This document shows positions 1 to 64,000 of a stretch of 64,000 nucleotides of DNA, piece after piece; the first letter of the stretch is position 1, and each line of letters begins with the position of its first letter. The notes beneath the pieces are model-generated. The model ran no database searches. It was not told the origin of the DNA and worked only from the letters and a program-made list of their open reading frames with translations. This DNA comes from an uncultured Acidobacteriaceae bacterium. GTDB lineage: Bacteria > Acidobacteriota > Terriglobia > Terriglobales > Acidobacteriaceae. The DNA is taken from positions 242,192-306,191 of the forward strand of contig CAWAWQ010000002.1 in the NCBI GenBank assembly GCA_963785825.1. The letters are read 5' to 3'. Both the position numbers and the translations under genes were made by a program.

Positions 1-1539
1 GGCTTTCCCATCCGCGACATCGACCTTTCCATCCAGGGTAACCCCCTTAAGCTGCAGAAAGAATTGGAGAAGGCCGGCATCTCCGTGCAAGGTGTGGACG
101 AGGAACTCCGGACGCTGCAACTGCTGATGCCGGGCAACGTGCGCGCCGAGCTCAACATGACGCGCTCGGAAACTTACGACAAGCCGGGCAAGCCGCCCGC
201 CATCGCGCCCGCCACCATCAACGAAGATCTCCGACGCCGCGATTTCACGGTCAACGCGATGGCGCTGTCGCTGAACCCCGGTTCGCGCGGCCTGCTGCTC
301 GACCCATTCAACGGCGCCGCCGACATCGAGGCCAAGGTACTTCGGGTGCTTCACAATTACGCCTTTCTGGAAGAGCCGGTCCGTTTGATCCGCGCCACGC
401 GCTTGAGCGCGCGTTTCCACTGGCCGCTGGAGGACCGCACCCAGGCACGTTACGACTCGGCGAAAGAAAACAACTACATCGAGTATCTCGGCAAACGGAT
501 GATCGGGTACGAACTGGAGCAACTGGTCCACGAAGACGACCCGCTCAACATCATGCGCGCGCTCGATAAGGAAGGCTGGCTGAAGGTGCTGCATCCGCAC
601 TGGACGATGGCCAAGATCGATGCCGGGGAATTGGGGCAGGTGGTGAAGACCCGCCAGATGATGAACGATCTCGGCTACTCCGTCGAGACCGGCCCGATCG
701 TGATGTACTTCCTCACCCGGAAGATGGGCGATAAAGACATTGCCGAAATCCAGCGCATGATTCCACGCCGCGATTTCGTCGACAAATGGAAGCACCTGGA
801 GAGCGGAGCCCATGATCTGGCGAAAAAGTTGACCGGCAGGGAAGCCAGCATGCCGTCGGGAGCATGGAAGATGCTGTCGCAGGCTGCTCCGGAGAACATC
901 CTGTTTCTGAGCTTGACTACCAGGCAACAAGCTGTCGATGCGAAGCTAAAGAACTTCTTCGGCAAATGGCGGCAAGTGAAAGACAAGTTGCCATTCCCGG
1001 AAATGGCGGAATTACGCATCACGCCTCAATTGCCGGAATACCGGGAGATCACAGACAAGGCGTTCCTGCTGTTGCTGGATGGCAAGCTGCGTTCGCATAC
1101 GGAGATCGTGAACTTTCTGAAGCCGTATGAGCCGCCACCACCGCCTCCGCCGCCTGCGCCAAGGCGCGGTCGCGGCAAAGCTGCCGCGGCTGCGGCTGGA
1201 GGAGAGGCGCCTGCAACCGGAAAACGTGGCCGCAAGCCCAAGGGCGCAGCCGCCCCGGCAGCCACGCCTGCCGCTCCGCCAGAAGTCCCAATTCAACCGC
1301 CGACTCCGGAAGCGAAGCCGCAAGCGACGGGGAAGAAAGCGCCCGCAGCGGCCGCGGCTGAAAAGAAAACTGCGCCCGCGCCAGCGAAGAAGGTAGCAGT
1401 GCCATCGAAACCTGCTGCCAAGAAGACTGCGCCGGCTAAGCCTGCGAAGAAGCAAGCCAAACCGGCCGCGAAGAAGGCTCCCGCCAAAAAGCCGGCTCCC
1501 AAGAAGGCCCCAGCGAAGAAGGCGCCAAGAAGGCGCTAG
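1..1539 (+). CDS. tRNA nucleotidyltransferase / poly(A) polymerase family protein, 5'-partial, with ~135-aa Ala/Lys/Pro-rich histone-H1-like C-terminal tail
   Basis: Frame 1 is open from nt 1. Contains 'IRDIDL' (DxD) and 'RRRDFTVNAMAL' head-domain motifs. The C-terminus runs PPPPPPPP...AKKAPAKKPAPKKAPAKKAPRRR. Confidence 0.75.
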   Translation, partial: GFPIRDIDLSIQGNPLKLQKELEKAGISVQGVDEELRTLQLLMPGNVRAELNMTRSETYDKPGKPPAIAPATINEDLRRRDFTVNAMALSLNPGSRGLLLDPFNGAADIEAKVLRVLHNYAFLEEPVRLIRATRLSARFHWPLEDRTQARYDSAKENNYIEYLGKRMIGYELEQLVHEDDPLNIMRALDKEGWLKVLHPHWTMAKIDAGELGQVVKTRQMMNDLGYSVETGPIVMYFLTRKMGDKDIAEIQRMIPRRDFVDKWKHLESGAHDLAKKLTGREASMPSGAWKMLSQAAPENILFLSLTTRQQAVDAKLKNFFGKWRQVKDKLPFPEMAELRITPQLPEYREITDKAFLLLLDGKLRSHTEIVNFLKPYEPPPPPPPPAPRRGRGKAAAAAAGGEAPATGKRGRKPKGAAAPAATPAAPPEVPIQPPTPEAKPQATGKKAPAAAAAEKKTAPAPAKKVAVPSKPAAKKTAPAKPAKKQAKPAAKKAPAKKPAPKKAPAKKAPRRR

Positions 1540-1563
1540 GCCGCTAGGGTGCCAAGTCAATAG

Positions 1564-1598
1564 GCGCCCTGGCCCCTAACCGCTAGCCCCTGACCCCT
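1564..1598. repeat. Heptanucleotide tandem array (GCGCCCT GGCCCCT AACCGCT AGCCCCT GACCCCT)
   Basis: Period-7 repeat read directly. It lies between the convergent stop codons of the CCA-family gene and trpD and touches the trpD stop. Confidence 0.7.
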
Positions 1599-2640
1599 AT
1601 TTTGTAAACTCCACCAGCAACTGCAGTCTTTGCCGGGCGTGGCCGCTGTCGATGGCGTAAGCTGCCAGCGGAACAGCGCCGCTGATGTGATCGGCATGTC
1701 CTGCCGCCACGAGCGCAGCGGCCGCGTTGAGCAGCACCACGTCGCGCCGCGGCGAGCGCTCGCCCTCCAGGATCGCACGAATGATCGCCGCATTCTGCTG
1801 CGCATCGCCCCCGGCGATCTGGTCGAGAGGTGCGCGTGATAGACCGAAGTCCTCCGGCGTAATCTCGTATACGTGCACCTGGCTGTTCCGCACCTCAGCA
1901 ATCTTGCTGGGCGCGGAGATGGTGATCTCGTCCAAGCCGTCGCGCCCATGGACCACCAGCGCGCGCCGCAGCCCAAGCTCGCTGAGTGCCTCGGCGAGCT
2001 TCTCAACCAGCTCGGAGGAGTACACCCCAACCACTTGTGCCGACGCGCGGGCTGGATTGGTCAGCGGACCGAGGAGATTGAAGACAGTGCGCAGCCGCAA
2101 CTCGCGCCGCGCAGGTTGCACGTACTTCATCGCCGAATGCAAGGCGGGGGCAAACAGAAATGCGATGCCGGTCTCGCGCAGGCATGCCGCAATGCGATTC
2201 GGAGGCAGGTTAATGTTGACTCCGAGCGCCTCCATCACATCGGCCGAGCCGCATTTCGAGCTGATGCTGCGATTGCCGTGTTTTGCCACCCGCACCCCCG
2301 CGCCCGCGATGACCAGCGCGGTTGCGGTAGAGATGTTGAAGGTGCCGCTGGTATCGCCGCCCGTCCCGCACGTGTCCACCAGGGCATCGCGTTCGGTGCC
2401 GCTGAGATCGAGCGCTTCGCCGTCTTCGCTCTTCAACGGAGTCGCTTCGGCCCGGATTGCCTGAGCAAAGCCGACAATCTCGTCCACCGTCTCGCCCTTC
2501 ATGTGCATCGCTACCAGCAGTGCTCCGATCTGCGCGTCCGTGGCTTCGCCGCCCAGGATTTGCGACATCACCTGGCGGGCCTCTTCGCGGGTAAGCGATG
2601 AGCAGTGATTGGCGATTTTGTGCAGGGCGTCGAGGATCAT
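1597..2640 (-). CDS. trpD: Anthranilate phosphoribosyltransferase
   Basis: 347 aa. The N-terminal helical domain and the '[16 protein letters not shown]' glycine-rich PRPP loop are typical of TrpD. Confidence 0.95.
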
Positions 2641-2673
2641 GGGAAGCCGTCAGCTATCAGATTAGCATTCAAC
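2641..2673. repeat. Short period-7 array starting with the 15-mer GGGAAGCCGTCAGCT
   Basis: Starts 1 nt upstream of the trpD start codon. The same 15-mer recurs at 57581-57595, right after the yebC stop. Confidence 0.5.
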
Positions 2674-2732
2674 CGGAAGCGCCCTTCGCCGGTTCGCTTT
2701 CCCTCTTCGCCAGAAGAAGAAGAAGAAGATTG

Positions 2733-2785
2733 TGTCATCCTGAGCGGAGGCGTGCGTTCTTTGCACGCCGGAGTCGAAGGGTCCC
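2733..2785 (+). repeat. MITE-like hairpin element, family 'GTCATCCTGAGC...GAGTCGAAGGrtCCC'
   Basis: Sequence is tgtcatcctgagcggaggcgtgcgttctttgcacgccggagtcgaagggtccc with an internal hairpin. Five related copies occur inside the nuo intergenic spaces. Confidence 0.7.
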
Positions 2786-2906
2786 TTTCTTGGCCAAAAT
2801 ATCCGGGCCCTGTCGTGTTGCATGTGTGTCGGATCGGGAGCATAACCGCACTCAAGAAAAATTCGCATCGTAGATTCGCCCACGTGCCACGTGCGATATT
2901 GATACA

Positions 2907-3743
2907 GTGAAGTTCTGGCTCCCATCTTTTTCCATCGCGGTGCTACTGTTCTCGATTACAGCGGCGCCTGCTCAAACATCACCTACCTATCTGGGCATGG
3001 ACCGCAATGACTATCCCGGCGACGCCGCCATGGCCGCAATGCGCAAGACCTTCGCTTTTACCGGATATTGGCTGAACAATCCTCCGGGCGCAAGCCGCAA
3101 CACCTGGCATGGTAAGCGCGTTGCACTACAAAAAATGGGCTATGGTTTCCTGCTGCTGTTCAACGGCCGCGAGTATGCGCAGCTGAAAGCTTCCGGCAAT
3201 GCGGCGCATGTGGGTACAACCGATGCGGCGGCTGCGGCAAAGTCGGCGCAGCACGAAGGCTTCCCGAAAGGCGCGATCCTCTTTCTTGACCAGGAGCAGG
3301 GAGGGCGCATGTTGCCCGAGCAGCGGGCATACATCCATGCCTGGGTGGACGGTGTGGTTCGCAGCGGATATCGAGCAGGCATTTACTCCTCGGGAATCGC
3401 GTTTCGAGAATCAAGCAATGTGTCCGTGATCACGGCCAATGATATTCGCGATCATGCCGGAGGTCGCCAACTGCATTTTTTCGTCAGCAATGACCAGTGC
3501 GGCCCATCGCCGGGATGTGTTTTTCCCAAACCAGCACCAGCTCCGGGGGAGAGCGGCGTCTCGTTTGCCGATGTGTGGCAGTTCGCACAATCTCCTCGAC
3601 GTCCGGAGATGACCGCGGCTTGCCGCGAGACCTACGCCACAGACGGAAACTGCTATCCGCCTGAGATGCCTCGCGAGTCAGGTGTTCATGTGGATATCGA
3701 CGCCGCGAACTCTCCCGACCCGTCGCAGGCGAGGATTCACTAG
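2907..3743 (+). CDS. Secreted DUF1906 / Rv2525c-like glycoside-hydrolase-like domain protein
   Basis: GTG start and signal peptide MKFWLPSFSIAVLLFSITAAPAQ. The pattern 'GMD..YPG...M....F.F.GYWL', 'ILFLDQEQG' and 'GYRAGIYSS' resembles DUF1906; recognised from memory only. Confidence 0.55.
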   Translation: MKFWLPSFSIAVLLFSITAAPAQTSPTYLGMDRNDYPGDAAMAAMRKTFAFTGYWLNNPPGASRNTWHGKRVALQKMGYGFLLLFNGREYAQLKASGNAAHVGTTDAAAAAKSAQHEGFPKGAILFLDQEQGGRMLPEQRAYIHAWVDGVVRSGYRAGIYSSGIAFRESSNVSVITANDIRDHAGGRQLHFFVSNDQCGPSPGCVFPKPAPAPGESGVSFADVWQFAQSPRRPEMTAACRETYATDGNCYPPEMPRESGVHVDIDAANSPDPSQARIH

Positions 3744-3747
3744 TCGC

Positions 3748-4728
3748 ATGGACGCGCCGCCACACACTTCTTCGCCAGAGGAAATTCAACAGGCAGCACG
3801 TTTGCTGAAAGCAGGGAAGCTGGTGGCGTTTCCTACCGAAACCGTGTACGGGCTGGGCGCGAATGCACTGGACCCCGTTGCGGTCGCTCGCATTTTCGAA
3901 GCCAAGGGCCGGCCCTTCAGCAGCCCGATTATCGTGCACGTCAGTAGCATGGAAATGGTCCATCAAGTCGTTGCCGACTGGCCAAAGCAGGCGCAATCGT
4001 TGGCCCAAGCCTTCTGGCCCGGGCCATTGACGCTGGTGTTGAAGAAGCAACCCAGAGTACCGGACCTTGTCACCGCTGGTTTGGACACGGTCGGCGTACG
4101 CATGCCGGCCCATCCTGTTGCGCTGGCGCTGATCATGGCAGCGCAGCTTCCCGTCGCCGCACCCAGCGCCAATCGCTTCACACAGCTGTCGCCTACCACC
4201 GCCGAGCACGTTCGCCAGGGCTTGGGCGATCGCGTGGACTGCATCCTCGACGGCGGGCCCTGCACGGTGGGAATCGAATCAACCGTGTTGTCGCTCGCCG
4301 ACGGCGTACCGGTGCTGCTGCGGCCGGGTGGAATATCGCGTGAGCAGATCGAGCATGTGATCGGACCCATTACACAGCAGAGGGAAACTCCGGCAGGTTC
4401 ACATCCTGCCCCCGGCATGCATCCCCGGCATTACAGCCCGCGCACGAAGTTGTTGTTGGTCGAGAACGGCGAGATCCCCAGCTCCGGTAAGGGAGCCTAC
4501 CTGCAACTGCATCTTCCTCCCAAGGCCAAGGTGCAACATATCGTCCGCATGCCTGGGAATGTGTCAGCCTATGCCGCGCAACTCTATCGAACGCTGCACG
4601 ATCTCGATTCGCGCCACTATGACTGGATCGCCGTGGATGCTCCCGAGGACGCTCCGGAGTGGGAGTCCGTACGCGATCGCCTGACCCGCGCGGCAGCTTC
4701 CTTTGCCGCGGAAGCTGGGCCGTCCTGA
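3748..4728 (+). CDS. tsaC: L-threonylcarbamoyladenylate synthase (Sua5/YwlC long form)
   Basis: Contains 'GKLVAFPTETVYGLGANA' and 'IFEAKGRPFSSPIIVHV' plus a Sua5 C-terminal domain. The ATG at 3748 follows the upstream TAG stop (3741-3743). Confidence 0.85.
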   Translation: MDAPPHTSSPEEIQQAARLLKAGKLVAFPTETVYGLGANALDPVAVARIFEAKGRPFSSPIIVHVSSMEMVHQVVADWPKQAQSLAQAFWPGPLTLVLKKQPRVPDLVTAGLDTVGVRMPAHPVALALIMAAQLPVAAPSANRFTQLSPTTAEHVRQGLGDRVDCILDGGPCTVGIESTVLSLADGVPVLLRPGGISREQIEHVIGPITQQRETPAGSHPAPGMHPRHYSPRTKLLLVENGEIPSSGKGAYLQLHLPPKAKVQHIVRMPGNVSAYAAQLYRTLHDLDSRHYDWIAVDAPEDAPEWESVRDRLTRAAASFAAEAGPS

Positions 4729-4923
4729 AAACATCACCGATTCGTGCCTCAAGCGACCCGCTCGCAGGAGCGCCAGTGGCGCACGGGCCAAGAACTCTGT
4801 CTGCGTTATACAAGCTGGCATCTGCCGATCGAATCAACGCTGCATCCGATCGGAAGCTAGACTGCGTAATGCCTGAGAAGAGCGCAGCGGAGTTGCTGAG
4901 GTACCACCCAGCGATGAACGTTC

Positions 4924-7779
4924 ATGCACAGAACAGATTATGATTCCGCCGTGCCCCACCAGATGATGCGTTACCAAGCAAACCTAGTATCTGCTGCTGC
5001 AAGAGGGATAAGCCTGCGGGTCGTCGTAGCGCTTTTTCTCGTGCTGCTGGCGTGGCCCTGTGTCGGCCAGGATTCTCCGCCTCGCAATCCCGCAAACACG
5101 CCGAATCTGTACCATCCCGTGGCCGATGCGCAGGCGGTCATCGTTGCCGGGCACGCGCGCTTCACCGTTCTTACCCCGCAGCTCATACGGATGGAGTGGG
5201 CCGCTGATGGCAAGTTCGGGGACCATGCCTCGCTGGTGTTCCTCAACCGCCGGCTACCGGTACCAGAATTCAAGGTCCATCGAGAAGATGGGGAAGCGTT
5301 GACGCTCAACACTGACGCGCTCGAACTCCGCTACACGCCCGGATCCAGCAGCGACGGCAGATTTACGCCCGAGGATCTGGCGATCACGTTTACTCTGAAT
5401 GGCAAGCCGGTCACCTGGCACCCGGGAATGCCGGATACCGGGAATCTGCAAGGCACGACGCGAACCCTTGATGGCGCGCTTGGCGGCAAGACCAAAGAGC
5501 CGATGGATCCGGGCCTGATATCGCGCGATGGCTGGGTTGTGGTGGACGACTCTGCGCGCCCGCTGTTCGACTCAACCGATTTCCGTTTCCTTCAAGGCGA
5601 GAACAGTCCCTGGCCGTGGGTGATGCTGCGCCAAACGGGAGAGCGCCAGGACTGGTACTTCCTCGGATACGGCCATAACTATAAGCAGGCGCTGGCCGAC
5701 TTCATCAAAGTTGCCGGACCCATTCCGTTGCCGCCCCGCTTCGCCTTCGGCGCGTGGTGGTCGCGCTACTGGGCGTATGCCGACCAGGAACTCGATGACC
5801 TGGTGCACGGCTTCCACGAAAACGATGTACCACTGGACGTGCTGGTCATCGACATGGAATGGCACAAGACGTTTGGCCTGAGCTGGTTTTCTCCGGAGAA
5901 GGACGCATCGGGTCACACCAAGGGATGGACCGGCTACAGTTGGAATCGCCTGCTATTTCCGTACCCTGAGATGTTCCTGAAAGATATCCACGAGCAAGGG
6001 CTGAAGGTGACGTTGAACCTGCATCCCGCCTCGGGCGTGCAGCCGTGGGAGGATGCTTATCCCGCCATGGCCCGCGCGATGGGCATTGACCCGGCAACGA
6101 AGCAATACGTTCCGTTCGACATCACCAACAAGAAATTCGCAATTAATTACATGGACATTCTGCACCATCCGCTGGAAAGGGAAGGCGTGGATTTCTGGTG
6201 GCTCGACTGGCAGCAGGAGCCCAGTACGAAGATGCCCGGTGTGAGCCCGACGTGGTGGCTGAATTACGTGCACTTCACCGATCAGGCGCGCGAGGGAAAG
6301 CGACCGCTGCTATTTCATCGCTGGGGCGGCTTGGGGAATCATCGCTACGAGATCGGCTTCTCCGGCGACACCATCTCTGTCTGGGATTCTCTGGCTTTTC
6401 AGCCGTGGTTCACCGCGACCGCGGCCAACGTCGGCTATGCCTACTGGAGCCACGATATCGGCGGGCACATGCCGGGAGTGGTCGATCCCGAACTCTACAC
6501 GCGCTGGATCCAATTCGGCATCTTCAGCCCCATCCTGCGCACCCATACCACGAAAAACCCCGACGCTGAACGCCGGATTTGGGCATATCCCGAGCCTTAC
6601 TCCGACATCATGCGCGGCCTCTATCATCAGCGTTACGCCATGCTGCCGTACATCTACACCGAGGCGCGGCGCACTTACGACACAGGTCTGGCACTCCTGC
6701 ATCCGCTCTACTACGAGTGGCCGGAAGCATCCGAAGCCTACAGCGAAAAGAACGAATACATGTTCGGCGAAAGCATGATGGTCGATCCGGTGGTCGCACC
6801 CGGCGACAAGATTACCGGGCTGGTCGACGAGAGGGTTTGGCTGCCGCCCGGCGATTGGATCGAAGTAGAAACCGGCGCACATCTGCGCGGTCCGCGAATG
6901 GTGAACCGCCGCTTCTCGATCAGCCAGGTGCCGGTGTACGTTCGCGCCGGTGCGATCCTTCCCATGGCTCCTCCCATGCGCCACACCAGCGAGAAGCCGC
7001 TCGACCCGCTGATCGTGAAGATATTTCCGCTAGACGATGGGCAGAGCTCGCGTTACACGCTGTATGAGGATGCCGGTGACTCACGCGCTTATCAGCAGGG
7101 ACAGGCGGCCTGGACAGATCTGAGTGCCAGCGAGAAGGACGGCGACCTGAACGTGGAGATCGCACCCGTTCGCGGCGGCTATCCCGGCATGACCTCAACC
7201 CGCGGATATCAGATCCTATTGCCCGGCGATTGGCCGCCGCAGTCAGTCACAGTAAATGGCAAGCCAATTCTGTACTCGCGCGAAAGCCACACTCCCGGGT
7301 GGCGCTTCGAAGGCAATACGCTGACGACGGTCATCAACCTATCTGCCACGGCAGTTTCGTCGCGCGTTAGCGTTCACATCCGCCGCGCCAAAGAATTGGT
7401 CCCTCGCCGCGCCGCGCTGGACGACTTTGCGGGAACCATGACGCGCTTGCGCGAGGCGTATGACACGCTGAATCAGACCTGGCCTCTGGGCTGGTCGCCG
7501 GACGTTCTCATCGATGCCATGCAAACCGGCGACCGCCTCACCTATCACCCGGAGCTCGCCGGCGATCAGATTCAACACCTGCACGAACTTTTGCCCAAAG
7601 TCGCTGCCAGTATCAAATCGCTGGAACAAAGTGGCGCCGAACAGCAGCGGCAGGCTCTGGCGCAGCGGCTCAAGACGGAATACCAGTCCGAAGAAGCAGT
7701 GAAGGTAGGCGCTGGCTTCAAAGACAAATTGGCGCGTGCCGAGGCCGCCCTCGCTGACATCCCCGGAACGCAACAATAG
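4924..7779 (+). CDS. Glycoside hydrolase family 31 (alpha-glucosidase/alpha-xylosidase-like), secreted
   Basis: Contains 'PLDVLVIDMEWH', 'VDFWWLDWQQ' and 'FSGDTISVWDSL...WSHDIGGH' GH31 catalytic-region motifs and an N-terminal hydrophobic signal. The start could instead be the Met codons at 4963/4966. Confidence 0.85.
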   Translation: MHRTDYDSAVPHQMMRYQANLVSAAARGISLRVVVALFLVLLAWPCVGQDSPPRNPANTPNLYHPVADAQAVIVAGHARFTVLTPQLIRMEWAADGKFGDHASLVFLNRRLPVPEFKVHREDGEALTLNTDALELRYTPGSSSDGRFTPEDLAITFTLNGKPVTWHPGMPDTGNLQGTTRTLDGALGGKTKEPMDPGLISRDGWVVVDDSARPLFDSTDFRFLQGENSPWPWVMLRQTGERQDWYFLGYGHNYKQALADFIKVAGPIPLPPRFAFGAWWSRYWAYADQELDDLVHGFHENDVPLDVLVIDMEWHKTFGLSWFSPEKDASGHTKGWTGYSWNRLLFPYPEMFLKDIHEQGLKVTLNLHPASGVQPWEDAYPAMARAMGIDPATKQYVPFDITNKKFAINYMDILHHPLEREGVDFWWLDWQQEPSTKMPGVSPTWWLNYVHFTDQAREGKRPLLFHRWGGLGNHRYEIGFSGDTISVWDSLAFQPWFTATAANVGYAYWSHDIGGHMPGVVDPELYTRWIQFGIFSPILRTHTTKNPDAERRIWAYPEPYSDIMRGLYHQRYAMLPYIYTEARRTYDTGLALLHPLYYEWPEASEAYSEKNEYMFGESMMVDPVVAPGDKITGLVDERVWLPPGDWIEVETGAHLRGPRMVNRRFSISQVPVYVRAGAILPMAPPMRHTSEKPLDPLIVKIFPLDDGQSSRYTLYEDAGDSRAYQQGQAAWTDLSASEKDGDLNVEIAPVRGGYPGMTSTRGYQILLPGDWPPQSVTVNGKPILYSRESHTPGWRFEGNTLTTVINLSATAVSSRVSVHIRRAKELVPRRAALDDFAGTMTRLREAYDTLNQTWPLGWSPDVLIDAMQTGDRLTYHPELAGDQIQHLHELLPKVAASIKSLEQSGAEQQRQALAQRLKTEYQSEEAVKVGAGFKDKLARAEAALADIPGTQQ

Positions 7780-7794
7780 CCGGTAGCTTCCTTA

Positions 7795-7814
7795 TGCCCT
7801 GATATATCAGGGCA
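7795..7814 (+). terminator. Perfect 20-nt palindrome (TGCCCTGATATATCAGGGCA) downstream of the GH31 gene
   Basis: Lies 16 nt after the stop codon. The T-run is only distal (ggttattttt), so intrinsic-terminator status is uncertain. Confidence 0.4.
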
Positions 7815-8140
7815 CCCACAAGTGGTTATTTTTCCTTCCGGGCCGGTTCTTTAGCTGGCGGCACACATTGTTGGAAGAGTTTTCCAGCAGCCTTTGAAGT
7901 TGTGCCTGTTACAAATCCGTTTCGTTCGCATAACTGACATCGATGTGTTCAGAACCACGCTGTGGTTGCCGCCTACTGCGATGAGGTTGCTGACCGAGAT
8001 TTGGTGTGAGTACACTTTCGTGCCGACCTGTACCGAATTGACACACTATGTTGATAGTAGCTCAATTCTCGCTAGACTGATGTCACTCTGTACGGATACT
8101 CTTGCCATGGGATTTGTTGTTGCGAGGCCTTCCTTGCAAT

Positions 8141-8379
8141 TAGCCTGCATTATTCATGAAGACCTTGTGCCTTGAAGGGGCACGGCTTCAGCCGTGCCGT
8201 CCGCGTCATGGAAAGAACTGGGCTTCAGCCCCTGAGGGAGCTCGCACTTCGTGTCAACACCGAAATCCCTCCGTGGCTAAAGCCATCGATGATGAAATCG
8301 CATTTCGGCACGGCTAAAGCCGTGCCCTTTCAAAGACTGCTGCTTCACTTACCAAAGAGTTCATGAATAATGCAGGCTA
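8141..8379. mobile_element. Composite MITE-like element bounded by perfect 20-bp terminal inverted repeats
   Basis: TAGCCTGCATTATTCATGAA at 8141-8160 and its exact reverse complement at 8360-8379. The interior holds two head-to-head copies of hairpin modules (GGCACGGCTTCAGCCGTGCC, GGGCTTCAGCCC, GGCACGGCTAAAGCCGTGCC) related to the 14775, 28360 and 52548 elements. Confidence 0.7.
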
Positions 8380-8455
8380 GCTGTTCGCGAATCCCTTTCG
8401 ACGAATATATGCTCTACCTATTCAACGCTTGCTCCACAACATAAGCAGACTATCT

Positions 8456-9202
8456 ATGGCTTTAGACGCAAAGCTAACTCGAGTACTCAGCCAACTGACA
8501 GTTGTGGTTGTGTTGGGGTTACTATATTCACCCACCTGTGGTGCTCAGTCGACGATCCCCAAAGCCGTATTTGAGCATGACAGCAGCTTGTATTCTCAGT
8601 ATCACACGGACGTAAACATTGCTGCCGAGACATTGGCCGGCAGAGACGTAAAACTAAACATGTCGGATAACCCCCATCACAATGCGGTCAGCGATTTCGA
8701 AGAAACCCTGCCTAAGTATCCGGATCTCGATCTACGCAGGCTCGCTTGTCACTCCGACACGATTGTCGTCGGAAGGGTGATGGCATCGCAAACCGGCATT
8801 ATCTCCACGGGCGGCTTCTTGTACACGGACTCTTTGGTAAATGTTGAAGCCGTCATGAAGGGATCAGGCTTATCCGCAGGCGATAACATTGTCGTGAGCC
8901 GACCCGGCGGTGAAAGAACCGTTAACGGCCACTCGGTTATCGCCGAAGTGGGCGGATTCCCGATGCTCAAAGTGGGTACTCGATATCTTCTGTTCCTACA
9001 GAACCTATCAGAACCCAAGTCCTACCGAACTTTCAATGTCGGATCGTTTTCTTTAGAACCTAAACCGGCGGATCTATACGGAGACGCCTTACGAATTGAG
9101 AGCGCTCAGTCAGAAAACACCTTTTTGACCGAAGTGATGGCTGCAGTGACCGCCCCGTGCGCAGGAATTGGAGGAGCACTCGACAGTGGAGGCAGCCGAT
9201 GA
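8456..9202 (+). CDS. Hypothetical secreted protein
   Basis: The ATG at 8456 gives signal peptide MALDAKLTRVLSQLTVVVVLGLLYSPTCGAQS. The region is visibly AT-richer than its surroundings, and no domain was recognised. Confidence 0.5.
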   Translation: MALDAKLTRVLSQLTVVVVLGLLYSPTCGAQSTIPKAVFEHDSSLYSQYHTDVNIAAETLAGRDVKLNMSDNPHHNAVSDFEETLPKYPDLDLRRLACHSDTIVVGRVMASQTGIISTGGFLYTDSLVNVEAVMKGSGLSAGDNIVVSRPGGERTVNGHSVIAEVGGFPMLKVGTRYLLFLQNLSEPKSYRTFNVGSFSLEPKPADLYGDALRIESAQSENTFLTEVMAAVTAPCAGIGGALDSGGSR

Positions 9203-9609
9203 AGCACGTCGTAGGGTATGCCTGCTGCCTTGTTGTGCTTGCTACCTACTCGCTAACGCAATGTGCGAGGACCGACGGCACGGGTTGGCGCCAAGGCTCA
9301 ACTGTCTATTATTCTATTAATAGCAACATCTCTGGATCAGAGAAAACTCAGATCCAGAATGGGATACAGAAGTGGAATACTGCCAACCAACAAAATAACA
9401 ATTCGGACATAACCTTTCTTCCATCGGACGCCGGTCATTCCCCCGCCTGGACTATCCAGAACGCACAAACGCCTATTAACAAAGGTTCGCAGACCCTCAA
9501 AAACATGCCGCGTGGCGACGGCGTAGTTGCCTCAGCAGTCACGACGATAGGCATTGAAACGAAAACCGACAGCAAAAGTCCCATATACGACATTAATCAA
9601 CCGGGATAA
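9199..9609 (+). CDS. Hypothetical lipoprotein, possibly a truncated metzincin-like remnant
   Basis: ATGA start/stop overlap with the upstream ORF. Signal plus Cys (MKHVVGYACCLVVLATYSLTQC). The 'W..GSTVYYSI...IQNGIQKWNTA...ITF' pattern resembles the N-terminal half of matrixin/serralysin folds, but no HExxH is present. Confidence 0.4.
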   Translation: MKHVVGYACCLVVLATYSLTQCARTDGTGWRQGSTVYYSINSNISGSEKTQIQNGIQKWNTANQQNNNSDITFLPSDAGHSPAWTIQNAQTPINKGSQTLKNMPRGDGVVASAVTTIGIETKTDSKSPIYDINQPG

Positions 9610-9635
9610 AACAACGTCTTCGTCAAGGAGGCGGA

Positions 9636-11051
9636 CTACAATCCTACCTCGTAGTAGTTCGCTCCCTCAACTGTCTTCCCTTTGAGTTCGGTAGGAACCG
9701 GTTGGTCGATCCGCAGAACGCAATGCTTTGCCAGCTGGTCCATGCGGTCCACGAGTTGAGGCAGCGGCATGTTGCCCCATCGCTTCTTGATGGCCATGGC
9801 ATGGTCCACTGGGATGAGCACGAGCTCGAGAGCCGTCATCATTTCCAGGCCCTTCTCCTTCAGGGTGGCATTGTGACTGCCATGGTGGCCCGCCTTGTAG
9901 ATCTTCACTCGCTGCAAAATGTCCGGCCCGGTAACCTTGCGGCCATCGACAGTCCAGCTCAGGTCCTGCCAGGAAAGCCAGTTGCCGACCTGCGCGTCGG
10001 CAGCAAATAGAACAACGTCGCCCGTGTCCTCGAGTTCGACTGCGAGCACCAGGCTGGTGTTGTTGGTCGCGCTGTCGAGCTGGAGCGCCAGAGTGGAAGC
10101 GGAATCGAGCCACGCGTCATCGATACGGCGCCACGACTGATCTTTTTCCCCATCTCCGGCCTGCTCTCCCCAGTAATGGTCCTGGAAAAACTTCATTTGC
10201 TGCGCTGCGGGATACGGAAGCTGGTAAGTGCGATCGAAGGGCGCGGCAGTATCGGAGTCGCTGAGCGCCGGTCCCACTCCTCCGAGGAACATGTCGGCGG
10301 CGGCAAGGCCGTAGGTTTCGGGATGGGCCGATGACGGATTGACCTTCTTGATCCGCGTCTCGTCGTGCGGGGGGCCAAGCACGTACACTCTGGCTTTCAC
10401 GCCGTCCAGTTCGATCGGCGGGTCGGTGGGATGGCAGAAGCGGATATTGGTGCTCAGCTTCTTGACGACGTTGAGCGCGTCGGTCGTTGTACCCGAACCG
10501 GCGGCGCCAAAAAACTCAAGCATGCCGGTGACAGTTTGCGCGGCGGTCGTATTTCCCGCCAGCCCCATGTGGGCCGCAGCCCCGGCCAGCGCCATACGCA
10601 GCGCCTGGTGCTGACTTCGCAGCTTGTTGGCCAAGTCGTCCTTAGGATCTTCCGTCCACGCCAGCCACACTTCGCCGAACTGCAGCTTGGAGGTGAAAAG
10701 CTCCTGCGCCTGGACAAATCCGGAAAGATGGTCCCAATGCTCATGGGTGGCGGCCAGCACGTCGATGTGACCGCCAGTCGTGTCGACGATGTCCTGCACC
10801 ACCTTCTGCATGATCGGCCCGGCATTCGAAGTTCCCAGAATGACGCCGCAGTCGATCATCAGGTAAAACGGCTTGCCACCCGCGCGCGGCAGCGTGACCA
10901 GGAAACAGTCGCCGAGTCCTTGCTTGTACATCCGCACCCTAATGCGGTCGCCGGTGCTCGGGCTCGGCTGAGGCGGCCGCGGCGGCCGACGCTTCTTCGA
11001 CGCCGTCTTCGAGTTGGCTGGCGCCTTCGCTTTGGATTTCTTAGTAGGCAT
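9636..11051 (-). CDS. MBL-fold metallo-hydrolase with Lys/Arg/Pro-rich N-terminal tail
   Basis: HEHWDH motif encoded at 10728-10745, and 'YKAGHHGSHNA' near the C-terminus. The tail is PTKKSKAKAPANSKTASKKRRPPRPP. GGAGGA lies 4 nt upstream of the ATG at 11051, and the start is 12 nt after the upstream stop. Confidence 0.8.
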   Translation of the reverse strand: MPTKKSKAKAPANSKTASKKRRPPRPPQPSPSTGDRIRVRMYKQGLGDCFLVTLPRAGGKPFYLMIDCGVILGTSNAGPIMQKVVQDIVDTTGGHIDVLAATHEHWDHLSGFVQAQELFTSKLQFGEVWLAWTEDPKDDLANKLRSQHQALRMALAGAAAHMGLAGNTTAAQTVTGMLEFFGAAGSGTTTDALNVVKKLSTNIRFCHPTDPPIELDGVKARVYVLGPPHDETRIKKVNPSSAHPETYGLAAADMFLGGVGPALSDSDTAAPFDRTYQLPYPAAQQMKFFQDHYWGEQAGDGEKDQSWRRIDDAWLDSASTLALQLDSATNNTSLVLAVELEDTGDVVLFAADAQVGNWLSWQDLSWTVDGRKVTGPDILQRVKIYKAGHHGSHNATLKEKGLEMMTALELVLIPVDHAMAIKKRWGNMPLPQLVDRMDQLAKHCVLRIDQPVPTELKGKTVEGANYYEVGL

Positions 11052-11063
11052 CTCTTCCTCCAA

Positions 11064-14000
11064 TCACACCCCGCGGTGCAACATGGCAAACGGTTCCTTG
11101 CCGGGAACACTTTGGTCGAAATAGTTTTCATACAGCGCGTAACCGGCAGCATCAAGCTGAAATCCCTGCTGGCCGGCGATGCGATCGGGATTGGCCACGC
11201 GCTTGCGCACGCAATAGCGAATGCGGCGCGTATCCAGATCGACGATGAGCGTGCAACCTCCCCGGTACGGGGTTCGGTCCGGACCATCGGCTGTCCAGCT
11301 TTGGGTGATCTCGACCACCAGGTCCATGCGCTGCTGGCCATCGGGACCGACGCGCCGCACCGGTCGTACCGAGTGGACTTCGAAGGCGGACAGATGTCCC
11401 TTCACGCCATTGATTTCACGGGTCAGGTTCTTGCCCCGGAAAAATCCCAGGGACTGGGTTGCGCTGTCGCTTACGTCGGGCGTGAGCAGCCAGTCGTGCA
11501 TCAGGCGAGCATTCTTTCTAGAGGTTTCGTAAGCGCCTTCACGATCAGCCCGCAGGTCCCAGGCAAGAGAGAGTGTCTTCTTCGGATCGCCCGACTCGAA
11601 GTCGAGGATCTTGTCGAGATTGATGTCGCAATCCGGGCCCTCCCAGCACAAACTCTCGGCGGAAAGGCTGCGCACGCCCTCGGGGTAGATGCCGCGGCGG
11701 CGAAACGCCTGAATAAAAGCGATTCGATACCCCCAGGGATCGTCGGGCACAAGGTCAAGATCGGCGGTGACCAGTGCACGTAGATATTCGCCAAAGGTCA
11801 GGTCGATTGTGGGGCAATAGTCCAGAGCGCGAATGCAAATATTCAGCACGTGATCGGCGGTCTTGCTGGCTTCGTCGGCCAGTCGATTCACCAGGTCATG
11901 GGGAATTGCTCCCGGCGGCAGAACCCCTGTGCCTCCGGTCGCCAGACGGATGAGATCGGCACTGCGGGTCTTGTAGACGGCGAGAAAGGCATCGAAGACC
12001 GCGGCCACCAGCACCGCTCCGCGATCATGCGGCTCGGTGGCATTTTGATAGTCGGTCGGCAAAGGTTTGGCGGCGTGCCATTGTCCTTTTTCATCGACGC
12101 CGCCAATCGCGCTGCGCAGTGCTCCGAACTGCCCGATGCCTTCCCCAAACTGCTGCGCCAACTCGCCCAACAGGTTTTGCTTGGCCAAGTCACCCTGGGT
12201 ACGCGCAATCTGTTGGCGCAGGGCCTCGGGCATTGTGAAGTGCTGGAACAGCGCGACAATATCGGCGAATGCCTCGTGAAACGCCAGCACGTCGGGATTG
12301 GTGGCTTCGCGGAAGCGACGATGCAGGCCATCCAGCAGCGCGTGCGTTGTCTCGTGCGCGATCACATCGTGCGACAGGCTGCAAAACACCGTGCCTCCGG
12401 GCAAGTTGTCTCCCGGGCTGCTGCCCGACGCAGGGAAATAACCCAGCAGCAGCGCCTTCTTGTCCGGGCTGTAAAACGAGTTGGCCTCGCGCATGGCATG
12501 AGGATAGATTCGTAGCCGCCGGACGTACTCCTCTTTTTCTTCCGCCGCGGGATTCCACCGCGGCGACCACAGCGCCACTCGTCCCAGAGCGTGCTCGAAG
12601 TGCTCGATGGTCTTCATGGCCACCGCGTAGCACATCTGCTGATGGAACTGCGGATTGCCCTCCGATGGCGACAGGCCATCCTGTGAGAGCAACGACGGGT
12701 GGTTCAAATCAACCGGCGCATAACAGCAGTTGCTCGCCGGATCGACATCGGCCACTTCGATGTACTCGCCGCAAGGCCCGGGTTCAAGGTTCTTCTCCCA
12801 GTCCACCGCCAGCGTCGTCTGGTTCAGGCCAACTGTTTCCAGGCGAGTGCCGAGCAGAGGATCGAACGCAAATACCCGCAGCCGTCGCGCGACGGGGCTC
12901 GGCATAGCCGGGTTCATGGCCATTGCCAAAGCGCGGTTGTCGACTGCGGCGGTAACTGGAACCGGGACGGTGGTTCGCGCTTGCTTTCTCGCGCCTCCCA
13001 GCGCCTGGCGCAGCGTCTCAGAAGCGCCCGGGGCTTCGATCAGAGCTTCAATGATCCGCGTCCGCTCAGCCGGAGCGATCTTCGCCGGATCAATTTCCGG
13101 ATCCGGCAAGAGTTGCTCGAGTTCGCGCGAGCGCTGCGTCAGTTGCAGCGCCTCGATCTCGAGCATCCGGTGTTGTGGAGTTACCGTGGCCGCCAGACCG
13201 AGACCGGTGATCACTCGCAGGAAGGGAAAGCTGGCCGAATCCTCAGGCTGTTGCTGCACAGCGGCTGCTTTTGCCGGCTGCTGCGCAAGCGCGTCGCTGG
13301 CTTGCACGATGCCTTTGCCTAACCGGTGGCCCAGATCGGAGGATGTCAGGTGCGCTGAGTCGAAGAGCGCCTTGCGTGCGGCTTCCACTCGCATCCAGCC
13401 TTGCGGATATTTATCCACCTGCGCTTTGAAGTCCTGCAGCCACAGAGCAGCCGAAGCAGCCACCTGCGGTGTGGCGGACGAGGTTCCCCGGCCATCGAGA
13501 TCGACAATGTTGGCACAACCGAATTTCGCCCACGGAGTATTGGGCGTGAACGCCGACACCGCCGTCTGCATCTTGCTATCCGGCCCGTAATTTCCCGCCA
13601 TGATGGTGAGCGGAAGATCGGCATACGGCCTGCCGTCCGCCATTACCCCACAGGCCGCAACCACCCGCTTGAAGCGCGCCGGATACACGATGTTATGCGT
13701 GGGCAGATTGCCAAAATTATTGCCGGCGGCGGTCACGATAAACACGCCGAGATCGTAGAGAGCGTTCACCGCTTCCGCCCATGCCTGCGACGCGAGCCCT
13801 CCCATGCTCATGGTGATCACGTGCACGCGATTGGGCGTGTTCCACAGGCTGTGCACGTAATCGAACGCCTTCGCGATGGCGCTGTTCTTAAACAGCACCA
13901 CTGCATTGGCAACGCGCACGGGTACAACATCGAGAAAGGGAGCACCGCCCAGCGGAACGCCGTTGACCGCGTTGCCGGCAAGCAAGCCCAGCGTGCCGGT

Positions 14001-14618
14001 GCCGTGACCGAGGTTGTTGACCAGCCCGGAAGAGTGGTCTACAGCATCGTTGGGGTCCTGGTCGTCGACGAAGTTTTTCTGCAGGTCGGTGCGAAGAAAT
14101 TTGGGCTTGGTAATGTGGTTCGGATCGTAGCCTGTATCGAAGTGCGCGATGCGTATCCGATCGGAAGGCTCCCCAATTGTGGTGCGCGCTTTCTCCAGCT
14201 CCGAATGCTTGTCGTCGCGAAACCAGAAAGGCCCAGTGCCGACGGGCAGTCGCGCGTCCGGCGGCGCGGGAGCTTGGCAACCGCCAGCCAGCCTCATGGC
14301 ATGTTGCGTAGCGGTTCCGAAGACCCATTGCTGCTCAACGTCGGGTTCGGCAAACTGAACTGGCGGCGCGCCGGCCATGCCGAGGCCGCCTTGCATCAAC
14401 TGATGGCAGAGGTCCCAGGCGTTGACTTCCTCTGCCGGAGCCTGCGCCGACATGACAAACCAATTCGGTTGAGCCGTCGCTGCCAGCCGCGGCTTCTGCT
14501 GAATGCTTTGGAATAGTGGTTCGAGGCGGAACTGCGTCTTGTTTGCGCGGAAGGCCGTTTTGGCCACAGCGCCGCTGGTTTTCACCAGCAACTGCGGCTG
14601 ATGTGTGATCGCAAACAT
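11064..14618 (-). CDS. Multidomain protease: S8 subtilisin-like domain fused to a thermolysin-like (gluzincin, HExxH...E) metalloprotease domain; no signal peptide
   Basis: S8 triad contexts are 'IAHFDTGYD' (D161), 'LGHGTGTLG' (H205), 'AAGNN' and 'GRGTSSATPQVA' (S380, codon 13479-13481). HETTH (aa 755-759) is encoded at 12342-12356, with 'FHEAFADIV' (E782) and 'EPHDRG'. GGAGG lies 6 nt before the ATG at 14618. Confidence 0.8.
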   Translation of the reverse strand: MFAITHQPQLLVKTSGAVAKTAFRANKTQFRLEPLFQSIQQKPRLAATAQPNWFVMSAQAPAEEVNAWDLCHQLMQGGLGMAGAPPVQFAEPDVEQQWVFGTATQHAMRLAGGCQAPAPPDARLPVGTGPFWFRDDKHSELEKARTTIGEPSDRIRIAHFDTGYDPNHITKPKFLRTDLQKNFVDDQDPNDAVDHSSGLVNNLGHGTGTLGLLAGNAVNGVPLGGAPFLDVVPVRVANAVVLFKNSAIAKAFDYVHSLWNTPNRVHVITMSMGGLASQAWAEAVNALYDLGVFIVTAAGNNFGNLPTHNIVYPARFKRVVAACGVMADGRPYADLPLTIMAGNYGPDSKMQTAVSAFTPNTPWAKFGCANIVDLDGRGTSSATPQVAASAALWLQDFKAQVDKYPQGWMRVEAARKALFDSAHLTSSDLGHRLGKGIVQASDALAQQPAKAAAVQQQPEDSASFPFLRVITGLGLAATVTPQHRMLEIEALQLTQRSRELEQLLPDPEIDPAKIAPAERTRIIEALIEAPGASETLRQALGGARKQARTTVPVPVTAAVDNRALAMAMNPAMPSPVARRLRVFAFDPLLGTRLETVGLNQTTLAVDWEKNLEPGPCGEYIEVADVDPASNCCYAPVDLNHPSLLSQDGLSPSEGNPQFHQQMCYAVAMKTIEHFEHALGRVALWSPRWNPAAEEKEEYVRRLRIYPHAMREANSFYSPDKKALLLGYFPASGSSPGDNLPGGTVFCSLSHDVIAHETTHALLDGLHRRFREATNPDVLAFHEAFADIVALFQHFTMPEALRQQIARTQGDLAKQNLLGELAQQFGEGIGQFGALRSAIGGVDEKGQWHAAKPLPTDYQNATEPHDRGAVLVAAVFDAFLAVYKTRSADLIRLATGGTGVLPPGAIPHDLVNRLADEASKTADHVLNICIRALDYCPTIDLTFGEYLRALVTADLDLVPDDPWGYRIAFIQAFRRRGIYPEGVRSLSAESLCWEGPDCDINLDKILDFESGDPKKTLSLAWDLRADREGAYETSRKNARLMHDWLLTPDVSDSATQSLGFFRGKNLTREINGVKGHLSAFEVHSVRPVRRVGPDGQQRMDLVVEITQSWTADGPDRTPYRGGCTLIVDLDTRRIRYCVRKRVANPDRIAGQQGFQLDAAGYALYENYFDQSVPGKEPFAMLHRGV

Positions 14619-14774
14619 TTTCCCTCCTCATCGTTGGCGACTGAGTGTTAATGACTTACTTCATCGCGTGACCGCAGTCACTGACGCTTGCCACATATCG
14701 CTGCATACTCGTTCGTGGACCAGTCTGCTGATTGCTGAGGCCGTCGTAGCTAACACGGAACCGGAATTTCGCAT

Positions 14775-14905
14775 CAGGGAAGATCAGATCAATCGGAGGC
14801 TTTGAAGGGGACGGCCTTCAGGCCCTCCGTAAGTGCCTGAAATCAAGCTGGGCTTTAGCCCCTGCGGGAACTTCGTTCGCACTTAATCAGACTCTCCTTA
14901 GCTTT
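14775..14905 (-). mobile_element. MITE-like element (TCTGATTAAGT-ended hairpin-module family)
   Basis: The reverse complement aligns along its length with the 28360 and 52548 copies (ggggctaaagcccagcttgatttcaggcacttacggagggcctgaaggccgtccccttcaaa). Confidence 0.7.
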
Positions 14906-15125
14906 GGCGCCGCCGATTGTTGGCCTCTGTATCATTTGTGCAGTTTCGCAGGCTGCAACTGGGCAGCACGTTAAATAACAAAACGCACAGATTAGCTGAC
15001 GTCTATTAGATTTGCAGTCGGATTTCAGGTGCATCTTAGCAGTATCTCGCTAGGAATAAAGTGACAAACTCGCGAAATTCAACCTGTTTTGCGTGGCACT
15101 AACGTGGACACATGAGGAGTTATCC

Positions 15126-15950
15126 ATGAGCGAGGAAACGAATCGGCAGCGCCTGGCCATACTTGGCCTGGGAAAGATGGGCAGCATCCTGATGCAGGCG
15201 TTCCGCAAGCAGAACGTCGTGCGCGCAGAAGACATTCACGCCACGGTGCAGCATCCGGAGCGCGCCGCCAGTCTGGCGGCCAAGCATGGAATCGAGGTGA
15301 CCACCGATAACCGCGCCGCCGTGGCCGATGCCGATATTGTTCTGCTCTGCGTGAAGCCGCAGGTGCTGGGCGATGTCGTGCAAAAGATCGCCGGTGCTCT
15401 CGGCGAGAACCAGCTTGTCATATCGATTGCCGCTTCAGTCCCCACCAGCTACATCGAGAAGCGGCTGCCGGAGCAGGTTCCGGTGATTCGCGCCATGCCC
15501 AACACTCCTTCGATGGTGGGCGCGGGCATGACCGGCTTCTGCTGCGGCAGCGCGGTCAAGCCGGCGCACATGGAAGTGGTGCGTCGTTTGTTCTCCACCG
15601 TTGGCGAGGTGGTGCGGGTCGATGAGAAGCACATGGACGCGGTCACCGGGCTATCGGCCAGCGGGCCAGCCTATATCTATATGGTGCTGGAATCGTTGGC
15701 TGAAGGCGGCGTGAAGATGGGCCTGCCGCGCGATATTGCGACGCAGTTGGCCGCGCAAACCGTACTCGGCTCCGCCAAGATGGTGCTGGAAACCGGCGAC
15801 CATCCAGCGCTGCTGAAAGACGCCGTAGCTACGCCGGCGGGCTGTACCGTCGATGGCATCCTCGAATTAGAAGAGGGTGGCCTGCGAGTGACTCTGATCA
15901 AGGCGGTAGTCAAGGCCTCGCAACGCGCCAAAGAGCTGTTGTTCAGCTAA
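15126..15950 (+). CDS. proC: Pyrroline-5-carboxylate reductase
   Basis: Contains the 'LAILGLGKMGS' Rossmann motif and 'GLSASGPAY...ATPAGCT' ProC C-terminal motifs. GAGGAG SD lies 7 nt before the ATG at 15126. Confidence 0.9.
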   Translation: MSEETNRQRLAILGLGKMGSILMQAFRKQNVVRAEDIHATVQHPERAASLAAKHGIEVTTDNRAAVADADIVLLCVKPQVLGDVVQKIAGALGENQLVISIAASVPTSYIEKRLPEQVPVIRAMPNTPSMVGAGMTGFCCGSAVKPAHMEVVRRLFSTVGEVVRVDEKHMDAVTGLSASGPAYIYMVLESLAEGGVKMGLPRDIATQLAAQTVLGSAKMVLETGDHPALLKDAVATPAGCTVDGILELEEGGLRVTLIKAVVKASQRAKELLFS

Positions 15951-16343
15951 CCCTCAGGACCGCCATAGGCGACAAAGCGGTGGTGACGAGGCTTTCATCC
16001 TGAGCTACGACAACAATCTCGTCGTCCTCGGGCACCGGCGGACGCTCCGACTTCATCAGCGGCCCCGGCCAATTCCGCAATGCCACTCGGCAGATCGCCC
16101 AAAACATCGGCATCGATTTCCGGTTCTGACGGATTCTGTTCGCGGCTGACAGGCGGGGTTCCGAAGGGTTCAGCAGCAGCAGACCCACTTCGGAACAGAA
16201 CCCGTCATTTCGCCCATACAGCCAATTTCGCGCTTTCGAATTGCAAAGAACGCGAGTAGAATCCCCCAGTCTGATTGCAACAACTGAGCGGGAGCGAGTG
16301 GCCCTGCTGCGCTCTTGCCGCTGCTGCGAGGACGAGGTTCACG

Positions 16344-16655
16344 ATGTTTGGACGCAATGCCTTCTTTCGCCTGAAATCCATCGACCGCGCTTCTGAATTC
16401 AAGCAGACCTTCCAGGAGGAGGTTTTGCCGTTGCTTCGCAAGCAAAAGGGTTTCGTAGGCGAAATCATCCTGGCCAATCCCGGAAGCCTGGAGAAGCTGA
16501 CCATCAGCTTGTGGGAAAACAGCGCCGATGCTGCGGCTTACGAGCGCAGCATCTATCCGCAGGTGTTGAAGATCCTCGCCAAGACGATTGATGGAACTCC
16601 CAAAGTTCGCACTTACGAGTCTGCCACCCTCACCCTGCACAATGGCGCGACCTAA
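16344..16655 (+). CDS. Small ABM/Dabb-like (antibiotic biosynthesis monooxygenase fold) protein
   Basis: 103 aa, MFGRNAFFRLKS...GFVGEIILANPGSLEKLTISLWENSADAAAYE. The ferredoxin-like pattern is only a weak family call. Confidence 0.45.
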   Translation: MFGRNAFFRLKSIDRASEFKQTFQEEVLPLLRKQKGFVGEIILANPGSLEKLTISLWENSADAAAYERSIYPQVLKILAKTIDGTPKVRTYESATLTLHNGAT

Positions 16656-16661
16656 ACCGCA

Positions 16662-17774
16662 TTAAGGAACTGTCGCCATTGAGAGAAGATCCGAGGACAA
16701 ACTCCGGGCCTGCTCCTCGCCGCGAAGTACCCGCAAGACGCCTTCCGTCAGCGCCTGCAACTCGTCTTCACCCGGATAGGTCACAACCGGTGCGATCCAA
16801 CTGACGTGCTGTGTCATCTGCGCAACCAGGCGCTCGGAATGAGCCATGCCGCCGGTAAGCAGCAGGGCGTCTACACGCCCGCAGAGGACCGCCGCCATCG
16901 CTCCAATTTCCTTCGCGATCTGGTAGACCATGGCATCGAAGACGATCTCCGCCTGCTTGTCGCCGGATGCAATCCGCTGTTCGACCGCAATGAGATCTTT
17001 CGTGCCGAGGTAGGAGTACAGCCCGCCCTCGCGGAACAGCAGCGTCTCCACCTGATTGTGGGTGTACTTGCCGCTGAAGCAGAGGTCGACCAGTTGCATG
17101 ATGGGAACGCCGCCGGCGCGCTCGGTGGAGAACGCGCCTTCTTCGCGAGAGTTGGTGACCTCCACCATGCGGCCGTTTTCATGCCCTGAAACCGAAATCC
17201 CGCTGCCCAGATGGGCGACGATCAGCCGCAGCGATTCATACGGCTCGGCGCGCTCGCGCGCGAACCGTTTGGCCACCGCCTTGGAATTCAGCGCGTGCGA
17301 TAAGCACTGCCGCTCCAGCAGCGCCGATCCCGACAGACGGGCGCGCTCGGGCCATTCGTCTACGCTTACCGGATCGACAATGTAGGCCTGTGCGCCGGCC
17401 TTTTCTGCAATGCTGTGCGCCAGAAAGGCGCCGAGATTCGAAGCGTGCTCTCCCCGCCGGGCCACGCGCAACTCCTCGAGCATTGCTTCGTCTACTTCAT
17501 AGGTACCGCTGGGCAGGGGAGGCAGCAATCCCCCGCGTCCGACCACCGCATGCAGGTCACGCACGTCATGGCCGGCCGCGCGCAGGACCGATTCGATCTG
17601 CTCAGAGCGAAACTGCTGCTGATCGAGGATGGGGCGTCCGCGGAACTGCGCCATCTCTTCGTCGCTGTGCCGAATATTCTTGATGAACTCGGGGCGCTCG
17701 TTCACGAACAGAGCGCACTTGGTCGAAGTGGAGCCGGGATTGATGGCGAGAATCCTGAATTCACCGAGCGGCAA
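16662..17774 (-). CDS. buk: Butyrate kinase
   Basis: 370 aa of the ASKHA kinase family. 'ILAINPGSTSTKCALF' and overall colinearity match butyrate kinases. Confidence 0.9.
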   Translation of the reverse strand: MPLGEFRILAINPGSTSTKCALFVNERPEFIKNIRHSDEEMAQFRGRPILDQQQFRSEQIESVLRAAGHDVRDLHAVVGRGGLLPPLPSGTYEVDEAMLEELRVARRGEHASNLGAFLAHSIAEKAGAQAYIVDPVSVDEWPERARLSGSALLERQCLSHALNSKAVAKRFARERAEPYESLRLIVAHLGSGISVSGHENGRMVEVTNSREEGAFSTERAGGVPIMQLVDLCFSGKYTHNQVETLLFREGGLYSYLGTKDLIAVEQRIASGDKQAEIVFDAMVYQIAKEIGAMAAVLCGRVDALLLTGGMAHSERLVAQMTQHVSWIAPVVTYPGEDELQALTEGVLRVLRGEEQARSLSSDLLSMATVP

Positions 17775-18693
17775 AGATCACCCCCAGTGCGATCGAGTTC
17801 ACCTTGTCGTCTACGCTCTCGACTCGCGACGGAATCAGTATGGGGACCTGAGCGCCAACCACGACGTGGGCGCACTGCGAGCCGCCTAGGTACTTCACCG
17901 ATTTGCCAAGCAGATTCCCGGCCTCAATATTGGGAACGATCATGCAGTCGGCATGACCGGCTACCGGGCTTTTGATGCCTTTTTCCCGTGCCGCCGATGC
18001 CAGCAGCGCGCAGTCGAGCGCCAGCGGCCCGAACACTTCGGCATCTTCGAACTCGCCGGCTTGGCCCATTTCCGTGAGAAACTTGGCATCGACGCTGGAT
18101 GGTACCGACTCGCTCACTGCCTCGGTGGCGCTCATGATCGCGATCTTGGGGCGCTCCAGTCCCAGACAGCGCATGACCTCAATAGCGTTCTCTACGATCT
18201 GCTTTTTCTGCTCCAGGTTCGGCGCGACATTCAGTCCGCCATCGCTGATGCCCACCAGGCGCGGCTCGCCCGCCAGCATGTCTTCGTACAACAGCACGTC
18301 GCTGAGCAAGCGTCCGGTCCGCAGGCCATAGGTCTTGTCGAGCACCGCGCGCAGGAGTTCGTCGGTGCGCAGGTGGCCCTTCAGCAGGACGTCCACCTTG
18401 CCGTTGCGCGCCAAGTTCACTGCTACGGCTGCGGCGTTATCGGTATTGACGAAGTCAGCTCCGGAGATCAACTCACCCAGCCCAAGTATTTCCGCTTTTG
18501 CACGAATGGCTGATTCGTTGCCGATCAGGACCGGGAGCGCGATTCCGAGTCGCAAAGCGGCGTCGGCTGCCGTTAAGGCGACTTCGTCGTCGGCAACCAC
18601 GACCGCAAGCCGCCGCGGCCCGAGCGGCTGCGCACAGGCGCGAAGTTCAGCGAGACTTGCTACGGCTCTGGTTTGCACAGTAGGCATGGACAT
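17761..18693 (-). CDS. ptb: Phosphate butyryltransferase / phosphate acyltransferase (PTA_PTB family)
   Basis: 310 aa with 'VLLKGHLRTDELLRAV', 'MIVPNIEAGNLLGK' and related motifs. Overlaps the buk start by 14 nt. Confidence 0.85.
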   Translation of the reverse strand: MSMPTVQTRAVASLAELRACAQPLGPRRLAVVVADDEVALTAADAALRLGIALPVLIGNESAIRAKAEILGLGELISGADFVNTDNAAAVAVNLARNGKVDVLLKGHLRTDELLRAVLDKTYGLRTGRLLSDVLLYEDMLAGEPRLVGISDGGLNVAPNLEQKKQIVENAIEVMRCLGLERPKIAIMSATEAVSESVPSSVDAKFLTEMGQAGEFEDAEVFGPLALDCALLASAAREKGIKSPVAGHADCMIVPNIEAGNLLGKSVKYLGGSQCAHVVVGAQVPILIPSRVESVDDKVNSIALGVIFAAR

Positions 18694-18779
18694 AATGAAT
18701 ATCGTCGCCCAGAGGACCCCGGCGTTTCAGTGAGGTTGATCACAAAGCTTGCAACAACAGCTTTCAATCGGCGTGCATG

Positions 18780-20504
18780 CTACCCCATCGCACCGATGAG
18801 TACGGGTTCTGCGACAAGGCCAGGCTCATACTCAACTGCTATCCCTGCGCGTGGCGGGCGCGGCTCCAGCATTTCCGCCCTCAAATCCATAGGCCCAGGC
18901 AAGAACAGCCGCGAATCCATCAGCACCGGGCGCCGGATGATGGGGACAAAGCCCATATGAGCGAGGATGTCGCGCTTGATGTCGATCCCCGGCGCTACTT
19001 CGATCAGCTCCAGTCCATCTTTCACCAATTGAAAGACGCACCGCTCCGTGACGTACAGAACCTGCTGGCCGCGAAGAATTCCCTGGCGCCCGCTGAAGGT
19101 ACGGTGCTCGACCTCTTCGACGAACTTCGGCGACGCACCTTCGCGATCGATGAAGACGGTGCCGCCCTGGATGCTGACCTCCAGCCCACCGGCAGTGAAG
19201 GTGCCGCAGAAAATGACTTTTTTCGTATTCTGGCTGATGTTGATGAATCCGCCCGCGCCGGCCAGTTTCGACCCAAACTTGCTGACGTTCAGGTTGCCCT
19301 CGCAGTCAGCTTGCGCCATCCCGAGAATGGCCAAGTCAAGCCCGCCGCCATCGTAGAAGTCGAACTGGTAAGGCTGATCGATGACGGCTTGGGGGTTGAT
19401 ACCTGCGCCGAAATCCAAACCGCCCGCCGGCACTCCGCCGATGACACCTGGTTCGGTCGTCAGCGTGATCAGGTCGATGACGTGTTCTTCATTGGCGACC
19501 GCGGCAACGCCCTCGGGCATGCCGATCCCGAGGTTGATCACACTGTAGGGCTTCAGTTCCAGGGCGGCGCGACGGGCGATGATCTTGCGCTCCGACAGCT
19601 CCATCGGCGGGATGTCATCGACCGGGCAGCGGATTTCGCTGCTGAGGCCCGGGTTGTACTGGGTTGCGAATGTCTGGCAGTGCTGCTCCGGTTTTTCGGC
19701 GATCACCACATAGTTCACCAGGATGCCCGGTATTTTGACTTGGCGCGGATTCAACGCGCCGCTTTCGCAGATGCTCTCGACCTGCACAATGACGATGCCC
19801 CCCGAGTTGTGGGCCGCAGTCGCGAGGGCCAACGTTTCCAGCGTGAGCGCCTCCCGCTCCATGGTGACGTTGCCATCGGGGTCTGCGGTTGTGCCGCGCA
19901 GGATGGCAACATCGATCGGGAATGTTTTGTACAGAAGACACTGCTCGCCTCCGACGCTCATCAGTTCGACCAAGTCCTCGCTGGTGCGGGAATTGACTTT
20001 GCCGCCGCCGTAGCGAGGATCGACGAAGGTTCCCAGTCCTACTTTCGACAGGTGCGCTGGGCGATGTGCCGCGATGTCACGAAACATATGCGAGATCACG
20101 CCCTGAGGGAAGTTATAGGCTTCGATCTCGTTAGCCATTACCAGCTTTTGCAGCTTCGGGGCCAGGCCCTGATGGCCGCCAATCAAGCGTTTCAACAAAC
20201 CCTCGTGGCCGAAGTGGTTCAATCCCCGGTTCCGGCCGTCACCCTGCCCCGCCGCATAAACCAGAGTAAGATTGCGCGGCTTCTCGGCTGGATCAATCTC
20301 CGGAGACAGATACAACTCCTCCAGCGCGCAGGCGATGCCTTCAGCAAAGCCGATGCCGACGAAACCTCCGGTGGCGATCGTGTCGCCATCGCGAATCAGG
20401 CGCGCCGCCTCGGCGGCAGTAATTATTTTGCAGCGGCCATTTGCGCGCGTGACATCCGCGCGGCGGGGAACATCTGGTCTGGGCGCCAGCGGTCCTCGGG
20501 ACAT
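18780..20504 (-). CDS. Acyl-CoA:acetate/propionate CoA-transferase family protein
   Basis: 574 aa with '[33 protein letters not shown]', typical of Pct/YdiF-type CoA-transferases. It is first in the operon with ptb and buk. Confidence 0.85.
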
Positions 20505-20813
20505 GTCTTGCTCCTTGTGTGTTGCTTTAGCTCTAAAGCTGTGTACGAGCCTGCAGCTCTGGCGGCCCGCAACGCAGGCAGTCTTTTGGCGTGACTCCCC
20601 GAAAGGCTACCCCTCTCACTATTACGTTCTATTTTCTTGCGTTGTCTGCGTCAGATCAGTGAGCCAGCACACCCGTGCAAGTGACGTGAACCAGAATAGG
20701 AAAGGAGACGAGCAGGGCAGCGCAACACTAATGCCATCAGAAATTTGCGACTGCCTTCCCATCTCGGTCTGGCGACTTTCTGGGGCGATGGGTCAGGCTC
20801 CGCAGAAATTCGT

Positions 20814-22197
20814 GTTGTTGCAACCAGAAAATGTCGTATTAACTGCGACGAGACTTTGTCACCCCCTGTCATTTAAGTAACGGCCGCAACCGCGGGGCGG
20901 CCGGAGAGGTTATAGATGCGCGGCAGCGTCTTTCTTTTCTGCGCGGTGGTACGGCGAGCGGGGCGGCGATTGGTGTGTTCCTGGAGCGGCAGAGCTTGGG
21001 TGAGAAGCAACTGATCGCCGCGATAGACGAGGAGCGAGCCGTCGAGTTGATGGGAGAGTTCGACGAAGTCTCCGGCGTAGCCCCGCTGTCCGGGACGTCG
21101 GGGCAGCGCGATGGCATAGGCTCCGAGGGTGACGACGTGATCGGGGCTGACGATGCGCTGGTAGCGAAAACTGAGGCAGCGGGCGAGATCGAAGCGCCGG
21201 GGCAGGGTGCGGAAATCGCGCGCGGAGTCGGCGGCGGGGCGAGCGAAGCGTTGGTTGTAGTCGCGGCAAAAAGTGTCGAGCACGGCATTGGCTTGCTCCA
21301 CGGTGGTGGCATGAGCCAGGCGGAGTTCGCTGACCAGGCGGTCCTGGCAGGTGCGCCAGAGGCGCTCGACGCGTCCCTTGGCCTGCGGAGAATAGGCAGG
21401 GATCTGCTGGATGCCGAGTTCCTCCAGGGCGCGTCCGAGCTGGGTGGGGGACTGCTGCCCGGCGAGTTGTTCGGCCAGGGTCCAGTGGGAATCGTTGCGC
21501 TGGAAGATGCTGTGGCGATCACGGTAAAGGCTGAGGGGGACGCCATGAGTGGTGATCATGGCGTGTAGAGCGCGAAGATAGCCGACGGTGTTTTCGGCTT
21601 CGAGTTGGAAATGAGCGGAGAGGATTTGCTTGGTGGCGTCGTCCTGAAAGCCGATGAGGGTGAGTTGCGGACCGCGGCCTTGGAGCCAGTCATGGGTACT
21701 GGCGTCGGTGAGCGCCATCATGCCGCAACGGGGGCGGGGCGGGCGGCGCGAGCGATACTTGCGGGGCCGGCGTTTCTGCGGCGAGGCCAGCTTGGCGGCG
21801 CGCAGGATGCGGCGCACGGTCTCGCGGCTGACCGGCAGGTTCTCCTCGGCGTTGAGTTTCTGACAGAGATGGGAATCGTTGAAGCCCTGATACTTGGTGC
21901 GGGCCAGGGTCAAGATCAAAAGCTTCTGGGGAAGAGGAAAAGCCCAAGGCACGGGACGTCCACGATTGCCGTGCTGGATCCAGGCAATGGAATCGGGCTG
22001 ATAGCGTCGCTTGAGGCGCTGCACCTGGCGCTCACTCAGTTGCAGCAGGCGGGCGGCTTCGCGTACGCTCAGCCGCCCGCCCGCTGCATTCTCAATCACT
22101 TTCACTCGCTGGAGCTCTTTCTGACTCATCGTCACCATCCTGAGAGGGTGACAAAGTCTCGTTGCAGTTAGGGGGTGACATTATCTTGGAGCATCTA
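20814..22197 (-). mobile_element. Insertion sequence, ISNCY/IS1202-like, about 1.38 kb
   Basis: Flanked by an exact 20-bp direct repeat, CAGGCTCCGCAGAAATTCGT, at 20794-20813 and 22198-22217. Subterminal inverted repeats are TAACTGCGACGAGACTTTGTCACC (20840-) and GGTGACAAAGTCTCGTTGCAGTTA (-22170). Carries a single transposase ORF. Confidence 0.75.
20873..22138 (-). CDS. DDE (rve/integrase-core) transposase, ISNCY-family-like
   Basis: N-terminal HTH 'MSQKELQRVKVIENAAGGRLSVREAARLLQLSERQVQRLKRRY'. DDE contexts are 'LTDASTHDW', 'LYRDRHSIF' and 'YSPQAKGRVERLW'. Confidence 0.85.
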   Translation of the reverse strand: MVTMSQKELQRVKVIENAAGGRLSVREAARLLQLSERQVQRLKRRYQPDSIAWIQHGNRGRPVPWAFPLPQKLLILTLARTKYQGFNDSHLCQKLNAEENLPVSRETVRRILRAAKLASPQKRRPRKYRSRRPPRPRCGMMALTDASTHDWLQGRGPQLTLIGFQDDATKQILSAHFQLEAENTVGYLRALHAMITTHGVPLSLYRDRHSIFQRNDSHWTLAEQLAGQQSPTQLGRALEELGIQQIPAYSPQAKGRVERLWRTCQDRLVSELRLAHATTVEQANAVLDTFCRDYNQRFARPAADSARDFRTLPRRFDLARCLSFRYQRIVSPDHVVTLGAYAIALPRRPGQRGYAGDFVELSHQLDGSLLVYRGDQLLLTQALPLQEHTNRRPARRTTAQKRKTLPRIYNLSGRPAVAAVT

Positions 22198-22216
22198 CAG
22201 GCTCCGCAGAAATTCG

Positions 22217-22245
22217 TTGACGCGCTCAGCAAAATGCTCTAGAGT
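22217..22245 (+). promoter_or_regulatory. Candidate sigma70-type promoter of the lysC-hom-thrC-thrB operon
   Basis: TTGACG (22217-22222), a 17-nt spacer, then TAGAGT (22240-22245). The first T of the -35 box is the last base of the IS direct repeat. Confidence 0.4.
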
Positions 22246-22255
22246 CGTTCAACAC

Positions 22256-22357
22256 ATGACCTCAATTCGCCTCGGAACCGGCGCGTTCACCTCGACATGC
22301 TCCGGCACAAGTGTGTGCACAAGCACATGCCTGAACAAATCGGGCGGGGGGTCATGA
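22256..22357 (+). promoter_or_regulatory. Candidate leader peptide ORF (33 codons, Thr/Ser/Cys/Gly-rich)
   Basis: MTSIRLGTGAFTSTCSGTSVCTSTCLNKSGGGS has 7 Thr in 33 codons. The ATG lies about 11 nt after the putative -10 box, so it is nearly leaderless, and no SD is present. Confidence 0.3.
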
Positions 22358-22397
22358 GCAATACTTCTTAAGGCAAGCTAAGCCAAAGAGATCGAGA

Positions 22398-22426
22398 CCC
22401 ACCGCCCGAACGGCTGGTGGGTTTTT
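22398..22426 (+). terminator. Intrinsic terminator / attenuator hairpin upstream of lysC
   Basis: CCCACCGCC-CGAAC-GGC(T)GGTGGG followed by TTTTTGTTTG. It ends about 32 nt before the lysC ATG. Confidence 0.6.
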
Positions 22427-22457
22427 GTTTGCGCGGCGATTTCAAGTGGAGCCGAAG

Positions 22458-23903
22458 ATGATCGTAATGAAATTTGGTGGAACGTCGGTTGAAGACGAAG
22501 CGGCCATCAGGCGAGTCGCCGATATTGTGACCGATCGGCTGCCCAAGCGGCCAGTCATAGTCGTAAGCGCGATGGCCGGTGTGACCGACTCGCTGCTGGC
22601 GATGTCGCGAGTGGCGGCGGCCGGCTCACTTACCGAAGCGCTTAAGATGCTGCGCAAGCTGCGCCATCGCCATTTGAACGCATTATCGGCTTTAGTTTCA
22701 CCGGAAGACGAAGCTAGCGAACGTGAAGAGATCGTCGCCGTCCTCGACGCCCTGCACGATATGTTGCGCGGCGTGTCGGCACTGGGCGAGCTGAGTCCGC
22801 GTTCCACCGACAACATTCTTTGCGCGGGCGAGTTGCTCTCCAGCCGCATCGTCTGCGCTGCGCTGCGAGCGCGCGGAATCGACGCGGAGCTGGTGGACTC
22901 GCGCGAGTGCATCATTACCGATGCGAATCATACCAATGCAGCTCCGCTGTTCGACGAAACCGGCGAGCGCCTGCGTTGCCGGATGAAGCCTCTGCTGCTG
23001 GCTGGCCGGGTCCCGGTGATGGGCGGTTTCATCGCCGCGACGATGGAAGGCGTGGCAACGACGTTGGGCCGGGGTGGATCGGATTTCTCCGCCGCGATTG
23101 TCGGTGCCGCCCTGAAGGCGAGCCGAATCGAGATCTGGACCGATGTCGAGGGCATGATGACCACCGATCCCAGGCTGTGTCCGCAGGCGGAACGCATCGA
23201 TGTGATCGGCTTCGACGAGGCATCGGAGCTGGCCTACTTCGGCGCCAAGGTGCTGCATCCCGCCACGCTGATCCCTGCGGTTGAAAAAAACATTCCGGTT
23301 TACGTGCTGAACTCGCGTCAGCCGAAGCGCAAGGGCACTTGTATTCGGGCTCGCGCGCCCCGCAGTCGCACCACGTTTCGTGCGATTGCCGCCAAGAAAA
23401 GCATGGCGGTTGTCAGCGTGCGCTCGCCGCGGATGATCAAAGCGCACGGTTTCTTGCGCGCTGTGTTCGAGGCCTTCGAGCGCCACGGATGCTCCGCCGA
23501 CTTGGTGTCCACGTCGGAGGTGAGCGTCTCCGTAGCGCTTGATTCGGGGCGCGCCGGCACGCCGTTGCTTCAGGACCTGAAGAAGTTGGGAGAAGTCGAG
23601 ATGGAACAGGACAAGGCGATTATCTGCCTGGTGGGGAAAGACATTCGCGGTCGCGCCGGCATTGCCGCCAAGGTCTTCGAAACCGTCGCCACGGGCAAGA
23701 TCAACGTGCACATGATTTCCCAGGGCGCTTCGGAAATCAACATCGGCTTTGTCGTGGAGGAGCGCGACGTACCCGAGGCGGTGAGGCGGCTCCACAACTG
23801 CTTCTTCGAAGCTGAAAAGCGGATGGCGGCTGAACTTGTTCGCCCTATCCGCACCCTCAAACCATTCCCCGATGAGTTCGTCGCGCACGCGGAGGTGAGC
23901 TAG
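22458..23903 (+). CDS. lysC: Aspartate kinase
   Basis: Contains 'MIVMKFGGTSV' and 'LGRGGSDFSAA' with C-terminal ACT domains. GGAG lies upstream of the ATG at 22458. Confidence 0.93.
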   Translation: MIVMKFGGTSVEDEAAIRRVADIVTDRLPKRPVIVVSAMAGVTDSLLAMSRVAAAGSLTEALKMLRKLRHRHLNALSALVSPEDEASEREEIVAVLDALHDMLRGVSALGELSPRSTDNILCAGELLSSRIVCAALRARGIDAELVDSRECIITDANHTNAAPLFDETGERLRCRMKPLLLAGRVPVMGGFIAATMEGVATTLGRGGSDFSAAIVGAALKASRIEIWTDVEGMMTTDPRLCPQAERIDVIGFDEASELAYFGAKVLHPATLIPAVEKNIPVYVLNSRQPKRKGTCIRARAPRSRTTFRAIAAKKSMAVVSVRSPRMIKAHGFLRAVFEAFERHGCSADLVSTSEVSVSVALDSGRAGTPLLQDLKKLGEVEMEQDKAIICLVGKDIRGRAGIAAKVFETVATGKINVHMISQGASEINIGFVVEERDVPEAVRRLHNCFFEAEKRMAAELVRPIRTLKPFPDEFVAHAEVS

Positions 23904-23905
23904 CC

Positions 23906-25273
23906 ATGGCCACGGTCATTTCAGGCATCGAGCAGGCAAGAGATTTTGCTCCCGGCAACTACAAAATCGCGCTACTGGGATTCGGCACGGTGGGCCGCTC
24001 CGTGGCGCGCCTGCTGTATGCCCGAGGCGATACGCATTCGCTGCAACTGACCCACATCTGCAACCGGCGAGTCTCGCGCAAGAAGGTGGACTGGATTGCT
24101 CCCGATGTCGCCTGGACGGAACACATCGAGGAGGTGCTGGCCTCCGATGCGGATGTCATTGTCGAGCTGCTGGGCGGATTGGAGCCGGCCCATCAATGGA
24201 TGCGCCGCGCGCTCCAATCGGGCAAAGCAGTTGTCACTGCCAATAAGCAAGTGATTGCGCGCTTTGGGCCGGAATTGGAAAAACTGGCGCGCGACAACGG
24301 CCAGTACCTTGGTTACGGAGCATGTGTCGCGGGCGGCGTTCCTGTGCTCTGCGGATTGCAGGCCGGGCTGGCTGGTGACAGACTGACGCAGGTCCAGGGT
24401 ATTCTCAATGGCACCTGCAATTACATTCTGACGCGGATGGAACACGCCGGCATCTCGTTTTCAGACGCGCTTGCCGAGGCGCAGCAGGCGGGCTTTGCCG
24501 AAGCCGAGCCCTCCGATGATGTCGACGGCCTGGATGCCGGCGCTAAGCTGGCCATCCTCGCGCGCGTCGGCCTGAATGTCGCCGTGCTGCCCGAACAGGT
24601 ACGCTGCCGCTCAATCCGAGAGCTGCGAAGCATCGATTTTGAATATGCCCATGAGCTGGGCTGCGCCATCCGGCAGATTTCGACTGCGAAGGTGAAGGAC
24701 GGCAAAGCCCACGTCGCAGTCGAGCCATCGCTGGTTCCAAAAGATTCGCCCCTGTCCGGTGTTTCGGGAAGTCAGAACCTGGTTGTGAGCACCGGAGAAT
24801 TCGGCGGCGACACCAGCTTTGGCGGCCACGGTGCTGGTGGAGATCCAACGGCTGTTGCTGTTGTCTCCGATCTGCTGCACGCCGCCGGCTACCGCTTTGC
24901 AGAATCCGGCCCCTCCTTTTGTCCGGCGGTGAGTTGTGAGCTCACCGCCGAGATGGAGGCGCCGCAGTACATGCGATTCGTCGTCCGAGACCGGCCAGGA
25001 ATCGTCGCCTCATTGGCCGGAGTGCTCGCGCGCCACCACCTGAATATCGACGCTTTGCTGCAAAGGCCGGGCTATCCGAAATCGCAGCTGCCGTTCGTGA
25101 TTACGCTGGAGGCTGCCAGGCAGAATCAGGTCGAGGAGGCGCTGGCGGAGATCGAGGCGTTTGACTTCCTCGTCCAGAAACCTTTCACCATGCCAATACT
25201 GAAACAGGAGTCGGTCGATGCATCTGCGTTGTACGAACCGGGATTGTGCTGCCACGTTGGACCTGCACGATAG
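23906..25273 (+). CDS. hom: Homoserine dehydrogenase
   Basis: Contains 'KIALLGFGTVGRSVARLL' and 'ILNGTCNYILTRME' with a C-terminal ACT-like domain. Starts 2 nt after the lysC stop. Confidence 0.9.
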   Translation: MATVISGIEQARDFAPGNYKIALLGFGTVGRSVARLLYARGDTHSLQLTHICNRRVSRKKVDWIAPDVAWTEHIEEVLASDADVIVELLGGLEPAHQWMRRALQSGKAVVTANKQVIARFGPELEKLARDNGQYLGYGACVAGGVPVLCGLQAGLAGDRLTQVQGILNGTCNYILTRMEHAGISFSDALAEAQQAGFAEAEPSDDVDGLDAGAKLAILARVGLNVAVLPEQVRCRSIRELRSIDFEYAHELGCAIRQISTAKVKDGKAHVAVEPSLVPKDSPLSGVSGSQNLVVSTGEFGGDTSFGGHGAGGDPTAVAVVSDLLHAAGYRFAESGPSFCPAVSCELTAEMEAPQYMRFVVRDRPGIVASLAGVLARHHLNIDALLQRPGYPKSQLPFVITLEAARQNQVEEALAEIEAFDFLVQKPFTMPILKQESVDASALYEPGLCCHVGPAR

Positions 25274-26435
25274 CGCGTTGTCCTGTCCCAAATGCGCTGA
25301 ATTGCTGGAGGTGGTCATTGACCTGATCGCTTGCGCTCCAGAGGACCTGAAACGCCTTTGGCTGGAGCGGCGGACCTCTTATCACCCGCAGGATGCCAGT
25401 GGCGTGTGGCGCTTTCGCGAGTTCCTACCCAACGGCTATCGCGAGATCGTCACCCTGGGGGAAGGGAACACGCCGCTGGTGGAAGGCCGCCGGACCGCCG
25501 AATGGGCGGGAGTGCGCAACCTCCGCTTCAAGCACCTGGGGTGGAATCCCACGGCATGTTTCAAGGACCTGGGGATGACGGTTGGGGTCACCGAGGCGCT
25601 GCACGTTGGCGCGAAGGCGGTTGCGTGCGCTTCAACCGGCAACACGGCAGCTTCGCTTGCCGCCTATGCGGCGCGCGCTGGACTGAGCGCGAAGGTCTAC
25701 CTTCCCGCGGGACAAGTCAGCCGCAATAAACTCGCGCAGGCGCTCGATTTCGGAGCCGAAGTGGTGCAGGTGGATGGCAGCTTCGACCTCGCGCTGAATC
25801 GGCTGCTCGAAAGCAAAGACAGAAGCCTGTATTTCCTCAACTCCATTAACCCATTTCGCCTTGAGGGACAGAAGACCGTGATGTTCGAGGTGCTTGAGCA
25901 GTTGGGGTGGCAATCGCCCGACTACCTGATCGTTCCAGGCGGTAACCTGGGCAACAGCTCAGCGTTTGGCAAGGCGCTGATGGAATTGCAGGCGGCTGGC
26001 TTCATTGACAAGCTTCCGCGAATGGTCGTCGTGCAAGCCGCGGGCGCGAATCCGCTGGCTGAAATGTGGCGATCGGGTGCGGACGAGCTTACTCCAGTAG
26101 AGGAGCCGGAGACGGTGGCAACCGCGATTCGCATCGGTAATCCGCGTTCCTGGAAGAAGGCGTTGCGCGCGCTGCGGCATACCAACGGCTTCGTCATGGA
26201 TGTGACCGATGAAGAGATTGCCGAAGCCAAAGCCATGATCGGGCGCGACGGAATCGGCTGCGAGCCGGCATCCGCAACCACGCTGGCCGCCGTGCGCAAG
26301 CTTCGCGCGGGGGAAAAAATCGACCGCGATGCTGCCATCGTCGCGGTCCTCACCGGCCATGCTCTCAAGGACACCGATTTCATCATCAAGTCGCAGCAAG
26401 CCGAACCAATTCTGGCCGAGGAGGTGCACTCATGA
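25218..26435 (+). CDS. thrC: Threonine synthase (with N-terminal Cys4 zinc-ribbon)
   Basis: 'MHLRCTNRDCAATLDLHDSALSCPKCAELLEV' followed by the PLP-fold motifs 'NPTACFKDLGMT' and 'ACASTGNTAAS'. Overlaps the hom 3' end by 56 nt. Confidence 0.92.
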   Translation: MHLRCTNRDCAATLDLHDSALSCPKCAELLEVVIDLIACAPEDLKRLWLERRTSYHPQDASGVWRFREFLPNGYREIVTLGEGNTPLVEGRRTAEWAGVRNLRFKHLGWNPTACFKDLGMTVGVTEALHVGAKAVACASTGNTAASLAAYAARAGLSAKVYLPAGQVSRNKLAQALDFGAEVVQVDGSFDLALNRLLESKDRSLYFLNSINPFRLEGQKTVMFEVLEQLGWQSPDYLIVPGGNLGNSSAFGKALMELQAAGFIDKLPRMVVVQAAGANPLAEMWRSGADELTPVEEPETVATAIRIGNPRSWKKALRALRHTNGFVMDVTDEEIAEAKAMIGRDGIGCEPASATTLAAVRKLRAGEKIDRDAAIVAVLTGHALKDTDFIIKSQQAEPILAEEVHS

Positions 26436-27400
26436 TCGCCGGCGCCGAATGCAAACTCGCCAACAAGCTCGGAGAATCGTTCGAAATCGAGGTGCCGGCG
26501 TCGATCGCCAACCTGGGACCAGGCTTGGACACGCTGGCCGTGGCAGTCCAACTGTATCTTCGTCTGCAGGTGACGAGGCTTCATGGTCATGGACGCCTGG
26601 AATTCCGCTTCGAGGAGCAGCTTCGCGGCGAAAACTACATTGAGCGCGCCTATCGCCTCCTGGCGCAGCAGAATTCTGAAGCCTTGCCATCGCTGTCCGT
26701 TGCAGTGCGAAGCGAGATTCCCATGGCCTCCGGCTTGGGTAGCAGCGCCGCCGCCACCGTTGCCGGCCTGCGGCTCTACGACGCCGTAGCTGGCCCGCTG
26801 CCGATGCAAGCGATTCTCAACGCTGCCTGCGCTCTAGAGGGCCATCCCGACAACGCAGCGGCTTCGTTGCTGGGCGGACTCACCGCCAGTTGCCAGCTTC
26901 CGGATCGCTCTGTGTACGCGGCAAGCTTCCCCTGGCCCGAGTCGCTAGTCTTCGTCGTCCTGACTCCGGAAGTCCCGCTGTCCACCGAGAAGTCGCGCAG
27001 CGTACTTCCCCACTCCGTTCCGCGCGCTGACGCCATCTTCAATCTGCAACGGATGGCCTTGTTGTTGCAGTCGCTGCACAGCGGCGATTTTTCGCTGCTG
27101 AAGCAGGCGCTAAGCGATCGTTTGCATCAACCATTCCGGCAGAAGCTGGTGCCCGGTCTGGCGGAAGCCCTGGAGTTGGAGCATCGTGACTTGTTGGGCG
27201 TGTGCCTGAGCGGCTCGGGGCCCTCGATCGCTGCGCTGGCAGAAAGCAATCTGGAGGCAGTAGCGAAATTGTTAGCGTCGATCTATGAGCCGCTGGGAAT
27301 TCCTTATCAAGTCCGAACGTTGCAGGCGCATCAGGCGAGAAGCGCGGAAGCGCGAAGGCTTTCGAGCGACGGCATTGCGCTCTCAATGTGCGTCGCCTGA
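26432..27400 (+). CDS. thrB: Homoserine kinase
   Basis: GHMP kinase motifs 'ANLGPGLDTLAVAV', 'MASGLGSSAAA' and 'LSGSGPS'. ATGA overlap with the thrC stop. Confidence 0.9.
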   Translation: MIAGAECKLANKLGESFEIEVPASIANLGPGLDTLAVAVQLYLRLQVTRLHGHGRLEFRFEEQLRGENYIERAYRLLAQQNSEALPSLSVAVRSEIPMASGLGSSAAATVAGLRLYDAVAGPLPMQAILNAACALEGHPDNAAASLLGGLTASCQLPDRSVYAASFPWPESLVFVVLTPEVPLSTEKSRSVLPHSVPRADAIFNLQRMALLLQSLHSGDFSLLKQALSDRLHQPFRQKLVPGLAEALELEHRDLLGVCLSGSGPSIAALAESNLEAVAKLLASIYEPLGIPYQVRTLQAHQARSAEARRLSSDGIALSMCVA

Positions 27401-27532
27401 CGGCCACGCGCCTGACAGGCATCGCTTAGCAGATCTTATACTGACCACGCCTCCCCAGCCCGCGTCGTCCACCCTAATGAGCCAGGCCGGGTTCACCACT
27501 TGCGAGGGAGACCGGACGGCACCTTTACAATC

Positions 27533-27560
27533 TTGCAATCTGCTGGATTTTCGCTATCAT
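27533..27560 (+). promoter_or_regulatory. Candidate sigma70-type promoter for the PP2C phosphatase gene
   Basis: TTGCAA (27533-27538), a 16-nt spacer, then TATCAT (27555-27560). The ATG at 27574 would leave a very short leader. Confidence 0.3.
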
Positions 27561-27573
27561 TGCCACCACCCAT

Positions 27574-28344
27574 ATGAAGCTATCTTTCCATACTGAGCGC
27601 CCCAGCCCGCCGCTAGTTCCGCAACGAGCCGAATTTCCGCCTTTATCGGGAGCCGACATCGCCGGCATGGTTCACGGGGAGCGAGTAGGTGGCGATCTCT
27701 ATCATTTCCTGCGCGCGAACCGCTGCCGCGTGGTATTCGGCCTTCTGGACATTGCCGGACGCCGCGAAGAGAACCATGCCATCGTAGAAGCTGCGAGCCG
27801 CACTTTCCAGCAACTCGGCGCCGATCGGTTCGCGCGCGAAGACATCAACGAAGCCGACGTCATGATGGAATTCTGCCTGGAGTTGAACCTCAGCATCCGC
27901 CGCGCGGCTTCCGGAGTTCGTTCCTGCGCCGCCTTCCTCGGCTGCTACAACGAGGAGCTCGGCACCATCTGCTATGCCAACGCCGGACACACCCCGGGCC
28001 TTTTGCGCGACCCGTCTGGTATTACCGAGCTCCCGGCTACGGGACTGCCTCTCGGCTTGTTCTCCGCGTCCACCTACGAAGCGCCGACTGCTGCTCTGCA
28101 ACATGGCGCGTCCCTGCTGCTGGTCTCCCGCGGCGTGGTGGAGGCTGCGTTTAAGCGCGAAGAGTACGGGCTGGATCGCGTGAAGCAGCATTTTGAGCGC
28201 GCGCCGCAAGATGATGCCAGCGAGATCGCTAGCGCGATCCTCGATGGCGTGCGCGACTTTCTGCATTCTTCACCCGAGCATAACGATGTCACCGCGCTGG
28301 CGCTGGTTCGCTCCGCGAATGTTGCCGTTGCTGCGATCGGGTAG
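27574..28344 (+). CDS. PP2C/SpoIIE-family serine phosphatase domain protein (stand-alone)
   Basis: Contains 'VGGDLYHF', 'FGLLDIAGRREE', 'YANAGHTPGLL', 'LLLVSRGVVEA' and 'HNDVTALALV', typical of RsbU/SpoIIE phosphatase domains. Confidence 0.7.
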   Translation: MKLSFHTERPSPPLVPQRAEFPPLSGADIAGMVHGERVGGDLYHFLRANRCRVVFGLLDIAGRREENHAIVEAASRTFQQLGADRFAREDINEADVMMEFCLELNLSIRRAASGVRSCAAFLGCYNEELGTICYANAGHTPGLLRDPSGITELPATGLPLGLFSASTYEAPTAALQHGASLLLVSRGVVEAAFKREEYGLDRVKQHFERAPQDDASEIASAILDGVRDFLHSSPEHNDVTALALVRSANVAVAAIG

Positions 28345-28359
28345 CCCAACTCCGACCAG

Positions 28360-28660
28360 GCTAAGGAGAGTCTGATTAAGTGCGACCGGAGTCCCTCAGG
28401 GGCCAAAGTGTATGCGTGGGAACTAACCTTTCTCCTTGGCGGTGGAACATGACCCGTGAAAATCCCGCCCCGCAGGGGCGGCTATGTCGTTAGCCCAGGA
28501 TGAAGCGAAGCGGAATCCTGGGTGGAGAGGGAAATTATTCCGAGCCGCGTAGCGGCGACACCGTTCTCACGCAGACACTAAAGCCCAGCTTGACTTCAGG
28601 CACTTACGGGCGGCCTGAAGGCCGTTCCTTCAAAACTTCAACTTAATCAGAGCTTCCCCA
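28360..28660 (+). mobile_element. MITE-like element (TCTGATTAAGT family) interrupted by a second MITE
   Basis: The left part 28360-28408 and right part 28578-28660 together align with the uninterrupted copies at 52548-52673 and 14775-14905 (reverse complement). Confidence 0.75.
28409..28577. mobile_element. Nested 169-bp MITE with 15-bp TIRs and a 6-bp target duplication
   Basis: TIRs are TGTATGCGTGGGAAC and GTTCTCACGCAGACA (13 of 15 complementary). It is flanked by CCAAAG and CTAAAG. The interior hairpins are cgccccgcaggggcg and cccagg..cctggg. Confidence 0.75.
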
Positions 28661-28878
28661 AGTATTTCATTCGGTATCGCGAGCCACACTCGCCAGCCTC
28701 TTTTGCACTCGAAGGTCCGCGGTTCTGTGGGAGCAGGCTCACCGATTGGCGTGTGTCCCCCGCAGGTGATTAAGAGCATGAATGCTCTCTAACGCAGAGG
28801 CCAAGCCTGAGGAGCGGCGTGAGATTGTGAAGAAGTACAAACTCGCCCAGGCTACATACCTTGAAAAACGTTTGGAAA

Positions 28879-31089
28879 TCAAGTCTCTTCCCATCGCATA
28901 TGGGGATGCTGCATCGCTTCCAGCTGAGGACGGGTAAATGTCGAGTGTATGTCTGCGTACAACGGCCCAAGGATGGAGGCTAGATTTTGTGTGAGGGTGA
29001 TCACGTCGGCTAGTTGCGAGGGAATCGGCAGCCCTGCGTAACTGGTTTCAATGGCCTGCCGCAGTTTTACCGCAGATTCCTGCAGGTCGGATGGAACGCC
29101 TGGCCGTTTCCCGCTGACCTCGTCGGCGATCGCAGAGAGTGCTGAGCCCAGATCCTTCTGGAAATCGCGCTGGGCTTCTACGGTTGCGGGTATCCCCGCT
29201 GAGGAGGTTTCGAGCAAGTACTGTGCCGCGGTCACTTCCACCTGCAGTAAGGTGCCGAGCGTAGGCTGCCATTTCCTAAGGTCATCGCGGATCTTCAGCT
29301 TTCGTTCGCGCGATGGCCCAAACTCAAAAACCACGGCATCGGCCTGAGCTCTCACAGCATTGAATCCATCATTGATCTCGTCACGCAACTGCAACACACG
29401 TTTGCTGGCTTCCTCTCGGGGTTGCTGCTTCCAGGTTTGTTCCGTCATCCCAGCGAGCAGCCTCAAATTGCGGACAAATCCATCCTGCATCTCCTGCAGA
29501 GCATTTCGTACCCAGAGGCGATCGAAGACGAGCCACATCGACACCAGCCCGAGCAGTACGCCAAGCACACGATCGCGAGCGATGGAAAGCGAGGTCTGGA
29601 TCGCGAACTCCTGCAGGTTGATCAGGTAGAAGGCGAGCGCCAGCTGTATTCCCAGGTACGAGAGCTTGGGAGTCGAAGTCGCGATCCAGGCTGAGATGGC
29701 GGTAACGATCGCAAACAGTACCGCGAATCCCGCAATGGAATTCAGATAAGGGAGCACGAAGACCTGCGCACCCATTCCGAATACGAAGCCTCCGATGATG
29801 GCTCCCGCAAGTCGCAGGAATTGCTTCTGCCGAGATGCACCTATAGTGGAAAGAGCCGTGATGATGCAGGTAGCAACTGAAGTGCTCAGGCCTGGCCAAT
29901 CGATTGCCGTATAAGTGATGTAGGCAACCATGGTCGCCGCCATACCACGCAAGGCGAATTCCAAATGCGCGGGATTGGAAAACGCGTCGGGCACCAGCCA
30001 ACGTTGCTGTTCTTCCCGCTCGGTGGCCGGCACTAGCATTTCTGCGACCGTACCCGAGCCGGAAAAAGAATGGGACATCAGGGCGACGGTTCTTTCCATC
30101 TCCGGGAGAAACGGCAACTCCGAGGTCTGAAGCGAAGCAGGAATTTCTATCGGTCGCGGGAGCAGGCGCTTATGGAGATCGTCCCTAAGCTTCGCAATTG
30201 AGCGGGCGAGATTCAAACACCGTTCGCCGTCCGCATCGCTGGTTACAAAGAAACGATTCGAACGCGCAATCTGCAGGCTAGCGGCAAGGCTCATCAGACG
30301 GCCCAGCAGGGCCACAGCCGTCGCCATTTGCGCAATGAGCTGCCGGCTGCTGCCGGAACGCAGCACGATTCTCCTAAGCCGTGACGTGCCCACGCTGGCA
30401 TAGAGCGAGAGCTCCTTTTGAAATTGGAAGGAAGACTCGCCGGCGGCAATCTGTCGCAGCAAGTTTTCTACCGACCCCAACCGGGTTTCGATACCCAGGG
30501 TCAGGTCGGTCGTAGGATGCACGCGGCGGAAAACATATTCCACCACGACTGTTACTGCCGAGCCGATGAGCACGGAGAATCCCAGCCATAACGTATTTTC
30601 CGTCCGCGCGTTGACCGTACGGAAGGTCTCGTCCCACAACGGAATCGCGCCCGCAAGGGTGAAGCCGAAACCAACCGCGGTGAAATAATCGGGAACAATC
30701 CGGATCACGTAGAAAGCCAGAAACAGAGACGACATAATCCACAAAAAATGTGTGAGCGGATCGGCAACCAGCGTCATCACCCCGAGCATGGTATAGACGG
30801 TCGCAATGGAATAGACCACCGCAGTTCGAATCCCGGCTCGCAAGGTTACGGTGGGATTCTCGCGACTCAGAAACAGGGTGTAGATGGCGCCAAGAAATCC
30901 GTTGGGGATGCGGAAGGTCATCACCAGCGCCATGACGATGGTGGCGGCTATGGTCATGCGACCGACTACCCAGGCGCGTCCGGGATAGGGAGAAAGTTCA
31001 GTCTTAAGAAATTGCCAGAACCACAAGCCGGCACTATCCAGTTTCCTGGATGGAGCCACCGCGGGGAGTGCCTGGTCCTGCGCAGACAT
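28879..31089 (-). CDS. FUSC-family efflux inner-membrane protein (MdtO/AaeB-like)
   Basis: 736 aa with two hydrophobic multi-TM blocks separated by a cytoplasmic helical region. Genomic context is HlyD, YtcA and OMF. Confidence 0.8.
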   Translation of the reverse strand: MSAQDQALPAVAPSRKLDSAGLWFWQFLKTELSPYPGRAWVVGRMTIAATIVMALVMTFRIPNGFLGAIYTLFLSRENPTVTLRAGIRTAVVYSIATVYTMLGVMTLVADPLTHFLWIMSSLFLAFYVIRIVPDYFTAVGFGFTLAGAIPLWDETFRTVNARTENTLWLGFSVLIGSAVTVVVEYVFRRVHPTTDLTLGIETRLGSVENLLRQIAAGESSFQFQKELSLYASVGTSRLRRIVLRSGSSRQLIAQMATAVALLGRLMSLAASLQIARSNRFFVTSDADGERCLNLARSIAKLRDDLHKRLLPRPIEIPASLQTSELPFLPEMERTVALMSHSFSGSGTVAEMLVPATEREEQQRWLVPDAFSNPAHLEFALRGMAATMVAYITYTAIDWPGLSTSVATCIITALSTIGASRQKQFLRLAGAIIGGFVFGMGAQVFVLPYLNSIAGFAVLFAIVTAISAWIATSTPKLSYLGIQLALAFYLINLQEFAIQTSLSIARDRVLGVLLGLVSMWLVFDRLWVRNALQEMQDGFVRNLRLLAGMTEQTWKQQPREEASKRVLQLRDEINDGFNAVRAQADAVVFEFGPSRERKLKIRDDLRKWQPTLGTLLQVEVTAAQYLLETSSAGIPATVEAQRDFQKDLGSALSAIADEVSGKRPGVPSDLQESAVKLRQAIETSYAGLPIPSQLADVITLTQNLASILGPLYADIHSTFTRPQLEAMQHPHMRWEET

Positions 31090-31091
31090 GT

Positions 31092-32324
31092 TTACTTTGT
31101 CCCGGATTCAGAGCCACGCCGAATGACGACGACCGCCGATTCGCTCAGCCGGAAGGGCTCTGTCTCCGCAGCCTGGATACGCACCCGCACGGGAAAACGG
31201 GTGGCCAGGTGCACCCAATTCAGCGAACGTTGCACATCGGGCAGGCCGGGTGAGAAGGAGCCCACAAGTGTCGAATCCGGCTGAACTCCGAATCCGACAC
31301 TGTCCACCACTCCGTCGTACCGCACATTGGGACGAGAGAGCACATACACCCACGCGCGCATTCCGGGGTGAATATGTCTCAGTTGCGTTTCGCGAAAATT
31401 GGCGACGGCCCACCACACGCGGGTGTCGATCAAGGTGAAGACCTGCTGGCCGGTGTGAGCGTAGGCGCCCTGTGAAATCGTGAGATTCGTAACCCTCGCG
31501 TCAAACGGGGCATAGATTCTGCAATTGTTGAAGTTGTATTCGGCAGTACGAATGTTTGCCGCCTTGGCTTCGCGTTGAGCGGTAAGCGGCTCCAGGGTCA
31601 GGACGCTGTGCTGCGATTGGGCCAGTTGCTCATGGCTCTGATGCATCGAGGCCTTCGCCTGCTGATATTGAGCTTTAGCCGAGAGCACCTGCGCCTGCGC
31701 CAATGCCTGTTGGGAACGCGCTTCGTCGACCACCTGCTGCCGCGCGGTCACCGCTGTCCGCGCCTGGTCGACCTGATCGACGGTGACGAACTGTTTGGCC
31801 AGCAACGGCTCGATGCGATGAAAATTGTTGGAAGTATAGAGCAGTTCTGCTTGTGCACGGTCGACCGTGGCCTTGGCGCTGGCGACATTAGCTTCCGCTT
31901 CCTTAACTGCCGCGGCGGCGCGGTCGACATTCGCTGCGGCGCTCCCGGTATAGGCTTGCGCCGCTCCTACTGCGCTTTGCTGCGATGCGATGGTGCGGCT
32001 TTCATCGACGATCTGGCCTTCCAGCGTGTGTAGGTCAGAACGTGCCCGCTGCAGCGCGTATTCGTAAGGCCGGGGATCGATTTCAAACAGCAGTCCGCCT
32101 TGCTTCACGAACTCATTGTCCATTACCGCGAGGGTGGTGATTGGGCCATCGACCTGGGGAGCGATGCCGATAAAGTTAGCGAATACCTCGGCGTCGTCGG
32201 TACGGGGATACAGCGTTGTCTCAGCCACCACCATCAGGCCGGTGATCAATGCGGCGGCAACGATCGCAATAGCGACGATTCGGCCAAGACGTTTGCGCTG
32301 AGCGGGAGTGTCGTTTTCAGGCAT
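31092..32324 (-). CDS. HlyD-family efflux periplasmic adaptor (MdtN/AaeA/EmrA-like)
   Basis: Has an N-terminal TM anchor, 'YPRTDDAEV...IAPQVDGPI' lipoyl-like motifs and a long Ala/Gln coiled-coil hairpin. Confidence 0.85.
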   Translation of the reverse strand: MPENDTPAQRKRLGRIVAIAIVAAALITGLMVVAETTLYPRTDDAEVFANFIGIAPQVDGPITTLAVMDNEFVKQGGLLFEIDPRPYEYALQRARSDLHTLEGQIVDESRTIASQQSAVGAAQAYTGSAAANVDRAAAAVKEAEANVASAKATVDRAQAELLYTSNNFHRIEPLLAKQFVTVDQVDQARTAVTARQQVVDEARSQQALAQAQVLSAKAQYQQAKASMHQSHEQLAQSQHSVLTLEPLTAQREAKAANIRTAEYNFNNCRIYAPFDARVTNLTISQGAYAHTGQQVFTLIDTRVWWAVANFRETQLRHIHPGMRAWVYVLSRPNVRYDGVVDSVGFGVQPDSTLVGSFSPGLPDVQRSLNWVHLATRFPVRVRIQAAETEPFRLSESAVVVIRRGSESGTK

Positions 32325-32337
32325 TGCGTTTCTCTCC

Positions 32338-32625
32338 TCAGCTGAAGAACAACAGCCAGATCGTAAAGGTGAAAAATGCTGCCAAACACGGATATACGAG
32401 AATCAGCGGCGAAAGCTCCTGCTCAAAATTCCAGCGCACAAAAAGCATTCGCACCCCAACCGTAAGCAGTATGCCGATAACTCCACACAGAATCCAAGCC
32501 GGAAAGAACGATCCGAGAATATTGAAGGTCGGTGCGCGCGAGCATCCTGTCGCCAATCCCATCACGGCGACGCACGCCGCCACCGAAGCGACACGGAACG
32601 TAACTAAAAACGTTGCGGCGTTCAT
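32338..32625 (-). CDS. ytcA: YtcA-family small membrane lipoprotein
   Basis: '...GLATGCSRAPTFNILGSFFPAWILCGVIGILLT...' parallels E. coli YtcA (SGC..IPVIGAYYPSWFFC). Its position upstream of the HlyD gene matches ytcA-mdtNOP. Confidence 0.65.
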   Translation of the reverse strand: MNAATFLVTFRVASVAACVAVMGLATGCSRAPTFNILGSFFPAWILCGVIGILLTVGVRMLFVRWNFEQELSPLILVYPCLAAFFTFTIWLLFFS

Positions 32626-32638
32626 TCTCGTCCTCACA

Positions 32639-34069
32639 TCACGGAGTCTTCGCATAAAGTAGGCCGCCGGTTTGATAGGCAAGAGCTGCCAGGCCAGTCA
32701 GCAGCTGAGTACGGGCCGTCACATCCGCGGTGCGCGCATCGGCCAGGGTCCGCTGCGCCGAAACCACGTCGATCTGGCTGCGCACGCCGTAATTGTAGGA
32801 CTCGAGTGCCGCATTGTAGGACTCGGTTGCCGCTTCCAGCAGTGCCGCCGCCGCTTTCTGCTGGCGAAGAGCGGTCCGGGCGGTCGAGTATGCGGACCAC
32901 ACTTCATTCTCTACCTGGTCACGGATCGCCTCCACGCTGGAGGCCGCCTGCTTCTGATTGGCTCGGGCGCGAGCCAGACGGTTTTCCCGCGCCAGTCCAT
33001 CGAATATGGTCCAGGTGAGGCTGAGGCGGGCGTTCCATGTCTCCTGCGTCGGCGAGTAGACTCCGGGCAGCTGCTCCTGCTGCCCGTAAGAGCGTCCCAG
33101 GCCGGCGCTTCCGTCGATGCTCAAGGTGGGAAAGTAATTTCTCTTCGTCACGCCCACTTCCGCTCCCGCGGCGCGCAACTCCGCCACGCGTTGCAGCAGG
33201 TCGGGCCGCTGGGCCAGCGCCTTGTCAATCGAAGTCTCAACCGTATCGGCGATACTGTCGGGCATCTTGATGGTCTGAATGCTTTCCACTTGAAACAGTG
33301 TAGTGGGCGAAATGCCAAGTGCGTTCGCCAGATCGCCATGGGCAATTTCGGTGGCGCCGATCGCCGCCTGAAGATTGTAATCGGCTTGTGCGGCGGCGCT
33401 GCGGGCCTCGAGGACGTCGGGCAAGGTCGCCAGTCCGTTCTGCAGCCGGGCCTCTGCCGCCTGCTCCACCGTTTGCGCGTTTCTCAAGTTCGCTTCTGCC
33501 GCTTCCTGAAGTCCTTTGGTATCCAGGAGGCGGTAATAGGCCTGCATCACCCGGAAGATCACTTTGCGATGAGTGTCGTTGAATTGGAAATTGGCAGCCA
33601 GCAGATTGTTCCGGCTGATGGCGATTTCCTGGGTGCGCTGCCCAAAATCGAAGATGATGTAGTCCAGAATGAAGACGGGCGAGAACGTCTCTACTGTTTG
33701 CCGCTGGAAGAACGGGCCAAAGAAGATGTCGTTCCGTCCGCTTTCGGCCAGCGCGGCCGCGGCCATGGTAGGGTACAGAGTGGAGCGGGCGATACCCAGG
33801 TCGGCGGCTCGGGCCTTGGCGTTTTCCCAGGCAACACGCGTCTCGGGATTATTCTGCTCGCCGATGTTTACCAGGTCGGATAAGCTGTAGATCATTTTCG
33901 GATCGAGAACAGCAGACGACGCCGGTCGCGGCGGAAGCTTGAATTGCTGATTCGTCGTAGAAACGTCCCATGGATGGTCGGGGACAGAGGGCGCCTTTTG
34001 AGCGAACGAGACCCCTTCCGCAACCAGCATGCAGAGCATGATGACTGTTCGTCCACAAAAATGAGACAT
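32639..34069 (-). CDS. TolC-family outer membrane efflux protein
   Basis: 476 aa with a signal peptide, two OEP repeats and typical Ala/Gln/Leu-rich coiled coils. Confidence 0.85.
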   Translation of the reverse strand: MSHFCGRTVIMLCMLVAEGVSFAQKAPSVPDHPWDVSTTNQQFKLPPRPASSAVLDPKMIYSLSDLVNIGEQNNPETRVAWENAKARAADLGIARSTLYPTMAAAALAESGRNDIFFGPFFQRQTVETFSPVFILDYIIFDFGQRTQEIAISRNNLLAANFQFNDTHRKVIFRVMQAYYRLLDTKGLQEAAEANLRNAQTVEQAAEARLQNGLATLPDVLEARSAAAQADYNLQAAIGATEIAHGDLANALGISPTTLFQVESIQTIKMPDSIADTVETSIDKALAQRPDLLQRVAELRAAGAEVGVTKRNYFPTLSIDGSAGLGRSYGQQEQLPGVYSPTQETWNARLSLTWTIFDGLARENRLARARANQKQAASSVEAIRDQVENEVWSAYSTARTALRQQKAAAALLEAATESYNAALESYNYGVRSQIDVVSAQRTLADARTADVTARTQLLTGLAALAYQTGGLLYAKTP

Positions 34070-34330
34070 TCCTAGCCAGGATGCCGTACTTTCGGCGGCT
34101 CTTCTTAATTAAAAGTAAGGGGATAATATCACGGCACAACACATCCCAAAGCCACTGGAACGACTTTGCATCTCCAGGGTCACGGATAGGGGATTGAGTT
34201 TTATGGCATCGTTGAACTGCTCCTGAATCATCGTGTGAAGGAGATCCCCACCGGGCACACAGTTATAAGCTGCCATATCAGTCGCGCCGAACTGCTGGAT
34301 GCCCGTCGCTGATGTCGCGACGGCTGCGGG

Positions 34331-34359
34331 AAAGGAAAAAGGCCGCAAGCCCGCGGCCT
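34331..34359 (-). terminator. Intrinsic terminator downstream of tRNA-fMet
   Basis: On the minus strand, GGCCGC-gggctt-GCGGCC is followed by TTTTTCCTTT. Confidence 0.55.
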
Positions 34360-34421
34360 CTTAATGTTCCCTATTGTCCCCACATCGCTTGGGGCGATTC
34401 CTCGTAACCGATTGAATCTTT

Positions 34422-34498
<77 letters not shown>

Positions 34499-34659
34499 TT
34501 TCGATGATACCGTCATGTGAACAGCAGGTCAAACCTGTCCCTGGTTCCTGTAAGCGGCACCAGTTTCGACTTCTACGACCCAATAAGACGCGCGGCCGGC
34601 GCACCGCCCCTTCGCCGGCTAAGCATGCACGCGGTGGCGCGGAATGATAGGCTCTGTTC

Positions 34660-34884
34660 ATGGCGGATGATGATCGTCACCATCGGCAGAGCACCGCGGT
34701 GGTCTGGGCGCGCTATTCGCAACTGGCATTTATTCTTCCGGCGGCGGTGGTGGTGGGCCTTCTGATTGGCAAGTTGCTCGATCACTGGCTGCACACGCGC
34801 TGGCTGTTTCTAGTCGGCATCATCGTCGGAGCGATCGCGGGTTTCATCGACATTATTCGCGCCATCACCCGGCAGAAGAGCTGA
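34660..34884 (+). CDS. atpZ: AtpZ/AtpR-like small membrane protein of the F-ATPase operon
   Basis: 74 aa with two TM helices ('QLAFILPAAVVVGLLIGKLLD', 'WLFLVGIIVGAIAGFIDI'). Lies immediately upstream of atpI. Confidence 0.65.
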   Translation: MADDDRHHRQSTAVVWARYSQLAFILPAAVVVGLLIGKLLDHWLHTRWLFLVGIIVGAIAGFIDIIRAITRQKS

Positions 34885-34966
34885 AGTGCAAAACGGGGTT
34901 GAATCGGCGCGCCTCTCCGAATGTTTCACCCGGCTGCCCGGTTCAGTGCCACACACGGCTCAATCC

Positions 34967-35395
34967 ATGGCGACCACGGAATCAACATCATCGGCGGCCG
35001 ACAATTTTTACGACCGCGCCTTACCGCGGATTCGCAAGATACTGATTGTGCTGTCGGCCCTCGGGCTGGGGACCTCCGCCATTTTCTTTCGCTGGCCCGT
35101 GGCCGTAGGCTTCTTCGTAGGCGCAGCGGTCTCCTACATCAATCACGTTTGGCTGGAGCGGGTGGTAAATGCGCTGGGGGAACGCATCGCGACCGGCCGA
35201 AGCGGGGAGCGCGGCGGGGGAATCGTGCTCCGCGCGGTGCTGCGTTATGGCTTCATCGCCGGCGGAGCATATGTTATATTTAATGTTTCCTTGGCGGCGC
35301 TTTACGGCTTTTTGGGTGGCGTGTGCCTTCCTATTGCAGCCATCGCCTGCGAAGTTGCAGTGGAACTATTCGTCACGCTGCGACGCGGATTCTGA
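34967..35395 (+). CDS. atpI: ATP synthase protein I
   Basis: About 142 aa with 4 predicted TM segments, positioned between atpZ and atpB. The start is uncertain (GTG 34886 or ATG 34967). Confidence 0.6.
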   Translation: MATTESTSSAADNFYDRALPRIRKILIVLSALGLGTSAIFFRWPVAVGFFVGAAVSYINHVWLERVVNALGERIATGRSGERGGGIVLRAVLRYGFIAGGAYVIFNVSLAALYGFLGGVCLPIAAIACEVAVELFVTLRRGF

Positions 35396-35477
35396 TTTTC
35401 CTAATCACAGTTTGACTCATTAACGGCCACAGCCGACAGTGTGTCAGCGAGCCCTGAAGTCATACGAGCTAGCCTTC

Positions 35478-36209
35478 ATGCCTGAGCAACTCTGGATTAC
35501 CGCCCTTCTGAACAAGTACTTCGGCGGACTGGCGAATACAATTCTGGACGCCCTGCATCTGCATTCAGTCCACCCCCAGGCGCCCATCGCGAACTATGTC
35601 GCCATGCAACTGGTGGTCTTCGTGCTGCTCGTGTTGTTCTTTGCAGCCCTCCGCTTGCGACTCTCGGTGGAGGATCCGGACGTCTTGCAGCACGTCATAG
35701 AGAGCCTCAATTCATTTATCACCAATCAGAGCCATGAAGTGATCGGGCATGGATACCAAAGGTATATCGGGTATTTGTCGGTTTTAGGCATATTCATTCT
35801 GGCCGGCTGCCTGATTGGTGTGATACCTGGATTCGAAACCGCCACGGCTGCTCCGTCCGTCCCACTGGGATGCGCACTCGTCACCTGGTTCTACTATCAT
35901 TTCCAAGGCATTCGAGTAAACGGCTTCTCCTACATCAAGAACTTTCTTGGACCGGAGCCCTGGCTGGCAATACTGTTGTTTCCCATCGAGATCTTCAGCC
36001 ATCTTGCGCGCATTCTTTCGCTGACCATCCGTCTTTACGCCAACATGTTCGCCAGCGATATGGTGATCCTGGTTTTCCTTTCCCTGGTCCCGATCGCTCT
36101 CCCGGTAGTTTTCATCTTGTTGCATATCGGCGTGGCAGTCATTCAGACGTATGTTTTCGTGCTATTGGCGACGGTTTACATTGGCGAAGCGGTGGCGCAC
36201 GAGCATTAA
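35478..36209 (+). CDS. atpB: F0F1 ATP synthase subunit a
   Basis: Contains 'LARILSLTIRLYANMFAS' (conserved Arg) and 'VIQTYVFVLLATVYIGEA', which are typical subunit-a motifs. Confidence 0.9.
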   Translation: MPEQLWITALLNKYFGGLANTILDALHLHSVHPQAPIANYVAMQLVVFVLLVLFFAALRLRLSVEDPDVLQHVIESLNSFITNQSHEVIGHGYQRYIGYLSVLGIFILAGCLIGVIPGFETATAAPSVPLGCALVTWFYYHFQGIRVNGFSYIKNFLGPEPWLAILLFPIEIFSHLARILSLTIRLYANMFASDMVILVFLSLVPIALPVVFILLHIGVAVIQTYVFVLLATVYIGEAVAHEH

Positions 36210-36421
36210 GCAGCTTCGAGCCGCGAGCCTCGAGCTGCGAGCCACGCAACCGGCTAAATTGCTCATAGGGACGGAGTGGGTTTACCGGTTGGACGCGAGT
36301 AGACATTCGATTGCATGGACGAGCTTTTGGCTCGCGGCTCGTCGCTAAACTTCCTGCCAGCGTGAGGGCGTCAGCACGGTGAACGCCAACCACCTCCTGG
36401 CGGATTCATAAGGAGAACGAA

Positions 36422-36736
36422 ATGCGGAAAGTGATGATGGTATTTATTGCGCTGCTGGCCTTGATGACCATGGCCATGCCGGCGTACGCGCAGGGCGGAG
36501 GCACCGCCGCTGCAGGAGGCGCCAACTGGGTCGCCATTGCTTCGGGATTTGGCATCGCCATCGCGGCTGGCTTGGCCGGCCTTGGCCAGGGGCGCGTCGG
36601 AGCTGCCGCCTGCGAAGCCATGGCCCGGAACCCGGCTGCCCGTCCGGCCATCCAGCTGGCACTGATTCTTGGACTCGCCTTTATCGAGTCGCTGGTGCTG
36701 TTCACGCTGGTCATCATCTTCGCGAAAGTCGTTTAG
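36422..36736 (+). CDS. atpE: F0F1 ATP synthase subunit c with signal-peptide-like N-terminal extension
   Basis: The hairpin is 'GLGQGRVGAAACEAMARNP...LAFIESLVLF' with the ion-binding Glu. It is preceded by MRKVMMVFIALLALMTMAMPAYAQ. Confidence 0.9.
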   Translation: MRKVMMVFIALLALMTMAMPAYAQGGGTAAAGGANWVAIASGFGIAIAAGLAGLGQGRVGAAACEAMARNPAARPAIQLALILGLAFIESLVLFTLVIIFAKVV

Positions 36737-36755
36737 CTTTCGTCATCGCAAAGCC

Positions 36756-36782
36756 AGCCCCATCCGCGGATGGGGCTTTTTG
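36756..36782 (+). terminator. Intrinsic terminator after atpE
   Basis: AGCCCCATCC-GC-GGATGGGGCT is followed by TTTTTG. Confidence 0.7.
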
Positions 36783-36792
36783 CTGAGTTAAT

Positions 36793-36863
36793 AGTTGGCA
36801 GTTGGCACTTGGCATTTGGCGTTGTGCAACTGCTAATTGCTAATTGCTAGCTGCGCTAGTTGC
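36793..36863. repeat. Heptamer array pair (TTGGCAN x4 facing CTGCTAA/TTGCTAA units), potential long hairpin
   Basis: Sequence is agTTGGCAGTTGGCACTTGGCATTTGGCGTTGTGCAACTGCTAATTGCTAATTGCTAGCTGCGCTAGTTGC. It ends 5 nt before the ABC ATPase start. Confidence 0.7.
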
Positions 36864-36867
36864 TTTT

Positions 36868-37773
36868 ATGCCTGGTGTCCTCGATTACGAAATTGTGACC
36901 AAAGACTATGGCGCTCCGTGGTCACGCCGGCGAGTGCGCGCGCTCGACGGCTTCACGCTTTCGCTGGAGCGCGGCGAAATCTTCGGTTTCCTGGGCCCCA
37001 ACGGGGCAGGGAAGACCACCGCGATTCATCTGGCGTTGGGATTCATGCGGCCGTCATCGGGGACGGGCCAGTTACTGGGAAAACCGTTTGGCGACGCAGA
37101 GACACGTGCGCGCGTGGGCTTTCTGGCCGAGAATGTCGCGCTGTATCACCGGCCTGCGGGCAAGCTGCTGCGCTTCTATGGGGCGCTCAACGGCATGCGA
37201 CCGCAGCGGCTTCAGCTTCGCTGCCGTGAAGTGTTGCGGCAGGTGGAGCTGGAGATGGAAGCCGGTCGCAATGTCGGCAAGTTTTCTCGTGGAATGCAGC
37301 AACGTATCGGGCTGGCGCAGGCGCTGATTAACGACCCCGAACTCCTCATTCTGGACGAGCCGACTTCGGCGCTCGATCCCCTGGCGCGAGTGGCCATGCG
37401 CGAGCTATTGCTGGAAGCCAATCGCAACGGCAAGACCATTTTCTTGAGTTCCCATTTGCTATCGGAGATCGAGCTGATCTGCCATCGTGTCGGAATTGTG
37501 GACCACGGGCGCTTGATCAAGATCGGACGCACCGACGACTTGTTGGTGTCGCACGACCGATACGAGGTGGTGGCGCGAGGGGTTCCGACGGCGGAGTTTG
37601 CAGGGTCGCAATTGCGAGATGGTTGCTTCACGATCATCGTGCCTGCCGTGTCGCAGCGCGAAGTTCTGGAGCGAGTGTGGGCACGTGGTGGCGAAGTCGT
37701 CAGCGTCAATCCCGTGCGGCGCACGCTGGAAGAGGTATTCGTGGAGGTGACCAGGAAGGGCGGGGAATCGTGA
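36868..37773 (+). CDS. ABC transporter ATP-binding protein
   Basis: Walker A 'GPNGAGKTT', signature 'FSRGMQQRIGLA' and Walker B 'LLILDEPTSALD'. Confidence 0.88.
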   Translation: MPGVLDYEIVTKDYGAPWSRRRVRALDGFTLSLERGEIFGFLGPNGAGKTTAIHLALGFMRPSSGTGQLLGKPFGDAETRARVGFLAENVALYHRPAGKLLRFYGALNGMRPQRLQLRCREVLRQVELEMEAGRNVGKFSRGMQQRIGLAQALINDPELLILDEPTSALDPLARVAMRELLLEANRNGKTIFLSSHLLSEIELICHRVGIVDHGRLIKIGRTDDLLVSHDRYEVVARGVPTAEFAGSQLRDGCFTIIVPAVSQREVLERVWARGGEVVSVNPVRRTLEEVFVEVTRKGGES

Positions 37774-38480
37774 AGCCGATGTTGCTGATCGCCGCAAATT
37801 TTCTGCGCCAACATCGCTGGCCGGTGCTGATCATGTTCGCCTGGATTGTCCTGACGGCGCTGGCTGCCGGCGGCTTCGGCAGGGACCGTGTGGTTGCCGA
37901 CGACGTAGTGTTCTACGTGGAACAACAGGCAATTTACATCTGTGTTTTCAGCGCTTTCCTGGCCGCTGACGCCATCCATAACGAACGCAAATCGCGCCGC
38001 ATCCTGCTGGTGCTTTCAAAAGCGGTAAGCCTGTGGGAATACCTGCTGGCAATATTAGTGGGGACCTGGACGATGGCGATCGCCTACACCCTACTGTTCG
38101 GATTGTGTGGCGTGTGGCTTACCGCTCGCGCCACCGTGTCCAGCGGACCCATATGGTCGATGGTGCTTCTGGTGGCGGCTGGTTCCGCTCTGGCCGCCAG
38201 CGTGGCGTTGTTTTTCTCGACGTTCCTCAATCCCTACGTTGCGGTCGCGTTGACGTTCGGTTTTTTTGCAGCGCCCGGATTAATGCATGCCCAGCAGCAC
38301 TCCTGGTCTTTCTGGTTCCCGGGATTGCCCCTGCTGGTGGAGGTTGTGCACTTCAGCTTTCGTTCTGGATGGAGTGCAGGCGCAAGCGTGATGACGATCG
38401 CGATCCTGCAATCGGTGCTGTTCTGGATGTTGGCGGCGGTGGTCTTCAACCGCAGGGATATCGCTGTTCCAGTCGAGTGA
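37770..38480 (+). CDS. ABC-2-type transporter permease
   Basis: GTGA overlap with the ATPase stop (alternative ATG at 37779). About 6 hydrophobic helices. Confidence 0.6.
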   Translation: MKPMLLIAANFLRQHRWPVLIMFAWIVLTALAAGGFGRDRVVADDVVFYVEQQAIYICVFSAFLAADAIHNERKSRRILLVLSKAVSLWEYLLAILVGTWTMAIAYTLLFGLCGVWLTARATVSSGPIWSMVLLVAAGSALAASVALFFSTFLNPYVAVALTFGFFAAPGLMHAQQHSWSFWFPGLPLLVEVVHFSFRSGWSAGASVMTIAILQSVLFWMLAAVVFNRRDIAVPVE

Positions 38481-38501
38481 CCCCGCCGCCGGATCAGTTT
38501 A

Positions 38502-39005
38502 TTACGGCCGGACTGGAGGGACGGCAGTGTCGGGCAAAGCTCCTGGGGATTGGTTCCCCTCGGCGCTGTTCTGCATCAGTCGCGTCAGCAAAGCGATCTC
38601 TGACTGCGCCACCGTAACATGATGACGCGCATCCTGCGGGACCCGCGGGTCGCGGCCCAGCAGATATAGCAACTGCATCAGTTCCTGTAATTTGTTATTG
38701 GCGGAATCGAGGGCGCTTTCGGTTTTCCAATCGGCGGGAGCCGTCCTGTGGACGAATGGGTGACTGCTATCCCGGCCGCAAGTGAATTGCTGCGGTTGTG
38801 ATCCTAATGAAGTGATTGGGTTGCCAGCGTCGGAGTCATGGTATTGTGCCTGATTCAATCGTCTTCCCTCATGAAAATGCATCATTAAGAATTCCTTCCG
38901 TTGAAAGAAAGCTGTGGTTCCGAGAATACGGCGCATCTGTCCCTCGACAGTGCTGTGCAATTGGCTTGGAAGGCTGATCAGGATGTCTAGCAAAGACGCG
39001 CGCAA
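38502..39005 (-). CDS. Hypothetical protein (uncertain)
   Basis: 167-aa ORF in an AT-richer stretch with no recognised domain. An overlapping upstream 86-aa ORF (38987-39247) carries a signal-peptide-like N-terminus in another frame. Confidence 0.3.
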   Translation of the reverse strand: MRASLLDILISLPSQLHSTVEGQMRRILGTTAFFQRKEFLMMHFHEGRRLNQAQYHDSDAGNPITSLGSQPQQFTCGRDSSHPFVHRTAPADWKTESALDSANNKLQELMQLLYLLGRDPRVPQDARHHVTVAQSEIALLTRLMQNSAEGNQSPGALPDTAVPPVRP

Positions 39006-39303
39006 TTCAGCTCAATCCGGTTTCCCGACCGTGCGGTGTGCGCGTTCGTTGCTGCTAAAGAGAAAGAAGAAAGCAAAGATGGACACGCTACAAACGAAGT
39101 GCTAGCAACTGCAGTGCACGGAACCAGGTTCGTTCGTGAATGATGACGTCCGGCGTGTCCGCTGGCGGCCAGCAGGGGAGAGCAGAAAATCGATACCACG
39201 GCGGCGATCACCACAAAAGCGACGAAACTATGCCGGCGAAAAGTCATGCGGTTTCGATTGTCCCATCACTTGGGAGTCGATTCAACCCACAAGCGGTTCA
39301 AGG

Positions 39304-40737
39304 CTACTTCAGCAGGTCCTGCGCACTCTGGATCGCATAATCGAGCACGCGGCCCGGCAGCACGCCAAGATAAATGGTGGCGACGAGGCTGATCGCCAGC
39401 CCGACTCCCAGTCCTGCCGGGATGCGGGCCACGGGAGCTTCCACCCGTTCGTCGCGCATGTACATATAGACGATGACCCGCAGGTAATAGTAAGCAGCGA
39501 TGGCGCTGTTAATCACGCCGATGATGGTGAGTCCGACCAGGTTCGATTGCAGCGCTGCCGAGAAGACATAGAATTTGGCAAAGAACCCGCCGGTGACGGG
39601 GATGCCGATCAGCGATAGCAAAAAAATGGTGAGAATTGCGGCCAGCAACGGCGAACGACGTCCCAGCCCGGCGTAGTCGTCCAGGGTAACGTATTTCTCT
39701 TCGGCGGAGGCGAAGTGGCTGACTACGGCGAACGCTCCGACGTTCATTGCTGCATACGATGCTGCATAGAAGATCGCAGCAGAGATACCAACCTCCCTGG
39801 CTGCGGCGAAGGCGACCAGCAGATAACCGGCGTGCGCGATGGACGAGTATGCCAGCAGCCGTTTGACGTTCTGCTGCACCAGCGCGCCGATGTTGCCCAG
39901 CGTCATCGAAAGGACGGCGGAGACCCAGACTATCCAGAACCAGCCGGGCGCATCAGTGGCAAACAGTACTCGCAGCAGCACTGCGAATGCGGCCGCCTTG
40001 GGACCGCTGGACATCAGTGCCACAACCGGTGCAGGCGAACCCTCATAGACATCCGGAGTCCAGACATGGAAGGGAGCCGACCCCACCTTAAAGCCCAGAC
40101 CGACGAACATCAGTCCCACTGCGAGATAGGCCAGAACCGAAGGCTGTCCCTGAAGATACCGGGCAATCCCGTACACGTTGGTCGTTCCAGTCGCGCCGAA
40201 GATTAAGGCCACGCCGTACAAGAAGAACGCCGTGGCGAAGGAGCCCAGCAGAAAATATTTGAGCGAGGCCTCGGCGCTCTCGGCGGCTCGCCGCCGCATA
40301 CCGGCAAGTATGTAGGTGGAGATGGAGGAAATTTCCAGCGCGATGAAGACCAATACCAACTCGACGGCGGCCGACATCAGCATCATGCCGACGGTACCGA
40401 AGAGGATAAGGCCATAGTATTCGCCGGAGCGAATGCGCTGCACTTCGAGGTATTCGAATGAAGTCAGGATAACAACCAGTGCGACCAGCAGCACCACGAC
40501 GTGGAAGAAGACACTGAAAGTATCGACACTGATGGTGTTAAAGAATGCGCTGCCGTAGTAATTGGTCTGGTAAACAGTGGCAATGAGTCCGAGGAGCGTA
40601 CCAATGACGGCAATGATGCCCAGCGGCTTCTTGGGGCTTTGCTCAGGGAGCAACGGATCCACCAGCATCACAAGGATGCCGAAAACACTCAGTACCAGCT
40701 CAGGGAGGATGCGGATGTAGTCGACGCCGGGGATCAT
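39304..40737 (-). CDS. nuoN: NADH-quinone oxidoreductase subunit N
   Basis: 477 aa, polytopic, antiporter-like. ATGA overlap with the nuoM stop. Confidence 0.93.
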   Translation of the reverse strand: MIPGVDYIRILPELVLSVFGILVMLVDPLLPEQSPKKPLGIIAVIGTLLGLIATVYQTNYYGSAFFNTISVDTFSVFFHVVVLLVALVVILTSFEYLEVQRIRSGEYYGLILFGTVGMMLMSAAVELVLVFIALEISSISTYILAGMRRRAAESAEASLKYFLLGSFATAFFLYGVALIFGATGTTNVYGIARYLQGQPSVLAYLAVGLMFVGLGFKVGSAPFHVWTPDVYEGSPAPVVALMSSGPKAAAFAVLLRVLFATDAPGWFWIVWVSAVLSMTLGNIGALVQQNVKRLLAYSSIAHAGYLLVAFAAAREVGISAAIFYAASYAAMNVGAFAVVSHFASAEEKYVTLDDYAGLGRRSPLLAAILTIFLLSLIGIPVTGGFFAKFYVFSAALQSNLVGLTIIGVINSAIAAYYYLRVIVYMYMRDERVEAPVARIPAGLGVGLAISLVATIYLGVLPGRVLDYAIQSAQDLLK

Positions 40738-42467
40738 CGTCCAATCACCTCCGCCGATTTGTTCACAGCGGCAGATGACAGGTCGATAGTGGAAGCGCCG
40801 GGCTTCAGCGATGGGTTCGTATCGACGGTGAAAGCGCCGGGCTTTAGCCCGGCGAAAATAGGTCCTTTCAAAAACGGCTTTAGCCGCGGCGGACCGGGTC
40901 TAAAGCCCAAGTCAGATTGCGGCATTGCGGCACGGCTAAAGCCGTGCCCTTCCACCGGCAAGCTCGCAGCAGCCTGCAGCGGAGCCGAAAATTGCTTCAG
41001 CGCGGCAGCAACAGCGGGATCGATGGAGTGCAGCCACAGCATGGGGGCGACGCCCATCACCAGCGCCGCAATCGCAGTCGGCCACAAGGAAACCCGCTCG
41101 CGCGCATCCAGGTCGCGCAAAGACTGGTTCGCCGGATTCGTCACGTTCCCGTAGAAGACTCGCTGATACATCCAGAGCAGGTAGCAGGCGCTCCAGATCA
41201 CGCCGGTCGCGGCCAGAATTCCATAAAGTTGCTTCGCCTGGAATGCGCCACTCAGCACCATGAACTCGCCGATGAAGCCATTCAGCAAGGGCAGCCCAAC
41301 TGACGAGAGCATGATGAAGGCAAAGAACGTCGCATACACCGGCATGGGCGTCGCCAACCCGCCGTATTCCGTGATGTCGTAGGTGTGACGGCGTTCGTAA
41401 ACGATCCCCAGCAGCATGAACAGCGCGCCGGTGGAGACGCCGTGGCTCAGCATCTGGAACACGGCGCCGTCGACTCCGATCTGGGTGAAGCTGAAGATAC
41501 CGAGCACGACAAAACCCAGGTGGCTGACCGACGTGTAAGCGACGAGCCGTTTGATGTTCGGTTGGATCATCGCGACCAGCGAGCCATAGATGATGCCGAT
41601 GATGGCGAGCGCGATGATCCACGGGGCGTTGCGGCGCGCCTGCTCGGGAAAGAGTCCGAGATTGAAGCGCAGCAAACCGTAGGTGCCCATCTTCAGCAGC
41701 ACGCCGGCCAGCAGCACCGATCCCGCCGTCGGCGCTTCCACGTGGGCGTCAGGCAGCCAGGTGTGGACCGGGAACAGCGGCACCTTTACTGCGAAGGCGA
41801 CGAAGAATCCCAGGAACAGCCACAGGGCGGCCTGCCCGAATCCGCTGACTTGCCCGGTCTGGATCGCGCTTTGAATGGCGACGAAATCGAAGCTGCCGGT
41901 GCGCGCGTACAGCCAGATGATCGCCGCCAGCATAAACATCGAGGCAATCATGGTGTAGAGGAAAAACTTCACCGCCGCATAAATTTTTCGCCCATGGCCA
42001 TACATGCCGATCAGCAGCGCCATGGGAATCAGCGTGGCTTCCCAGAAGAAGTAGAAGAGGAAGAGATCGAGCGCCACGAAAACGCCGATCATCGCCGTCT
42101 CCAGCACCAGCATCAGGATGAAGAATTCCTTCACCCGGTCGCCGATCGATTTCCATGAGATCAGCACGCACAGCGGCACCAGGAACGTGGTCAGGATGAC
42201 CAGCCACAGCGAGATGCCATCCACGCCGAGGTGATAGTGGATATTCGGATGGGGAATCCAGGGAGCGTTCTCTTCGAACTGGAAGCCGTTCTGGCCGCGG
42301 ACGAAGTACCAGGGCAGGTGCAGGGAAGCGAGCAGCGTGACCAGGGAGACGGCCAGCGCGAAGTAGCGAATGTCACGATGGCGGCGGGGGAAAAACGCGA
42401 GCAGAATCGCGCCGGCAAGCGGGAGAAAAACAACGATGGTGAGGATGTTGTCGTTGATGAATTTCAT
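40734..42467 (-). CDS. nuoM: NADH-quinone oxidoreductase subunit M with repeat-derived C-terminal extension
   Basis: Starts [19 protein letters not shown] (ATGA overlap with the nuoL stop). The last ~75 codons translate MITE hairpin modules (EGHGFSRA..LKPGA..). Confidence 0.9.
   Translation of the reverse strand: MKFINDNILTIVVFLPLAGAILLAFFPRRHRDIRYFALAVSLVTLLASLHLPWYFVRGQNGFQFEENAPWIPHPNIHYHLGVDGISLWLVILTTFLVPLCVLISWKSIGDRVKEFFILMLVLETAMIGVFVALDLFLFYFFWEATLIPMALLIGMYGHGRKIYAAVKFFLYTMIASMFMLAAIIWLYARTGSFDFVAIQSAIQTGQVSGFGQAALWLFLGFFVAFAVKVPLFPVHTWLPDAHVEAPTAGSVLLAGVLLKMGTYGLLRFNLGLFPEQARRNAPWIIALAIIGIIYGSLVAMIQPNIKRLVAYTSVSHLGFVVLGIFSFTQIGVDGAVFQMLSHGVSTGALFMLLGIVYERRHTYDITEYGGLATPMPVYATFFAFIMLSSVGLPLLNGFIGEFMVLSGAFQAKQLYGILAATGVIWSACYLLWMYQRVFYGNVTNPANQSLRDLDARERVSLWPTAIAALVMGVAPMLWLHSIDPAVAAALKQFSAPLQAAASLPVEGHGFSRAAMPQSDLGFRPGPPRLKPFLKGPIFAGLKPGAFTVDTNPSLKPGASTIDLSSAAVNKSAEVIGR
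40790..40950. repeat. MITE-type hairpin modules embedded in the nuoM 3' coding region
   Basis: CGCCGGGCTTTAGCCCGGCG (40832-40851), cggctttagccg, and GGCACGGCTAAAGCCGTGCC (40928-40947). The last is identical to the module at 8312-8331. Confidence 0.75.
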
Positions 42468-44518
42468 CGCACGCCCCTCCACACCATGAAGGCGATGACG
42501 ACGGCCGCCCCTGCGGCAACCCATCCCGCATAGGAGCGAATATTGCCCGATTGCATGTGGCGCATCGCGTCCGAGGTCTCTTGTGCCCGAGCAGCGCCTC
42601 CGTCGACGGCGCCATCGATCAGCCCGCGATCAATGCCTTTCCAGAAGACGCTGGTCGAGAGCGCAATCAGGGGATGGATAATGACCGCACCATAGAGTTC
42701 GTCAACCTTGTACTTTTCCAGAACAAAGGTATAGAGGCCGCCCGCAGACTTGGCCATTCGCGCAGGCAACTCGGGCCGCTTGTAGTACAAGTACCAGGCG
42801 AGCAGGAATCCCAACACAGCAACTGCAACCGAGATCGCGCTGAACATCAGCTCCGTGCTGGGGCCTGCTGTCTCCGGCTCGGCCGCGTTGGCAGGTCCAG
42901 CATTTTCCGCGCCGACTGCATGGAACACCGGCGAGAGGAATGCGTCGAAGCGATCCGAGCCATGTAGAGAGTGCGGCACCCCGACCCAGCCGCCAGCTAA
43001 CGAGAGCAGGGCCAGGATCATCAGCGGCACCACCATCACCCATGGGCTTTCATGGGGGGCGCCGTGGCCGTGACTACCGCCTGCTGCGTGGGCGTCCTGC
43101 GCATCGTGAATTGCGCCGGTGCGGCCTGCATGCTGGGCATCGGTGTCGTGATTATGCCCTGCGGTCTCAGGGTTCGGCCCGCGGTAGTCGCCGAAGAAGG
43201 TCAGGAACCAGAGCCGGAACATGTAGAACGAGGTCATGCCGGCGGTGATCACGCCGATTAACCACAGAACGTGAGCACCGCTGCTCCAGGTCGACCACAG
43301 GATGCGGTCCTTGGAGAAAAACCCGGAGAACGGCGGTAGTCCCGAAATCGCGAACGTCGCAACCGTCATGCACCAGAAGGTGTAAGGAAGATACTTTCGC
43401 AGACCGCCCATGCGGCGCATGTCCTGTTCCCCGCCGAGGCCGTGAATCACCGACCCGGCGGCCAGAAACAACAGCCCCTTGAAGAAGGCATGGGTCATCA
43501 GGTGAAAGATGCCGCCGACGTAATCCGCGACGCCGCAGGCCATGAACATGTAGCCAAGCTGGGATATGGTCGAGTAGGCCAGCACCTTCTTAATGTCCGT
43601 CTGCACAATGCCGATGGAGGCGGCAAAGATCGCAGTCAGCGTCCCGATTATCGCCACCGCCATGAGTGCATCGGGGGCCCGGTGGAAGATGGGACTGGAG
43701 CGCGCCACCATGTAAACGCCTGCCGTCACCATGGTCGCGGCGTGGATCAGGGCGGAGACGGGCGTGGGGCCTTCCATAGCGTCGGGCAGCCAGACGTAAA
43801 GCGGAATCTGCGCCGACTTTCCGGTCGCGCCCACCAGCATCAGCAGGCCGATCGCGGTCAGTAAGCCAGCGCCGGCAGTTTCAATTGGATATTGGCTGAG
43901 GAGTTTCCACAGGCTGTCATACTGCAGTGTGCGGAAGTGCTTGATCAGCAGAAACAGCGCAATGAGGAAACCGAAATCGCCAACACGGTTGGTGATGAAT
44001 GCTTTCTTGCCCGCGTCGGCGGCGGTCTTCTTCAGGAACCAGAAGCCGATCAGCAGATACGACGCCAGTCCTACGCCTTCCCAGCCGACGAACATTAGCA
44101 AGTAGTTGTTCGCCAGCACCAGCGTCAGCATGAAGAACATGAAGATGTTCAAGTAGGCGAAGTAGCGGTAGTAGCCGCCTTCGTGCTCCATGTAACCGAC
44201 GGAGTAAATGTGGATGAGGAACCCGACGCCGGTTACCACCAGCATCATGATCAACGAAAGCTGGTCGAGATAGATGCCATACTCCGCCGAGAACGAGCCC
44301 GCCTTTAACCATGTGGCATAGCGCTCGATGTGCGGGATCTGCTCAGGCGTCAAGCCGGCGAACTGGGCCGCAACCCACAAGGCCATTCCGAACGACGCCG
44401 CCGTGGAGCCCAGCGCGATGGTGTTGACCAGCGCCTTGGGAAAGCGCTTGCCCAGCAAACCGTTGATCGCGGCGCCCGCCAGCGGGAGTAGCGGGATGAT
44501 CCAAAGGTGCATGCTCAT
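42464..44518 (-). CDS. nuoL: NADH-quinone oxidoreductase subunit L
   Basis: 684 aa with '[15 protein letters not shown]' and 'HESPW', and a long C-terminal amphipathic helix region. Confidence 0.93.
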
Positions 44519-44817
44519 AGCTTGAGGAGGTTCACACGATCCACGTTCAACGTTTCGCGCGTACGGAAAACGGCAATGATGATAGCCAGCCCTACCGCCG
44601 CTTCGGCGGCCGCGACCACCATCACGAAGAAAACGAAAATATGGCCGTCCAGCGATTTCAGCTGTGCCGCAAAGGCGACAAATGAAAGATTCACGCCATT
44701 CAACATCAACTCAATCGAAAGAAATATGGTTATGATATTGCGCTTGATCAGAAATCCGGCGACGCCACAGGCGAAGAGAATGGCGCTCAGCACCAGGTAA
44801 TAGGAAAGAGGGACCAT
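44515..44817 (-). CDS. nuoK: NADH-quinone oxidoreductase subunit K
   Basis: 100 aa with 3 TM helices, '[12 protein letters not shown]'. Confidence 0.93.
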
Positions 44818-45339
44818 TTATTCCTCCCTCCGCGCCAGCACCACCGCGCCCATGATCGCGACCAGGATCAGCACCGAGGTGACCTCGAAGGGCAGCAGGT
44901 AACCTCGGAACAACAGTTGCCCAACTGCTTGCGGGTTGCCGAACACGTTACCGCCGTTCATGACGGCCGGACCGCCGATGGCGATCCGATCAAGGCCGGT
45001 CAGATGGCTGACCACCGCGGCCGTGATGCCGAAACCTACGATCAGGGCTGGAACGCCGAGGATCATGGCGACGCGGCTACCGTGCGGCAGGCGCTCTTCT
45101 GCGCCGGCATTCAACAGCATGATGACGAAGACGAACAGCACCATCACCGCGCCAGCATAGACAATGACCTGCACGGCGGCGACAAACTCGGCCCCCAGCA
45201 GCAGATACAGCAAGGCCAGCGATCCCATCACCACGATCAGCGACAGCGCGCTGTTGATGGGGTGCTTCTGCACCAGGAGGTTAATGGCGCCTCCTACGCA
45301 GATCGCTCCGAAGATGAAGAACAGCACAAGATGCAACAT
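44818..45339 (-). CDS. nuoJ: NADH-quinone oxidoreductase subunit J
   Basis: 173 aa. 'VYAGAVMVLFVFVIMLL' is typical of NuoJ. Confidence 0.9.
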   Translation of the reverse strand: MLHLVLFFIFGAICVGGAINLLVQKHPINSALSLIVVMGSLALLYLLLGAEFVAAVQVIVYAGAVMVLFVFVIMLLNAGAEERLPHGSRVAMILGVPALIVGFGITAAVVSHLTGLDRIAIGGPAVMNGGNVFGNPQAVGQLLFRGYLLPFEVTSVLILVAIMGAVVLARREE

Positions 45340-45343
45340 GATT

Positions 45344-45441
45344 TTTTGGGCAGTTGGCAGTTAGCATGTGGCAGTTAGCCAAACAGCCGCGGTTGAACTG
45401 TGCTTTTCACCAACTGCTAAATGCTAAATGCCAACTGCTTA
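45344..45441. repeat. Heptamer-array inverted pair filling the whole nuoH-nuoJ intergenic gap
   Basis: The left arm gggcagttggcagttagcatgtggcagttagcc (45348-45380) faces caccaactgctaaatgctaaatgccaactgc (45408-45438). The right arm abuts the nuoH stop codon. Confidence 0.8.
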
Positions 45442-46473
45442 TCGGATCGCCACCACGAAACTCGTCACCACAATATTGGCAATCGCCAGCGGCAGCAAAA
45501 ACTTCCAACCGAAGGCCATGAGCTGGTCGTAGCGGAAGCGCGGCAACGTGCCGCGCACCCAGATATACAGAAACATGAACGCGAAGACGCGCAAGCCAAA
45601 CCAGAACACCGGCAACAATGACTGCAAAAGCGGTGGCCCGAAGGTTGGGCCAGTCCAGCCTCCCAAAAACAGCACCGACGCGAGGCACGCAACCGTGACC
45701 ATGTTGGCATACTCGGCCATAAAGAACATGGCAAACTTCATCGAGCTGTACTCGGTGTGATAGCCGGCGACCAACTCCGTCTCGGCTTCCGGCAAATCGA
45801 AGGGAATGCGGTTCGTCTCGGCATAAGCCGCCATGATGTAAATAAAGAAGGCGACGAACTGTCCCTTGAACAAGTTCCATTTGGGAATAAAGCCAAACCA
45901 GGTGCCCGCCTGCTGGTTGACGATGTCACTAAGACTGAAGCTGCCGGTATAGATCAGAACGCCGATGAGAGACAATCCCAGAGCGACTTCGTAACTTATC
46001 ATCTGTGCGGACGCGCGCAGGCCGCCGAGCATCGAATACTTGCTGTTGGAAGACCAGCCCGCCAAGGCCACGCCGTAGACCCCGACTGAGGTGACACCCA
46101 GAATCACCAGCAGCCCGATATTGACGTCGGCGATTTGCAGGGGGGTGGAGATGCTGCCTATCTTGATCCAAGGACCGATGGGGATGACTGCGATGGAAGT
46201 GAGCGCCGTGGTCACCGCAATGATCGGCGCCAGCAGGTATAAGGGCTTATTAACGTAAGGCGGTGTGAGGTCTTCCTTAAAGATGAACTTTAAGCCATCG
46301 GCCAGCGGCTGCAGCAAGCCGAAGGGTCCCACACGGGTCGGTCCCCAGCGATTCTGCATGTGACCGACGACCTTACGCTCCAGCCAAACGGTGTAGGCAA
46401 CGGCGGTGAGCAGAACAAAGACCGCAATCAGGATCTTGACGATCGAAACCAGGATGTACGTTCCAATGCCCAT
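45439..46473 (-). CDS. nuoH: NADH-quinone oxidoreductase subunit H
   Basis: 344 aa with '[31 protein letters not shown]'. Confidence 0.93.
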
Positions 46474-46495
46474 TAGGTATTAGTTCTCAGTGAAT

Positions 46496-46520
46496 CGCTA
46501 TTCGCTGTTCGCCTTTTGCC
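46496..46520. repeat. Heptamer array CGCTATT CGCTGTT CGCCTTT
   Basis: Lies 23 nt upstream of the nuoH start. It is nearly identical to the first units of the array at 49086 upstream of nuoG. Confidence 0.7.
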
Positions 46521-46546
46521 AGAGCCGACTCCAACTACTGTCAGAT

Positions 46547-46595
46547 TGTCATCCTGAGCGAAGGCGCGCTTTGCGCGCCGGAGTTGAAGGACCCC
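46547..46595 (+). repeat. MITE-like hairpin element, 'GTCATCCTGAGC...GAAGGACCCC' family
   Basis: Sequence is tgtcatcctgagcgaaggcgcgctttgcgcgccggagttgaaggacccc. Confidence 0.7.
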
Positions 46596-46597
46596 TA

Positions 46598-46686
46598 CCG
46601 CAAACGAAAACCTCAAACGCAAACCGGAAAAACTGGAAATGCGGAACTCTGTAATCCCTGATCCCCGGCCCCTGACCCCTGGTTTT
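46598..46686. repeat. Period-7 arrays (..AAAC/GGAAA units, then AATCCCT GATCCCC GGCCCCT GACCCCT)
   Basis: Read directly. The array ends at the nuoG stop codon (46686), and the CCCCT units match the array at 1564-1598. Confidence 0.65.
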
Positions 46687-49079
46687 CACTCCATTCTTGC
46701 CGCCGGATCGTAATCCGCCGCGCTCTCCAGGTCCGACGGACCGGTACTGTAGCGCTCCATTACGGTGCTCAAGGTCTCGGAGAATCCTCCCAGCGTTCCC
46801 GACGTAAACAGCGTGTCATTGGACGGCATGATGAGTTGCGGATCTCCCGCTCCGGTCGCGCCCGTAATCTGCACCAGTTGGGTATGCTCATCGCCGCCGG
46901 AGAGTAGTCCCAGTCGCGAGATGTCGTAACCCGGTACCAGCCGTTGTATTTCGTCGAGCATAGCCGTGGGATCGTACGGACTCATTTTCGGCTCGAGGTT
47001 GTGACTCGCCAGCCAAACAGCATGGCGGTCTGACTCGCCCGACTGCGCCCCGCGCGTCTGTCCCATGTCGGCGCGCGTTCCTCGGCCGCCGAAGGGCACC
47101 AGCTTGTGCACGTCGTATCCCATGGCGGCGGCGATCCGGATGATGCATTCGAAATCGTTGCGCACCCCGGCAAACTCTCCCGCCTTCTTCAACATCTGCA
47201 GGTCACCGCAGGTGTTGGTAAAGGTGCCGCTCTTTTCGTAGGCATTAGCGACGGGCAATACGACGTCGGCGATGCGCGCCGTCTCAGTCAGGAACATGTC
47301 CTGCACAATGACGAAGCTCTTCGAGAGAGCAAAAGGATCTATGTTGTAGCGTGCAACGGGATTGGATCCGACGACATAAAGCGCCTTCAACTTGCCTTCT
47401 TTTGCGGCGTCCATCATCTGCAGCAAGTTAAGGCCGGGTTGTTTTGGAATCTCGTCCAGCCATTCTTCGTGGAAGCTGGTGGCGCTCGATACCGGTGCAT
47501 AACCCGGCAGCATGTCGGGATAAAGTCCCATATCGGCAGCGCCGCGCGAATTGGCGTAATCGCCCAGGCAGATAAACTTCGCGCTTTGGGCTAGCCCGAA
47601 ATCGACCAGCGCTTTGACGCTATCGCCGCGCAGCTCGGCGCCGAAGATGATGACCAAGTCCTTCTCGTTCTTCAGCGCGTCGCGCATTTGGGTAAGCGCG
47701 TCACGATCGAGCTCTGCGGAAAGCACGGCATCGGCTGCACTGTCGTTACCGGCAAGAAATTGCGCGAAGTTCCCCTCGGAGCCGGGCGCAATTTGCGCAA
47801 ACGCCGCCGCCTGGCGGCGCAGTTTGATGGGCGAGGAATTCACCACATAGAGCTTGGCGCGATGCAGGCGAACGTTGCTGCGGATCTGCCACGCCAGCAG
47901 CGGATGCTGATTGGTCGCATCATTGCCGATCAGCAGGATTGTCGGCGCATTGAATACATCGCGCATGGACGCAGTGGCCTTCGACTTGCCGGCCAGCGCA
48001 GAAGCAAACGCGGAGAAATCCGCGGTGCGGTGGTGGTCGATGTTGTTCGTCGCCAGCACCAGACGCGCGAATTTCTGCAGTAGATAGTTTTCTTCGTTGC
48101 TGGCGTGGTTGGAACCGATCACGCCCACCGCGCTTGGGCCATCGCTGGTCAGCACGTCCTGGAAGTTTTTCGCGATCAACTCGAAGGCCTGCTCCCAGGT
48201 CGCTGAAACAAATTTGCCGTCGCGCTTGATCAGCGGTTGTGTCAGGCGGTCCGGGTGGTTGGCAAAATCGAAGGCATAGCGGCCCTTGATGCAAAGAAAG
48301 TCACCGTTGATGCCGCTCTTATCGCGATTGTCGCCGCGCACAATCTGCATGCCGGTATCAGCCCGGCGCACGCCGAGCGTCGTTTTGCAGCCGTCTCCGC
48401 AGTGGGTGCAGACGGTGCCCACATGCTTCATCTCCCAGGGCCGCGTCTTGTAACGGTAGGCCCCGGAGGTGAGCGCGCCGACCGGGCAGATGTCGATGCA
48501 CATGCCGCACTCTTCGCACTCCAGGTGATCTTCTTTGTTGGGCGCGATCACCGACCCGACATTGCGGTTCTGGATACCGAGCGCCCACACATCCATACCT
48601 TCGCCGCAGACGCGAATGCAGCGATAGCAGAGAATGCAGCGCGGACGATCGAAGTACACCACCGGCGACCATTGCTGCTCCTCGCGGTGGTTCTTCAGGT
48701 CCATGAACTTCGACTCGGCGGCGCCGTATTTGAAGGTCATGTCCTGCAGTTCGCACTCGCCTCCGGCGTCGCAGACCGGGCAATCGAGAGGGTGGTTGGC
48801 GAGCAGCAGCTCAAGCATCGACTTGCGCGCCTGCTTGATCTTCTCGCTCTCGGTGGTGACCACCATGCCCTCGGCAACCGGCGTGGTGCACGCCGTCTGC
48901 AGCTTGGGCATCTTTTCGATTTCCACCAGGCACATGCGGCAGGCGCCCTGCAAGGATAGGTTGGGGTAATAGCAGAAAGATGGCACCTCGATCCCGGTGC
49001 TCTTGCAGGCTTCGATGAGCAGCGTTCCCGCGGGAACGGTGAGTTTCTTGCCGTCGACAGTGAGAGTTACGTCAGCCAT
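46686..49079 (-). CDS. nuoG: NADH-quinone oxidoreductase subunit G
   Basis: 797 aa. Has an N-terminal 2Fe-2S 'CYYPNLSLQGACRMC', 4Fe-4S Cys clusters and a molybdopterin-oxidoreductase-like domain. Confidence 0.9.
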   Translation of the reverse strand: MADVTLTVDGKKLTVPAGTLLIEACKSTGIEVPSFCYYPNLSLQGACRMCLVEIEKMPKLQTACTTPVAEGMVVTTESEKIKQARKSMLELLLANHPLDCPVCDAGGECELQDMTFKYGAAESKFMDLKNHREEQQWSPVVYFDRPRCILCYRCIRVCGEGMDVWALGIQNRNVGSVIAPNKEDHLECEECGMCIDICPVGALTSGAYRYKTRPWEMKHVGTVCTHCGDGCKTTLGVRRADTGMQIVRGDNRDKSGINGDFLCIKGRYAFDFANHPDRLTQPLIKRDGKFVSATWEQAFELIAKNFQDVLTSDGPSAVGVIGSNHASNEENYLLQKFARLVLATNNIDHHRTADFSAFASALAGKSKATASMRDVFNAPTILLIGNDATNQHPLLAWQIRSNVRLHRAKLYVVNSSPIKLRRQAAAFAQIAPGSEGNFAQFLAGNDSAADAVLSAELDRDALTQMRDALKNEKDLVIIFGAELRGDSVKALVDFGLAQSAKFICLGDYANSRGAADMGLYPDMLPGYAPVSSATSFHEEWLDEIPKQPGLNLLQMMDAAKEGKLKALYVVGSNPVARYNIDPFALSKSFVIVQDMFLTETARIADVVLPVANAYEKSGTFTNTCGDLQMLKKAGEFAGVRNDFECIIRIAAAMGYDVHKLVPFGGRGTRADMGQTRGAQSGESDRHAVWLASHNLEPKMSPYDPTAMLDEIQRLVPGYDISRLGLLSGGDEHTQLVQITGATGAGDPQLIMPSNDTLFTSGTLGGFSETLSTVMERYSTGPSDLESAADYDPAARME

Positions 49080-49085
49080 AAAAAC

Positions 49086-49134
49086 CGCTATTCGCTGTTC
49101 GCCTTTCGCTATTGGCTTTTAGCTCTTAGCAACA
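49086..49134. repeat. Heptamer array CGCTATT CGCTGTT CGCCTTT CGCTATT GGCTTTT AGCTCTT AGCAACA
   Basis: Starts 7 nt upstream of the nuoG start codon. Confidence 0.75.
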
Positions 49135-49147
49135 AAACCAAAACTTC

Positions 49148-49200
49148 TGTCATCCTGAGCCAGCCAGCACGCCGTTCGCGCTGGCGAGTCGAAGGACCCC
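49148..49200 (+). repeat. MITE-like hairpin element, 'GTCATCCTGAGC...GAAGGACCCC' family
   Basis: Sequence is tgtcatcctgagccagccagcacgccgttcgcgctggcgagtcgaaggacccc. Confidence 0.7.
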
Positions 49201-49234
49201 TATACGGTTCGGCTCAGTGACTCGCAACATAAGG

Positions 49235-49388
49235 TTGTCATCTCGACCGAGGACTTTAGTCCGAGCGGAGAGACCCGCATTTCGTGCCGTCCCTACGGGA
49301 CTCGGGCCTTATTTATCCGCGTACCCAGCACTCCGCTTCGCTCCGCGCCGGGCTATCATGTCGCCGTCCCACCGAGCGGGACTCTATT
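49235..49388 (+). repeat. Composite repeat: 'GTCATCTCGACCG...GAGAGACCCGCATTTCGTGCCGTCC' unit plus GCCGTCCC..GGGACTC hairpin modules
   Basis: The first part parallels 51958-52015. The second part carries two related hairpins (gtgccgtccctacgggactcgg and cgccgtcccaccgagcgggactc). Confidence 0.6.
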
Positions 49389-49476
49389 CTTGAGTCGCAA
49401 TCGTTTTTCGCATCCCGAAATCTCACCGCACCTCAATCCCACTGGGGAGGCGCCGCGCCCGACTTTGACTGGCTTC

Positions 49477-49527
49477 TGGTCACTGATTGTCACTGACGCG
49501 TCACTAGCCACTATCCAGTGACCACTG
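49477..49527. repeat. Irregular GTCACT(G/A) short tandem repeats at the nuoF stop
   Basis: Sequence is tggtcactgattgtcactgacgcgtcactagccactatccagtgaccactg. It overlaps the nuoF 3' end. Confidence 0.5.
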
Positions 49528-50830
49528 CTTCTTCCAATTCCGCCGTTTTCTCGTACGGACATGGCTTGCCGTCGAGGTGGTCCTCGAACTCCTGCCGGTA
49601 CTTCTGTATGTAGGAAATGATCGGCATCGCCGCCGCATCACCCAGAGGACAGAAAGTTCGTCCCAGCATGTTCTCCGCCAGGTACTTCAGATTGTCGATG
49701 TCTTTCATCACCCCGCCGCCCGAATGCATGCGGGTCAGCGTCTTCTTCATCCAGTCGGTGCCTTCGCGGCAGGGAATGCACCAGCCGCAGCTCTCGTGCT
49801 GATAAAACTGCGTGACCCGAAGCGCGAATTTGACGATGCACATCTGATCGTCGATCACGATCACGCCGCCGGAGCCCAGCATCGAGCCGGCCTTCAGCAC
49901 CGAGTCAAAGTCCATGGCAACGTCGATCTCGTCCGGCGTGAGAATCTGCACCGACGACCCGCCAGGGACGACACCTTTCAGGGTTTTCCCCTTCACCATG
50001 CCGCCGGAGACGTCATAAATCATCTTCTTTAGGTTGTAGCCCATGGGCAGTTCGTAAACGCCCGGTTTCTCCAGTTCGCCGCTCATACAAAACAGGCGCG
50101 TTCCTCCATTTCGCGGCGTTCCCAGGCTGGCGAACCACTCGCCGCCGCCGAGAATGATGTGCGGCACGCTGGCCAGCGTTTCGGCATTGTTGATGACGGT
50201 CGGTCCACCCCACAGTCCGACGACAGCCGGGAAGGGAGGCCGAATACGCGGCACGCCGCGCTTGCCTTCGAGCGACTCCATGAGCGCCGACTCTTCACCT
50301 ACCTCGTAGGCGCCGGCGCCGGAGTGGGTGAAGATGTCGAGATCGACGCCCGAGCCGAAGATGTTCTTGCCGATGAAGCCGCGGGCGTAGGCCTCGGCGA
50401 CCGCCTTCTCCATGATCTCCAGTAGGTAACGGTACTCACCGCGCAGATAGATGTAGCCGGATTTTGCGCCCACCGCCAGCGCTGCAATCATTACGCCTTC
50501 GATCACCGCGTGCGGATCATGCTCGAAAATGAGCCGGTCTTTGCAGGTGCCGGGCTCGCTTTCGTCGCCATTGCACAGCACGTACTTCGGCTTGGGCGAC
50601 TGCTTGGGAACAAACGACCACTTCATCCCGGTGGGGAAGCCCGCGCCGCCCCGACCGCGCAGGTTCGACGCTTTCACCTCGTTGATGATGGCGTCTGGCT
50701 GCATGGTGAGCGCCTTCTGCACCGCCTTGTAGCCTTCCAGTTCCAGATAGCGGTCAAGGTTGGTCGCACCCTTACCAAACCGCTTGGAGACGACCTTTAC
50801 TTCATCGGGATGGGAAACGAGATAAGCCAT
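49511..50830 (-). CDS. nuoF: NADH-quinone oxidoreductase subunit F
   Basis: Contains 'GRGGAGFPTGMKW', 'CNGDESEPGTCKDR' and 'ESCGWCIPCREG'. The likely start is the ATG at 50830 (MAYLVSHPDE), since the track start is a TTG inside the repeat array. Confidence 0.93.
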   Translation of the reverse strand: MAYLVSHPDEVKVVSKRFGKGATNLDRYLELEGYKAVQKALTMQPDAIINEVKASNLRGRGGAGFPTGMKWSFVPKQSPKPKYVLCNGDESEPGTCKDRLIFEHDPHAVIEGVMIAALAVGAKSGYIYLRGEYRYLLEIMEKAVAEAYARGFIGKNIFGSGVDLDIFTHSGAGAYEVGEESALMESLEGKRGVPRIRPPFPAVVGLWGGPTVINNAETLASVPHIILGGGEWFASLGTPRNGGTRLFCMSGELEKPGVYELPMGYNLKKMIYDVSGGMVKGKTLKGVVPGGSSVQILTPDEIDVAMDFDSVLKAGSMLGSGGVIVIDDQMCIVKFALRVTQFYQHESCGWCIPCREGTDWMKKTLTRMHSGGGVMKDIDNLKYLAENMLGRTFCPLGDAAAMPIISYIQKYRQEFEDHLDGKPCPYEKTAELEEAVVTG

Positions 50831-50834
50831 AAAA

Positions 50835-50925
50835 GCAACTAGCAATTAGCGCTTGGCAATTGGCACTTGGCAATTAGCATTTGGCAATTAGCATTTGGCA
50901 CTTAGCATTTGGCACTTAGCCAAAG
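50835..50925. repeat. Heptamer array, ~13 units of RGCAMTT (AGCAATT/GGCACTT/AGCATTT)
   Basis: Sequence is AGCAACTAGCAATTAGCGCTTGGCAATTGGCACTTGGCAATTAGCATTTGGCAATTAGCATTTGGCACTTAGCATTTGGCACTTAGCC. It starts 5 nt upstream of the nuoF ATG. Confidence 0.85.
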
Positions 50926-51300
50926 ACGGATTTAAATCACACCTCCCAGTGTGGCGGTGGCAATTTCGATGTCTTCCCGGCGAAACAGGTGCGGTAGCTC
51001 TCTTACCACAATGGATTCCAAACTTACCCTGCCTCGCTGCTCTAAGCGGTAGCCATTCTCTCCTGCTAGTCAACAAACGATCCTGAATGAATCTGACAAG
51101 CGAGGTTAGCTCGGATTCGTGCCTCTGCCAATTTGCCAATCGTGCAGCCGCTCCGCCCCCCAGAACATCTAGCGTGTCGCGCCGACAGGCCTCCATTAAC
51201 GAGACCAGGCGCGCTAAGTCCCCCGATTCGGTGGTCCCCGTCATGCGGTCTTCGCCTTTTGCGTCCACATCTGTCGCTCAAGTGCTTCGCCGCTAAAAGC

Positions 51301-51370
51301 CCAACTGCTAACTGCCAAATGCCAAGTGCCAAGTGCCAAGTGCCAAGTGCCAGTTGCTATTGCTGCTCCT
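51301..51370. repeat. Heptamer array in opposite orientation (CCAAGTG x4 and variants)
   Basis: Sequence is CCAACTGCTAACTGCCAAATGCCAAGTGCCAAGTGCCAAGTGCCAAGTGCCAGTTGCTATTGC. It is the reverse-complement type of the 50835 array and overlaps the nuoE stop. Confidence 0.85.
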
Positions 51371-51839
51371 TCTTCTTCAGCCCCTCAATCAATTCGTCAA
51401 TCTTCTCCGGCGTCAGGTTCTCGACAAACTCGTAGTTCAGCATCATCGCCGGCGCCCAGGAGCAGGCTCCAATACATTCAACCTCTTCCAGATAAACCAG
51501 CCCATCCGCAGTGGTTTGCTTATTGTCTACCCCGAGCTTCTTCTTGCAGTGCTCAAAGATATCGTCCGCGCCACGCAAAAGGCAGCTCACGTTGGTGCAA
51601 ACCTGGAAGTTGTACTTCCCGATCGGGTGGGTGCGCAGCATCGAGTAGTAGCTGATGACGTTGCGCACTTCCAGGTCCGACAGCTCGATGCGGGATGCGA
51701 TCTCGTGAATCGCTTCCTCCGTCAGTGCCCCGATCTCGTCCTGGATGTAGAGCAGCATGGGAACGAGCACCGAGCGTTTGGTCGGATAATGCGTGACCAT
51801 GGTGGCGAAACGCTGTTCGAGTTGATCGGAGAATTTCAT
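51357..51839 (-). CDS. nuoE: NADH-quinone oxidoreductase subunit E
   Basis: Thioredoxin-like 2Fe-2S motifs 'QVCTNVSCLLRG' and 'EVECIGACSWAP'. The likely start is the ATG at 51839 (MKFSDQLEQ). Confidence 0.9.
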   Translation of the reverse strand: MKFSDQLEQRFATMVTHYPTKRSVLVPMLLYIQDEIGALTEEAIHEIASRIELSDLEVRNVISYYSMLRTHPIGKYNFQVCTNVSCLLRGADDIFEHCKKKLGVDNKQTTADGLVYLEEVECIGACSWAPAMMLNYEFVENLTPEKIDELIEGLKKKEQQ

Positions 51840-51845
51840 GAAATC

Positions 51846-51872
51846 AGCAGTTAGCAATTAGCAATTAGCCAA
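51846..51872. repeat. Short heptamer array (GCAGTTAGCAATTAGCAATTAGCC)
   Basis: Starts 7 nt upstream of the nuoE ATG. Confidence 0.65.
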
Positions 51873-51883
51873 ACCCAAAACCG

Positions 51884-51936
51884 GCGTCATCGTAAGTCAT
51901 GCGTGCGGCAGTTGCGCGTTGAAGTCGAAGGACCCC
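51884..51936 (+). repeat. MITE-like hairpin element, degenerate 'GTCATC...GAAGGACCCC' family
   Basis: Sequence is gcgtcatcgtaagtcatgcgtgcggcagttgcgcgttgaagtcgaaggacccc. Confidence 0.6.
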
Positions 51937-51957
51937 CCTACTTCGCCAAAACCCCAA

Positions 51958-52015
51958 GTGTCATCCCGACCGGCGGCTTCAGCCGGAGCGGAGGGACCTG
52001 CAGTTCGTGCCGTCC
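51958..52015 (+). repeat. MITE-like element 'GTCATCCCGACCG..CGGAGCGGAGGGACCTGCAGTTCGTGCCGTCC'
   Basis: Parallels 49235-49290. The internal hairpin is ccggcggcttcagccgg. Confidence 0.6.
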
Positions 52016-52032
52016 AGCAGAACTGCCTCTAC

Positions 52033-52530
52033 TCAAAATTCGCGCTTGGGTGCGGTCTGCTCTGGACCCAGCCGCCCCGCGAAAATTTCGGCGCGGGAAT
52101 AGTTCTCGGCTCGTATGGGCGATCCCGCCATCCGCCGCACCATGGCAATCTGCCCGATATGCGACAAAGCATCCGCCAGTGCGCCCTGAAACAGCCTCTC
52201 CGCCGCACACGCCAGTTGCTGCGAAGCCAAACAGTCGTCCAGCTCTTGCAGCGCCGCGTAAAACCGCCGCACCTCATCGCTCCACGGCAGCGGAGTCGAG
52301 TCATGCCACTCTTCCTTGCCGCGCGCCATCGATAGCGCCCAGTCCATCAGGTCCCCGATATGCGCCAGGATCTGTCCCGCCGTGCGCGTCGTCTCCGCAG
52401 GATGGAAATCGCCGAACTCAGGCGGCGCGCCGCGCAGCGCCTTGCCGCCGCGGTAGGCAATGGTCGCGAGCACATGGCGCAGGAATCCGCGCTTCTCGTC
52501 CGCGATGACGTTTTGTGTACACGTTGCCAT
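52033..52530 (-). CDS. DinB-superfamily (DUF664/YfiT-like) protein
   Basis: 165 aa predicted as a four-helix bundle with 'ILAHIGDLMDWAL' and 'ALSHIGQIAMVRRMAG' His motifs. Located between nuoD and nuoE. Confidence 0.7.
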   Translation of the reverse strand: MATCTQNVIADEKRGFLRHVLATIAYRGGKALRGAPPEFGDFHPAETTRTAGQILAHIGDLMDWALSMARGKEEWHDSTPLPWSDEVRRFYAALQELDDCLASQQLACAAERLFQGALADALSHIGQIAMVRRMAGSPIRAENYSRAEIFAGRLGPEQTAPKREF

Positions 52531-52547
52531 AATCGTCGCTTTAGAGA

Positions 52548-52673
52548 TCTGCCGTCCCTAGTCTGATTAAATACGACCGAAGTCCCTCAGGGGTTAAAGC
52601 CCAGGCTCATTTCAGGCACTTACGGACGGCCTGAAGGCTGTCCCCTTCAAACTTCGACCTGATCAGAGCTTTC
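52548..52673 (+). mobile_element. MITE-like element (TCTGATTAAGT family), uninterrupted copy
   Basis: Sequence is gtctgattaaatacgaccgaagtccctcaggggttaaagcccaggctcatttcaggcacttacggacggcctgaaggctgtccccttcaaacttcgacctgatcagagc. Confidence 0.75.
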
Positions 52674-52860
52674 CTAACACTTAGTGCCGGCCAGCGCTTT
52701 GATTCAACCGCAGCCTACAGCGACATGATTACCGCTGCCGCCGCTCTGCGGCCCTCCCGTTACTTCGCCACAGCGGGGGCTTACGCCCCCGCCTAAACCC
52801 ATCCCGCCGCGTTGCGGCTGGGCATTGCCCAAAGAAGCTGTAGCTAAAGAAACTATCTCT

Positions 52861-52903
52861 CAGTTGCTAGTCCGTTACTGCTAATTGCTAACTGCTAATT
52901 GCC
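52861..52903. repeat. Heptamer array (CAGTTGC TAGTCCG TTACTGC TAATTGC TAACTGC TAATTGC)
   Basis: Ends exactly at the nuoD stop codon (52904-52906). Confidence 0.7.
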
Positions 52904-54109
52904 TCACCGGTCGCAATCCCCCAGCACAATATCGATGCTGCCAATGGCGGCGACCACGTCCGCGATCAGGCGGCCTTCGCACATCTTGCGCAGTGTCTGC
53001 AGATTCGCGAATGACGGCGAGCGCATATGCACGCGGTACGGCTTCGCCGTGCCGTCGCTCACCACGTAGTAGCCCATCTCGCCGCGGGGCGACTCGATCG
53101 GCATGTACACCTCGCCTTCAGGTACGGTAAAGCCTTCGGTCACGATCTTAAAGTGATAGATGAGCGCCTCCATCTGCGTCTTCATCTTCTCGCGATCGGG
53201 GAGCACAACTTTGGGCGCATCGGCTTTCACGCGCCCTTCGGGCATGCCTTCCAGCGCCTGCATGGCGATCTTCTGCGACTCGCGCAGCTCGGCCACTCGG
53301 ATCATGTATCGTGCGTACACGTCGCCAGCGTTGGAGATGGGCACGTTAAACTTGAAATTCTCGTAGCCGCTATACGGCAGATCGCGGCGGAGATCGACAT
53401 CGATGCCGCTGCCGCGCAGCGTGGGCCCGGTGGCGCACAGCGCAATCGCATCTTCGCCCGAAATGTAAGCCACGCCCTTGGTGCGCTTCATCCAAATCGG
53501 ATTGCTGGTCAGCAGGCTCTCGTATTCATCGACATTGGCGGGAAAGCGGTCGAGAAACCTCTTGACCCGATCGAAGAAGCCCAGAGGCGGTTCCAGCGCC
53601 AGGCCGCCAATGCGGAAGTACGAAGTCATCATGCGCTGACCGCTGACCGCTTCGAACAGCCGCAGCACATCTTCACGCTCGCGGAAGCAGTACAGGAAGA
53701 CGGTCATGGCGCCAATGTCCAGGGCATGTGTGCCCAGCCACACCAGGTGCGAGTTGATGCGGGTCAGCTCGTTCAGCATCACCCGAATCCACTGCGCACG
53801 CGGCGGAATCTCCAGCCCCAGCAACTTCTCTACTGCCAGGCAGTAGGCGAGGTTGTTGGTCATGGGGCAGAGATAGTCGATACGGTCGGTGAGTGGCACG
53901 ACCTGCTGGTAGAACTTGGCTTCGCAGGTTTTCTCGATTCCGGTGTGCAGATACCCAATGTCGGGCATCAGGCGCACGATGGTCTCGCCATCGATCTCCA
54001 GCAGCAGCCGCAGGACACCATGGGTCGAGGGATGCTGCGGGCCCATGTTCAGGACCATCGTCTTGTCTTGCGACGGATCCAGCACCGGAGTGGGAGTCAT
54101 GTGAGCCAT
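52904..54109 (-). CDS. nuoD: NADH-quinone oxidoreductase subunit D
   Basis: 'VLNMGPQHPSTHGVLRL' and the C-terminal 'IDIVLGDCDR'. The ATG at 54109 lies 2 nt after the nuoC stop. Confidence 0.93.
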   Translation of the reverse strand: MAHMTPTPVLDPSQDKTMVLNMGPQHPSTHGVLRLLLEIDGETIVRLMPDIGYLHTGIEKTCEAKFYQQVVPLTDRIDYLCPMTNNLAYCLAVEKLLGLEIPPRAQWIRVMLNELTRINSHLVWLGTHALDIGAMTVFLYCFREREDVLRLFEAVSGQRMMTSYFRIGGLALEPPLGFFDRVKRFLDRFPANVDEYESLLTSNPIWMKRTKGVAYISGEDAIALCATGPTLRGSGIDVDLRRDLPYSGYENFKFNVPISNAGDVYARYMIRVAELRESQKIAMQALEGMPEGRVKADAPKVVLPDREKMKTQMEALIYHFKIVTEGFTVPEGEVYMPIESPRGEMGYYVVSDGTAKPYRVHMRSPSFANLQTLRKMCEGRLIADVVAAIGSIDIVLGDCDR

Positions 54110-54111
54110 GA

Positions 54112-54609
54112 TTAGCGATAGCCCTCGACGGGATAATCCTTGCGCAGCGGATGGCCTTCCCAATCGTCGGGCATCATGATGCGCGTCAGGTTGGGATGCT
54201 GGTCGAAGCGAACGCCGAACAGATCAAAAACTTCGCGTTCAAAGAAGTCGGCGCCCGGCCAGATAGGAGTCAGCGAATCGATATTGGGGTCTTCTCCCTG
54301 CAGGCGTACCTTCAACCGCAGGTACCTCTTATTGGGAATTGAGAAAAGCTGATAGACGACCTCGAAACGCGGCTCGCGTGGATACCAATCGACACAAGTG
54401 ATATCGGCCAGGGCGTTGTATTGCAGCTGCGGATCGTTTCTGAGCGCGAGGCACGCGTCGCGCAGAGCGATACGATCGACCCATATTGTGAGTTCGTTGC
54501 GATCGAACTTGGCGGCTGTGACGGCCACCGCCTTGTGGGCCAGCAACGCGGCCACTTCGGGGCGGTCCTTCAGTTGCTCGATATCAGTGATAGCCGGTCG
54601 AAGTCCCAT
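54112..54609 (-). CDS. nuoC: NADH-quinone oxidoreductase subunit C
   Basis: 165 aa with 'WPGADFFEREVFDLFGVRFDQHPNLTRIMMPDDWEGHPLRKDY'. The start overlaps the nuoA stop (TGATG). Confidence 0.9.
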   Translation of the reverse strand: MGLRPAITDIEQLKDRPEVAALLAHKAVAVTAAKFDRNELTIWVDRIALRDACLALRNDPQLQYNALADITCVDWYPREPRFEVVYQLFSIPNKRYLRLKVRLQGEDPNIDSLTPIWPGADFFEREVFDLFGVRFDQHPNLTRIMMPDDWEGHPLRKDYPVEGYR

Positions 54610-55016
54610 CAGAGCTTCTCCGCCTTGCCCTGCTTGTTCCAGTCGAGCACGCCCTTTTTCCAGACGTACCAGAAACCGGCGAGCAGGATGCCGATATAAA
54701 TCAACATTTCCCAAAACCAGAACATGCCTTGGCCGGTGGATTTCAGATTGCGCTGCACAATGGCCCAAGGATAGAGGAAGACGGCTTCGACATCGAACAG
54801 GATGAACAGCATCCCCACCAGGTAGAACTTCACCGTGAAGCGCTGGCGAGCGTTGCCGACCGGCTCCATGCCGCACTCATAGGGCGACATCTTGGAGGAA
54901 TTGTATTTATGCTGGCCGATAAAGTAGGAGAGCAGCACGATGGCGCAAGCGATGCCGCCGGCGACCAGAATGTGAATCAACAACGGCAAATATCGGGCGA
55001 AGTAGAAATCCGGCAT
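54609..55016 (-). CDS. nuoA: NADH-quinone oxidoreductase subunit A
   Basis: 135 aa from the ATG at 55016, with 'SPYECGMEP' and 'FILFDVEAVFLYPWA'. Confidence 0.9.
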   Translation of the reverse strand: MPDFYFARYLPLLIHILVAGGIACAIVLLSYFIGQHKYNSSKMSPYECGMEPVGNARQRFTVKFYLVGMLFILFDVEAVFLYPWAIVQRNLKSTGQGMFWFWEMLIYIGILLAGFWYVWKKGVLDWNKQGKAEKL

Positions 55017-55130
55017 GATTGCGCTAACGCTCAGAAAACAGCACGCAACAACGGGTAAACATTCGAGTTTAGATTTGCGTGGCGGACATGTCAACCGAGC
55101 GGGAGCAGCGATTCACGCGCAATTCACAAA

Positions 55131-55200
55131 GACAGTTTCGAGTTTCTGGTTTCGAGCTTCGAGCGCAATTCACGAGGATAGATTCAAGTTTCAGGTTTTC
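55131..55200. repeat. GTTTC-type heptamer units and a 30-bp direct repeat upstream of nuoA
   Basis: GCGCAATTCACAAAGACAGTTTCGAGTTTC (55117-55146) and GCGCAATTCACGAGGATAGATTCAAGTTTC (55163-55192). Confidence 0.6.
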
Positions 55201-55275
55201 GCATCACGGAAGTTGCCGCCCGGGATCTCGGCGTGCTTGGGTGCGAGCGGCTGCCATTGTTCAAACTAACCGGCA

Positions 55276-55310
55276 CTTGAAACCGGAAACTGGAAACTCG
55301 AAACTGGTAT
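55276..55310. repeat. Heptamer array CTTGAAA CCGGAAA CTGGAAA CTCGAAA CTGGTAT
   Basis: Abuts the thiS stop codon. Its orientation is inverted relative to the array at 55516-55558. Confidence 0.8.
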
Positions 55311-55510
55311 TATCCCCCGCCCACGAAATGGACGATCTCCAGGCGGTCTCCGTCATTGAGCGAAGTCTCCGCCCATTGCTGCCGCGCAACGATTTCGCGG
55401 TTCAATTCAACGGCGACGCGATCGCTTTTCATACCCAGTTGCTCGATGAGTTGGGCGAGGGAGAGAGGCTCGGGGAAGCTCTTCTTCTCGCCGTTGATGA
55501 ATAAGTCCAT
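55310..55510 (-). CDS. thiS: ThiS/MoaD-family sulfur-carrier (ubiquitin-fold) protein
   Basis: 66 aa, [10 protein letters not shown]...[13 protein letters not shown], with a C-terminal Gly-Gly. Confidence 0.75.
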
Positions 55511-55515
55511 AAAGA

Positions 55516-55558
55516 CAGTTTCGGGTTTCAAGTTTCAAGTTTCAAGCGATAGTTTCAG
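55516..55558. repeat. Heptamer array CAGTTTC GGGTTTC AAGTTTC AAGTTTC AAGCGAT AGTTTCA
   Basis: Starts 6 nt upstream of the thiS ATG. Confidence 0.8.
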
Positions 55559-55736
55559 CCGCAGGGAGGCGCGGCTACGCTGATCGCTCGGGAAGGGCCC
55601 CAGCAGAAACTGGGCGTGACGTTCGCGCGAAACGTGAAACTCGCAACTTGTGTACAATCACGGAAATTTCTGCGATGTGGCCGGCACCGAGCAAGGTGCC
55701 CGTATTCGAAAATTTTCAATGTGGAGGACAACAGCG

Positions 55737-56204
55737 ATGGCAGTTAAACCCATTCCCGATGGATACCATACAGTCACTCCGTACATCACAGTGGACGACC
55801 CCGTCCCGGTGATCGAATTCCTGAAGAAAGCCTTCGACGCGCAGGAAACCTATGCCATGCGCGACGAACGCGGCGTGGTTCATCATGCCGAGGTGAAGGT
55901 GGGCAACTCCATGGTGATGCTGGGTGCGCAACACGACCAGTGGAAGTCGCGTCCCGGCAATTTCTACCTCTATGTGGAAGATTGCGACGCAATGTACAAG
56001 AAAGCATTGGCGGCAGGTGGAACATCGCTGAGCGAGCCGCAAACGCAGTTTTACGGCGACCGCCAGGGAGGTGTTAGCGATTCGCAGGGGAACAATTGGT
56101 GGATTGCCACGCACGTAGAGGACGTCTCCCCGGAGGAACTGGAGAGGCGGGCCAAGGAGTTTACCAAGAAGCAGCAGGCCACGGCGGGCGCGGAGAAGAA
56201 GTAA
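55737..56204 (+). CDS. VOC-family (glyoxalase/bleomycin-resistance fold, PhnB/YjdN-like) protein
   Basis: Contains 'GYHTVTPYITVDD', 'HAEVKVGNSMVMLG' and 'FYGDRQGGVSDSQGNNWWIAT'. GGAGG SD lies before the ATG at 55737. Confidence 0.8.
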   Translation: MAVKPIPDGYHTVTPYITVDDPVPVIEFLKKAFDAQETYAMRDERGVVHHAEVKVGNSMVMLGAQHDQWKSRPGNFYLYVEDCDAMYKKALAAGGTSLSEPQTQFYGDRQGGVSDSQGNNWWIATHVEDVSPEELERRAKEFTKKQQATAGAEKK

Positions 56205-56343
56205 CTCCAACTGCTTTACGGTGGGATCCCGGGCGGCCGGCCCACCCGCGAAGAGGCTGGTTCTGCCCTGCTGCAGTGAACTGATGCAGAGTGGACACAG
56301 TTTGAGGTGAGCGAACCAGCCTTAGCAGTCAAAATGGCGGAGT

Positions 56344-56613
56344 ATGGAACCGGGGTCGCAGCGCTTCGAGAAAATCGAGCTACAGCTGTCCGATGAAAAG
56401 ATCATTGCTCACGATAAGACGTTGACTGGAATCCGAAACCTGCTGCAAACGGGGATTCGCATGCTGGTGGAAATGGAGACGAAGATGTCGGCGCTTGCCG
56501 ACTCGGAAACCCGGCTCTATGGCGCCATGCAAGACCTCGCTGAAGCACAGAAGAGAACCGAGGACTCACTGAAGCGCTTCCTGGATCGCAGCGGCAATGG
56601 CCATTCCGCTTAG
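56344..56613 (+). CDS. Hypothetical small coiled-coil protein
   Basis: 89-aa ORF with helical heptad-like composition and no recognised domain. Confidence 0.35.
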   Translation: MEPGSQRFEKIELQLSDEKIIAHDKTLTGIRNLLQTGIRMLVEMETKMSALADSETRLYGAMQDLAEAQKRTEDSLKRFLDRSGNGHSA

Positions 56614-56834
56614 AATCCCTTCCGGAATAGCCGTTGAAATCATCAAGCCTGCTGTAACCTCGATGTTATAATTCCGCTTTGCCCGCTTCGAAGCGATTCG
56701 AGACGGGGCTTTGCCGTGTCTGCGGTGCTTGGGCGCGCCGGCTTGGCTTGTCTCTAAATCCACCGCTAAACGCCGAGCCCTCGATCGGGGCAAGCAGTAC
56801 TCATCCCAAGTCATTCAACGTCCGAGGTTTCCTC

Positions 56835-57581
56835 ATGTCAGGCCATTCTAAATGGGCAACAATCAAGCACAAAAAGGGCGCGCTGGATGCCAAGCGCGGC
56901 AAGATCTTCACGCGGCTAATCAAGGAAATCACCATTGCAGCCAAAAGCGGTGGTGATCCGGAGAAAAATCCGCGTTTACGCGGTGCGGTAGCTGCGGCCA
57001 AGGCCGAGAACATGCCGGCCGATAACATCAAGCGTGCCATTCAGCGCGGCACCGGCGAGCTGCCCGGCGTTTCCTACGAAGAAATCACATTTGAAGGCTA
57101 TGGCCCCGGCGGCGTCGCTATTCTTGTGGAGGTCTCGACCGACAATCGCAATCGCACGGTCAGCGAACTCCGCCATGCGTTTTCGAAGAATGGCGGCAAC
57201 ATGGGCGAAGCCGGCTCGGTGGCCTGGATGTTCCATAAGAAGGGCGACATCGTCATTCCCAAGTCGGCGGCCAAGGAAGACGACCTGATGAATCTGGTGC
57301 TGGAGGCGGGCGCCGACGACCTGAAGGACGATGGCGACAATTGGGAGATCCTGACCGCCCCCTCCTCCTACGAAACGGTGCTGGAAGAGGTCAAGAAGGC
57401 CGGCATCAAGCCCGAGGTGGCCGAGATTGGCATGGTGCCGCAGAATTACACCAAACTCGAAGGCCAGCAGGCCAACACGATGATTCGGCTGCTGGAGGCG
57501 CTGGAAGATAACGACGATGTCGAGCATGTGTACTCGAACTTCGACATCGATCAGAAGCAACTGGAAGAGGTGGCGGGGTAG
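56835..57581 (+). CDS. yebC: YebC/PmpR-family transcriptional regulator
   Basis: '[32 protein letters not shown]' is diagnostic of the family. Confidence 0.93.
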
Positions 57582-57614
57582 GGAAGCCGTCAGCTTTCAG
57601 CCGTCAGCTACCCC
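57582..57614. repeat. Period-7 array GCCGTCA GCTTTCA GCCGTCA GCTACCC
   Basis: Starts immediately after the yebC TAG. Shares the 15-mer GGGAAGCCGTCAGCT with 2641-2655. Confidence 0.65.
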
Positions 57615-57632
57615 ATTTACAATAACTCCAGC

Positions 57633-58640
57633 ATGAAGGTCTCCCAACGCCTGCGCTCTCTCATTCCTGCCGTTTTGCTGATTGCCGTTGGCGTTGTGTC
57701 ATGGGGCTGCAGCAAGCCGGAACCGACGATAGTCTCGTCCGCCGCACCTGCTGAGGTGACCCCGGCAGCAGCCACGAATTCCGCGACAGTATCCAGGTCC
57801 GCTTCCCCTGACAACTCTCCCAAGCCGAACCTCAACGGCAATCAGGCGATGCAATACGTCAAGGACATTGTCGCGTTCGGCACGCGTCCCGCCGGCAGCC
57901 CAGGGCACGCCAAGGCTGAGCAGTTCATCCTCTCGAAACTAAAGGGCGTGGACGTCGAGCAGGATAAGTTCACCGCGCAAACCCTTGTCGGGAAGTTTCC
58001 GATCAACAACATCATCGCCAAATTTCCTGGAAAGAAGAACGGCATCATTGTCGTGGCTGGACACTACGACACCCCGCATTACCTCCCCAAGAGCTATGTT
58101 GGTGCCAACGATGGCGGGTCCTCGGCGGCGCTGCTGCTGGCGCTGGCGGACCAGTTCCGCGGTAAGCAACTCGACGGCTACAGCGTCTGGCTGGTGTGGA
58201 CGGATGGCGAAGAGGCCTTTGTGCACTGGACGGATACCGACAGTGTCTATGGCACGCGTCATCTGGCGCAGAAGTGGCAGCAGGATGGCACGGCTAAGAA
58301 GATCAAGGCATTCATCCTGGTCGATATGATTGGCGATGCCGATCTCGACATTCTGAAGGTCACCAACTCCACGCCCTGGCTAAGCGAGCTCGTCTACCGC
58401 GCCGCCAGCAATCTCGGATATCAGTCACGCTTCTACCAGCTCCAGGCTGCGATGGAAGACGATCATACGCCGCTGCTCAAGATCGGCGTGCCCGCGGTGG
58501 ATCTGATCGATTTCACCTACGGATACAACAACGTCTTCTGGCACACCCCAGACGATACCGTCGATAAGCTAAGCCCGGAATCGCTGGCCATTACCGGGGA
58601 TGTGGTGCTGGAGACGATACGGCTGCTGAATGCGCGGTAA
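57633..58640 (+). CDS. M28-family peptidase (aminopeptidase / glutaminyl-cyclase-like), lipoprotein
   Basis: Signal plus Cys 'LLIAVGVVSWGC'. Contains 'IIVVAGHYDT', 'GANDGGSSAALLLALA', 'WTDGEE' and 'LVDMIGD' metal-site motifs. Confidence 0.8.
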   Translation: MKVSQRLRSLIPAVLLIAVGVVSWGCSKPEPTIVSSAAPAEVTPAAATNSATVSRSASPDNSPKPNLNGNQAMQYVKDIVAFGTRPAGSPGHAKAEQFILSKLKGVDVEQDKFTAQTLVGKFPINNIIAKFPGKKNGIIVVAGHYDTPHYLPKSYVGANDGGSSAALLLALADQFRGKQLDGYSVWLVWTDGEEAFVHWTDTDSVYGTRHLAQKWQQDGTAKKIKAFILVDMIGDADLDILKVTNSTPWLSELVYRAASNLGYQSRFYQLQAAMEDDHTPLLKIGVPAVDLIDFTYGYNNVFWHTPDDTVDKLSPESLAITGDVVLETIRLLNAR

Positions 58641-58767
58641 GCTGTCGCGATCCCGAACTCGGGGGCGGGATCGGTCCGGCTCCCGGGCCCACTACCATCT
58701 AAAGGAATATCCGATCGATGCCCCGGCGCGGGTGGCATACGCGCTGCTGAATTCCACGTTGGTATGG

Positions 58768-60201
58768 ATGAAGCGCAGGAGCGGATTGTGTTCGTTGGCC
58801 GTGCTACTGCTTGTCACGTCGGTTGCGGCGCAGGTGGATGAGGCGACTCGACAACTGGCACGCGGCATTCTGCAGCAACTCGTCGAGATCAACACGACCG
58901 ACTCCGTCGGCAAGGTCACTACCGCAGCCGAGGCGATGGCGCAAAGATTCCGTGCGGCCGGCTTTGCCGACAGCGACATCCAGGTCCTCGGCCCCAACGA
59001 TCGCAAGAAGAACCTGGTCGTGCGGCTGCACGGAAGCGGAGCAAAGAAGCCGGTGCTGCTGATCGGGCATCTCGACGTAGTCGAGGCGCGGCGGGAGGAT
59101 TGGACCACCGATCCGTTTCAGCTCGTCGAGAAAGATGGATACTTCTACGGGCGCGGCACGCAGGACATGAAGTCCGATGACGCGATCTACGTCACTACCC
59201 TCATCCGATTCATGAAAGAGGGTTACAAGCCGGACCGCGACATCATTCTGGCCCTGACCGCCGATGAAGAAGGCGGGGAATCGAACGGGGTCGATTGGCT
59301 GATCCGCAACCATCGCGAGCTGATTGATGCGGAATTCGTACTCAATGCCGATAATGGCGCCGTCGACACGGTAAACGGAAAGCCTTTGATGGTGTCGATG
59401 GACGCGACCGAAAAGCTCTATGCCGATTACCAGCTGGAGGTGACCAGTCCTGGAGGGCATAGCTCGGAACCGGTGCCGGACAATGCCATTTATCGCTTGA
59501 CCGACGGCCTGACCAGGCTACAACGCTACCGATTTCCCTTCGAGCTGAGCGCGGTGACGCGTACCTTCTTTCTGCAGATGTCCACAATCGAAAAAGGACA
59601 GACCGCCGCCGACATGCGAGGCATTCTCGGGAATCCTCCCGAGGCTTCCGCGATCCGGCGATTGTCGGAGAACCCGCTCTATAACGCGATGATGCACACC
59701 ACTTGCGTCCCCACCCGTCTGGATGCAGGCCACGCCAATAACGCGTTACCACAACGGGCCATTGCCAATGTAAACTGTCGAATTCTGCCCGGCCATTCGC
59801 GGGAGGAGGTACGACAGAAGCTGATTGCTATTTTGGCGGACCCGAAGATCACGGTGCGCTATGTGGCCAATGATGGGACGGTGCACGACACCGCGCCGAT
59901 GCAAAAGTCGCTGCCGCCGGCGGCCTTGCGTCCCGAGGTCATGAAGCCGCTGAAAGAAATCTCGGCCCGGATATGGTCGGGAACGCCGGTAATTGTCGGA
60001 ATGAACACCGGCGCTTCCGACGGCATCTACACCAATGCGGCGGGCATGCCGACTTATGGGGTCACGGGCGTCGCCATCGATATCGATGATGTTCGCGCCC
60101 ATGGCAAGGACGAGCGCGTGCGGGTGGATTCGTTTTATCAGGGAATCGATTTCTACTACCTGTACCTGAAAGCAGTGACATCCGACACTGCGGGGCAATG
60201 A
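58768..60201 (+). CDS. M20/M25/M40-family metallopeptidase, secreted
   Basis: Signal peptide MKRRSGLCSLAVLLLVTSVAAQ. Contains 'LLIGHLDVV', 'GRGTQDMK' and 'ADEEGG' motifs. Confidence 0.85.
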   Translation: MKRRSGLCSLAVLLLVTSVAAQVDEATRQLARGILQQLVEINTTDSVGKVTTAAEAMAQRFRAAGFADSDIQVLGPNDRKKNLVVRLHGSGAKKPVLLIGHLDVVEARREDWTTDPFQLVEKDGYFYGRGTQDMKSDDAIYVTTLIRFMKEGYKPDRDIILALTADEEGGESNGVDWLIRNHRELIDAEFVLNADNGAVDTVNGKPLMVSMDATEKLYADYQLEVTSPGGHSSEPVPDNAIYRLTDGLTRLQRYRFPFELSAVTRTFFLQMSTIEKGQTAADMRGILGNPPEASAIRRLSENPLYNAMMHTTCVPTRLDAGHANNALPQRAIANVNCRILPGHSREEVRQKLIAILADPKITVRYVANDGTVHDTAPMQKSLPPAALRPEVMKPLKEISARIWSGTPVIVGMNTGASDGIYTNAAGMPTYGVTGVAIDIDDVRAHGKDERVRVDSFYQGIDFYYLYLKAVTSDTAGQ

Positions 60202-60264
60202 CATTCTCATTAGTCTGGAAGGCTGAATACCTGAGTCTGGAAAGACCAATACCTGGAGGCAATT

Positions 60265-61338
60265 TTGAAGCGATTTGCGAAACAAATTTCATTTCATCTA
60301 CTCGTTGCCGGTTTGCTGGTTCCGGCGACATTCGCGGGCAGCAAAGAAGGTTCACGCGAAATGTTGGCGAAGTCGTTCCAACAGGCGAACCTATGGACCG
60401 AAGGGCCGGTCAAGTTGGTCGCGCACATGCGCATGCCCAAACCCGATGGAACCGATATCAATTTCGACTACACGCTGTCCTGGGCAGGCCCGGACAAATG
60501 GCGCGCCGAGTGGACGGCAAATGGCTTCGATCAGGTGAGCGTGCTCAATAATGGCAAGCTGTCCTATTTCAGCAGCCAGCCCAACCCTCTCGTCCAGCCG
60601 CTGGAGTTTGAATCTGCTATCGAAGCGCTCGACGGAGGCAATCCTGCTGGTCCTTACACTCTTCCACCGTTCGACCTGGAAAAATCGAAGATCGACACCA
60701 GCAAGAAGAAAATCGACAATGTCGATGCCAAATGCATGGCGCTGGGTGATCCAAAGGAGACGTTCTGCATCGATCCGGCGTCCGGGCGTCTATTGACCGT
60801 CCTCACGACAATCGGCCCCGCTGAAGTCGGTTCGTTTGAATACAGTGACTACACCACGGTCGGAAGCGCCGCCTATCCGCAGATGATCAAAATCTACTAC
60901 GCCAAGAACCTGCTGGAAGACGGCAAGGTGACGGTGACCCGCGGCGAGAAATTTGACGAGAAGCTGTTTGCCGCGCCGGACAAGAGCACAACGAGTGATT
61001 TTCCCACCTGTGCGGAGGTGGGCAAGAACTTCACCGCTCCCCGCGTGAGCAAGTCTGTTCCGCCGAAAATGTCAGACGCCGCGAAGAAAGCAAACAAATA
61101 TGGTTTGGTATGGGTTATGGCCAAAGTCGGCAAGGACGGATCGGTTACTAAGGCGACAGTGCTCGGCGGCGATCCGGATCTCAACACGGCCGCTACCGAC
61201 GCAGTGCAGCAGTATAAGTTCACGCCCTACCTGCGCTGCAATCAGGCAGTGGAATTTCAGAAGGTGGTTGTGGTGCCCTTCATGCCACCGCAAAACCCGG
61301 CCGGCGGCAACCAGGGTTCAGTGGTTACACCGCATTGA
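60265..61338 (+). CDS. Secreted protein with C-terminal TonB-C (energy-transducer-like) domain
   Basis: Has a signal peptide. The C-terminal 'YGLVWVMAKVGKDGSVTKATVLGGDPDLNTAATDAVQQYKFTPY' matches the TonB_C pattern. Confidence 0.6.
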   Translation: MKRFAKQISFHLLVAGLLVPATFAGSKEGSREMLAKSFQQANLWTEGPVKLVAHMRMPKPDGTDINFDYTLSWAGPDKWRAEWTANGFDQVSVLNNGKLSYFSSQPNPLVQPLEFESAIEALDGGNPAGPYTLPPFDLEKSKIDTSKKKIDNVDAKCMALGDPKETFCIDPASGRLLTVLTTIGPAEVGSFEYSDYTTVGSAAYPQMIKIYYAKNLLEDGKVTVTRGEKFDEKLFAAPDKSTTSDFPTCAEVGKNFTAPRVSKSVPPKMSDAAKKANKYGLVWVMAKVGKDGSVTKATVLGGDPDLNTAATDAVQQYKFTPYLRCNQAVEFQKVVVVPFMPPQNPAGGNQGSVVTPH

Positions 61339-61540
61339 TAGGGGAGTCTAGGAAAGTTTGGTAGTTCGAAAGGCAAGGGTGGGCGGCTTCACGGGGTTCG
61401 AGACCGGGGAGTGACGCGACCCGCCCATCTGCGCCGCAACCGTTGTGTATTGCATCGTGCTCACCCAGGTCTCGAAAGCCGCGAGACCTGGGCCGCCCGC
61501 TCAATTTCACACTGCGCCGCCCGCACGCTATCCTGTGGTT

Positions 61541-62563
61541 ATGGATCGTAACGCTTCCGACAGTTTTTCCCTTGACGTCGTGGTGATCGGCGCCGGCCCG
61601 ACCGGCCTGGCTTGCGGGATCGACGCCAAGCGCGCCGGCCTCACCGTCGCCAACATCGACAAGGGCTGTCTGGTCAACTCGCTCTTCCACTATCCCAGCA
61701 ACATGACGTTCTTCACCACGCCGGAACTGCTGGAGATCGGGGACATTCCTTTTTCCAGTCCCAATCAGAAGCCCACACGCCAGGAAGCACTGGAGTACTA
61801 CCGCAAAGTTGCCGAGTTCTATCAGCTCGATGTACGCCAGTACGAGCCCGTGCTGAAGGTGGAAGGCAGCGACAATGATTTCGTCGTCCACACCACGAAC
61901 CTGCATGGTCACAAGCGCGAATACCACGCGCGCAAGCTGATCCTGGCCACCGGCTACTACGACCGCCCCAACTACATGAATATTCCGGGCGAAGAACTGT
62001 CCAAAGTCATGCACTACTACCGTGAGCCGCATCCTTTTTTCGGGCTCAACGTACTGGTAATTGGCGGCAAGAATTCGGCGGCGATTGCCGCCCTGGAATT
62101 ATGGCGCCACGGCGCGCATGTGACTCTGGTGCATCGCGGTCCGGGAATCGGTCCGTCAGTGAAGTACTGGATCAAGCCCGACATCGAGAACCGCATCAAG
62201 GCCGGGCAGGTCAACGCCTATTTCAACACTCGCGTACGGGAAATCACGCTGGAGCACGTCGTGCTGGACACTCCCGATGGCGAAGTGATACTGGCGAACG
62301 ACTATGTTTTTGCTTTGACGGGATACCATCCGGATTTCGAGTTTCTCTGCTCCCTGGGCATCAAACTGAGCGGCGAGGCCGACAAGCGGCCTCTCGTCGA
62401 TCCGCAGACGCTGGAGAGCAATGTCCCTGGAATCTATTTGGCGGGCGTGATCGTCGCCGGCATGCGCACCAGCGAGATCTTCATCGAGAACGGGCGCTTT
62501 CACGGGCAGCTTATCGCCGCCGACCTGAAGCAAAAACTGAAGGCGGAGCCAGTCACCGCGTAG
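61541..62563 (+). CDS. ypdA: YpdA-family FAD/NAD(P)-dependent disulfide reductase (putative bacillithiol disulfide reductase)
   Basis: Contains 'DVVVIGAGPTGLACGI', 'SLFHYPSNMTFFTTPELLEIGDIPF' and 'VLVIGGKNSAAIAALEL', recalled as YpdA-like. Confidence 0.7.
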   Translation: MDRNASDSFSLDVVVIGAGPTGLACGIDAKRAGLTVANIDKGCLVNSLFHYPSNMTFFTTPELLEIGDIPFSSPNQKPTRQEALEYYRKVAEFYQLDVRQYEPVLKVEGSDNDFVVHTTNLHGHKREYHARKLILATGYYDRPNYMNIPGEELSKVMHYYREPHPFFGLNVLVIGGKNSAAIAALELWRHGAHVTLVHRGPGIGPSVKYWIKPDIENRIKAGQVNAYFNTRVREITLEHVVLDTPDGEVILANDYVFALTGYHPDFEFLCSLGIKLSGEADKRPLVDPQTLESNVPGIYLAGVIVAGMRTSEIFIENGRFHGQLIAADLKQKLKAEPVTA

Positions 62564-62576
62564 GGCAGTGCGAATT

Positions 62577-62746
62577 CACCACAGAGGCACAGAGGCACAG
62601 AGATGTTTTGATCAATTCTTCATTCTGAAACCGCCTGATTTCGTGCTGGAATTGCATTCATGCGCTTCGAAGAGCCGGCTAACCACAGAGGCAACGAGCC
62701 CGCGATCGATTCGAAGGGGCCTCCGTGTCTCTGTGCCTCTGTGGTG
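62577..62746. mobile_element. MITE-like element with CACAGAGG-octamer inverted termini
   Basis: CACCACAGAGGCACAGAGGCACAGAG (62577-62602) faces CTCCGTGTCTCTGTGCCTCTGTGGTG (62721-62746). The outer 18 bp are exact inverted repeats. Confidence 0.7.
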
Positions 62747-62761
62747 TAACGTCCAGAACAT

Positions 62762-63733
62762 CTACCACGCCGCCAAGCTGACGTTGTCGAGCCACACAGA
62801 ATACGGGTCCTGGCGGTAGTCGCCATCCAGCTGAAACGCAACACTAACGCCTTCGCCGTGCCAGCCGTCCTGGGGGTCGTAGAACTTATCGACCTTGGCT
62901 ACTTTCCCGTCCAGCGTCACGCTGATGTAGTGGACCTTCCCGTTCGCGCGCTCCATCTGCCAGGTTAGGTGGTGCCACGTCTTAGCGGAAACCTGCGGGC
63001 AGGGCACCGAAGTCGTCTCCCACGACTCTGTCTTGGGATTCCAGATATCCCAATGTCCGGTGTCGCGATAGCTGCATTCTGTGCCCCAGGTGTAGCGCGT
63101 TCCTGACCAGCTCTGGTTGACATCGAACTCCAGCGCCTCGGGCGCGCTTGGATCTTCTATGTAGAAGTACACGTCATAAACGAAGTGCGCCGGCGTGCGG
63201 TTAGGTCCAAACGATTTCCACCACAAGGCATTGGAGTACTGGGTGGGGCCACCGAGGGTGAACACCGAAGACTTGCCGCTCAGCGATGGCCTCGTCTGAT
63301 CGCGGGTCATGCTGGACGTGGCATCGCCCAAGCCACTGGCGCAAGGCTGCCCGTTAAGTTTGGCGGTACACCACTGCCAGTCGGCAAGTTTCTGGATGCC
63401 GGAAGTGATCTGAGCTCCGGAGGGAACGCCGGGTATCCCGCTCGGCGCAGGACTTTGCGGCGGCTGGGAAGGCTGCGAAGATCCTGAGGAAGATCCCGAC
63501 GAAGAATCCGAGGACGATCCGCTGGCCGGCTGCGTAGGCGCAGGATTCGACGGCGCTGGATCTGATGTCGGCGTGCCGGCGCTCTGCAACGGCGATGTCA
63601 ACGAAGGATTGGAAGTACTACCGCCGCAACCTGTCAGCACAAGCAGGAGCGGGAGCAAGAGAGCAGGTGACCAGGGATTGCGAAGAAGACAAAACAAAAA
63701 CGAATCAGATTTGCGTGACCAGCGAAAATGCAT
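62762..63733 (-). CDS. Hypothetical lipoprotein with Ser/Pro-rich linker and beta-rich C-terminal domain
   Basis: Lipobox 'LLVLTGCGG', low-complexity SSDSSSGSSSGSSQPSQPPQSP, and a Trp-rich ~200-aa C-terminal domain that may be a lectin/glucanase-like fold (unverified). Confidence 0.5.
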   Translation of the reverse strand: MHFRWSRKSDSFLFCLLRNPWSPALLLPLLLVLTGCGGSTSNPSLTSPLQSAGTPTSDPAPSNPAPTQPASGSSSDSSSGSSSGSSQPSQPPQSPAPSGIPGVPSGAQITSGIQKLADWQWCTAKLNGQPCASGLGDATSSMTRDQTRPSLSGKSSVFTLGGPTQYSNALWWKSFGPNRTPAHFVYDVYFYIEDPSAPEALEFDVNQSWSGTRYTWGTECSYRDTGHWDIWNPKTESWETTSVPCPQVSAKTWHHLTWQMERANGKVHYISVTLDGKVAKVDKFYDPQDGWHGEGVSVAFQLDGDYRQDPYSVWLDNVSLAAW

Positions 63734-64000
63734 TCTACAAACGTTCTCCGTATGTATTGGGGATCTAGCGACGAACCGACGCGGGTGCGATGAAATGATG
63801 CGAAACTCGATTATATGGGTCCGAGGTGTCGATCTGAAGCGAATCGCCGTATAAACACAGGGGGAAATCGACTTACTACTTGTGGAACACGGGCCTTAGT
63901 TCCTGCGGACTAAGACCGCCGCCTGTCAACAGAGTTGTTGATGCGTGGCCGCTGAGCTCTCGGAAAATACCCACGCGAACAAAATCGGGCTGTGGTGGCA

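Follow-up and report, generated by a model that had tools for sequence, protein, structure and literature searches.

The 64-kb window, that is, the whole stretch of DNA analysed here, very probably (we would say about 90%) carries the 12-gene core of an ordinary 14-subunit NADH:quinone oxidoreductase, whose NuoB and NuoI subunits would be supplied by unlinked genes in an inherited split arrangement. The genome studied (G000) is that of a Terriglobales-like soil member of the Acidobacteriota and is 99.8% complete. All 14 core subunits NuoA to NuoN are encoded in it, 12 in the operon and NuoB and NuoI elsewhere, the latter two both scoring above the NCBIfam cut-offs.

Pfam searches of the ORFs placed the operon on the minus strand at 39304-55016 in the order nuoA-C-D-(orf)-E-(orf)-F-G-H-J-K-L-M-N. 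A first-pass annotation of this DNA had reported that nuoB and nuoI are absent, and Pfam and six-frame family searches confirmed that both are missing from the operon. The nuoA gene (54609..55016, 135 aa; PF00507, E 1.8e-36) is followed directly at its 3' side, with no nuoB between, by nuoC (54112..54609, 165 aa; PF00329, E 3.4e-46), the product of which scored 145.7 bits with TIGR01961 against a cut-off of 122.45. The junction had been described correctly: the nuoA stop codon TGA (54611-54609) and the nuoC start codon ATG (54609-54607) overlap by 1 nt as TGATG. For nuoD the ORF extends from a TTG at 54163 (52904..54163; TIGR01962, 579 bits against a cut-off of 459), but the true start is most likely the ATG at 54109; the NuoD alignments of many relatives begin only at residue 18-19. 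Further downstream lie nuoE (51357..51857; PF01257, E 5.8e-49), nuoF (49511..50845; PF01512 and PF10589) and nuoG (46686..49079; PF13510, PF10588, PF22117 and PF00384). The NADH-oxidising module NuoE/NuoF/NuoG with its FMN and Fe-S domains is therefore present, as represented by all of these families from PF01257 to PF22117. The membrane part comprises nuoH (45439..46473; PF00146, E 8e-127), nuoJ (44818..45339; PF00499), nuoK (44515..44817; PF00420), nuoL (42464..44518; PF00361, PF00662 and PF01010), nuoM (40734..42524; PF00361 and PF01059) and nuoN (39304..40737; PF00361). The 12 genes are all intact, with scores that exceed the family cut-offs by a wide margin.

The gene list of the first-pass annotation is amended by two extra minus-strand ORFs inside the operon. 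The one between nuoD and nuoE (52033..52530, 165 aa) matched no family at E<=0.001 and shows a weak, sub-threshold likeness to DinB_2 (E 0.0029); counterparts occur at the same position in two related loci, L013 (64% identity) and L017 (58%). The one between nuoE and nuoF (50888..51268, 126 aa) is doubtful, with no family match and no tblastn match in any of 80 related loci.

Six-frame searches of the whole genome were carried out with PF01058 for NuoB and TIGR01971 for NuoI. No NuoB signal was found with PF01058 anywhere in the window, and the sole NuoI-like match there (24.7 bits) was the ordinary ferredoxin-like part of NuoG. The possibility that NuoB or NuoI is hidden in a fusion within the operon was rejected for these two reasons, in agreement with the earlier statement that there is no hidden fusion. 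The usual slot of nuoI, between nuoH and nuoJ, is occupied by a spacer (45340..45438, minus strand) consisting of one long imperfect hairpin with an MFE of −45.5 kcal/mol (z −5.85; none of 200 shuffles folded as well). It had been described as a 98-nt heptamer-array hairpin; it is indeed built of heptamer-like units, but its length is 99 nt. Elsewhere in the genome only three short partial copies of this hairpin occur.

The genome-wide search recovered two orphan nuoB genes, two orphan nuoI genes and one nuoI within a second nuo cluster, which bears out the earlier suggestion that both missing genes are probably encoded elsewhere. The orphan nuoB assigned to the 14-subunit operon lies on the minus strand at G000:C6:543497-544108 (TIGR01957, 235.7 bits against a cut-off of 142.7) and has the ligands of cluster N2 intact (CCAIE, GAC..GG, GCPP). 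The corresponding orphan nuoI lies on the minus strand at G000:C4:208566-209081 (extending to 209165 if the longest ORF is taken); its product scored 173.2 bits with NF004537 (cut-off 163) and 131.9 bits with TIGR01971 (cut-off 113), and both CxxCxxCxxxCP motifs, the N6a/N6b ligands, are intact. The two are single genes, unlinked, on contigs other than that of the operon.

In the NuoB tree the orphans of G000 and of four relatives (G047, G031, G059 and G014) group together as a single clade (SH-aLRT 89), which branches from within the in-operon NuoB sequences of the nearest B-containing clusters; in the NuoI tree the orphans of these genomes are likewise united in a single clade (99/90). Both trees mirror that of NuoD. 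Within the family, identities are 74-81% for NuoB, 76-82% for NuoI and 72-81% for NuoD, and the conservation of the orphans equals that of the best operon genes. Given this agreement among the three trees, the orphan NuoB and NuoI appear to be the operon's own partners rather than subunits borrowed from a second nuo cluster, where the assignment of orphan to cluster among the two NuoB and three NuoI of the genome is based on phylogeny and co-occurrence only. We propose that the orphans would be produced from separate single-gene transcription units and that their products would join the operon-encoded subunits in trans to give one enzyme, which is most likely an ordinary one.

To our knowledge, NuoB and NuoI are indispensable in every complex I studied, and their absence from the operon could suggest a decaying or non-functional remnant, or an unusual complex that lacks clusters N2 and N6a/b. 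The first-pass annotation had kept both options, which we consider very improbable. Against them stand the 12 intact genes with scores far above the family cut-offs and a layout that is kept in >100 genomes and loci. In the relatives intact cognate orphans are always present alongside the operon, and in G047 and G014 (100% complete) the operon is the only complex I: these genomes hold exactly one copy each of a nuo cluster (A-C-D...H-J), nuoB and nuoI, and the three lie on different contigs. Moreover, the operon of Acidobacterium capsulatum is highly transcribed, with ca. 500-1700 TPM when oxygen was at its highest level (Table S3, PMC11636273).

Outside the window, 14 kb from its start, a second nuo cluster with the order A-C-D-H-I-J-K-L-M-N is found at C2:216726-228275. 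It has its own nuoI and no nuoEFG, and it falls short of the full 11-subunit order A-B-C-D-H-I-J-K-L-M-N by the missing nuoB, fitting it otherwise. A nuoB remnant in its nuoA-nuoC gap was considered and rejected, as tblastn with 41 NuoB sequences gave nothing better than E 0.4; this stretch codes for a Pro/Ala-rich N-terminal extension of NuoC. The product of the other orphan nuoB of the genome (C6:624154-624762) shares 59-70% identity with NuoB proteins encoded inside 11-subunit clusters of other genomes. The 11-subunit cluster of G000 has lost its own nuoB as well, which is a new observation; its counterparts elsewhere keep this gene. With two nuo clusters in one genome that both lack nuoB, the orphans might be viewed as a shared pool, moved out so that one copy can feed two enzymes, and sharing with a second cluster had been raised earlier. 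We regard this as improbable. The single-cluster genomes G047 and G014 carry the same orphans, the second cluster has its own nuoI, and the two orphan nuoB of G000 differ in ancestry, one of them grouping with the orphans found alongside the 14-subunit operon; each cluster of the genome also has its own phylogenetically matching NuoB. Of the initial interpretation, the part that placed NuoB and NuoI elsewhere in the genome stands, while sharing, non-functionality and an unusual complex find no support. The second cluster also differs from '2M' complex I (Chadwick et al. 2018, as cited in PMC11636273): nuoM is single in both clusters of G000, whereas G031 and G059 have two nuoM. In these two family relatives and in A. 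capsulatum the '2M' kind has the order A-B-C-D-I-H-J-K-L-M-M-N. The window operon is distinguished from both the 11-subunit and the '2M' kinds by its nuoEFG genes and single nuoM.

Comparison across the lineage showed nuoA followed by nuoC and nuoH followed by nuoJ in 80 of 80 related loci, and the layout without nuoB and nuoI in all 24 further genomes examined from the class (four, plus 20 of 20 from nine families). This layout is the standard for the class Terriglobia. It is also visible in published work, and the split as such was already known. Hausmann et al. (bioRxiv 10.1101/197269; PMC6018796) noted the gene order of the nuo operon of the peatland MAGs SbA1-7 in passing. For A. capsulatum, NDH-I is listed as ACP_0296-0284 with nuoB and nuoI left blank (Table S3, PMC11636273), the consecutive tags being nuoA ACP_0296, nuoC 0295, nuoD 0294 ... 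nuoH 0289 and nuoJ 0288. These operons have the identical order, in which nuoC adjoins nuoA and nuoJ adjoins nuoH, there is one nuoEFG-containing operon per genome, as here, and A. capsulatum even has a gene between nuoD and nuoE (ACP_0293) where the ORF at 52033-52530 lies in the window; no essential difference from the window operon is apparent. The papers neither pair the orphans with operons nor give an order of events. The first-pass annotation had called the absence of both Fe-S genes striking, while allowing for a standard, documented layout; the absence is real, but it is the lineage standard by the loci and genomes counted above, and the literature documents it.

The canonical operon (E. 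coli nuoA-N, Thermus thermophilus nqo1-14), which occurs in 17 Acidobacteriota genomes of our sample, has the same order for the 12 genes that are still together here; the difference is that nuoB and nuoI lie outside the operon as single genes on other contigs. On the NuoD tree the distribution of layouts requires two changes for nuoI and three for nuoB. A new finding is that nuoI departed from the operon before nuoB: nuoI in an ancestor common to several other acidobacterial families, and nuoB in a second step, at the root of the class containing this genome. Also new is the independent departure of the same two genes in a second acidobacterial lineage. Monophyly of all I-less clusters was rejected (delta lnL 147, p-AU 4e-10) in an AU test whose group was defined once the tree was known and from which two 2M clusters were left out. 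In the second lineage nuoB and nuoI adjoin or lie near each other; in G053 they flank genes for an NDUFAF7/MidA-family methyltransferase, ETF-QO and a Rieske protein.

Several of these observations might be explained by selection, rather than neutral rearrangement, having expelled both genes, with separate and possibly leaderless transcription tuning the Fe-S-dependent assembly steps independently. The repeated exit of the same two genes and their proximity in the second lineage would agree with this. So would −10-like boxes immediately upstream of the orphan start codons: in 8 of 10 orphan orthologues a TAnnnT box precedes the start codon by 6-10 nt, compared with 3.8% of random ATGs, a count that is weakened by some orthologue starts having been picked after inspection. 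The boxes fit a promoter of its own for each orphan. However, no regulatory motif was found: in five genomes nuoA, orphan nuoB and orphan nuoI had no upstream motif in common beyond chance, the best 9-mer occurring in 7 of 15 sequences, equal to shuffles, and a ATTGCGCG-like word upstream in G000 and G047 likewise did not exceed chance. The genes surrounding the orphans vary within the family, the sole conserved neighbour being a Zn-dependent dehydrogenase gene upstream of nuoB that is common to G000 and G047 only. The independent events are also few, and the group in the AU test was named post hoc. We therefore consider selection as the cause doubtful. Equally speculative is its broader form, in which Acidobacteriota would have ejected exactly both small Fe-S genes (nuoI at least twice, nuoB at least three times, once in the second cluster described here) by selection for separate promoter-proximal expression of Fe-S subunits that limit assembly of the quinone module. 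If true, gene order would reflect a constraint on assembly or regulation.

A complex-I-type enzyme encoded by several unlinked transcription units is also found in cyanobacteria and plastids, where NDH-1 genes are distributed over ndhC-K-J, ndhA-I-G-E, ndhH, ndhB and ndhD/F. In those systems the NuoB homologue ndhK, like ndhI, remains in a small operon with structural neighbours, whereas the genome studied here has only nuoB and nuoI detached and possesses the NADH module.

For annotation, these results mean that a Terriglobia nuo operon without nuoB and nuoI should not be taken as a defective or exotic enzyme, and that published tables with blank entries for the two genes, such as that of A. 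capsulatum, can be filled from unlinked genes. That the same two Fe-S genes became detached recurrently and independently is a modest evolutionary curiosity, and it may be used to ask whether Fe-S subunit expression is controlled separately during the assembly of bacterial complex I.

The nuo operon in the window lies on the reverse strand and consists of nuoA (54609-55016), nuoC (54112-54609), nuoD (52904-54163), nuoE (51357-51857), nuoF (49511-50845), nuoG (46686-49079), nuoH (45439-46473), nuoJ (44818-45339), nuoK (44515-44817), nuoL (42464-44518), nuoM (40734-42524) and nuoN (39304-40737), each with a strong Pfam match. The nuoA stop and nuoC start have one base in common (TGATG). When the whole genome was searched in six frames with the NuoB and NuoI family models, no NuoB signal appeared inside the window, and the sole NuoI-like signal there was the usual ferredoxin-like part of NuoG; these searches ruled out a hidden fusion of nuoB or nuoI in the operon. 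Gene order, overlap and six-frame searches confirm the first-pass description of an operon without nuoB and nuoI, and the absence of both genes is real.

The same strand carries a 165-aa ORF between nuoD and nuoE (52033-52530), which shows only sub-threshold likeness to DinB_2 and occupies the same position in two close relatives, and a doubtful 126-aa ORF between nuoE and nuoF (50888-51268). Intergenic spacers are unusually long, with 373 nt between nuoD and the 165-aa ORF, 431 nt between nuoF and nuoG and 212 nt between nuoG and nuoH. The 99-nt nuoH-nuoJ spacer (45340-45438) forms one long hairpin on folding (−45.5 kcal/mol, z −5.85). Since this gap ranges from 7 to ~520 nt in relatives, the hairpin is not conserved at that site.

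The missing genes were found elsewhere, as had been supposed, when the whole source genome (5.07 Mb, 7 contigs, 99.8% complete), in which the window occupies C2:242192-306191, was searched with NCBIfam models. Two bona fide nuoB genes occur on contig C6 (543497-544108 and 624154-624762, both −) and one nuoI on contig C4 (208566-209165, −), all clearing the TIGRFAM cut-off. A third nuoI copy (C6:223797-224372, −) and a nuoI inside a second nuo cluster (C2:216726-228275, +) score just below the NuoI cut-off. The N2 ligands are intact in both NuoB proteins and all three NuoI proteins have both 4Fe-4S motifs, the second of which ends in CS instead of CP in the in-cluster copy. Alignment of orthologues places the likely start of the C4 NuoI at Met29 (C4:208566-209081, 171 aa). 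The orphans, i.e. nuoB or nuoI genes unlinked to a nuo operon, are set among unrelated genes (a Zn-dependent dehydrogenase and a Uma2-like gene; a beta-lactamase-family gene, DUF92 and Ku; beta-lactamase/NamZ, DinB and PIN genes), and their neighborhoods show little conservation. Downstream of the third nuoI a 487-aa ORF without family match starts after 24 nt; the two genes together span C6:222310-224372 (−; fetched locus L096:6311-8373).

The second nuo cluster, the existence of which had been suspected, lies 14 kb from the window start (L097:4727-16276). It is of the 11-subunit type, with the order A-C-D-H-I-J-K-L-M-N, and lacks nuoEFG as well as nuoB; no nuoB remnant was found in its nuoA-nuoC gap. 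Its NuoC has a Pro/Ala-rich N-terminal extension of ~130 aa. The 11-subunit clusters of the acidobacterial genomes G037, G044, G017 and G035 (A-B-C-D-H-I-J-K-L-M-N) keep nuoB between nuoA and nuoC, and their in-operon NuoB is 59-70% identical to the C6:624154 NuoB, which by this similarity represents the detached partner of the second cluster. The C6:223797 NuoI is a paralogue of the second cluster's NuoI in the NuoI tree. NuoE-, NuoF- and NuoG-like genes on contig C3 (382284-387287, −), beside a NuoB-family small subunit and a ferredoxin-like gene, probably form a soluble NAD-linked hydrogenase-type module and no part of complex I.

The first-pass annotation had also raised the possibility that nuoB and nuoI are shared with a second cluster. 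The orthologues of the C6:543497 NuoB and C4:208566 NuoI are orphans of G047, G014, G031 and G059 (74-81% and 66-82% identity, respectively). The 100% complete genomes G047 and G014 each contain exactly one nuo cluster, with the window's layout, and a single nuoB and a single nuoI, all three on separate contigs. The NuoB tree places the C6:543497-type orphans together in a clade lying among the in-operon NuoB sequences of the nearest B-containing clusters. All orphans that go with I-less clusters of this branch group as a single clade in the NuoI tree (90/89), inside which the class-level orphans (99/90) fall. Because of these clades and a NuoD tree of the same shape, the two orphans are identified from sequence as the window operon's own subunits, inherited vertically. 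Sharing was thus not borne out, the other nuoB pairing with the second cluster.

The layout is widespread. The best NuoD relatives (79-93% identity) belong to MAGs labelled Korobacteraceae, Acidobacteriaceae, Sulfotelmatobacter or Terriglobales. In all 80 fetched related loci nuoA-nuoC and nuoH-nuoJ were adjacent, and none of these loci had a NuoB or NuoI match. The same arrangement recurs in four additional genomes from the same family or class, and a further set covering 9 families of the class shows it in 20 of 20 genomes. Elsewhere in the phylum, 17 genomes have the canonical A-B-C-D-E-F-G-H-I-J-K-L-M-N order. Clusters with nuoB but without nuoI were found in G033, G016, G009, G044 and G010; those of G044 and G010 additionally lack nuoF and nuoG, with nuoI located 1.4 and 7.7 kb upstream of nuoA, respectively. 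A separate group (G037, G001, G020, G053) has the order A-C-D-E-F-G-H-J-K-L-N.

Placement in the NuoB, NuoI and NuoD trees argues that nuoI left the operon first and nuoB second. Mapped onto the NuoD tree, absence of nuoI takes 2 changes and absence of nuoB takes 3. A constraint uniting all I-less clusters in a single clade, a group chosen after the tree had been inspected, cost 147 log-likelihood units (p-AU 4e-10). In the separate group, a second lineage in which the two genes left independently, nuoB and nuoI adjoin in G037 and lie 3.4 kb apart in G053 and 9.4 kb apart in G001. The G053 locus (L176, G053:C8:71000-84193; 4758-9000, +) holds nuoB, an NDUFAF7/MidA-family methyltransferase, ETF-QO, a Rieske protein and nuoI, co-directional within 4 kb and distant from the main nuo operon.

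The window operon most likely provides 12 subunits, and NuoB and NuoI would each come from a separate mRNA. Of 10 orphan orthologues (nuoB loci L093, L149, L151, L153 and L147; nuoI loci L095, L140, L141, L142 and L138), 8 have a TAnnnT box 6-10 nt ahead of the start codon and a ninth comes close to it; the frequency at random ATGs is 3.8%. These boxes suggest promoters right at the orphan genes and possibly leaderless mRNAs. The second cluster's nuoA has GATAAT 6 nt before its ATG. No regulatory motif common to orphans and operon was found, and consensus promoter and terminator scans around the orphans gave nothing useful.

The layout is also already documented. Hausmann et al. (bioRxiv 10.1101/197269, PMC6018796) reported nuoACDHJKLMN operons in all their acidobacterial MAGs, one operon per genome including nuoEFG; the literature searched gave no other such gene string for Acidobacteria, and a layout without nuoB and nuoI is not taken up in general complex I surveys. 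In Table S3 of an oxygen-limitation study of A. capsulatum (PMC11636273) nuoA (ACP_0296), nuoC (0295), nuoD (0294), nuoE (0292), nuoH (0289) and nuoJ (0288) are listed, nuoB and nuoI are blank, and the operon reaches ~500-1700 TPM at the highest oxygen level. The unlisted locus tag ACP_0293 falls between nuoD and nuoE, where the window has the 165-aa ORF. The table also gives a 2M cluster, the complex I type with two nuoM, in the order A-B-C-D-I-H-J. The earlier alternative of a non-functional or unusual complex found no support: the layout is lineage-wide and the enzyme most likely ordinary. What is new is the assignment of each orphan to its operon, the order in which nuoI and nuoB left, the repeated departure of these two genes, and the loss of nuoB from the second cluster of this genome.

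Follow-up and report, generated by a model that had tools for sequence, protein, structure and literature searches.

Short tandem repeats that sit flush against the stop and start codons of a conserved operon raise the question of whether they serve the genes that they separate or are left behind by replication. Such arrays had been described in an earlier note on the 64-kb window (the whole stretch of DNA analysed here), where they were read as candidate RNA elements or as footprints of slippage or of a mobile process. For detection, Tandem Repeats Finder (TRF) was combined with our own lag-identity scan, set to at least 4 units at ≥76% lag-7 identity. In the window the lag scan found 14 arrays with period 7 and four or more units; dinucleotide shuffles gave 0, and each of the other periods from 4 to 15 gave 0–3 arrays. 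Judged by the shuffles and TRF, the arrays of the window exceed the chance length for tandem repeats at the given composition. The bulk of them lie within the thiS-nuoA-C-D-E-F-G-H-J cluster on the minus strand (Table 1).

The period-7 arrays are real, and the two methods recovered nearly all of the places first listed. The spans recovered are 1567–1599, 36786–36824 with 36826–36855, 45346–45376 with 45409–45439, 46492–46516, 46656–46681, 49086–49130, 50834–50925, 51301–51359, 51842–51873, 52875–52903, 55133–55164, 55275–55309, 55517–55549 and 57585–57608. As an exception, 2641–2673 was missed by both scans. Two further readings had to be given up: the supposed heptamer array at 46597–46639 has an actual period of 13/9, and the possible relative at 49477–49527 consists of CAGTGAC copies spaced 10–11 nt apart, period 7 being absent. 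Pfam agreed with the gene names nuoD, E, F, G, H, J, thiS, trpD and yebC (trpD by Glycos_transf_3, nuoJ by Oxidored_q3) and identified nuoA as the gene adjoining thiS. As read from the sequence, arrays lie 0–18 nt off a stop or start codon, the array-to-start distance being 2–18 nt; the two blocks of the thiS-nuoA spacer lie >115 nt upstream of the nuoA ATG (55014–55016). Inverted pairs are present at 36.8 kb, in the nuoH-nuoJ, nuoE-nuoF and nuoD-nuoE spacers, and around thiS. Three to four motif families recur within the 64 kb, namely TTRGCAN/TGCYAAN, GCGAANA, GAAACTN/AGTTTCN and GGGGYNN.

Table 1. Heptanucleotide arrays and associated features of the window
Positions	Strand	Feature	Context	Basis
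1564..1599	-	G-rich array GGGGTCA GGGGCTA GCGGTTA GGGGCCA (minus strand)	directly 3' of trpD stop	TRF, period 14/7
2641..2673	-	weak GCTGAYR array, ~2.5 units	directly upstream of trpD start (2638-2640)	sequence
36786..36824	+	5' arm of adjacent hairpin, TTGGCAN x4-5	downstream of atpE and a terminator-like stem	lag scan
36826..36865	+	3' arm, TGCTAAN	G-U-wobble pairing with 5' arm 36786..36824; ends 2-3 nt before ATG 36868	
45344..45379	-	3' arm, TGCYAAN	6 nt upstream of nuoJ start (45337-45339)	
45409..45438	-	5' arm, TTRGCAN	begins right after nuoH stop (45439-45441)	
46492..46516	-	solo GCGAANA array (AAAGGCG AACAGCG AATAGCG)	18 nt upstream of nuoH start	
46656..46685	-	G-rich array GGGGTCA GGGGCCG GGGATCA GGG	just past nuoG stop	TRF
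49086..49134	-	GCNAANN array, grading from GCTAA through GCCAA to GCGAA	6 nt upstream of nuoG start (49077-49079)	
50834..50925	-	3' arm of long-range pair, ~13 units TGCCAAN/TGCTAAN	ends 3 nt before nuoF start (50828-50830)	TRF, score 116
50926..51300	-	insert between nuoE-nuoF arms, small ORF	frameshifted here; no Pfam match	
51301..51359	-	5' arm, ~8 units TTGGCAN	array incorporates nuoE stop TAG (51357-51359)	
51842..51873	-	3' arm of 1-kb long-range pair, TGCTAAN	ends 2 nt before nuoE start (51837-51839)	
52861..52903	-	5' arm of nuoD-nuoE pair, TTAGCAN	begins right after nuoD stop (52904-52906)	
55131..55200	-	two blocks GAACYN/GAAACTN	thiS-nuoA spacer; complementary to array after thiS	
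55275..55309	-	AGTTTCN array	right after thiS stop (55310-55312)	
55516..55558	-	GAAACTN array	ends 6 nt before thiS start (55508-55510)	
57582..57614	+	TCAGCYN array (GCCGTCA GCTTTCA GCCGTCA GCT)	right after yebC stop	TRF

The hairpin-forming potential first suggested for the paired arrays was borne out. The two arms between nuoH and nuoJ form a predicted stem filling the whole 99-nt spacer (MFE −45.7 kcal/mol, z −6.6). The arms between nuoE and nuoF are complementary across the 375-nt insert, with 51/59 Watson–Crick pairs in ungapped register, and the small ORF of this insert is intact (~113 aa) at the same site in a relative, L132. The loop of the nuoD-nuoE pair contains a DinB_2-like ORF (52033–52530) together with MITE-like repeats, and the array after thiS has two candidate partners, one upstream and one downstream of that gene. 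At 36.8 kb, where the ATG opens an ABC ATPase gene, the hairpin folds on the sense strand only (plus strand −30.4 kcal/mol, z −3.7; minus strand −17.3 kcal/mol, z −1.8). Solo arrays without a partner lie before nuoG, before nuoH and, in G-rich form, after stops; those before nuoH and nuoG are 93% identical (family D3). The array after yebC is the complement of the GCTGAYR type found before starts.

Rfam covariance models run over the whole window at gathering score gave a single match, a tRNA at 34425–34498, and left the arrays unmatched. A scan of the window for intrinsic terminators, in which a short G+C-rich stem precedes a U tract, showed no excess (18 found against 13.8 expected), and the arrays were rejected as terminators: their arms have no U tails, and the only array stem called was one of 5 pairs (55270–55286), at the inner edge of the array that follows thiS. 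CRISPR was rejected as well, the units being 7 nt long and head to tail without spacers, as opposed to repeats of 24–48 nt with unique spacers of similar size. Defined by at least 4 G runs of ≥3 with loops of 1–7 nt, the sole canonical G-quadruplex motif of the window lies at 46656–46679 on the minus (sense) strand, and the other arrays contain none.

The same layout recurs, with lineage-specific motifs, across 160 related loci from independent MAG and metagenome assemblies, and the architecture at orthologous spacers removes the doubt that the arrays are assembly artefacts. The closest genomes are Acidobacteriota, Terriglobales, and the window, from a soil acidobacterium, is Korobacteraceae-like; the earlier statement that the DNA is not cyanobacterial is correct. 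In this set, the counts of which are not phylogenetically independent and the gene calls of which are rough outside nuo, 62% of 222 arrays fall in the 11% of DNA outside ORFs. Co-directional spacers carry 3.3 arrays per kb, and convergent or divergent ones about half as many. In long spacers, 76 of 95 arrays lie ≤15 nt from a spacer end (expected 5.9, maximum 14 in 2000 simulations), so the proposed enrichment at CDS boundaries holds against the null; both ends bear an array in 23 spacers. The typical anatomy, found in many Acidobacteriota with differing motifs, is stop, 0–5 nt, arm, loop, complementary arm, 0–5 nt, start. In relatives that lack arrays, nuoD-E and nuoE-F are separated by −8 to +20 nt, and these tight junctions are taken as the ancestral state.

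An SD-like motif at −20 to −4 was found at 0/81 start codons preceded by an array, compared with 54/134 tight junctions and 69/372 other long spacers. Pre-start motif families are A-rich (30 vs 13), and post-stop families are T-rich (37 vs 13) and G-rich (29 vs 14), a bias that is not a strand test because a perfect inverted repeat is identical on both strands. Solo arrays directly upstream of SD-less starts, a unit made of a conserved 5–6 nt core with 1–2 free positions, and the recurrence of few motif families within one genome would suit multimeric sites for a single-strand RNA- or DNA-binding protein (cold-shock protein, S1 or CsrA-like) contacting ~6–7 nt per domain, for which MacGregor's hypothesis on TAACTGA repeats is a precedent (PMC4679880). 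Nevertheless, such binding is very unlikely to explain the arrays. Across lineages, 60 post-stop and at least 54 pre-start families were found, and this pre-start diversity, together with the several motifs within one genome, makes a sequence-specific reader unlikely. Protein binding would also have no need of strict complementarity between arms.

Many arrays form complementary pairs, in which a U/G-rich array follows the stop and its A/C-rich complement precedes the next start; of the 138 arrays in intergenic DNA, 67 pair with an inverted partner beyond the 99th percentile of the null. The arms covary, the variable core position being paired in 41 of 42 hairpins (20.5 expected) with C-G, A-U and G-C all in use. 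The 3' array is often longer than the stem and reaches beyond it. Array-bearing spacers fold better on the sense strand, 60 vs 25 (mean −4.6 kcal/mol, p 1.5e-5), against a mean difference of −1.1 kcal/mol in array-free control spacers. Strand-specific wobble evidence is mixed: array-bearing spacers have 450 G-U pairs on the sense and 262 on the antisense strand, and ungapped arm alignments give 57 sense G-U pairs vs 49 sense A-C mismatches (p 0.5). The commonest hairpin type, TTCGCNN/GCGAANN between nuoE and nuoF, folds equally on both strands and so does not distinguish RNA from single-stranded DNA there.

Stems of this kind could act in intercistronic processing or stability, as RNase III-type cleavage sites or as protective 3'/5' hairpins, in the manner of phage T7 early-mRNA hairpins, rRNA processing stems and E. 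coli REP elements. If cleaved, the operon RNA would be segmented and its spacer inserts removed, leaving the upstream cistron with a protective 3' stem and the downstream cistron with a short, unstructured, A/C-rich leader. The stems have a suitable form, with 25–40 bp, regular 1x1 mismatches and z scores down to −6.6, and long-range pairs enclose whole inserts or genes (thiS, the DinB_2-like ORF and the 375-nt ORF) as rRNA stems do. The 36.8-kb hairpin lies within a 5' leader with no adjacent stop, and transcript stability is among the ideas put forward for STRR hairpins (PMC2670836). Processing does not demand, however, that the 3' arm end a few bases before a start or that this start lack an SD, both of which are observed, and it leaves the solo arrays equally unexplained; we regard it as unlikely to be the role of the arrays.

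Replication slippage, one of the origins first proposed, was supported by comparison of spacers at least 90% identical: a length of exactly 7 nt was found for 10 of the 23 indels that fall in period-7 context and for 9 of the 372 elsewhere. Two pairs of relatives show a one-unit change in both arms, and the thiS leader array is longer by exactly one unit in the relative L001. Motifs turn over even between relatives with 94% identical NuoF, and at nuoD-nuoE short-form hairpins coexist with long forms carrying inserts in the loop. The unit-sized indels, the motif turnover and the coexisting forms would fit a neutral DNA-level by-product, in which slippage expands any short non-coding seed and quasi-palindrome template switching copies arm onto arm; the position of arrays at spacer ends would then merely go back to an old short hairpin that once occupied the spacer and later received insertions in its loop. 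The presence of arrays in every spacer type and the lack of G-U versus A-C bias in the arms point the same way, and heptamers are the commonest long SSR in bacteria, ascribed to polymerase slippage (Mrazek 2007, as relayed in PMC4679880 and PMC4692102). Nevertheless, decay would blur all unit positions, yet six of seven are uniform and one drifts, and the complementarity of the arms is kept through three base-pair types. The complete absence of SD-like sequences at array-preceded starts, the consistent difference between pre-start and post-stop composition, solo arrays included, and the better folding of the sense strand also count against a neutral origin, which is judged improbable.

A mobile process would cast the inverted arrays as terminal inverted repeats or recombination sites of cassettes (MITE-, REP/RAYT- or integron-attC-like) that brought the inserted genes. 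Inverted arrays do border the DinB_2-like ORF, the small ORF and thiS, relatives' nuo spacers contain HicAB-like genes and other inserts, and family D3 places near-identical arrays in two spacers. The reading was nevertheless not sustained and is highly improbable. Short forms are plain, cargo-free hairpins, each insert occupies one conserved site and is not dispersed, and neither shared termini nor target-site duplications were found. Moreover, the window and L132 share an inserted ORF, but the arrays on either side of it differ between the two. Pfam detected no transposase or integrase in the scanned region and no RAYT (Y1 transposase) domain among the 20 window proteins scanned.

Our preferred reading, held tentatively and at somewhat less than even confidence, is that the arrays are STRR-type heptanucleotide repeats which slippage has built and which are maintained as intercistronic RNA stems, their most likely role being to couple an SD-less start to the upstream stop. 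We lean slightly toward the broader part of this proposal, namely that slippage builds a stem which selection maintains and which acts post-transcriptionally; the specific mechanism of translational coupling is more doubtful. A role at the RNA level, whether in processing, stability or translation, would be compatible with the data. We infer that the stems form in RNA in vivo and that coupling is their role.

In the coupling mechanism, replication slippage would create the arrays and resize them by single units, and a U/G-rich array at or a few bases past the stop would be kept paired with an A/C-rich complement that ends a few bases short of the following start. Within the polycistronic RNA, the arms may zip into a long imperfect stem, with ~6 paired and 1 free position per unit, that loops out the entire spacer, from 99 nt up to ~1 kb where small genes and MITE-like junk have been inserted. 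The stem is predicted to set the next SD-less start beside the upstream stop and to conceal it. A terminating upstream ribosome may then melt the stem base, exposing the start, or be passed on to it, and translation of the downstream nuo cistron would therefore be coupled to that of the upstream one. Coupling fits the array-free relatives, whose same genes touch or overlap. At 36.8 kb, where the hairpin follows a terminator-like stem and has no adjacent stop codon, coupling cannot be the role. The stem model leaves solo arrays unexplained.

A wider proposal, which we put forward as speculative and rather improbable, is that such heptad-zipper stems would serve Acidobacteriota, and perhaps further SD-poor phyla with STRRs, as a general device that does not depend on sequence and by which operons would tolerate long or cargo-bearing spacers. 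Stop and SD-less start would be joined so that terminating ribosomes cross the stem base, which would be the bacterial counterpart to ribosome shunting; or else the looped-out cargo would be cut out of the operon RNA by RNase III. The tandem-repeat build would offer a route for stems to grow and to re-match after each insertion.

The likeness to the STRR repeats of heterocystous cyanobacteria, drawn in the earlier note, is correct. Both are tandem arrays of a 7-nt unit in non-coding DNA inside transcription units, with complementary arrays capable of forming hairpins between co-transcribed genes. Between cyanobacterial hupS and hupL, 7-bp-repeat hairpins were proposed to act in transcript stability or translational coupling (PMC2670836), and PMC2408588 lists complementary repeats, TTGTCAG and CTGAC-type. 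The window arrays differ in their host phylum, Acidobacteriota, and in their locus- and lineage-specific motifs; none of the canonical STRR units CCCCAGT, TTGGTCA and CAACAGT occurs twice in tandem within the window. Flush abutment to stop and start, arm covariation and SD absence are documented for the acidobacterial arrays. The window arrays are an STRR-type repeat in another phylum, with comparative evidence for maintained pairing.

Like the long simple-sequence repeats with units of 5–11 nt (Mrazek et al. 2007, in the accounts given by later papers) and the GGGAATC/GGGGAYT heptamers of Xanthomonas and Nostoc (Rehm et al. 2015, PMC4692102), the window repeats are over-represented as heptamers, intergenic, length-variable between close relatives and sometimes in inverted pairs. 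The arrays past trpD and nuoG share the G-richness of the Rehm repeats, whereas most others are not G-rich and would form Watson–Crick stems, not quadruplexes. Another parallel is provided by the TAACTGA direct repeats of marine Beggiatoaceae, some Cyanobacteria and Bacteroidetes, for which a post-transcriptional role was proposed (MacGregor 2015, PMC4679880). These heptamer arrays also lie a few bases upstream of start codons without a canonical RBS, but that system has one motif genome-wide and one indirect repeat in 170 (PMC4679880), in contrast to the many motifs and regular inverted pairing found here. TAACTGA itself occurs in the window as a single copy, never in tandem.

The REP/BIME elements of enterobacteria and pseudomonads are likewise imperfect palindromes that occupy operon spacers or follow stop codons, and they are credited with stabilising upstream mRNA. 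Liang, Rudd and Deutscher reportedly found in 2015 that REPs lower the translation of the gene upstream when the distance to a stop is within ~15 nt. REPs have one genome-wide consensus of 20–40 nt and are spread by RAYT transposases; the window stems, unlike REP/BIME, have an internal 7-nt periodicity, change length unit by unit and share no consensus. The RNase III hairpins of phage T7 early mRNA and the rRNA processing stems are long and imperfect, and are intercistronic or enclose a whole gene. The long-range window pairs that enclose genes have a similar predicted geometry; the T7 and rRNA stems are not made of tandem repeats.

Heptanucleotide arrays of the STRR/LSSR kind have been on record since 1990 and occur commonly in several phyla. 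The window and its 160 relatives form an unusually clean comparative system around one conserved operon, with three lineage states: tight junctions, repeat-hairpin spacers of 2 to 13 units, and the same arms ~1 kb apart through inserted genes. Arm covariation, flush codon position and SD absence lead to three experimentally separable hypotheses, namely coupling, processing and neutral origin. If the arrays are of neutral origin, they would be fast-evolving strain markers for uncultured soil Acidobacteriota. If coupling or excision is true, it would explain how essential multi-subunit operons survive despite colonisation of their spacers, and would add a new SD-independent mode of initiation.

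Across the 64 kb of the window, Tandem Repeats Finder called some 20 arrays of period 7, the majority at 45.3–55.6 kb. A lag-identity scan of the window detected 14 arrays of at least four units at period 7, 0–3 at each of the other periods from 4 to 15, and none in five dinucleotide-preserving shuffles. Both scans and the shuffles bear out the pervasive heptamer arrays described in the earlier note, and the observation is confirmed. The motif types listed there were matched on reading the sequence: TTRGCAN/TGCYAAN, CGCTNTT (GCGAANA on the coding strand), GGGGYNN, GAAACTN/AGTTTCN and GCCGTCA. Some of its loci had to be corrected: 2641–2673 holds repeats, but only about 2.5 units, and was called by neither scan; 46597–46639 has a period of 13/9, not 7; and the GTCACT region at 49477–49527, with a spacing of 10–11 nt, is not heptameric. 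The repeat at 46597–46639 is A/C-rich with a period of about 13 on the plus strand (ACCGCAAACGAAA), G/T-rich on the coding strand, and lies between a G-rich post-stop array and a MITE-like element in the nuoG–nuoH spacer.

Genes of the window, identified by Pfam unless marked putative
Gene	Position	Strand	Basis
thiS	55310-55510	minus	Pfam
nuoA	54609-55016	minus	Pfam
nuoC	ORF 54112-54876, start not refined	minus	Pfam
nuoD	52904-54163	minus	Pfam
nuoE	51357-51839	minus	Pfam
nuoF	49511-50830	minus	Pfam
nuoG	46686-49079	minus	Pfam
nuoH	45439-46473	minus	Pfam
nuoJ	44818-45339	minus	Pfam
nuoK	44515-44817	minus	Pfam
684-aa ORF below nuoK	42464-44518	minus	putative nuoL
trpD	1597-2640	minus	Pfam
yebC	56679-57581	plus	Pfam
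atpE	36422-36736	plus	Pfam

The window has a G+C content of about 59%, and its NuoF shares 94% identity with the NuoF of a Candidatus Korobacteraceae MAG and 73–83% with those of other Terriglobales. These identities place the host in Acidobacteriota, in line with the non-cyanobacterial host guessed from gene content. The gene order in 44515–55094 is nuoA-C-D-E-F-G-H-J-K, followed by the 684-aa ORF, which is probably nuoL. Neither nuoB (20-kDa subunit) nor nuoI (ferredoxin subunit) was found between its usual neighbors in the cluster; both are presumably encoded outside it.

On the coding strand, nearly every nuo spacer of the window is bordered by an array where it meets the stop codon, where it meets the following start codon, or on both sides. 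The 99-nt nuoH–nuoJ spacer consists of TAA, four TTRGCAN units, a 32-nt loop, four TGCYAAN units, 6 nt and ATG, and is predicted to fold at −45.7 kcal/mol (z = −6.6). Between nuoE and nuoF, a 5′ arm of eight TTGGCAN units, which contains the TAG stop, is separated by a 375-nt insert from a 3′ arm of about 13 TGCCAAN/TGCTAAN units ending 3 nt from the ATG. TTAGCAN past the nuoD stop and TGCTAAN 2 nt ahead of the nuoE start lie about 1 kb apart, with a DinB_2-like ORF and MITE-like repeats between them. The thiS gene is flanked by GAAACTN (6 nt ahead of the ATG) and AGTTTCN (past the stop); for the latter, another complementary partner lies 75 nt beyond. Arrays without a partner (solo arrays) are GCGAANA ahead of nuoG and nuoH, 93% identical to each other, and G-rich GGGGYNN after the nuoG and trpD stops; the array after nuoG is the only canonical G4 motif of the window and lies on the sense strand.

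The thiS leader at 55495–55548 (GAAACTN array, GTCTTT and ATG) is duplicated upstream of nuoA at 55112–55198 as array, GTCTTT and GTG. This GTG opens just a 4-codon mini-ORF (GTG AAT TGC GCG TGA), a possible leader peptide or relic. In L001, the locus of the closest relative, the same mini-ORF upstream of nuoA ends in an ATGA overlap. Elsewhere, inverted 8-nt arrays at 62577–62604 and 62718–62746 (CACAGAGG x3 and CCTCTGTG-type x3) are set about 115 nt apart in the gap separating two convergent ORFs. Arrays of a similar CACAGAG/CTCTGTG unit occur in distant Acidobacteriota (L007 1748–1854, L050 2204–2236 and L074 2324–2425); the pair is the hairpin principle of the heptamer arrays at period 8, with an unusually conserved unit.

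The comparison set comprised 80 loci from genomes, centred on nuoF, and 80 from metagenomes, centred on nuoE (NuoE 81–93% identical). The window and the 80 genome loci (1.53 Mb) contain 222 period-7 arrays; long ORFs leave 11% of this DNA uncovered, and 62% of the arrays fall there. Of 138 intergenic arrays, 67 are matched within 1.5 kb by an inverted array scoring beyond the 99th percentile of a transplant null. Array density was 3.3 per kb in co-directional spacers compared with 1.5 in convergent and 1.4 in divergent ones. Between co-directional nuo genes one layout recurs: stop, 0–5 nt, arm, short loop, complementary arm, 0–5 nt, start. It was seen in Korobacteraceae-like loci, other Terriglobales (L007, L009, L016, L053), Blastocatellia and Pyrinomonadaceae (L050, L051, L074, L078–L080) and high-GC Acidobacteriota (L061–L063). 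Arrays are few or absent in many Acidobacteriaceae and in all non-acidobacterial loci compared; in array-free relatives the nuoD–nuoE and nuoE–nuoF junctions are tight or overlapping (gaps of −8 to +20 nt). The units are lineage-specific (for example AATTTGT/ACAAATT, GGTCAGT/ACTGACC, AGTTTTC/GAAAACT and CAGTTCY/RGAACTG), and in L002 the unit is 8 nt long. This motif diversity speaks against arrays as multimeric protein-binding sites, an improbable reading.

The key claim of the earlier note, that arrays abut codon boundaries, was assessed by random placement within the same spacer (2000 simulations, 129 distinct nuo spacers of at least 300 nt). The position proved flush with codons: of 95 arrays, 76 are no more than 15 nt away from the end of their spacer, where 5.9 were expected and no simulation exceeded 14. 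The start side accounts for 47 of them and the stop side for 29, and 23 long nuo spacers bear arrays at both ends.

Among close relatives, spacer length ranges from 15 to 1078 nt for nuoD–nuoE and from 2 to 468 nt for nuoE–nuoF. Large inserts in the loop are tolerated: short nuoD–nuoE forms are plain hairpins, and long forms keep the arms of the short ones at their two ends, with a DinB_2-like gene or MITE-like elements occupying the former loop. The nuoE–nuoF spacer usually takes the form of a hairpin, (TTCGCNN)n-loop-(GCGAANN)n, n being 2 to 6–8, which frequently reaches into the start codon (...AGCGAATG). At this site TTAGCTN/AGCTAAN or TTGGCYN/GCCAANA stands in other relatives, and TTGGCAN/TGCCAAN in the window. 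These units form a single motif family, TT[ACG]GC[TA]N / N[AT]GC[CGT]AA, whose arms change together. The variable core position, occupied by C-G, A-U or G-C, can pair in 41 of 42 hairpins, where motifs chosen independently would give 20.5; with folds such as that of nuoH–nuoJ, this supports the hairpin-forming inverted pairs proposed earlier. The unit numbers of the two arms are weakly correlated (rho 0.27).

In spacers at least 90% identical to each other, 10 of 23 indels in period-7 context were exactly 7 nt and one was 21 nt, compared with only 9 indels of 7 nt among 372 outside such context. Two pairs of relatives each differ by the gain or loss of a single unit in both arms, and the thiS leader of L001 equals that of the window plus exactly one TTGAAAC unit. 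The 7-nt indels, the covariation of the arms and the extra unit therefore demonstrate slippage by whole units, as the earlier note had suggested, and kept complementarity. The seventh unit position is pairable in 48% of cases versus 40% in shuffles, and selection for a periodic mismatch there was discarded; this position is simply unconstrained and the other six are uniform. Neutral slippage with palindrome correction, inserts landing in old loops, would be an unlikely account of the arrays; six uniform positions beside a free seventh speak against pure neutral decay.

Tetramers resembling an SD (GGAG, GAGG or AGGA, between −20 and −4) were present at 54 of 134 tight junctions and in 69 of 372 long spacers lacking an array at the start; none was found ahead of the 81 array-preceded starts. 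Whether the arrays act as RNA or as DNA is a question on which the evidence pulls both ways. In array-bearing spacers the sense strand folds better than the antisense in 60 cases versus 25 (mean −4.6 kcal/mol, Wilcoxon p 1.5e-5), with 450 G-U pairs on the sense and 262 on the antisense strand; array-free spacers show a smaller sense-strand bias (−1.1 kcal/mol). At 36.8 kb, a TTGGCAN/TGCTAAN hairpin lies between a terminator-like stem 3′ of atpE and the start codon (ATG) of an ABC ATPase gene. As its TTGGCA and TGCTAA units pair via G-U, it reaches −30.4 kcal/mol on the sense strand versus −17.3 on the antisense, and was counted as a sense-strand-only structure. For the common TTCGC/GCGAA hairpins the two strands fold equally well, and ungapped arm alignments (57 sense G-U versus 49 sense A-C mismatches) are uninformative on strand. 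A T/G-rich 5′ arm with an A/C-rich 3′ arm had been taken as proof of sense-strand selection; this was withdrawn because an inverted repeat is identical on both strands, so that arm composition is no strand test. Strand information is carried only by solo arrays and by motif families according to position: on the coding strand, pre-start arrays are A-rich (30 versus 13), and post-stop arrays are T-rich (37 versus 13) and G-rich (29 versus 14). The suggested role in RNA processing, stability or translation is plausible but unproven.

On balance we lean towards a stem that is maintained by selection and acts after transcription. As its most likely specific form, we tentatively propose that the stem couples an SD-less start to the upstream stop. 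The arms would zip together in the operon RNA, looping out the spacer; the stem would set the SD-less start beside the upstream stop and mask it, so that downstream translation would depend on a ribosome terminating upstream. It may thereby restore the coupling that overlapping genes give array-free relatives. The tandem build would be a cheap evolutionary route to a long stem, since a duplicated unit can still pair in a shifted register, which lets the arms lengthen and find their match again. Processing of the RNase III type or protection of ends, a somewhat doubtful alternative, would fit the long-range pairs enclosing genes and the 5′-leader hairpin at 36.8 kb.

Other signals were considered. 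A sigma-54/sigma-70 promoter reading of TTGGCA arrays was rejected, with only 9/12 matches, on the antisense strand, and no promoter excess in a promoter scan; inspection also showed that GG and GC stand 6 or 13 nt apart in an array of 7-nt units, versus the 10 required for sigma-54. A terminator scan gave no excess of terminators, and the arrays match no Rfam family at gathering score; these signals therefore leave them unexplained. Stops in all three frames, as a reason for a unit that is not a multiple of three, was dropped on inspection: TTAGCAN/TGCTAAN fit, and TTGGCAN, TTCGCTN and most others fail.

Small accessory genes seem to gather preferentially in the nuo spacers. The DinB_2-like ORF between nuoD and nuoE (52033–52530, minus, 165 aa) has a weak Pfam match (E 0.003); many relatives carry an insert of about 500–1000 nt at this site, several beginning or ending with similar coding sequence. 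A small ORF between nuoE and nuoF (50926–51300, minus) is intact in the related locus L132 (3828–4114, about 113 aa) and frameshifted in the window near '...LLTSRRE / NGYRLE...', either as a pseudogene or through a sequencing error; the 126-aa ORF between the arms of the window, which is this frameshifted copy, gave no Pfam match. As this same insert is flanked by different arrays in the window and in L132, with no dispersal of inserts and no transposase seen in the region scanned with Pfam, arrays are most improbable as cassette termini, and the mobile process once suggested for them finds no support. By eye, a HicA/HicB-like toxin–antitoxin pair lies between nuoF and nuoG of L001 (11285–11830), where a TGCTAAT array directly precedes the nuoG start.

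Two MITE/REP-like families also occur between heptamer arms in nuo spacers: 'GTCATCCTGAGC...GAAGGACCCCTA' at 46540–46600, 49150–49205 and 51888–51940, and 'TGTCATCYCGACCG...GGAGRGACC...GTGCCGTCC' at 49236–49292 and 51959–52015. Kindred copies (TGTCATCCCGAGCGA...GAGGGATCT) are found in spacers of many relatives. In some related loci (L083, L085, L090, L098, L100, L108–L111, L121, L139, L142, L152) the nuoE–nuoF spacer holds, instead of the heptamer hairpin, a complex palindromic element of about 150 nt (GGGTAGAGCGGACCTTYAGGTCCGCG...CGCGGGCCTGAAGGCCCGCTCTACC) folding at −70 to −110 kcal/mol, sometimes with a solo GCGAANN array 3′ of it, ahead of the start codon.

Among the long simple-sequence repeats of bacteria, heptamers are the most frequent, with polymerase slippage proposed as their source (Mrazek 2007, as summarised in PMC4679880 and PMC4692102). 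The STRRs of cyanobacteria have a 7-bp unit (PMC2670836); Xanthomonas GGGAATC repeats differ in length between species and are sometimes inverted (PMC4692102); and Beggiatoaceae TAACTGA repeats lie just upstream of SD-less starts (PMC4679880). The arrays described here share the defining features of this class, namely the 7-nt unit, tandem order, intergenic site and unit-wise variation, and the likeness to cyanobacterial STRRs noted earlier holds; they differ in host group and in lacking the canonical STRR and TAACTGA units. No paper describing heptamer arrays in Acidobacteria was found among the open-access texts searched. The arrays belong to a known, still unexplained kind of repeat, not a new one. 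The comparative evidence for their kept pairing, codon-flush position and SD absence brings the old question of STRR function within reach of concrete tests.
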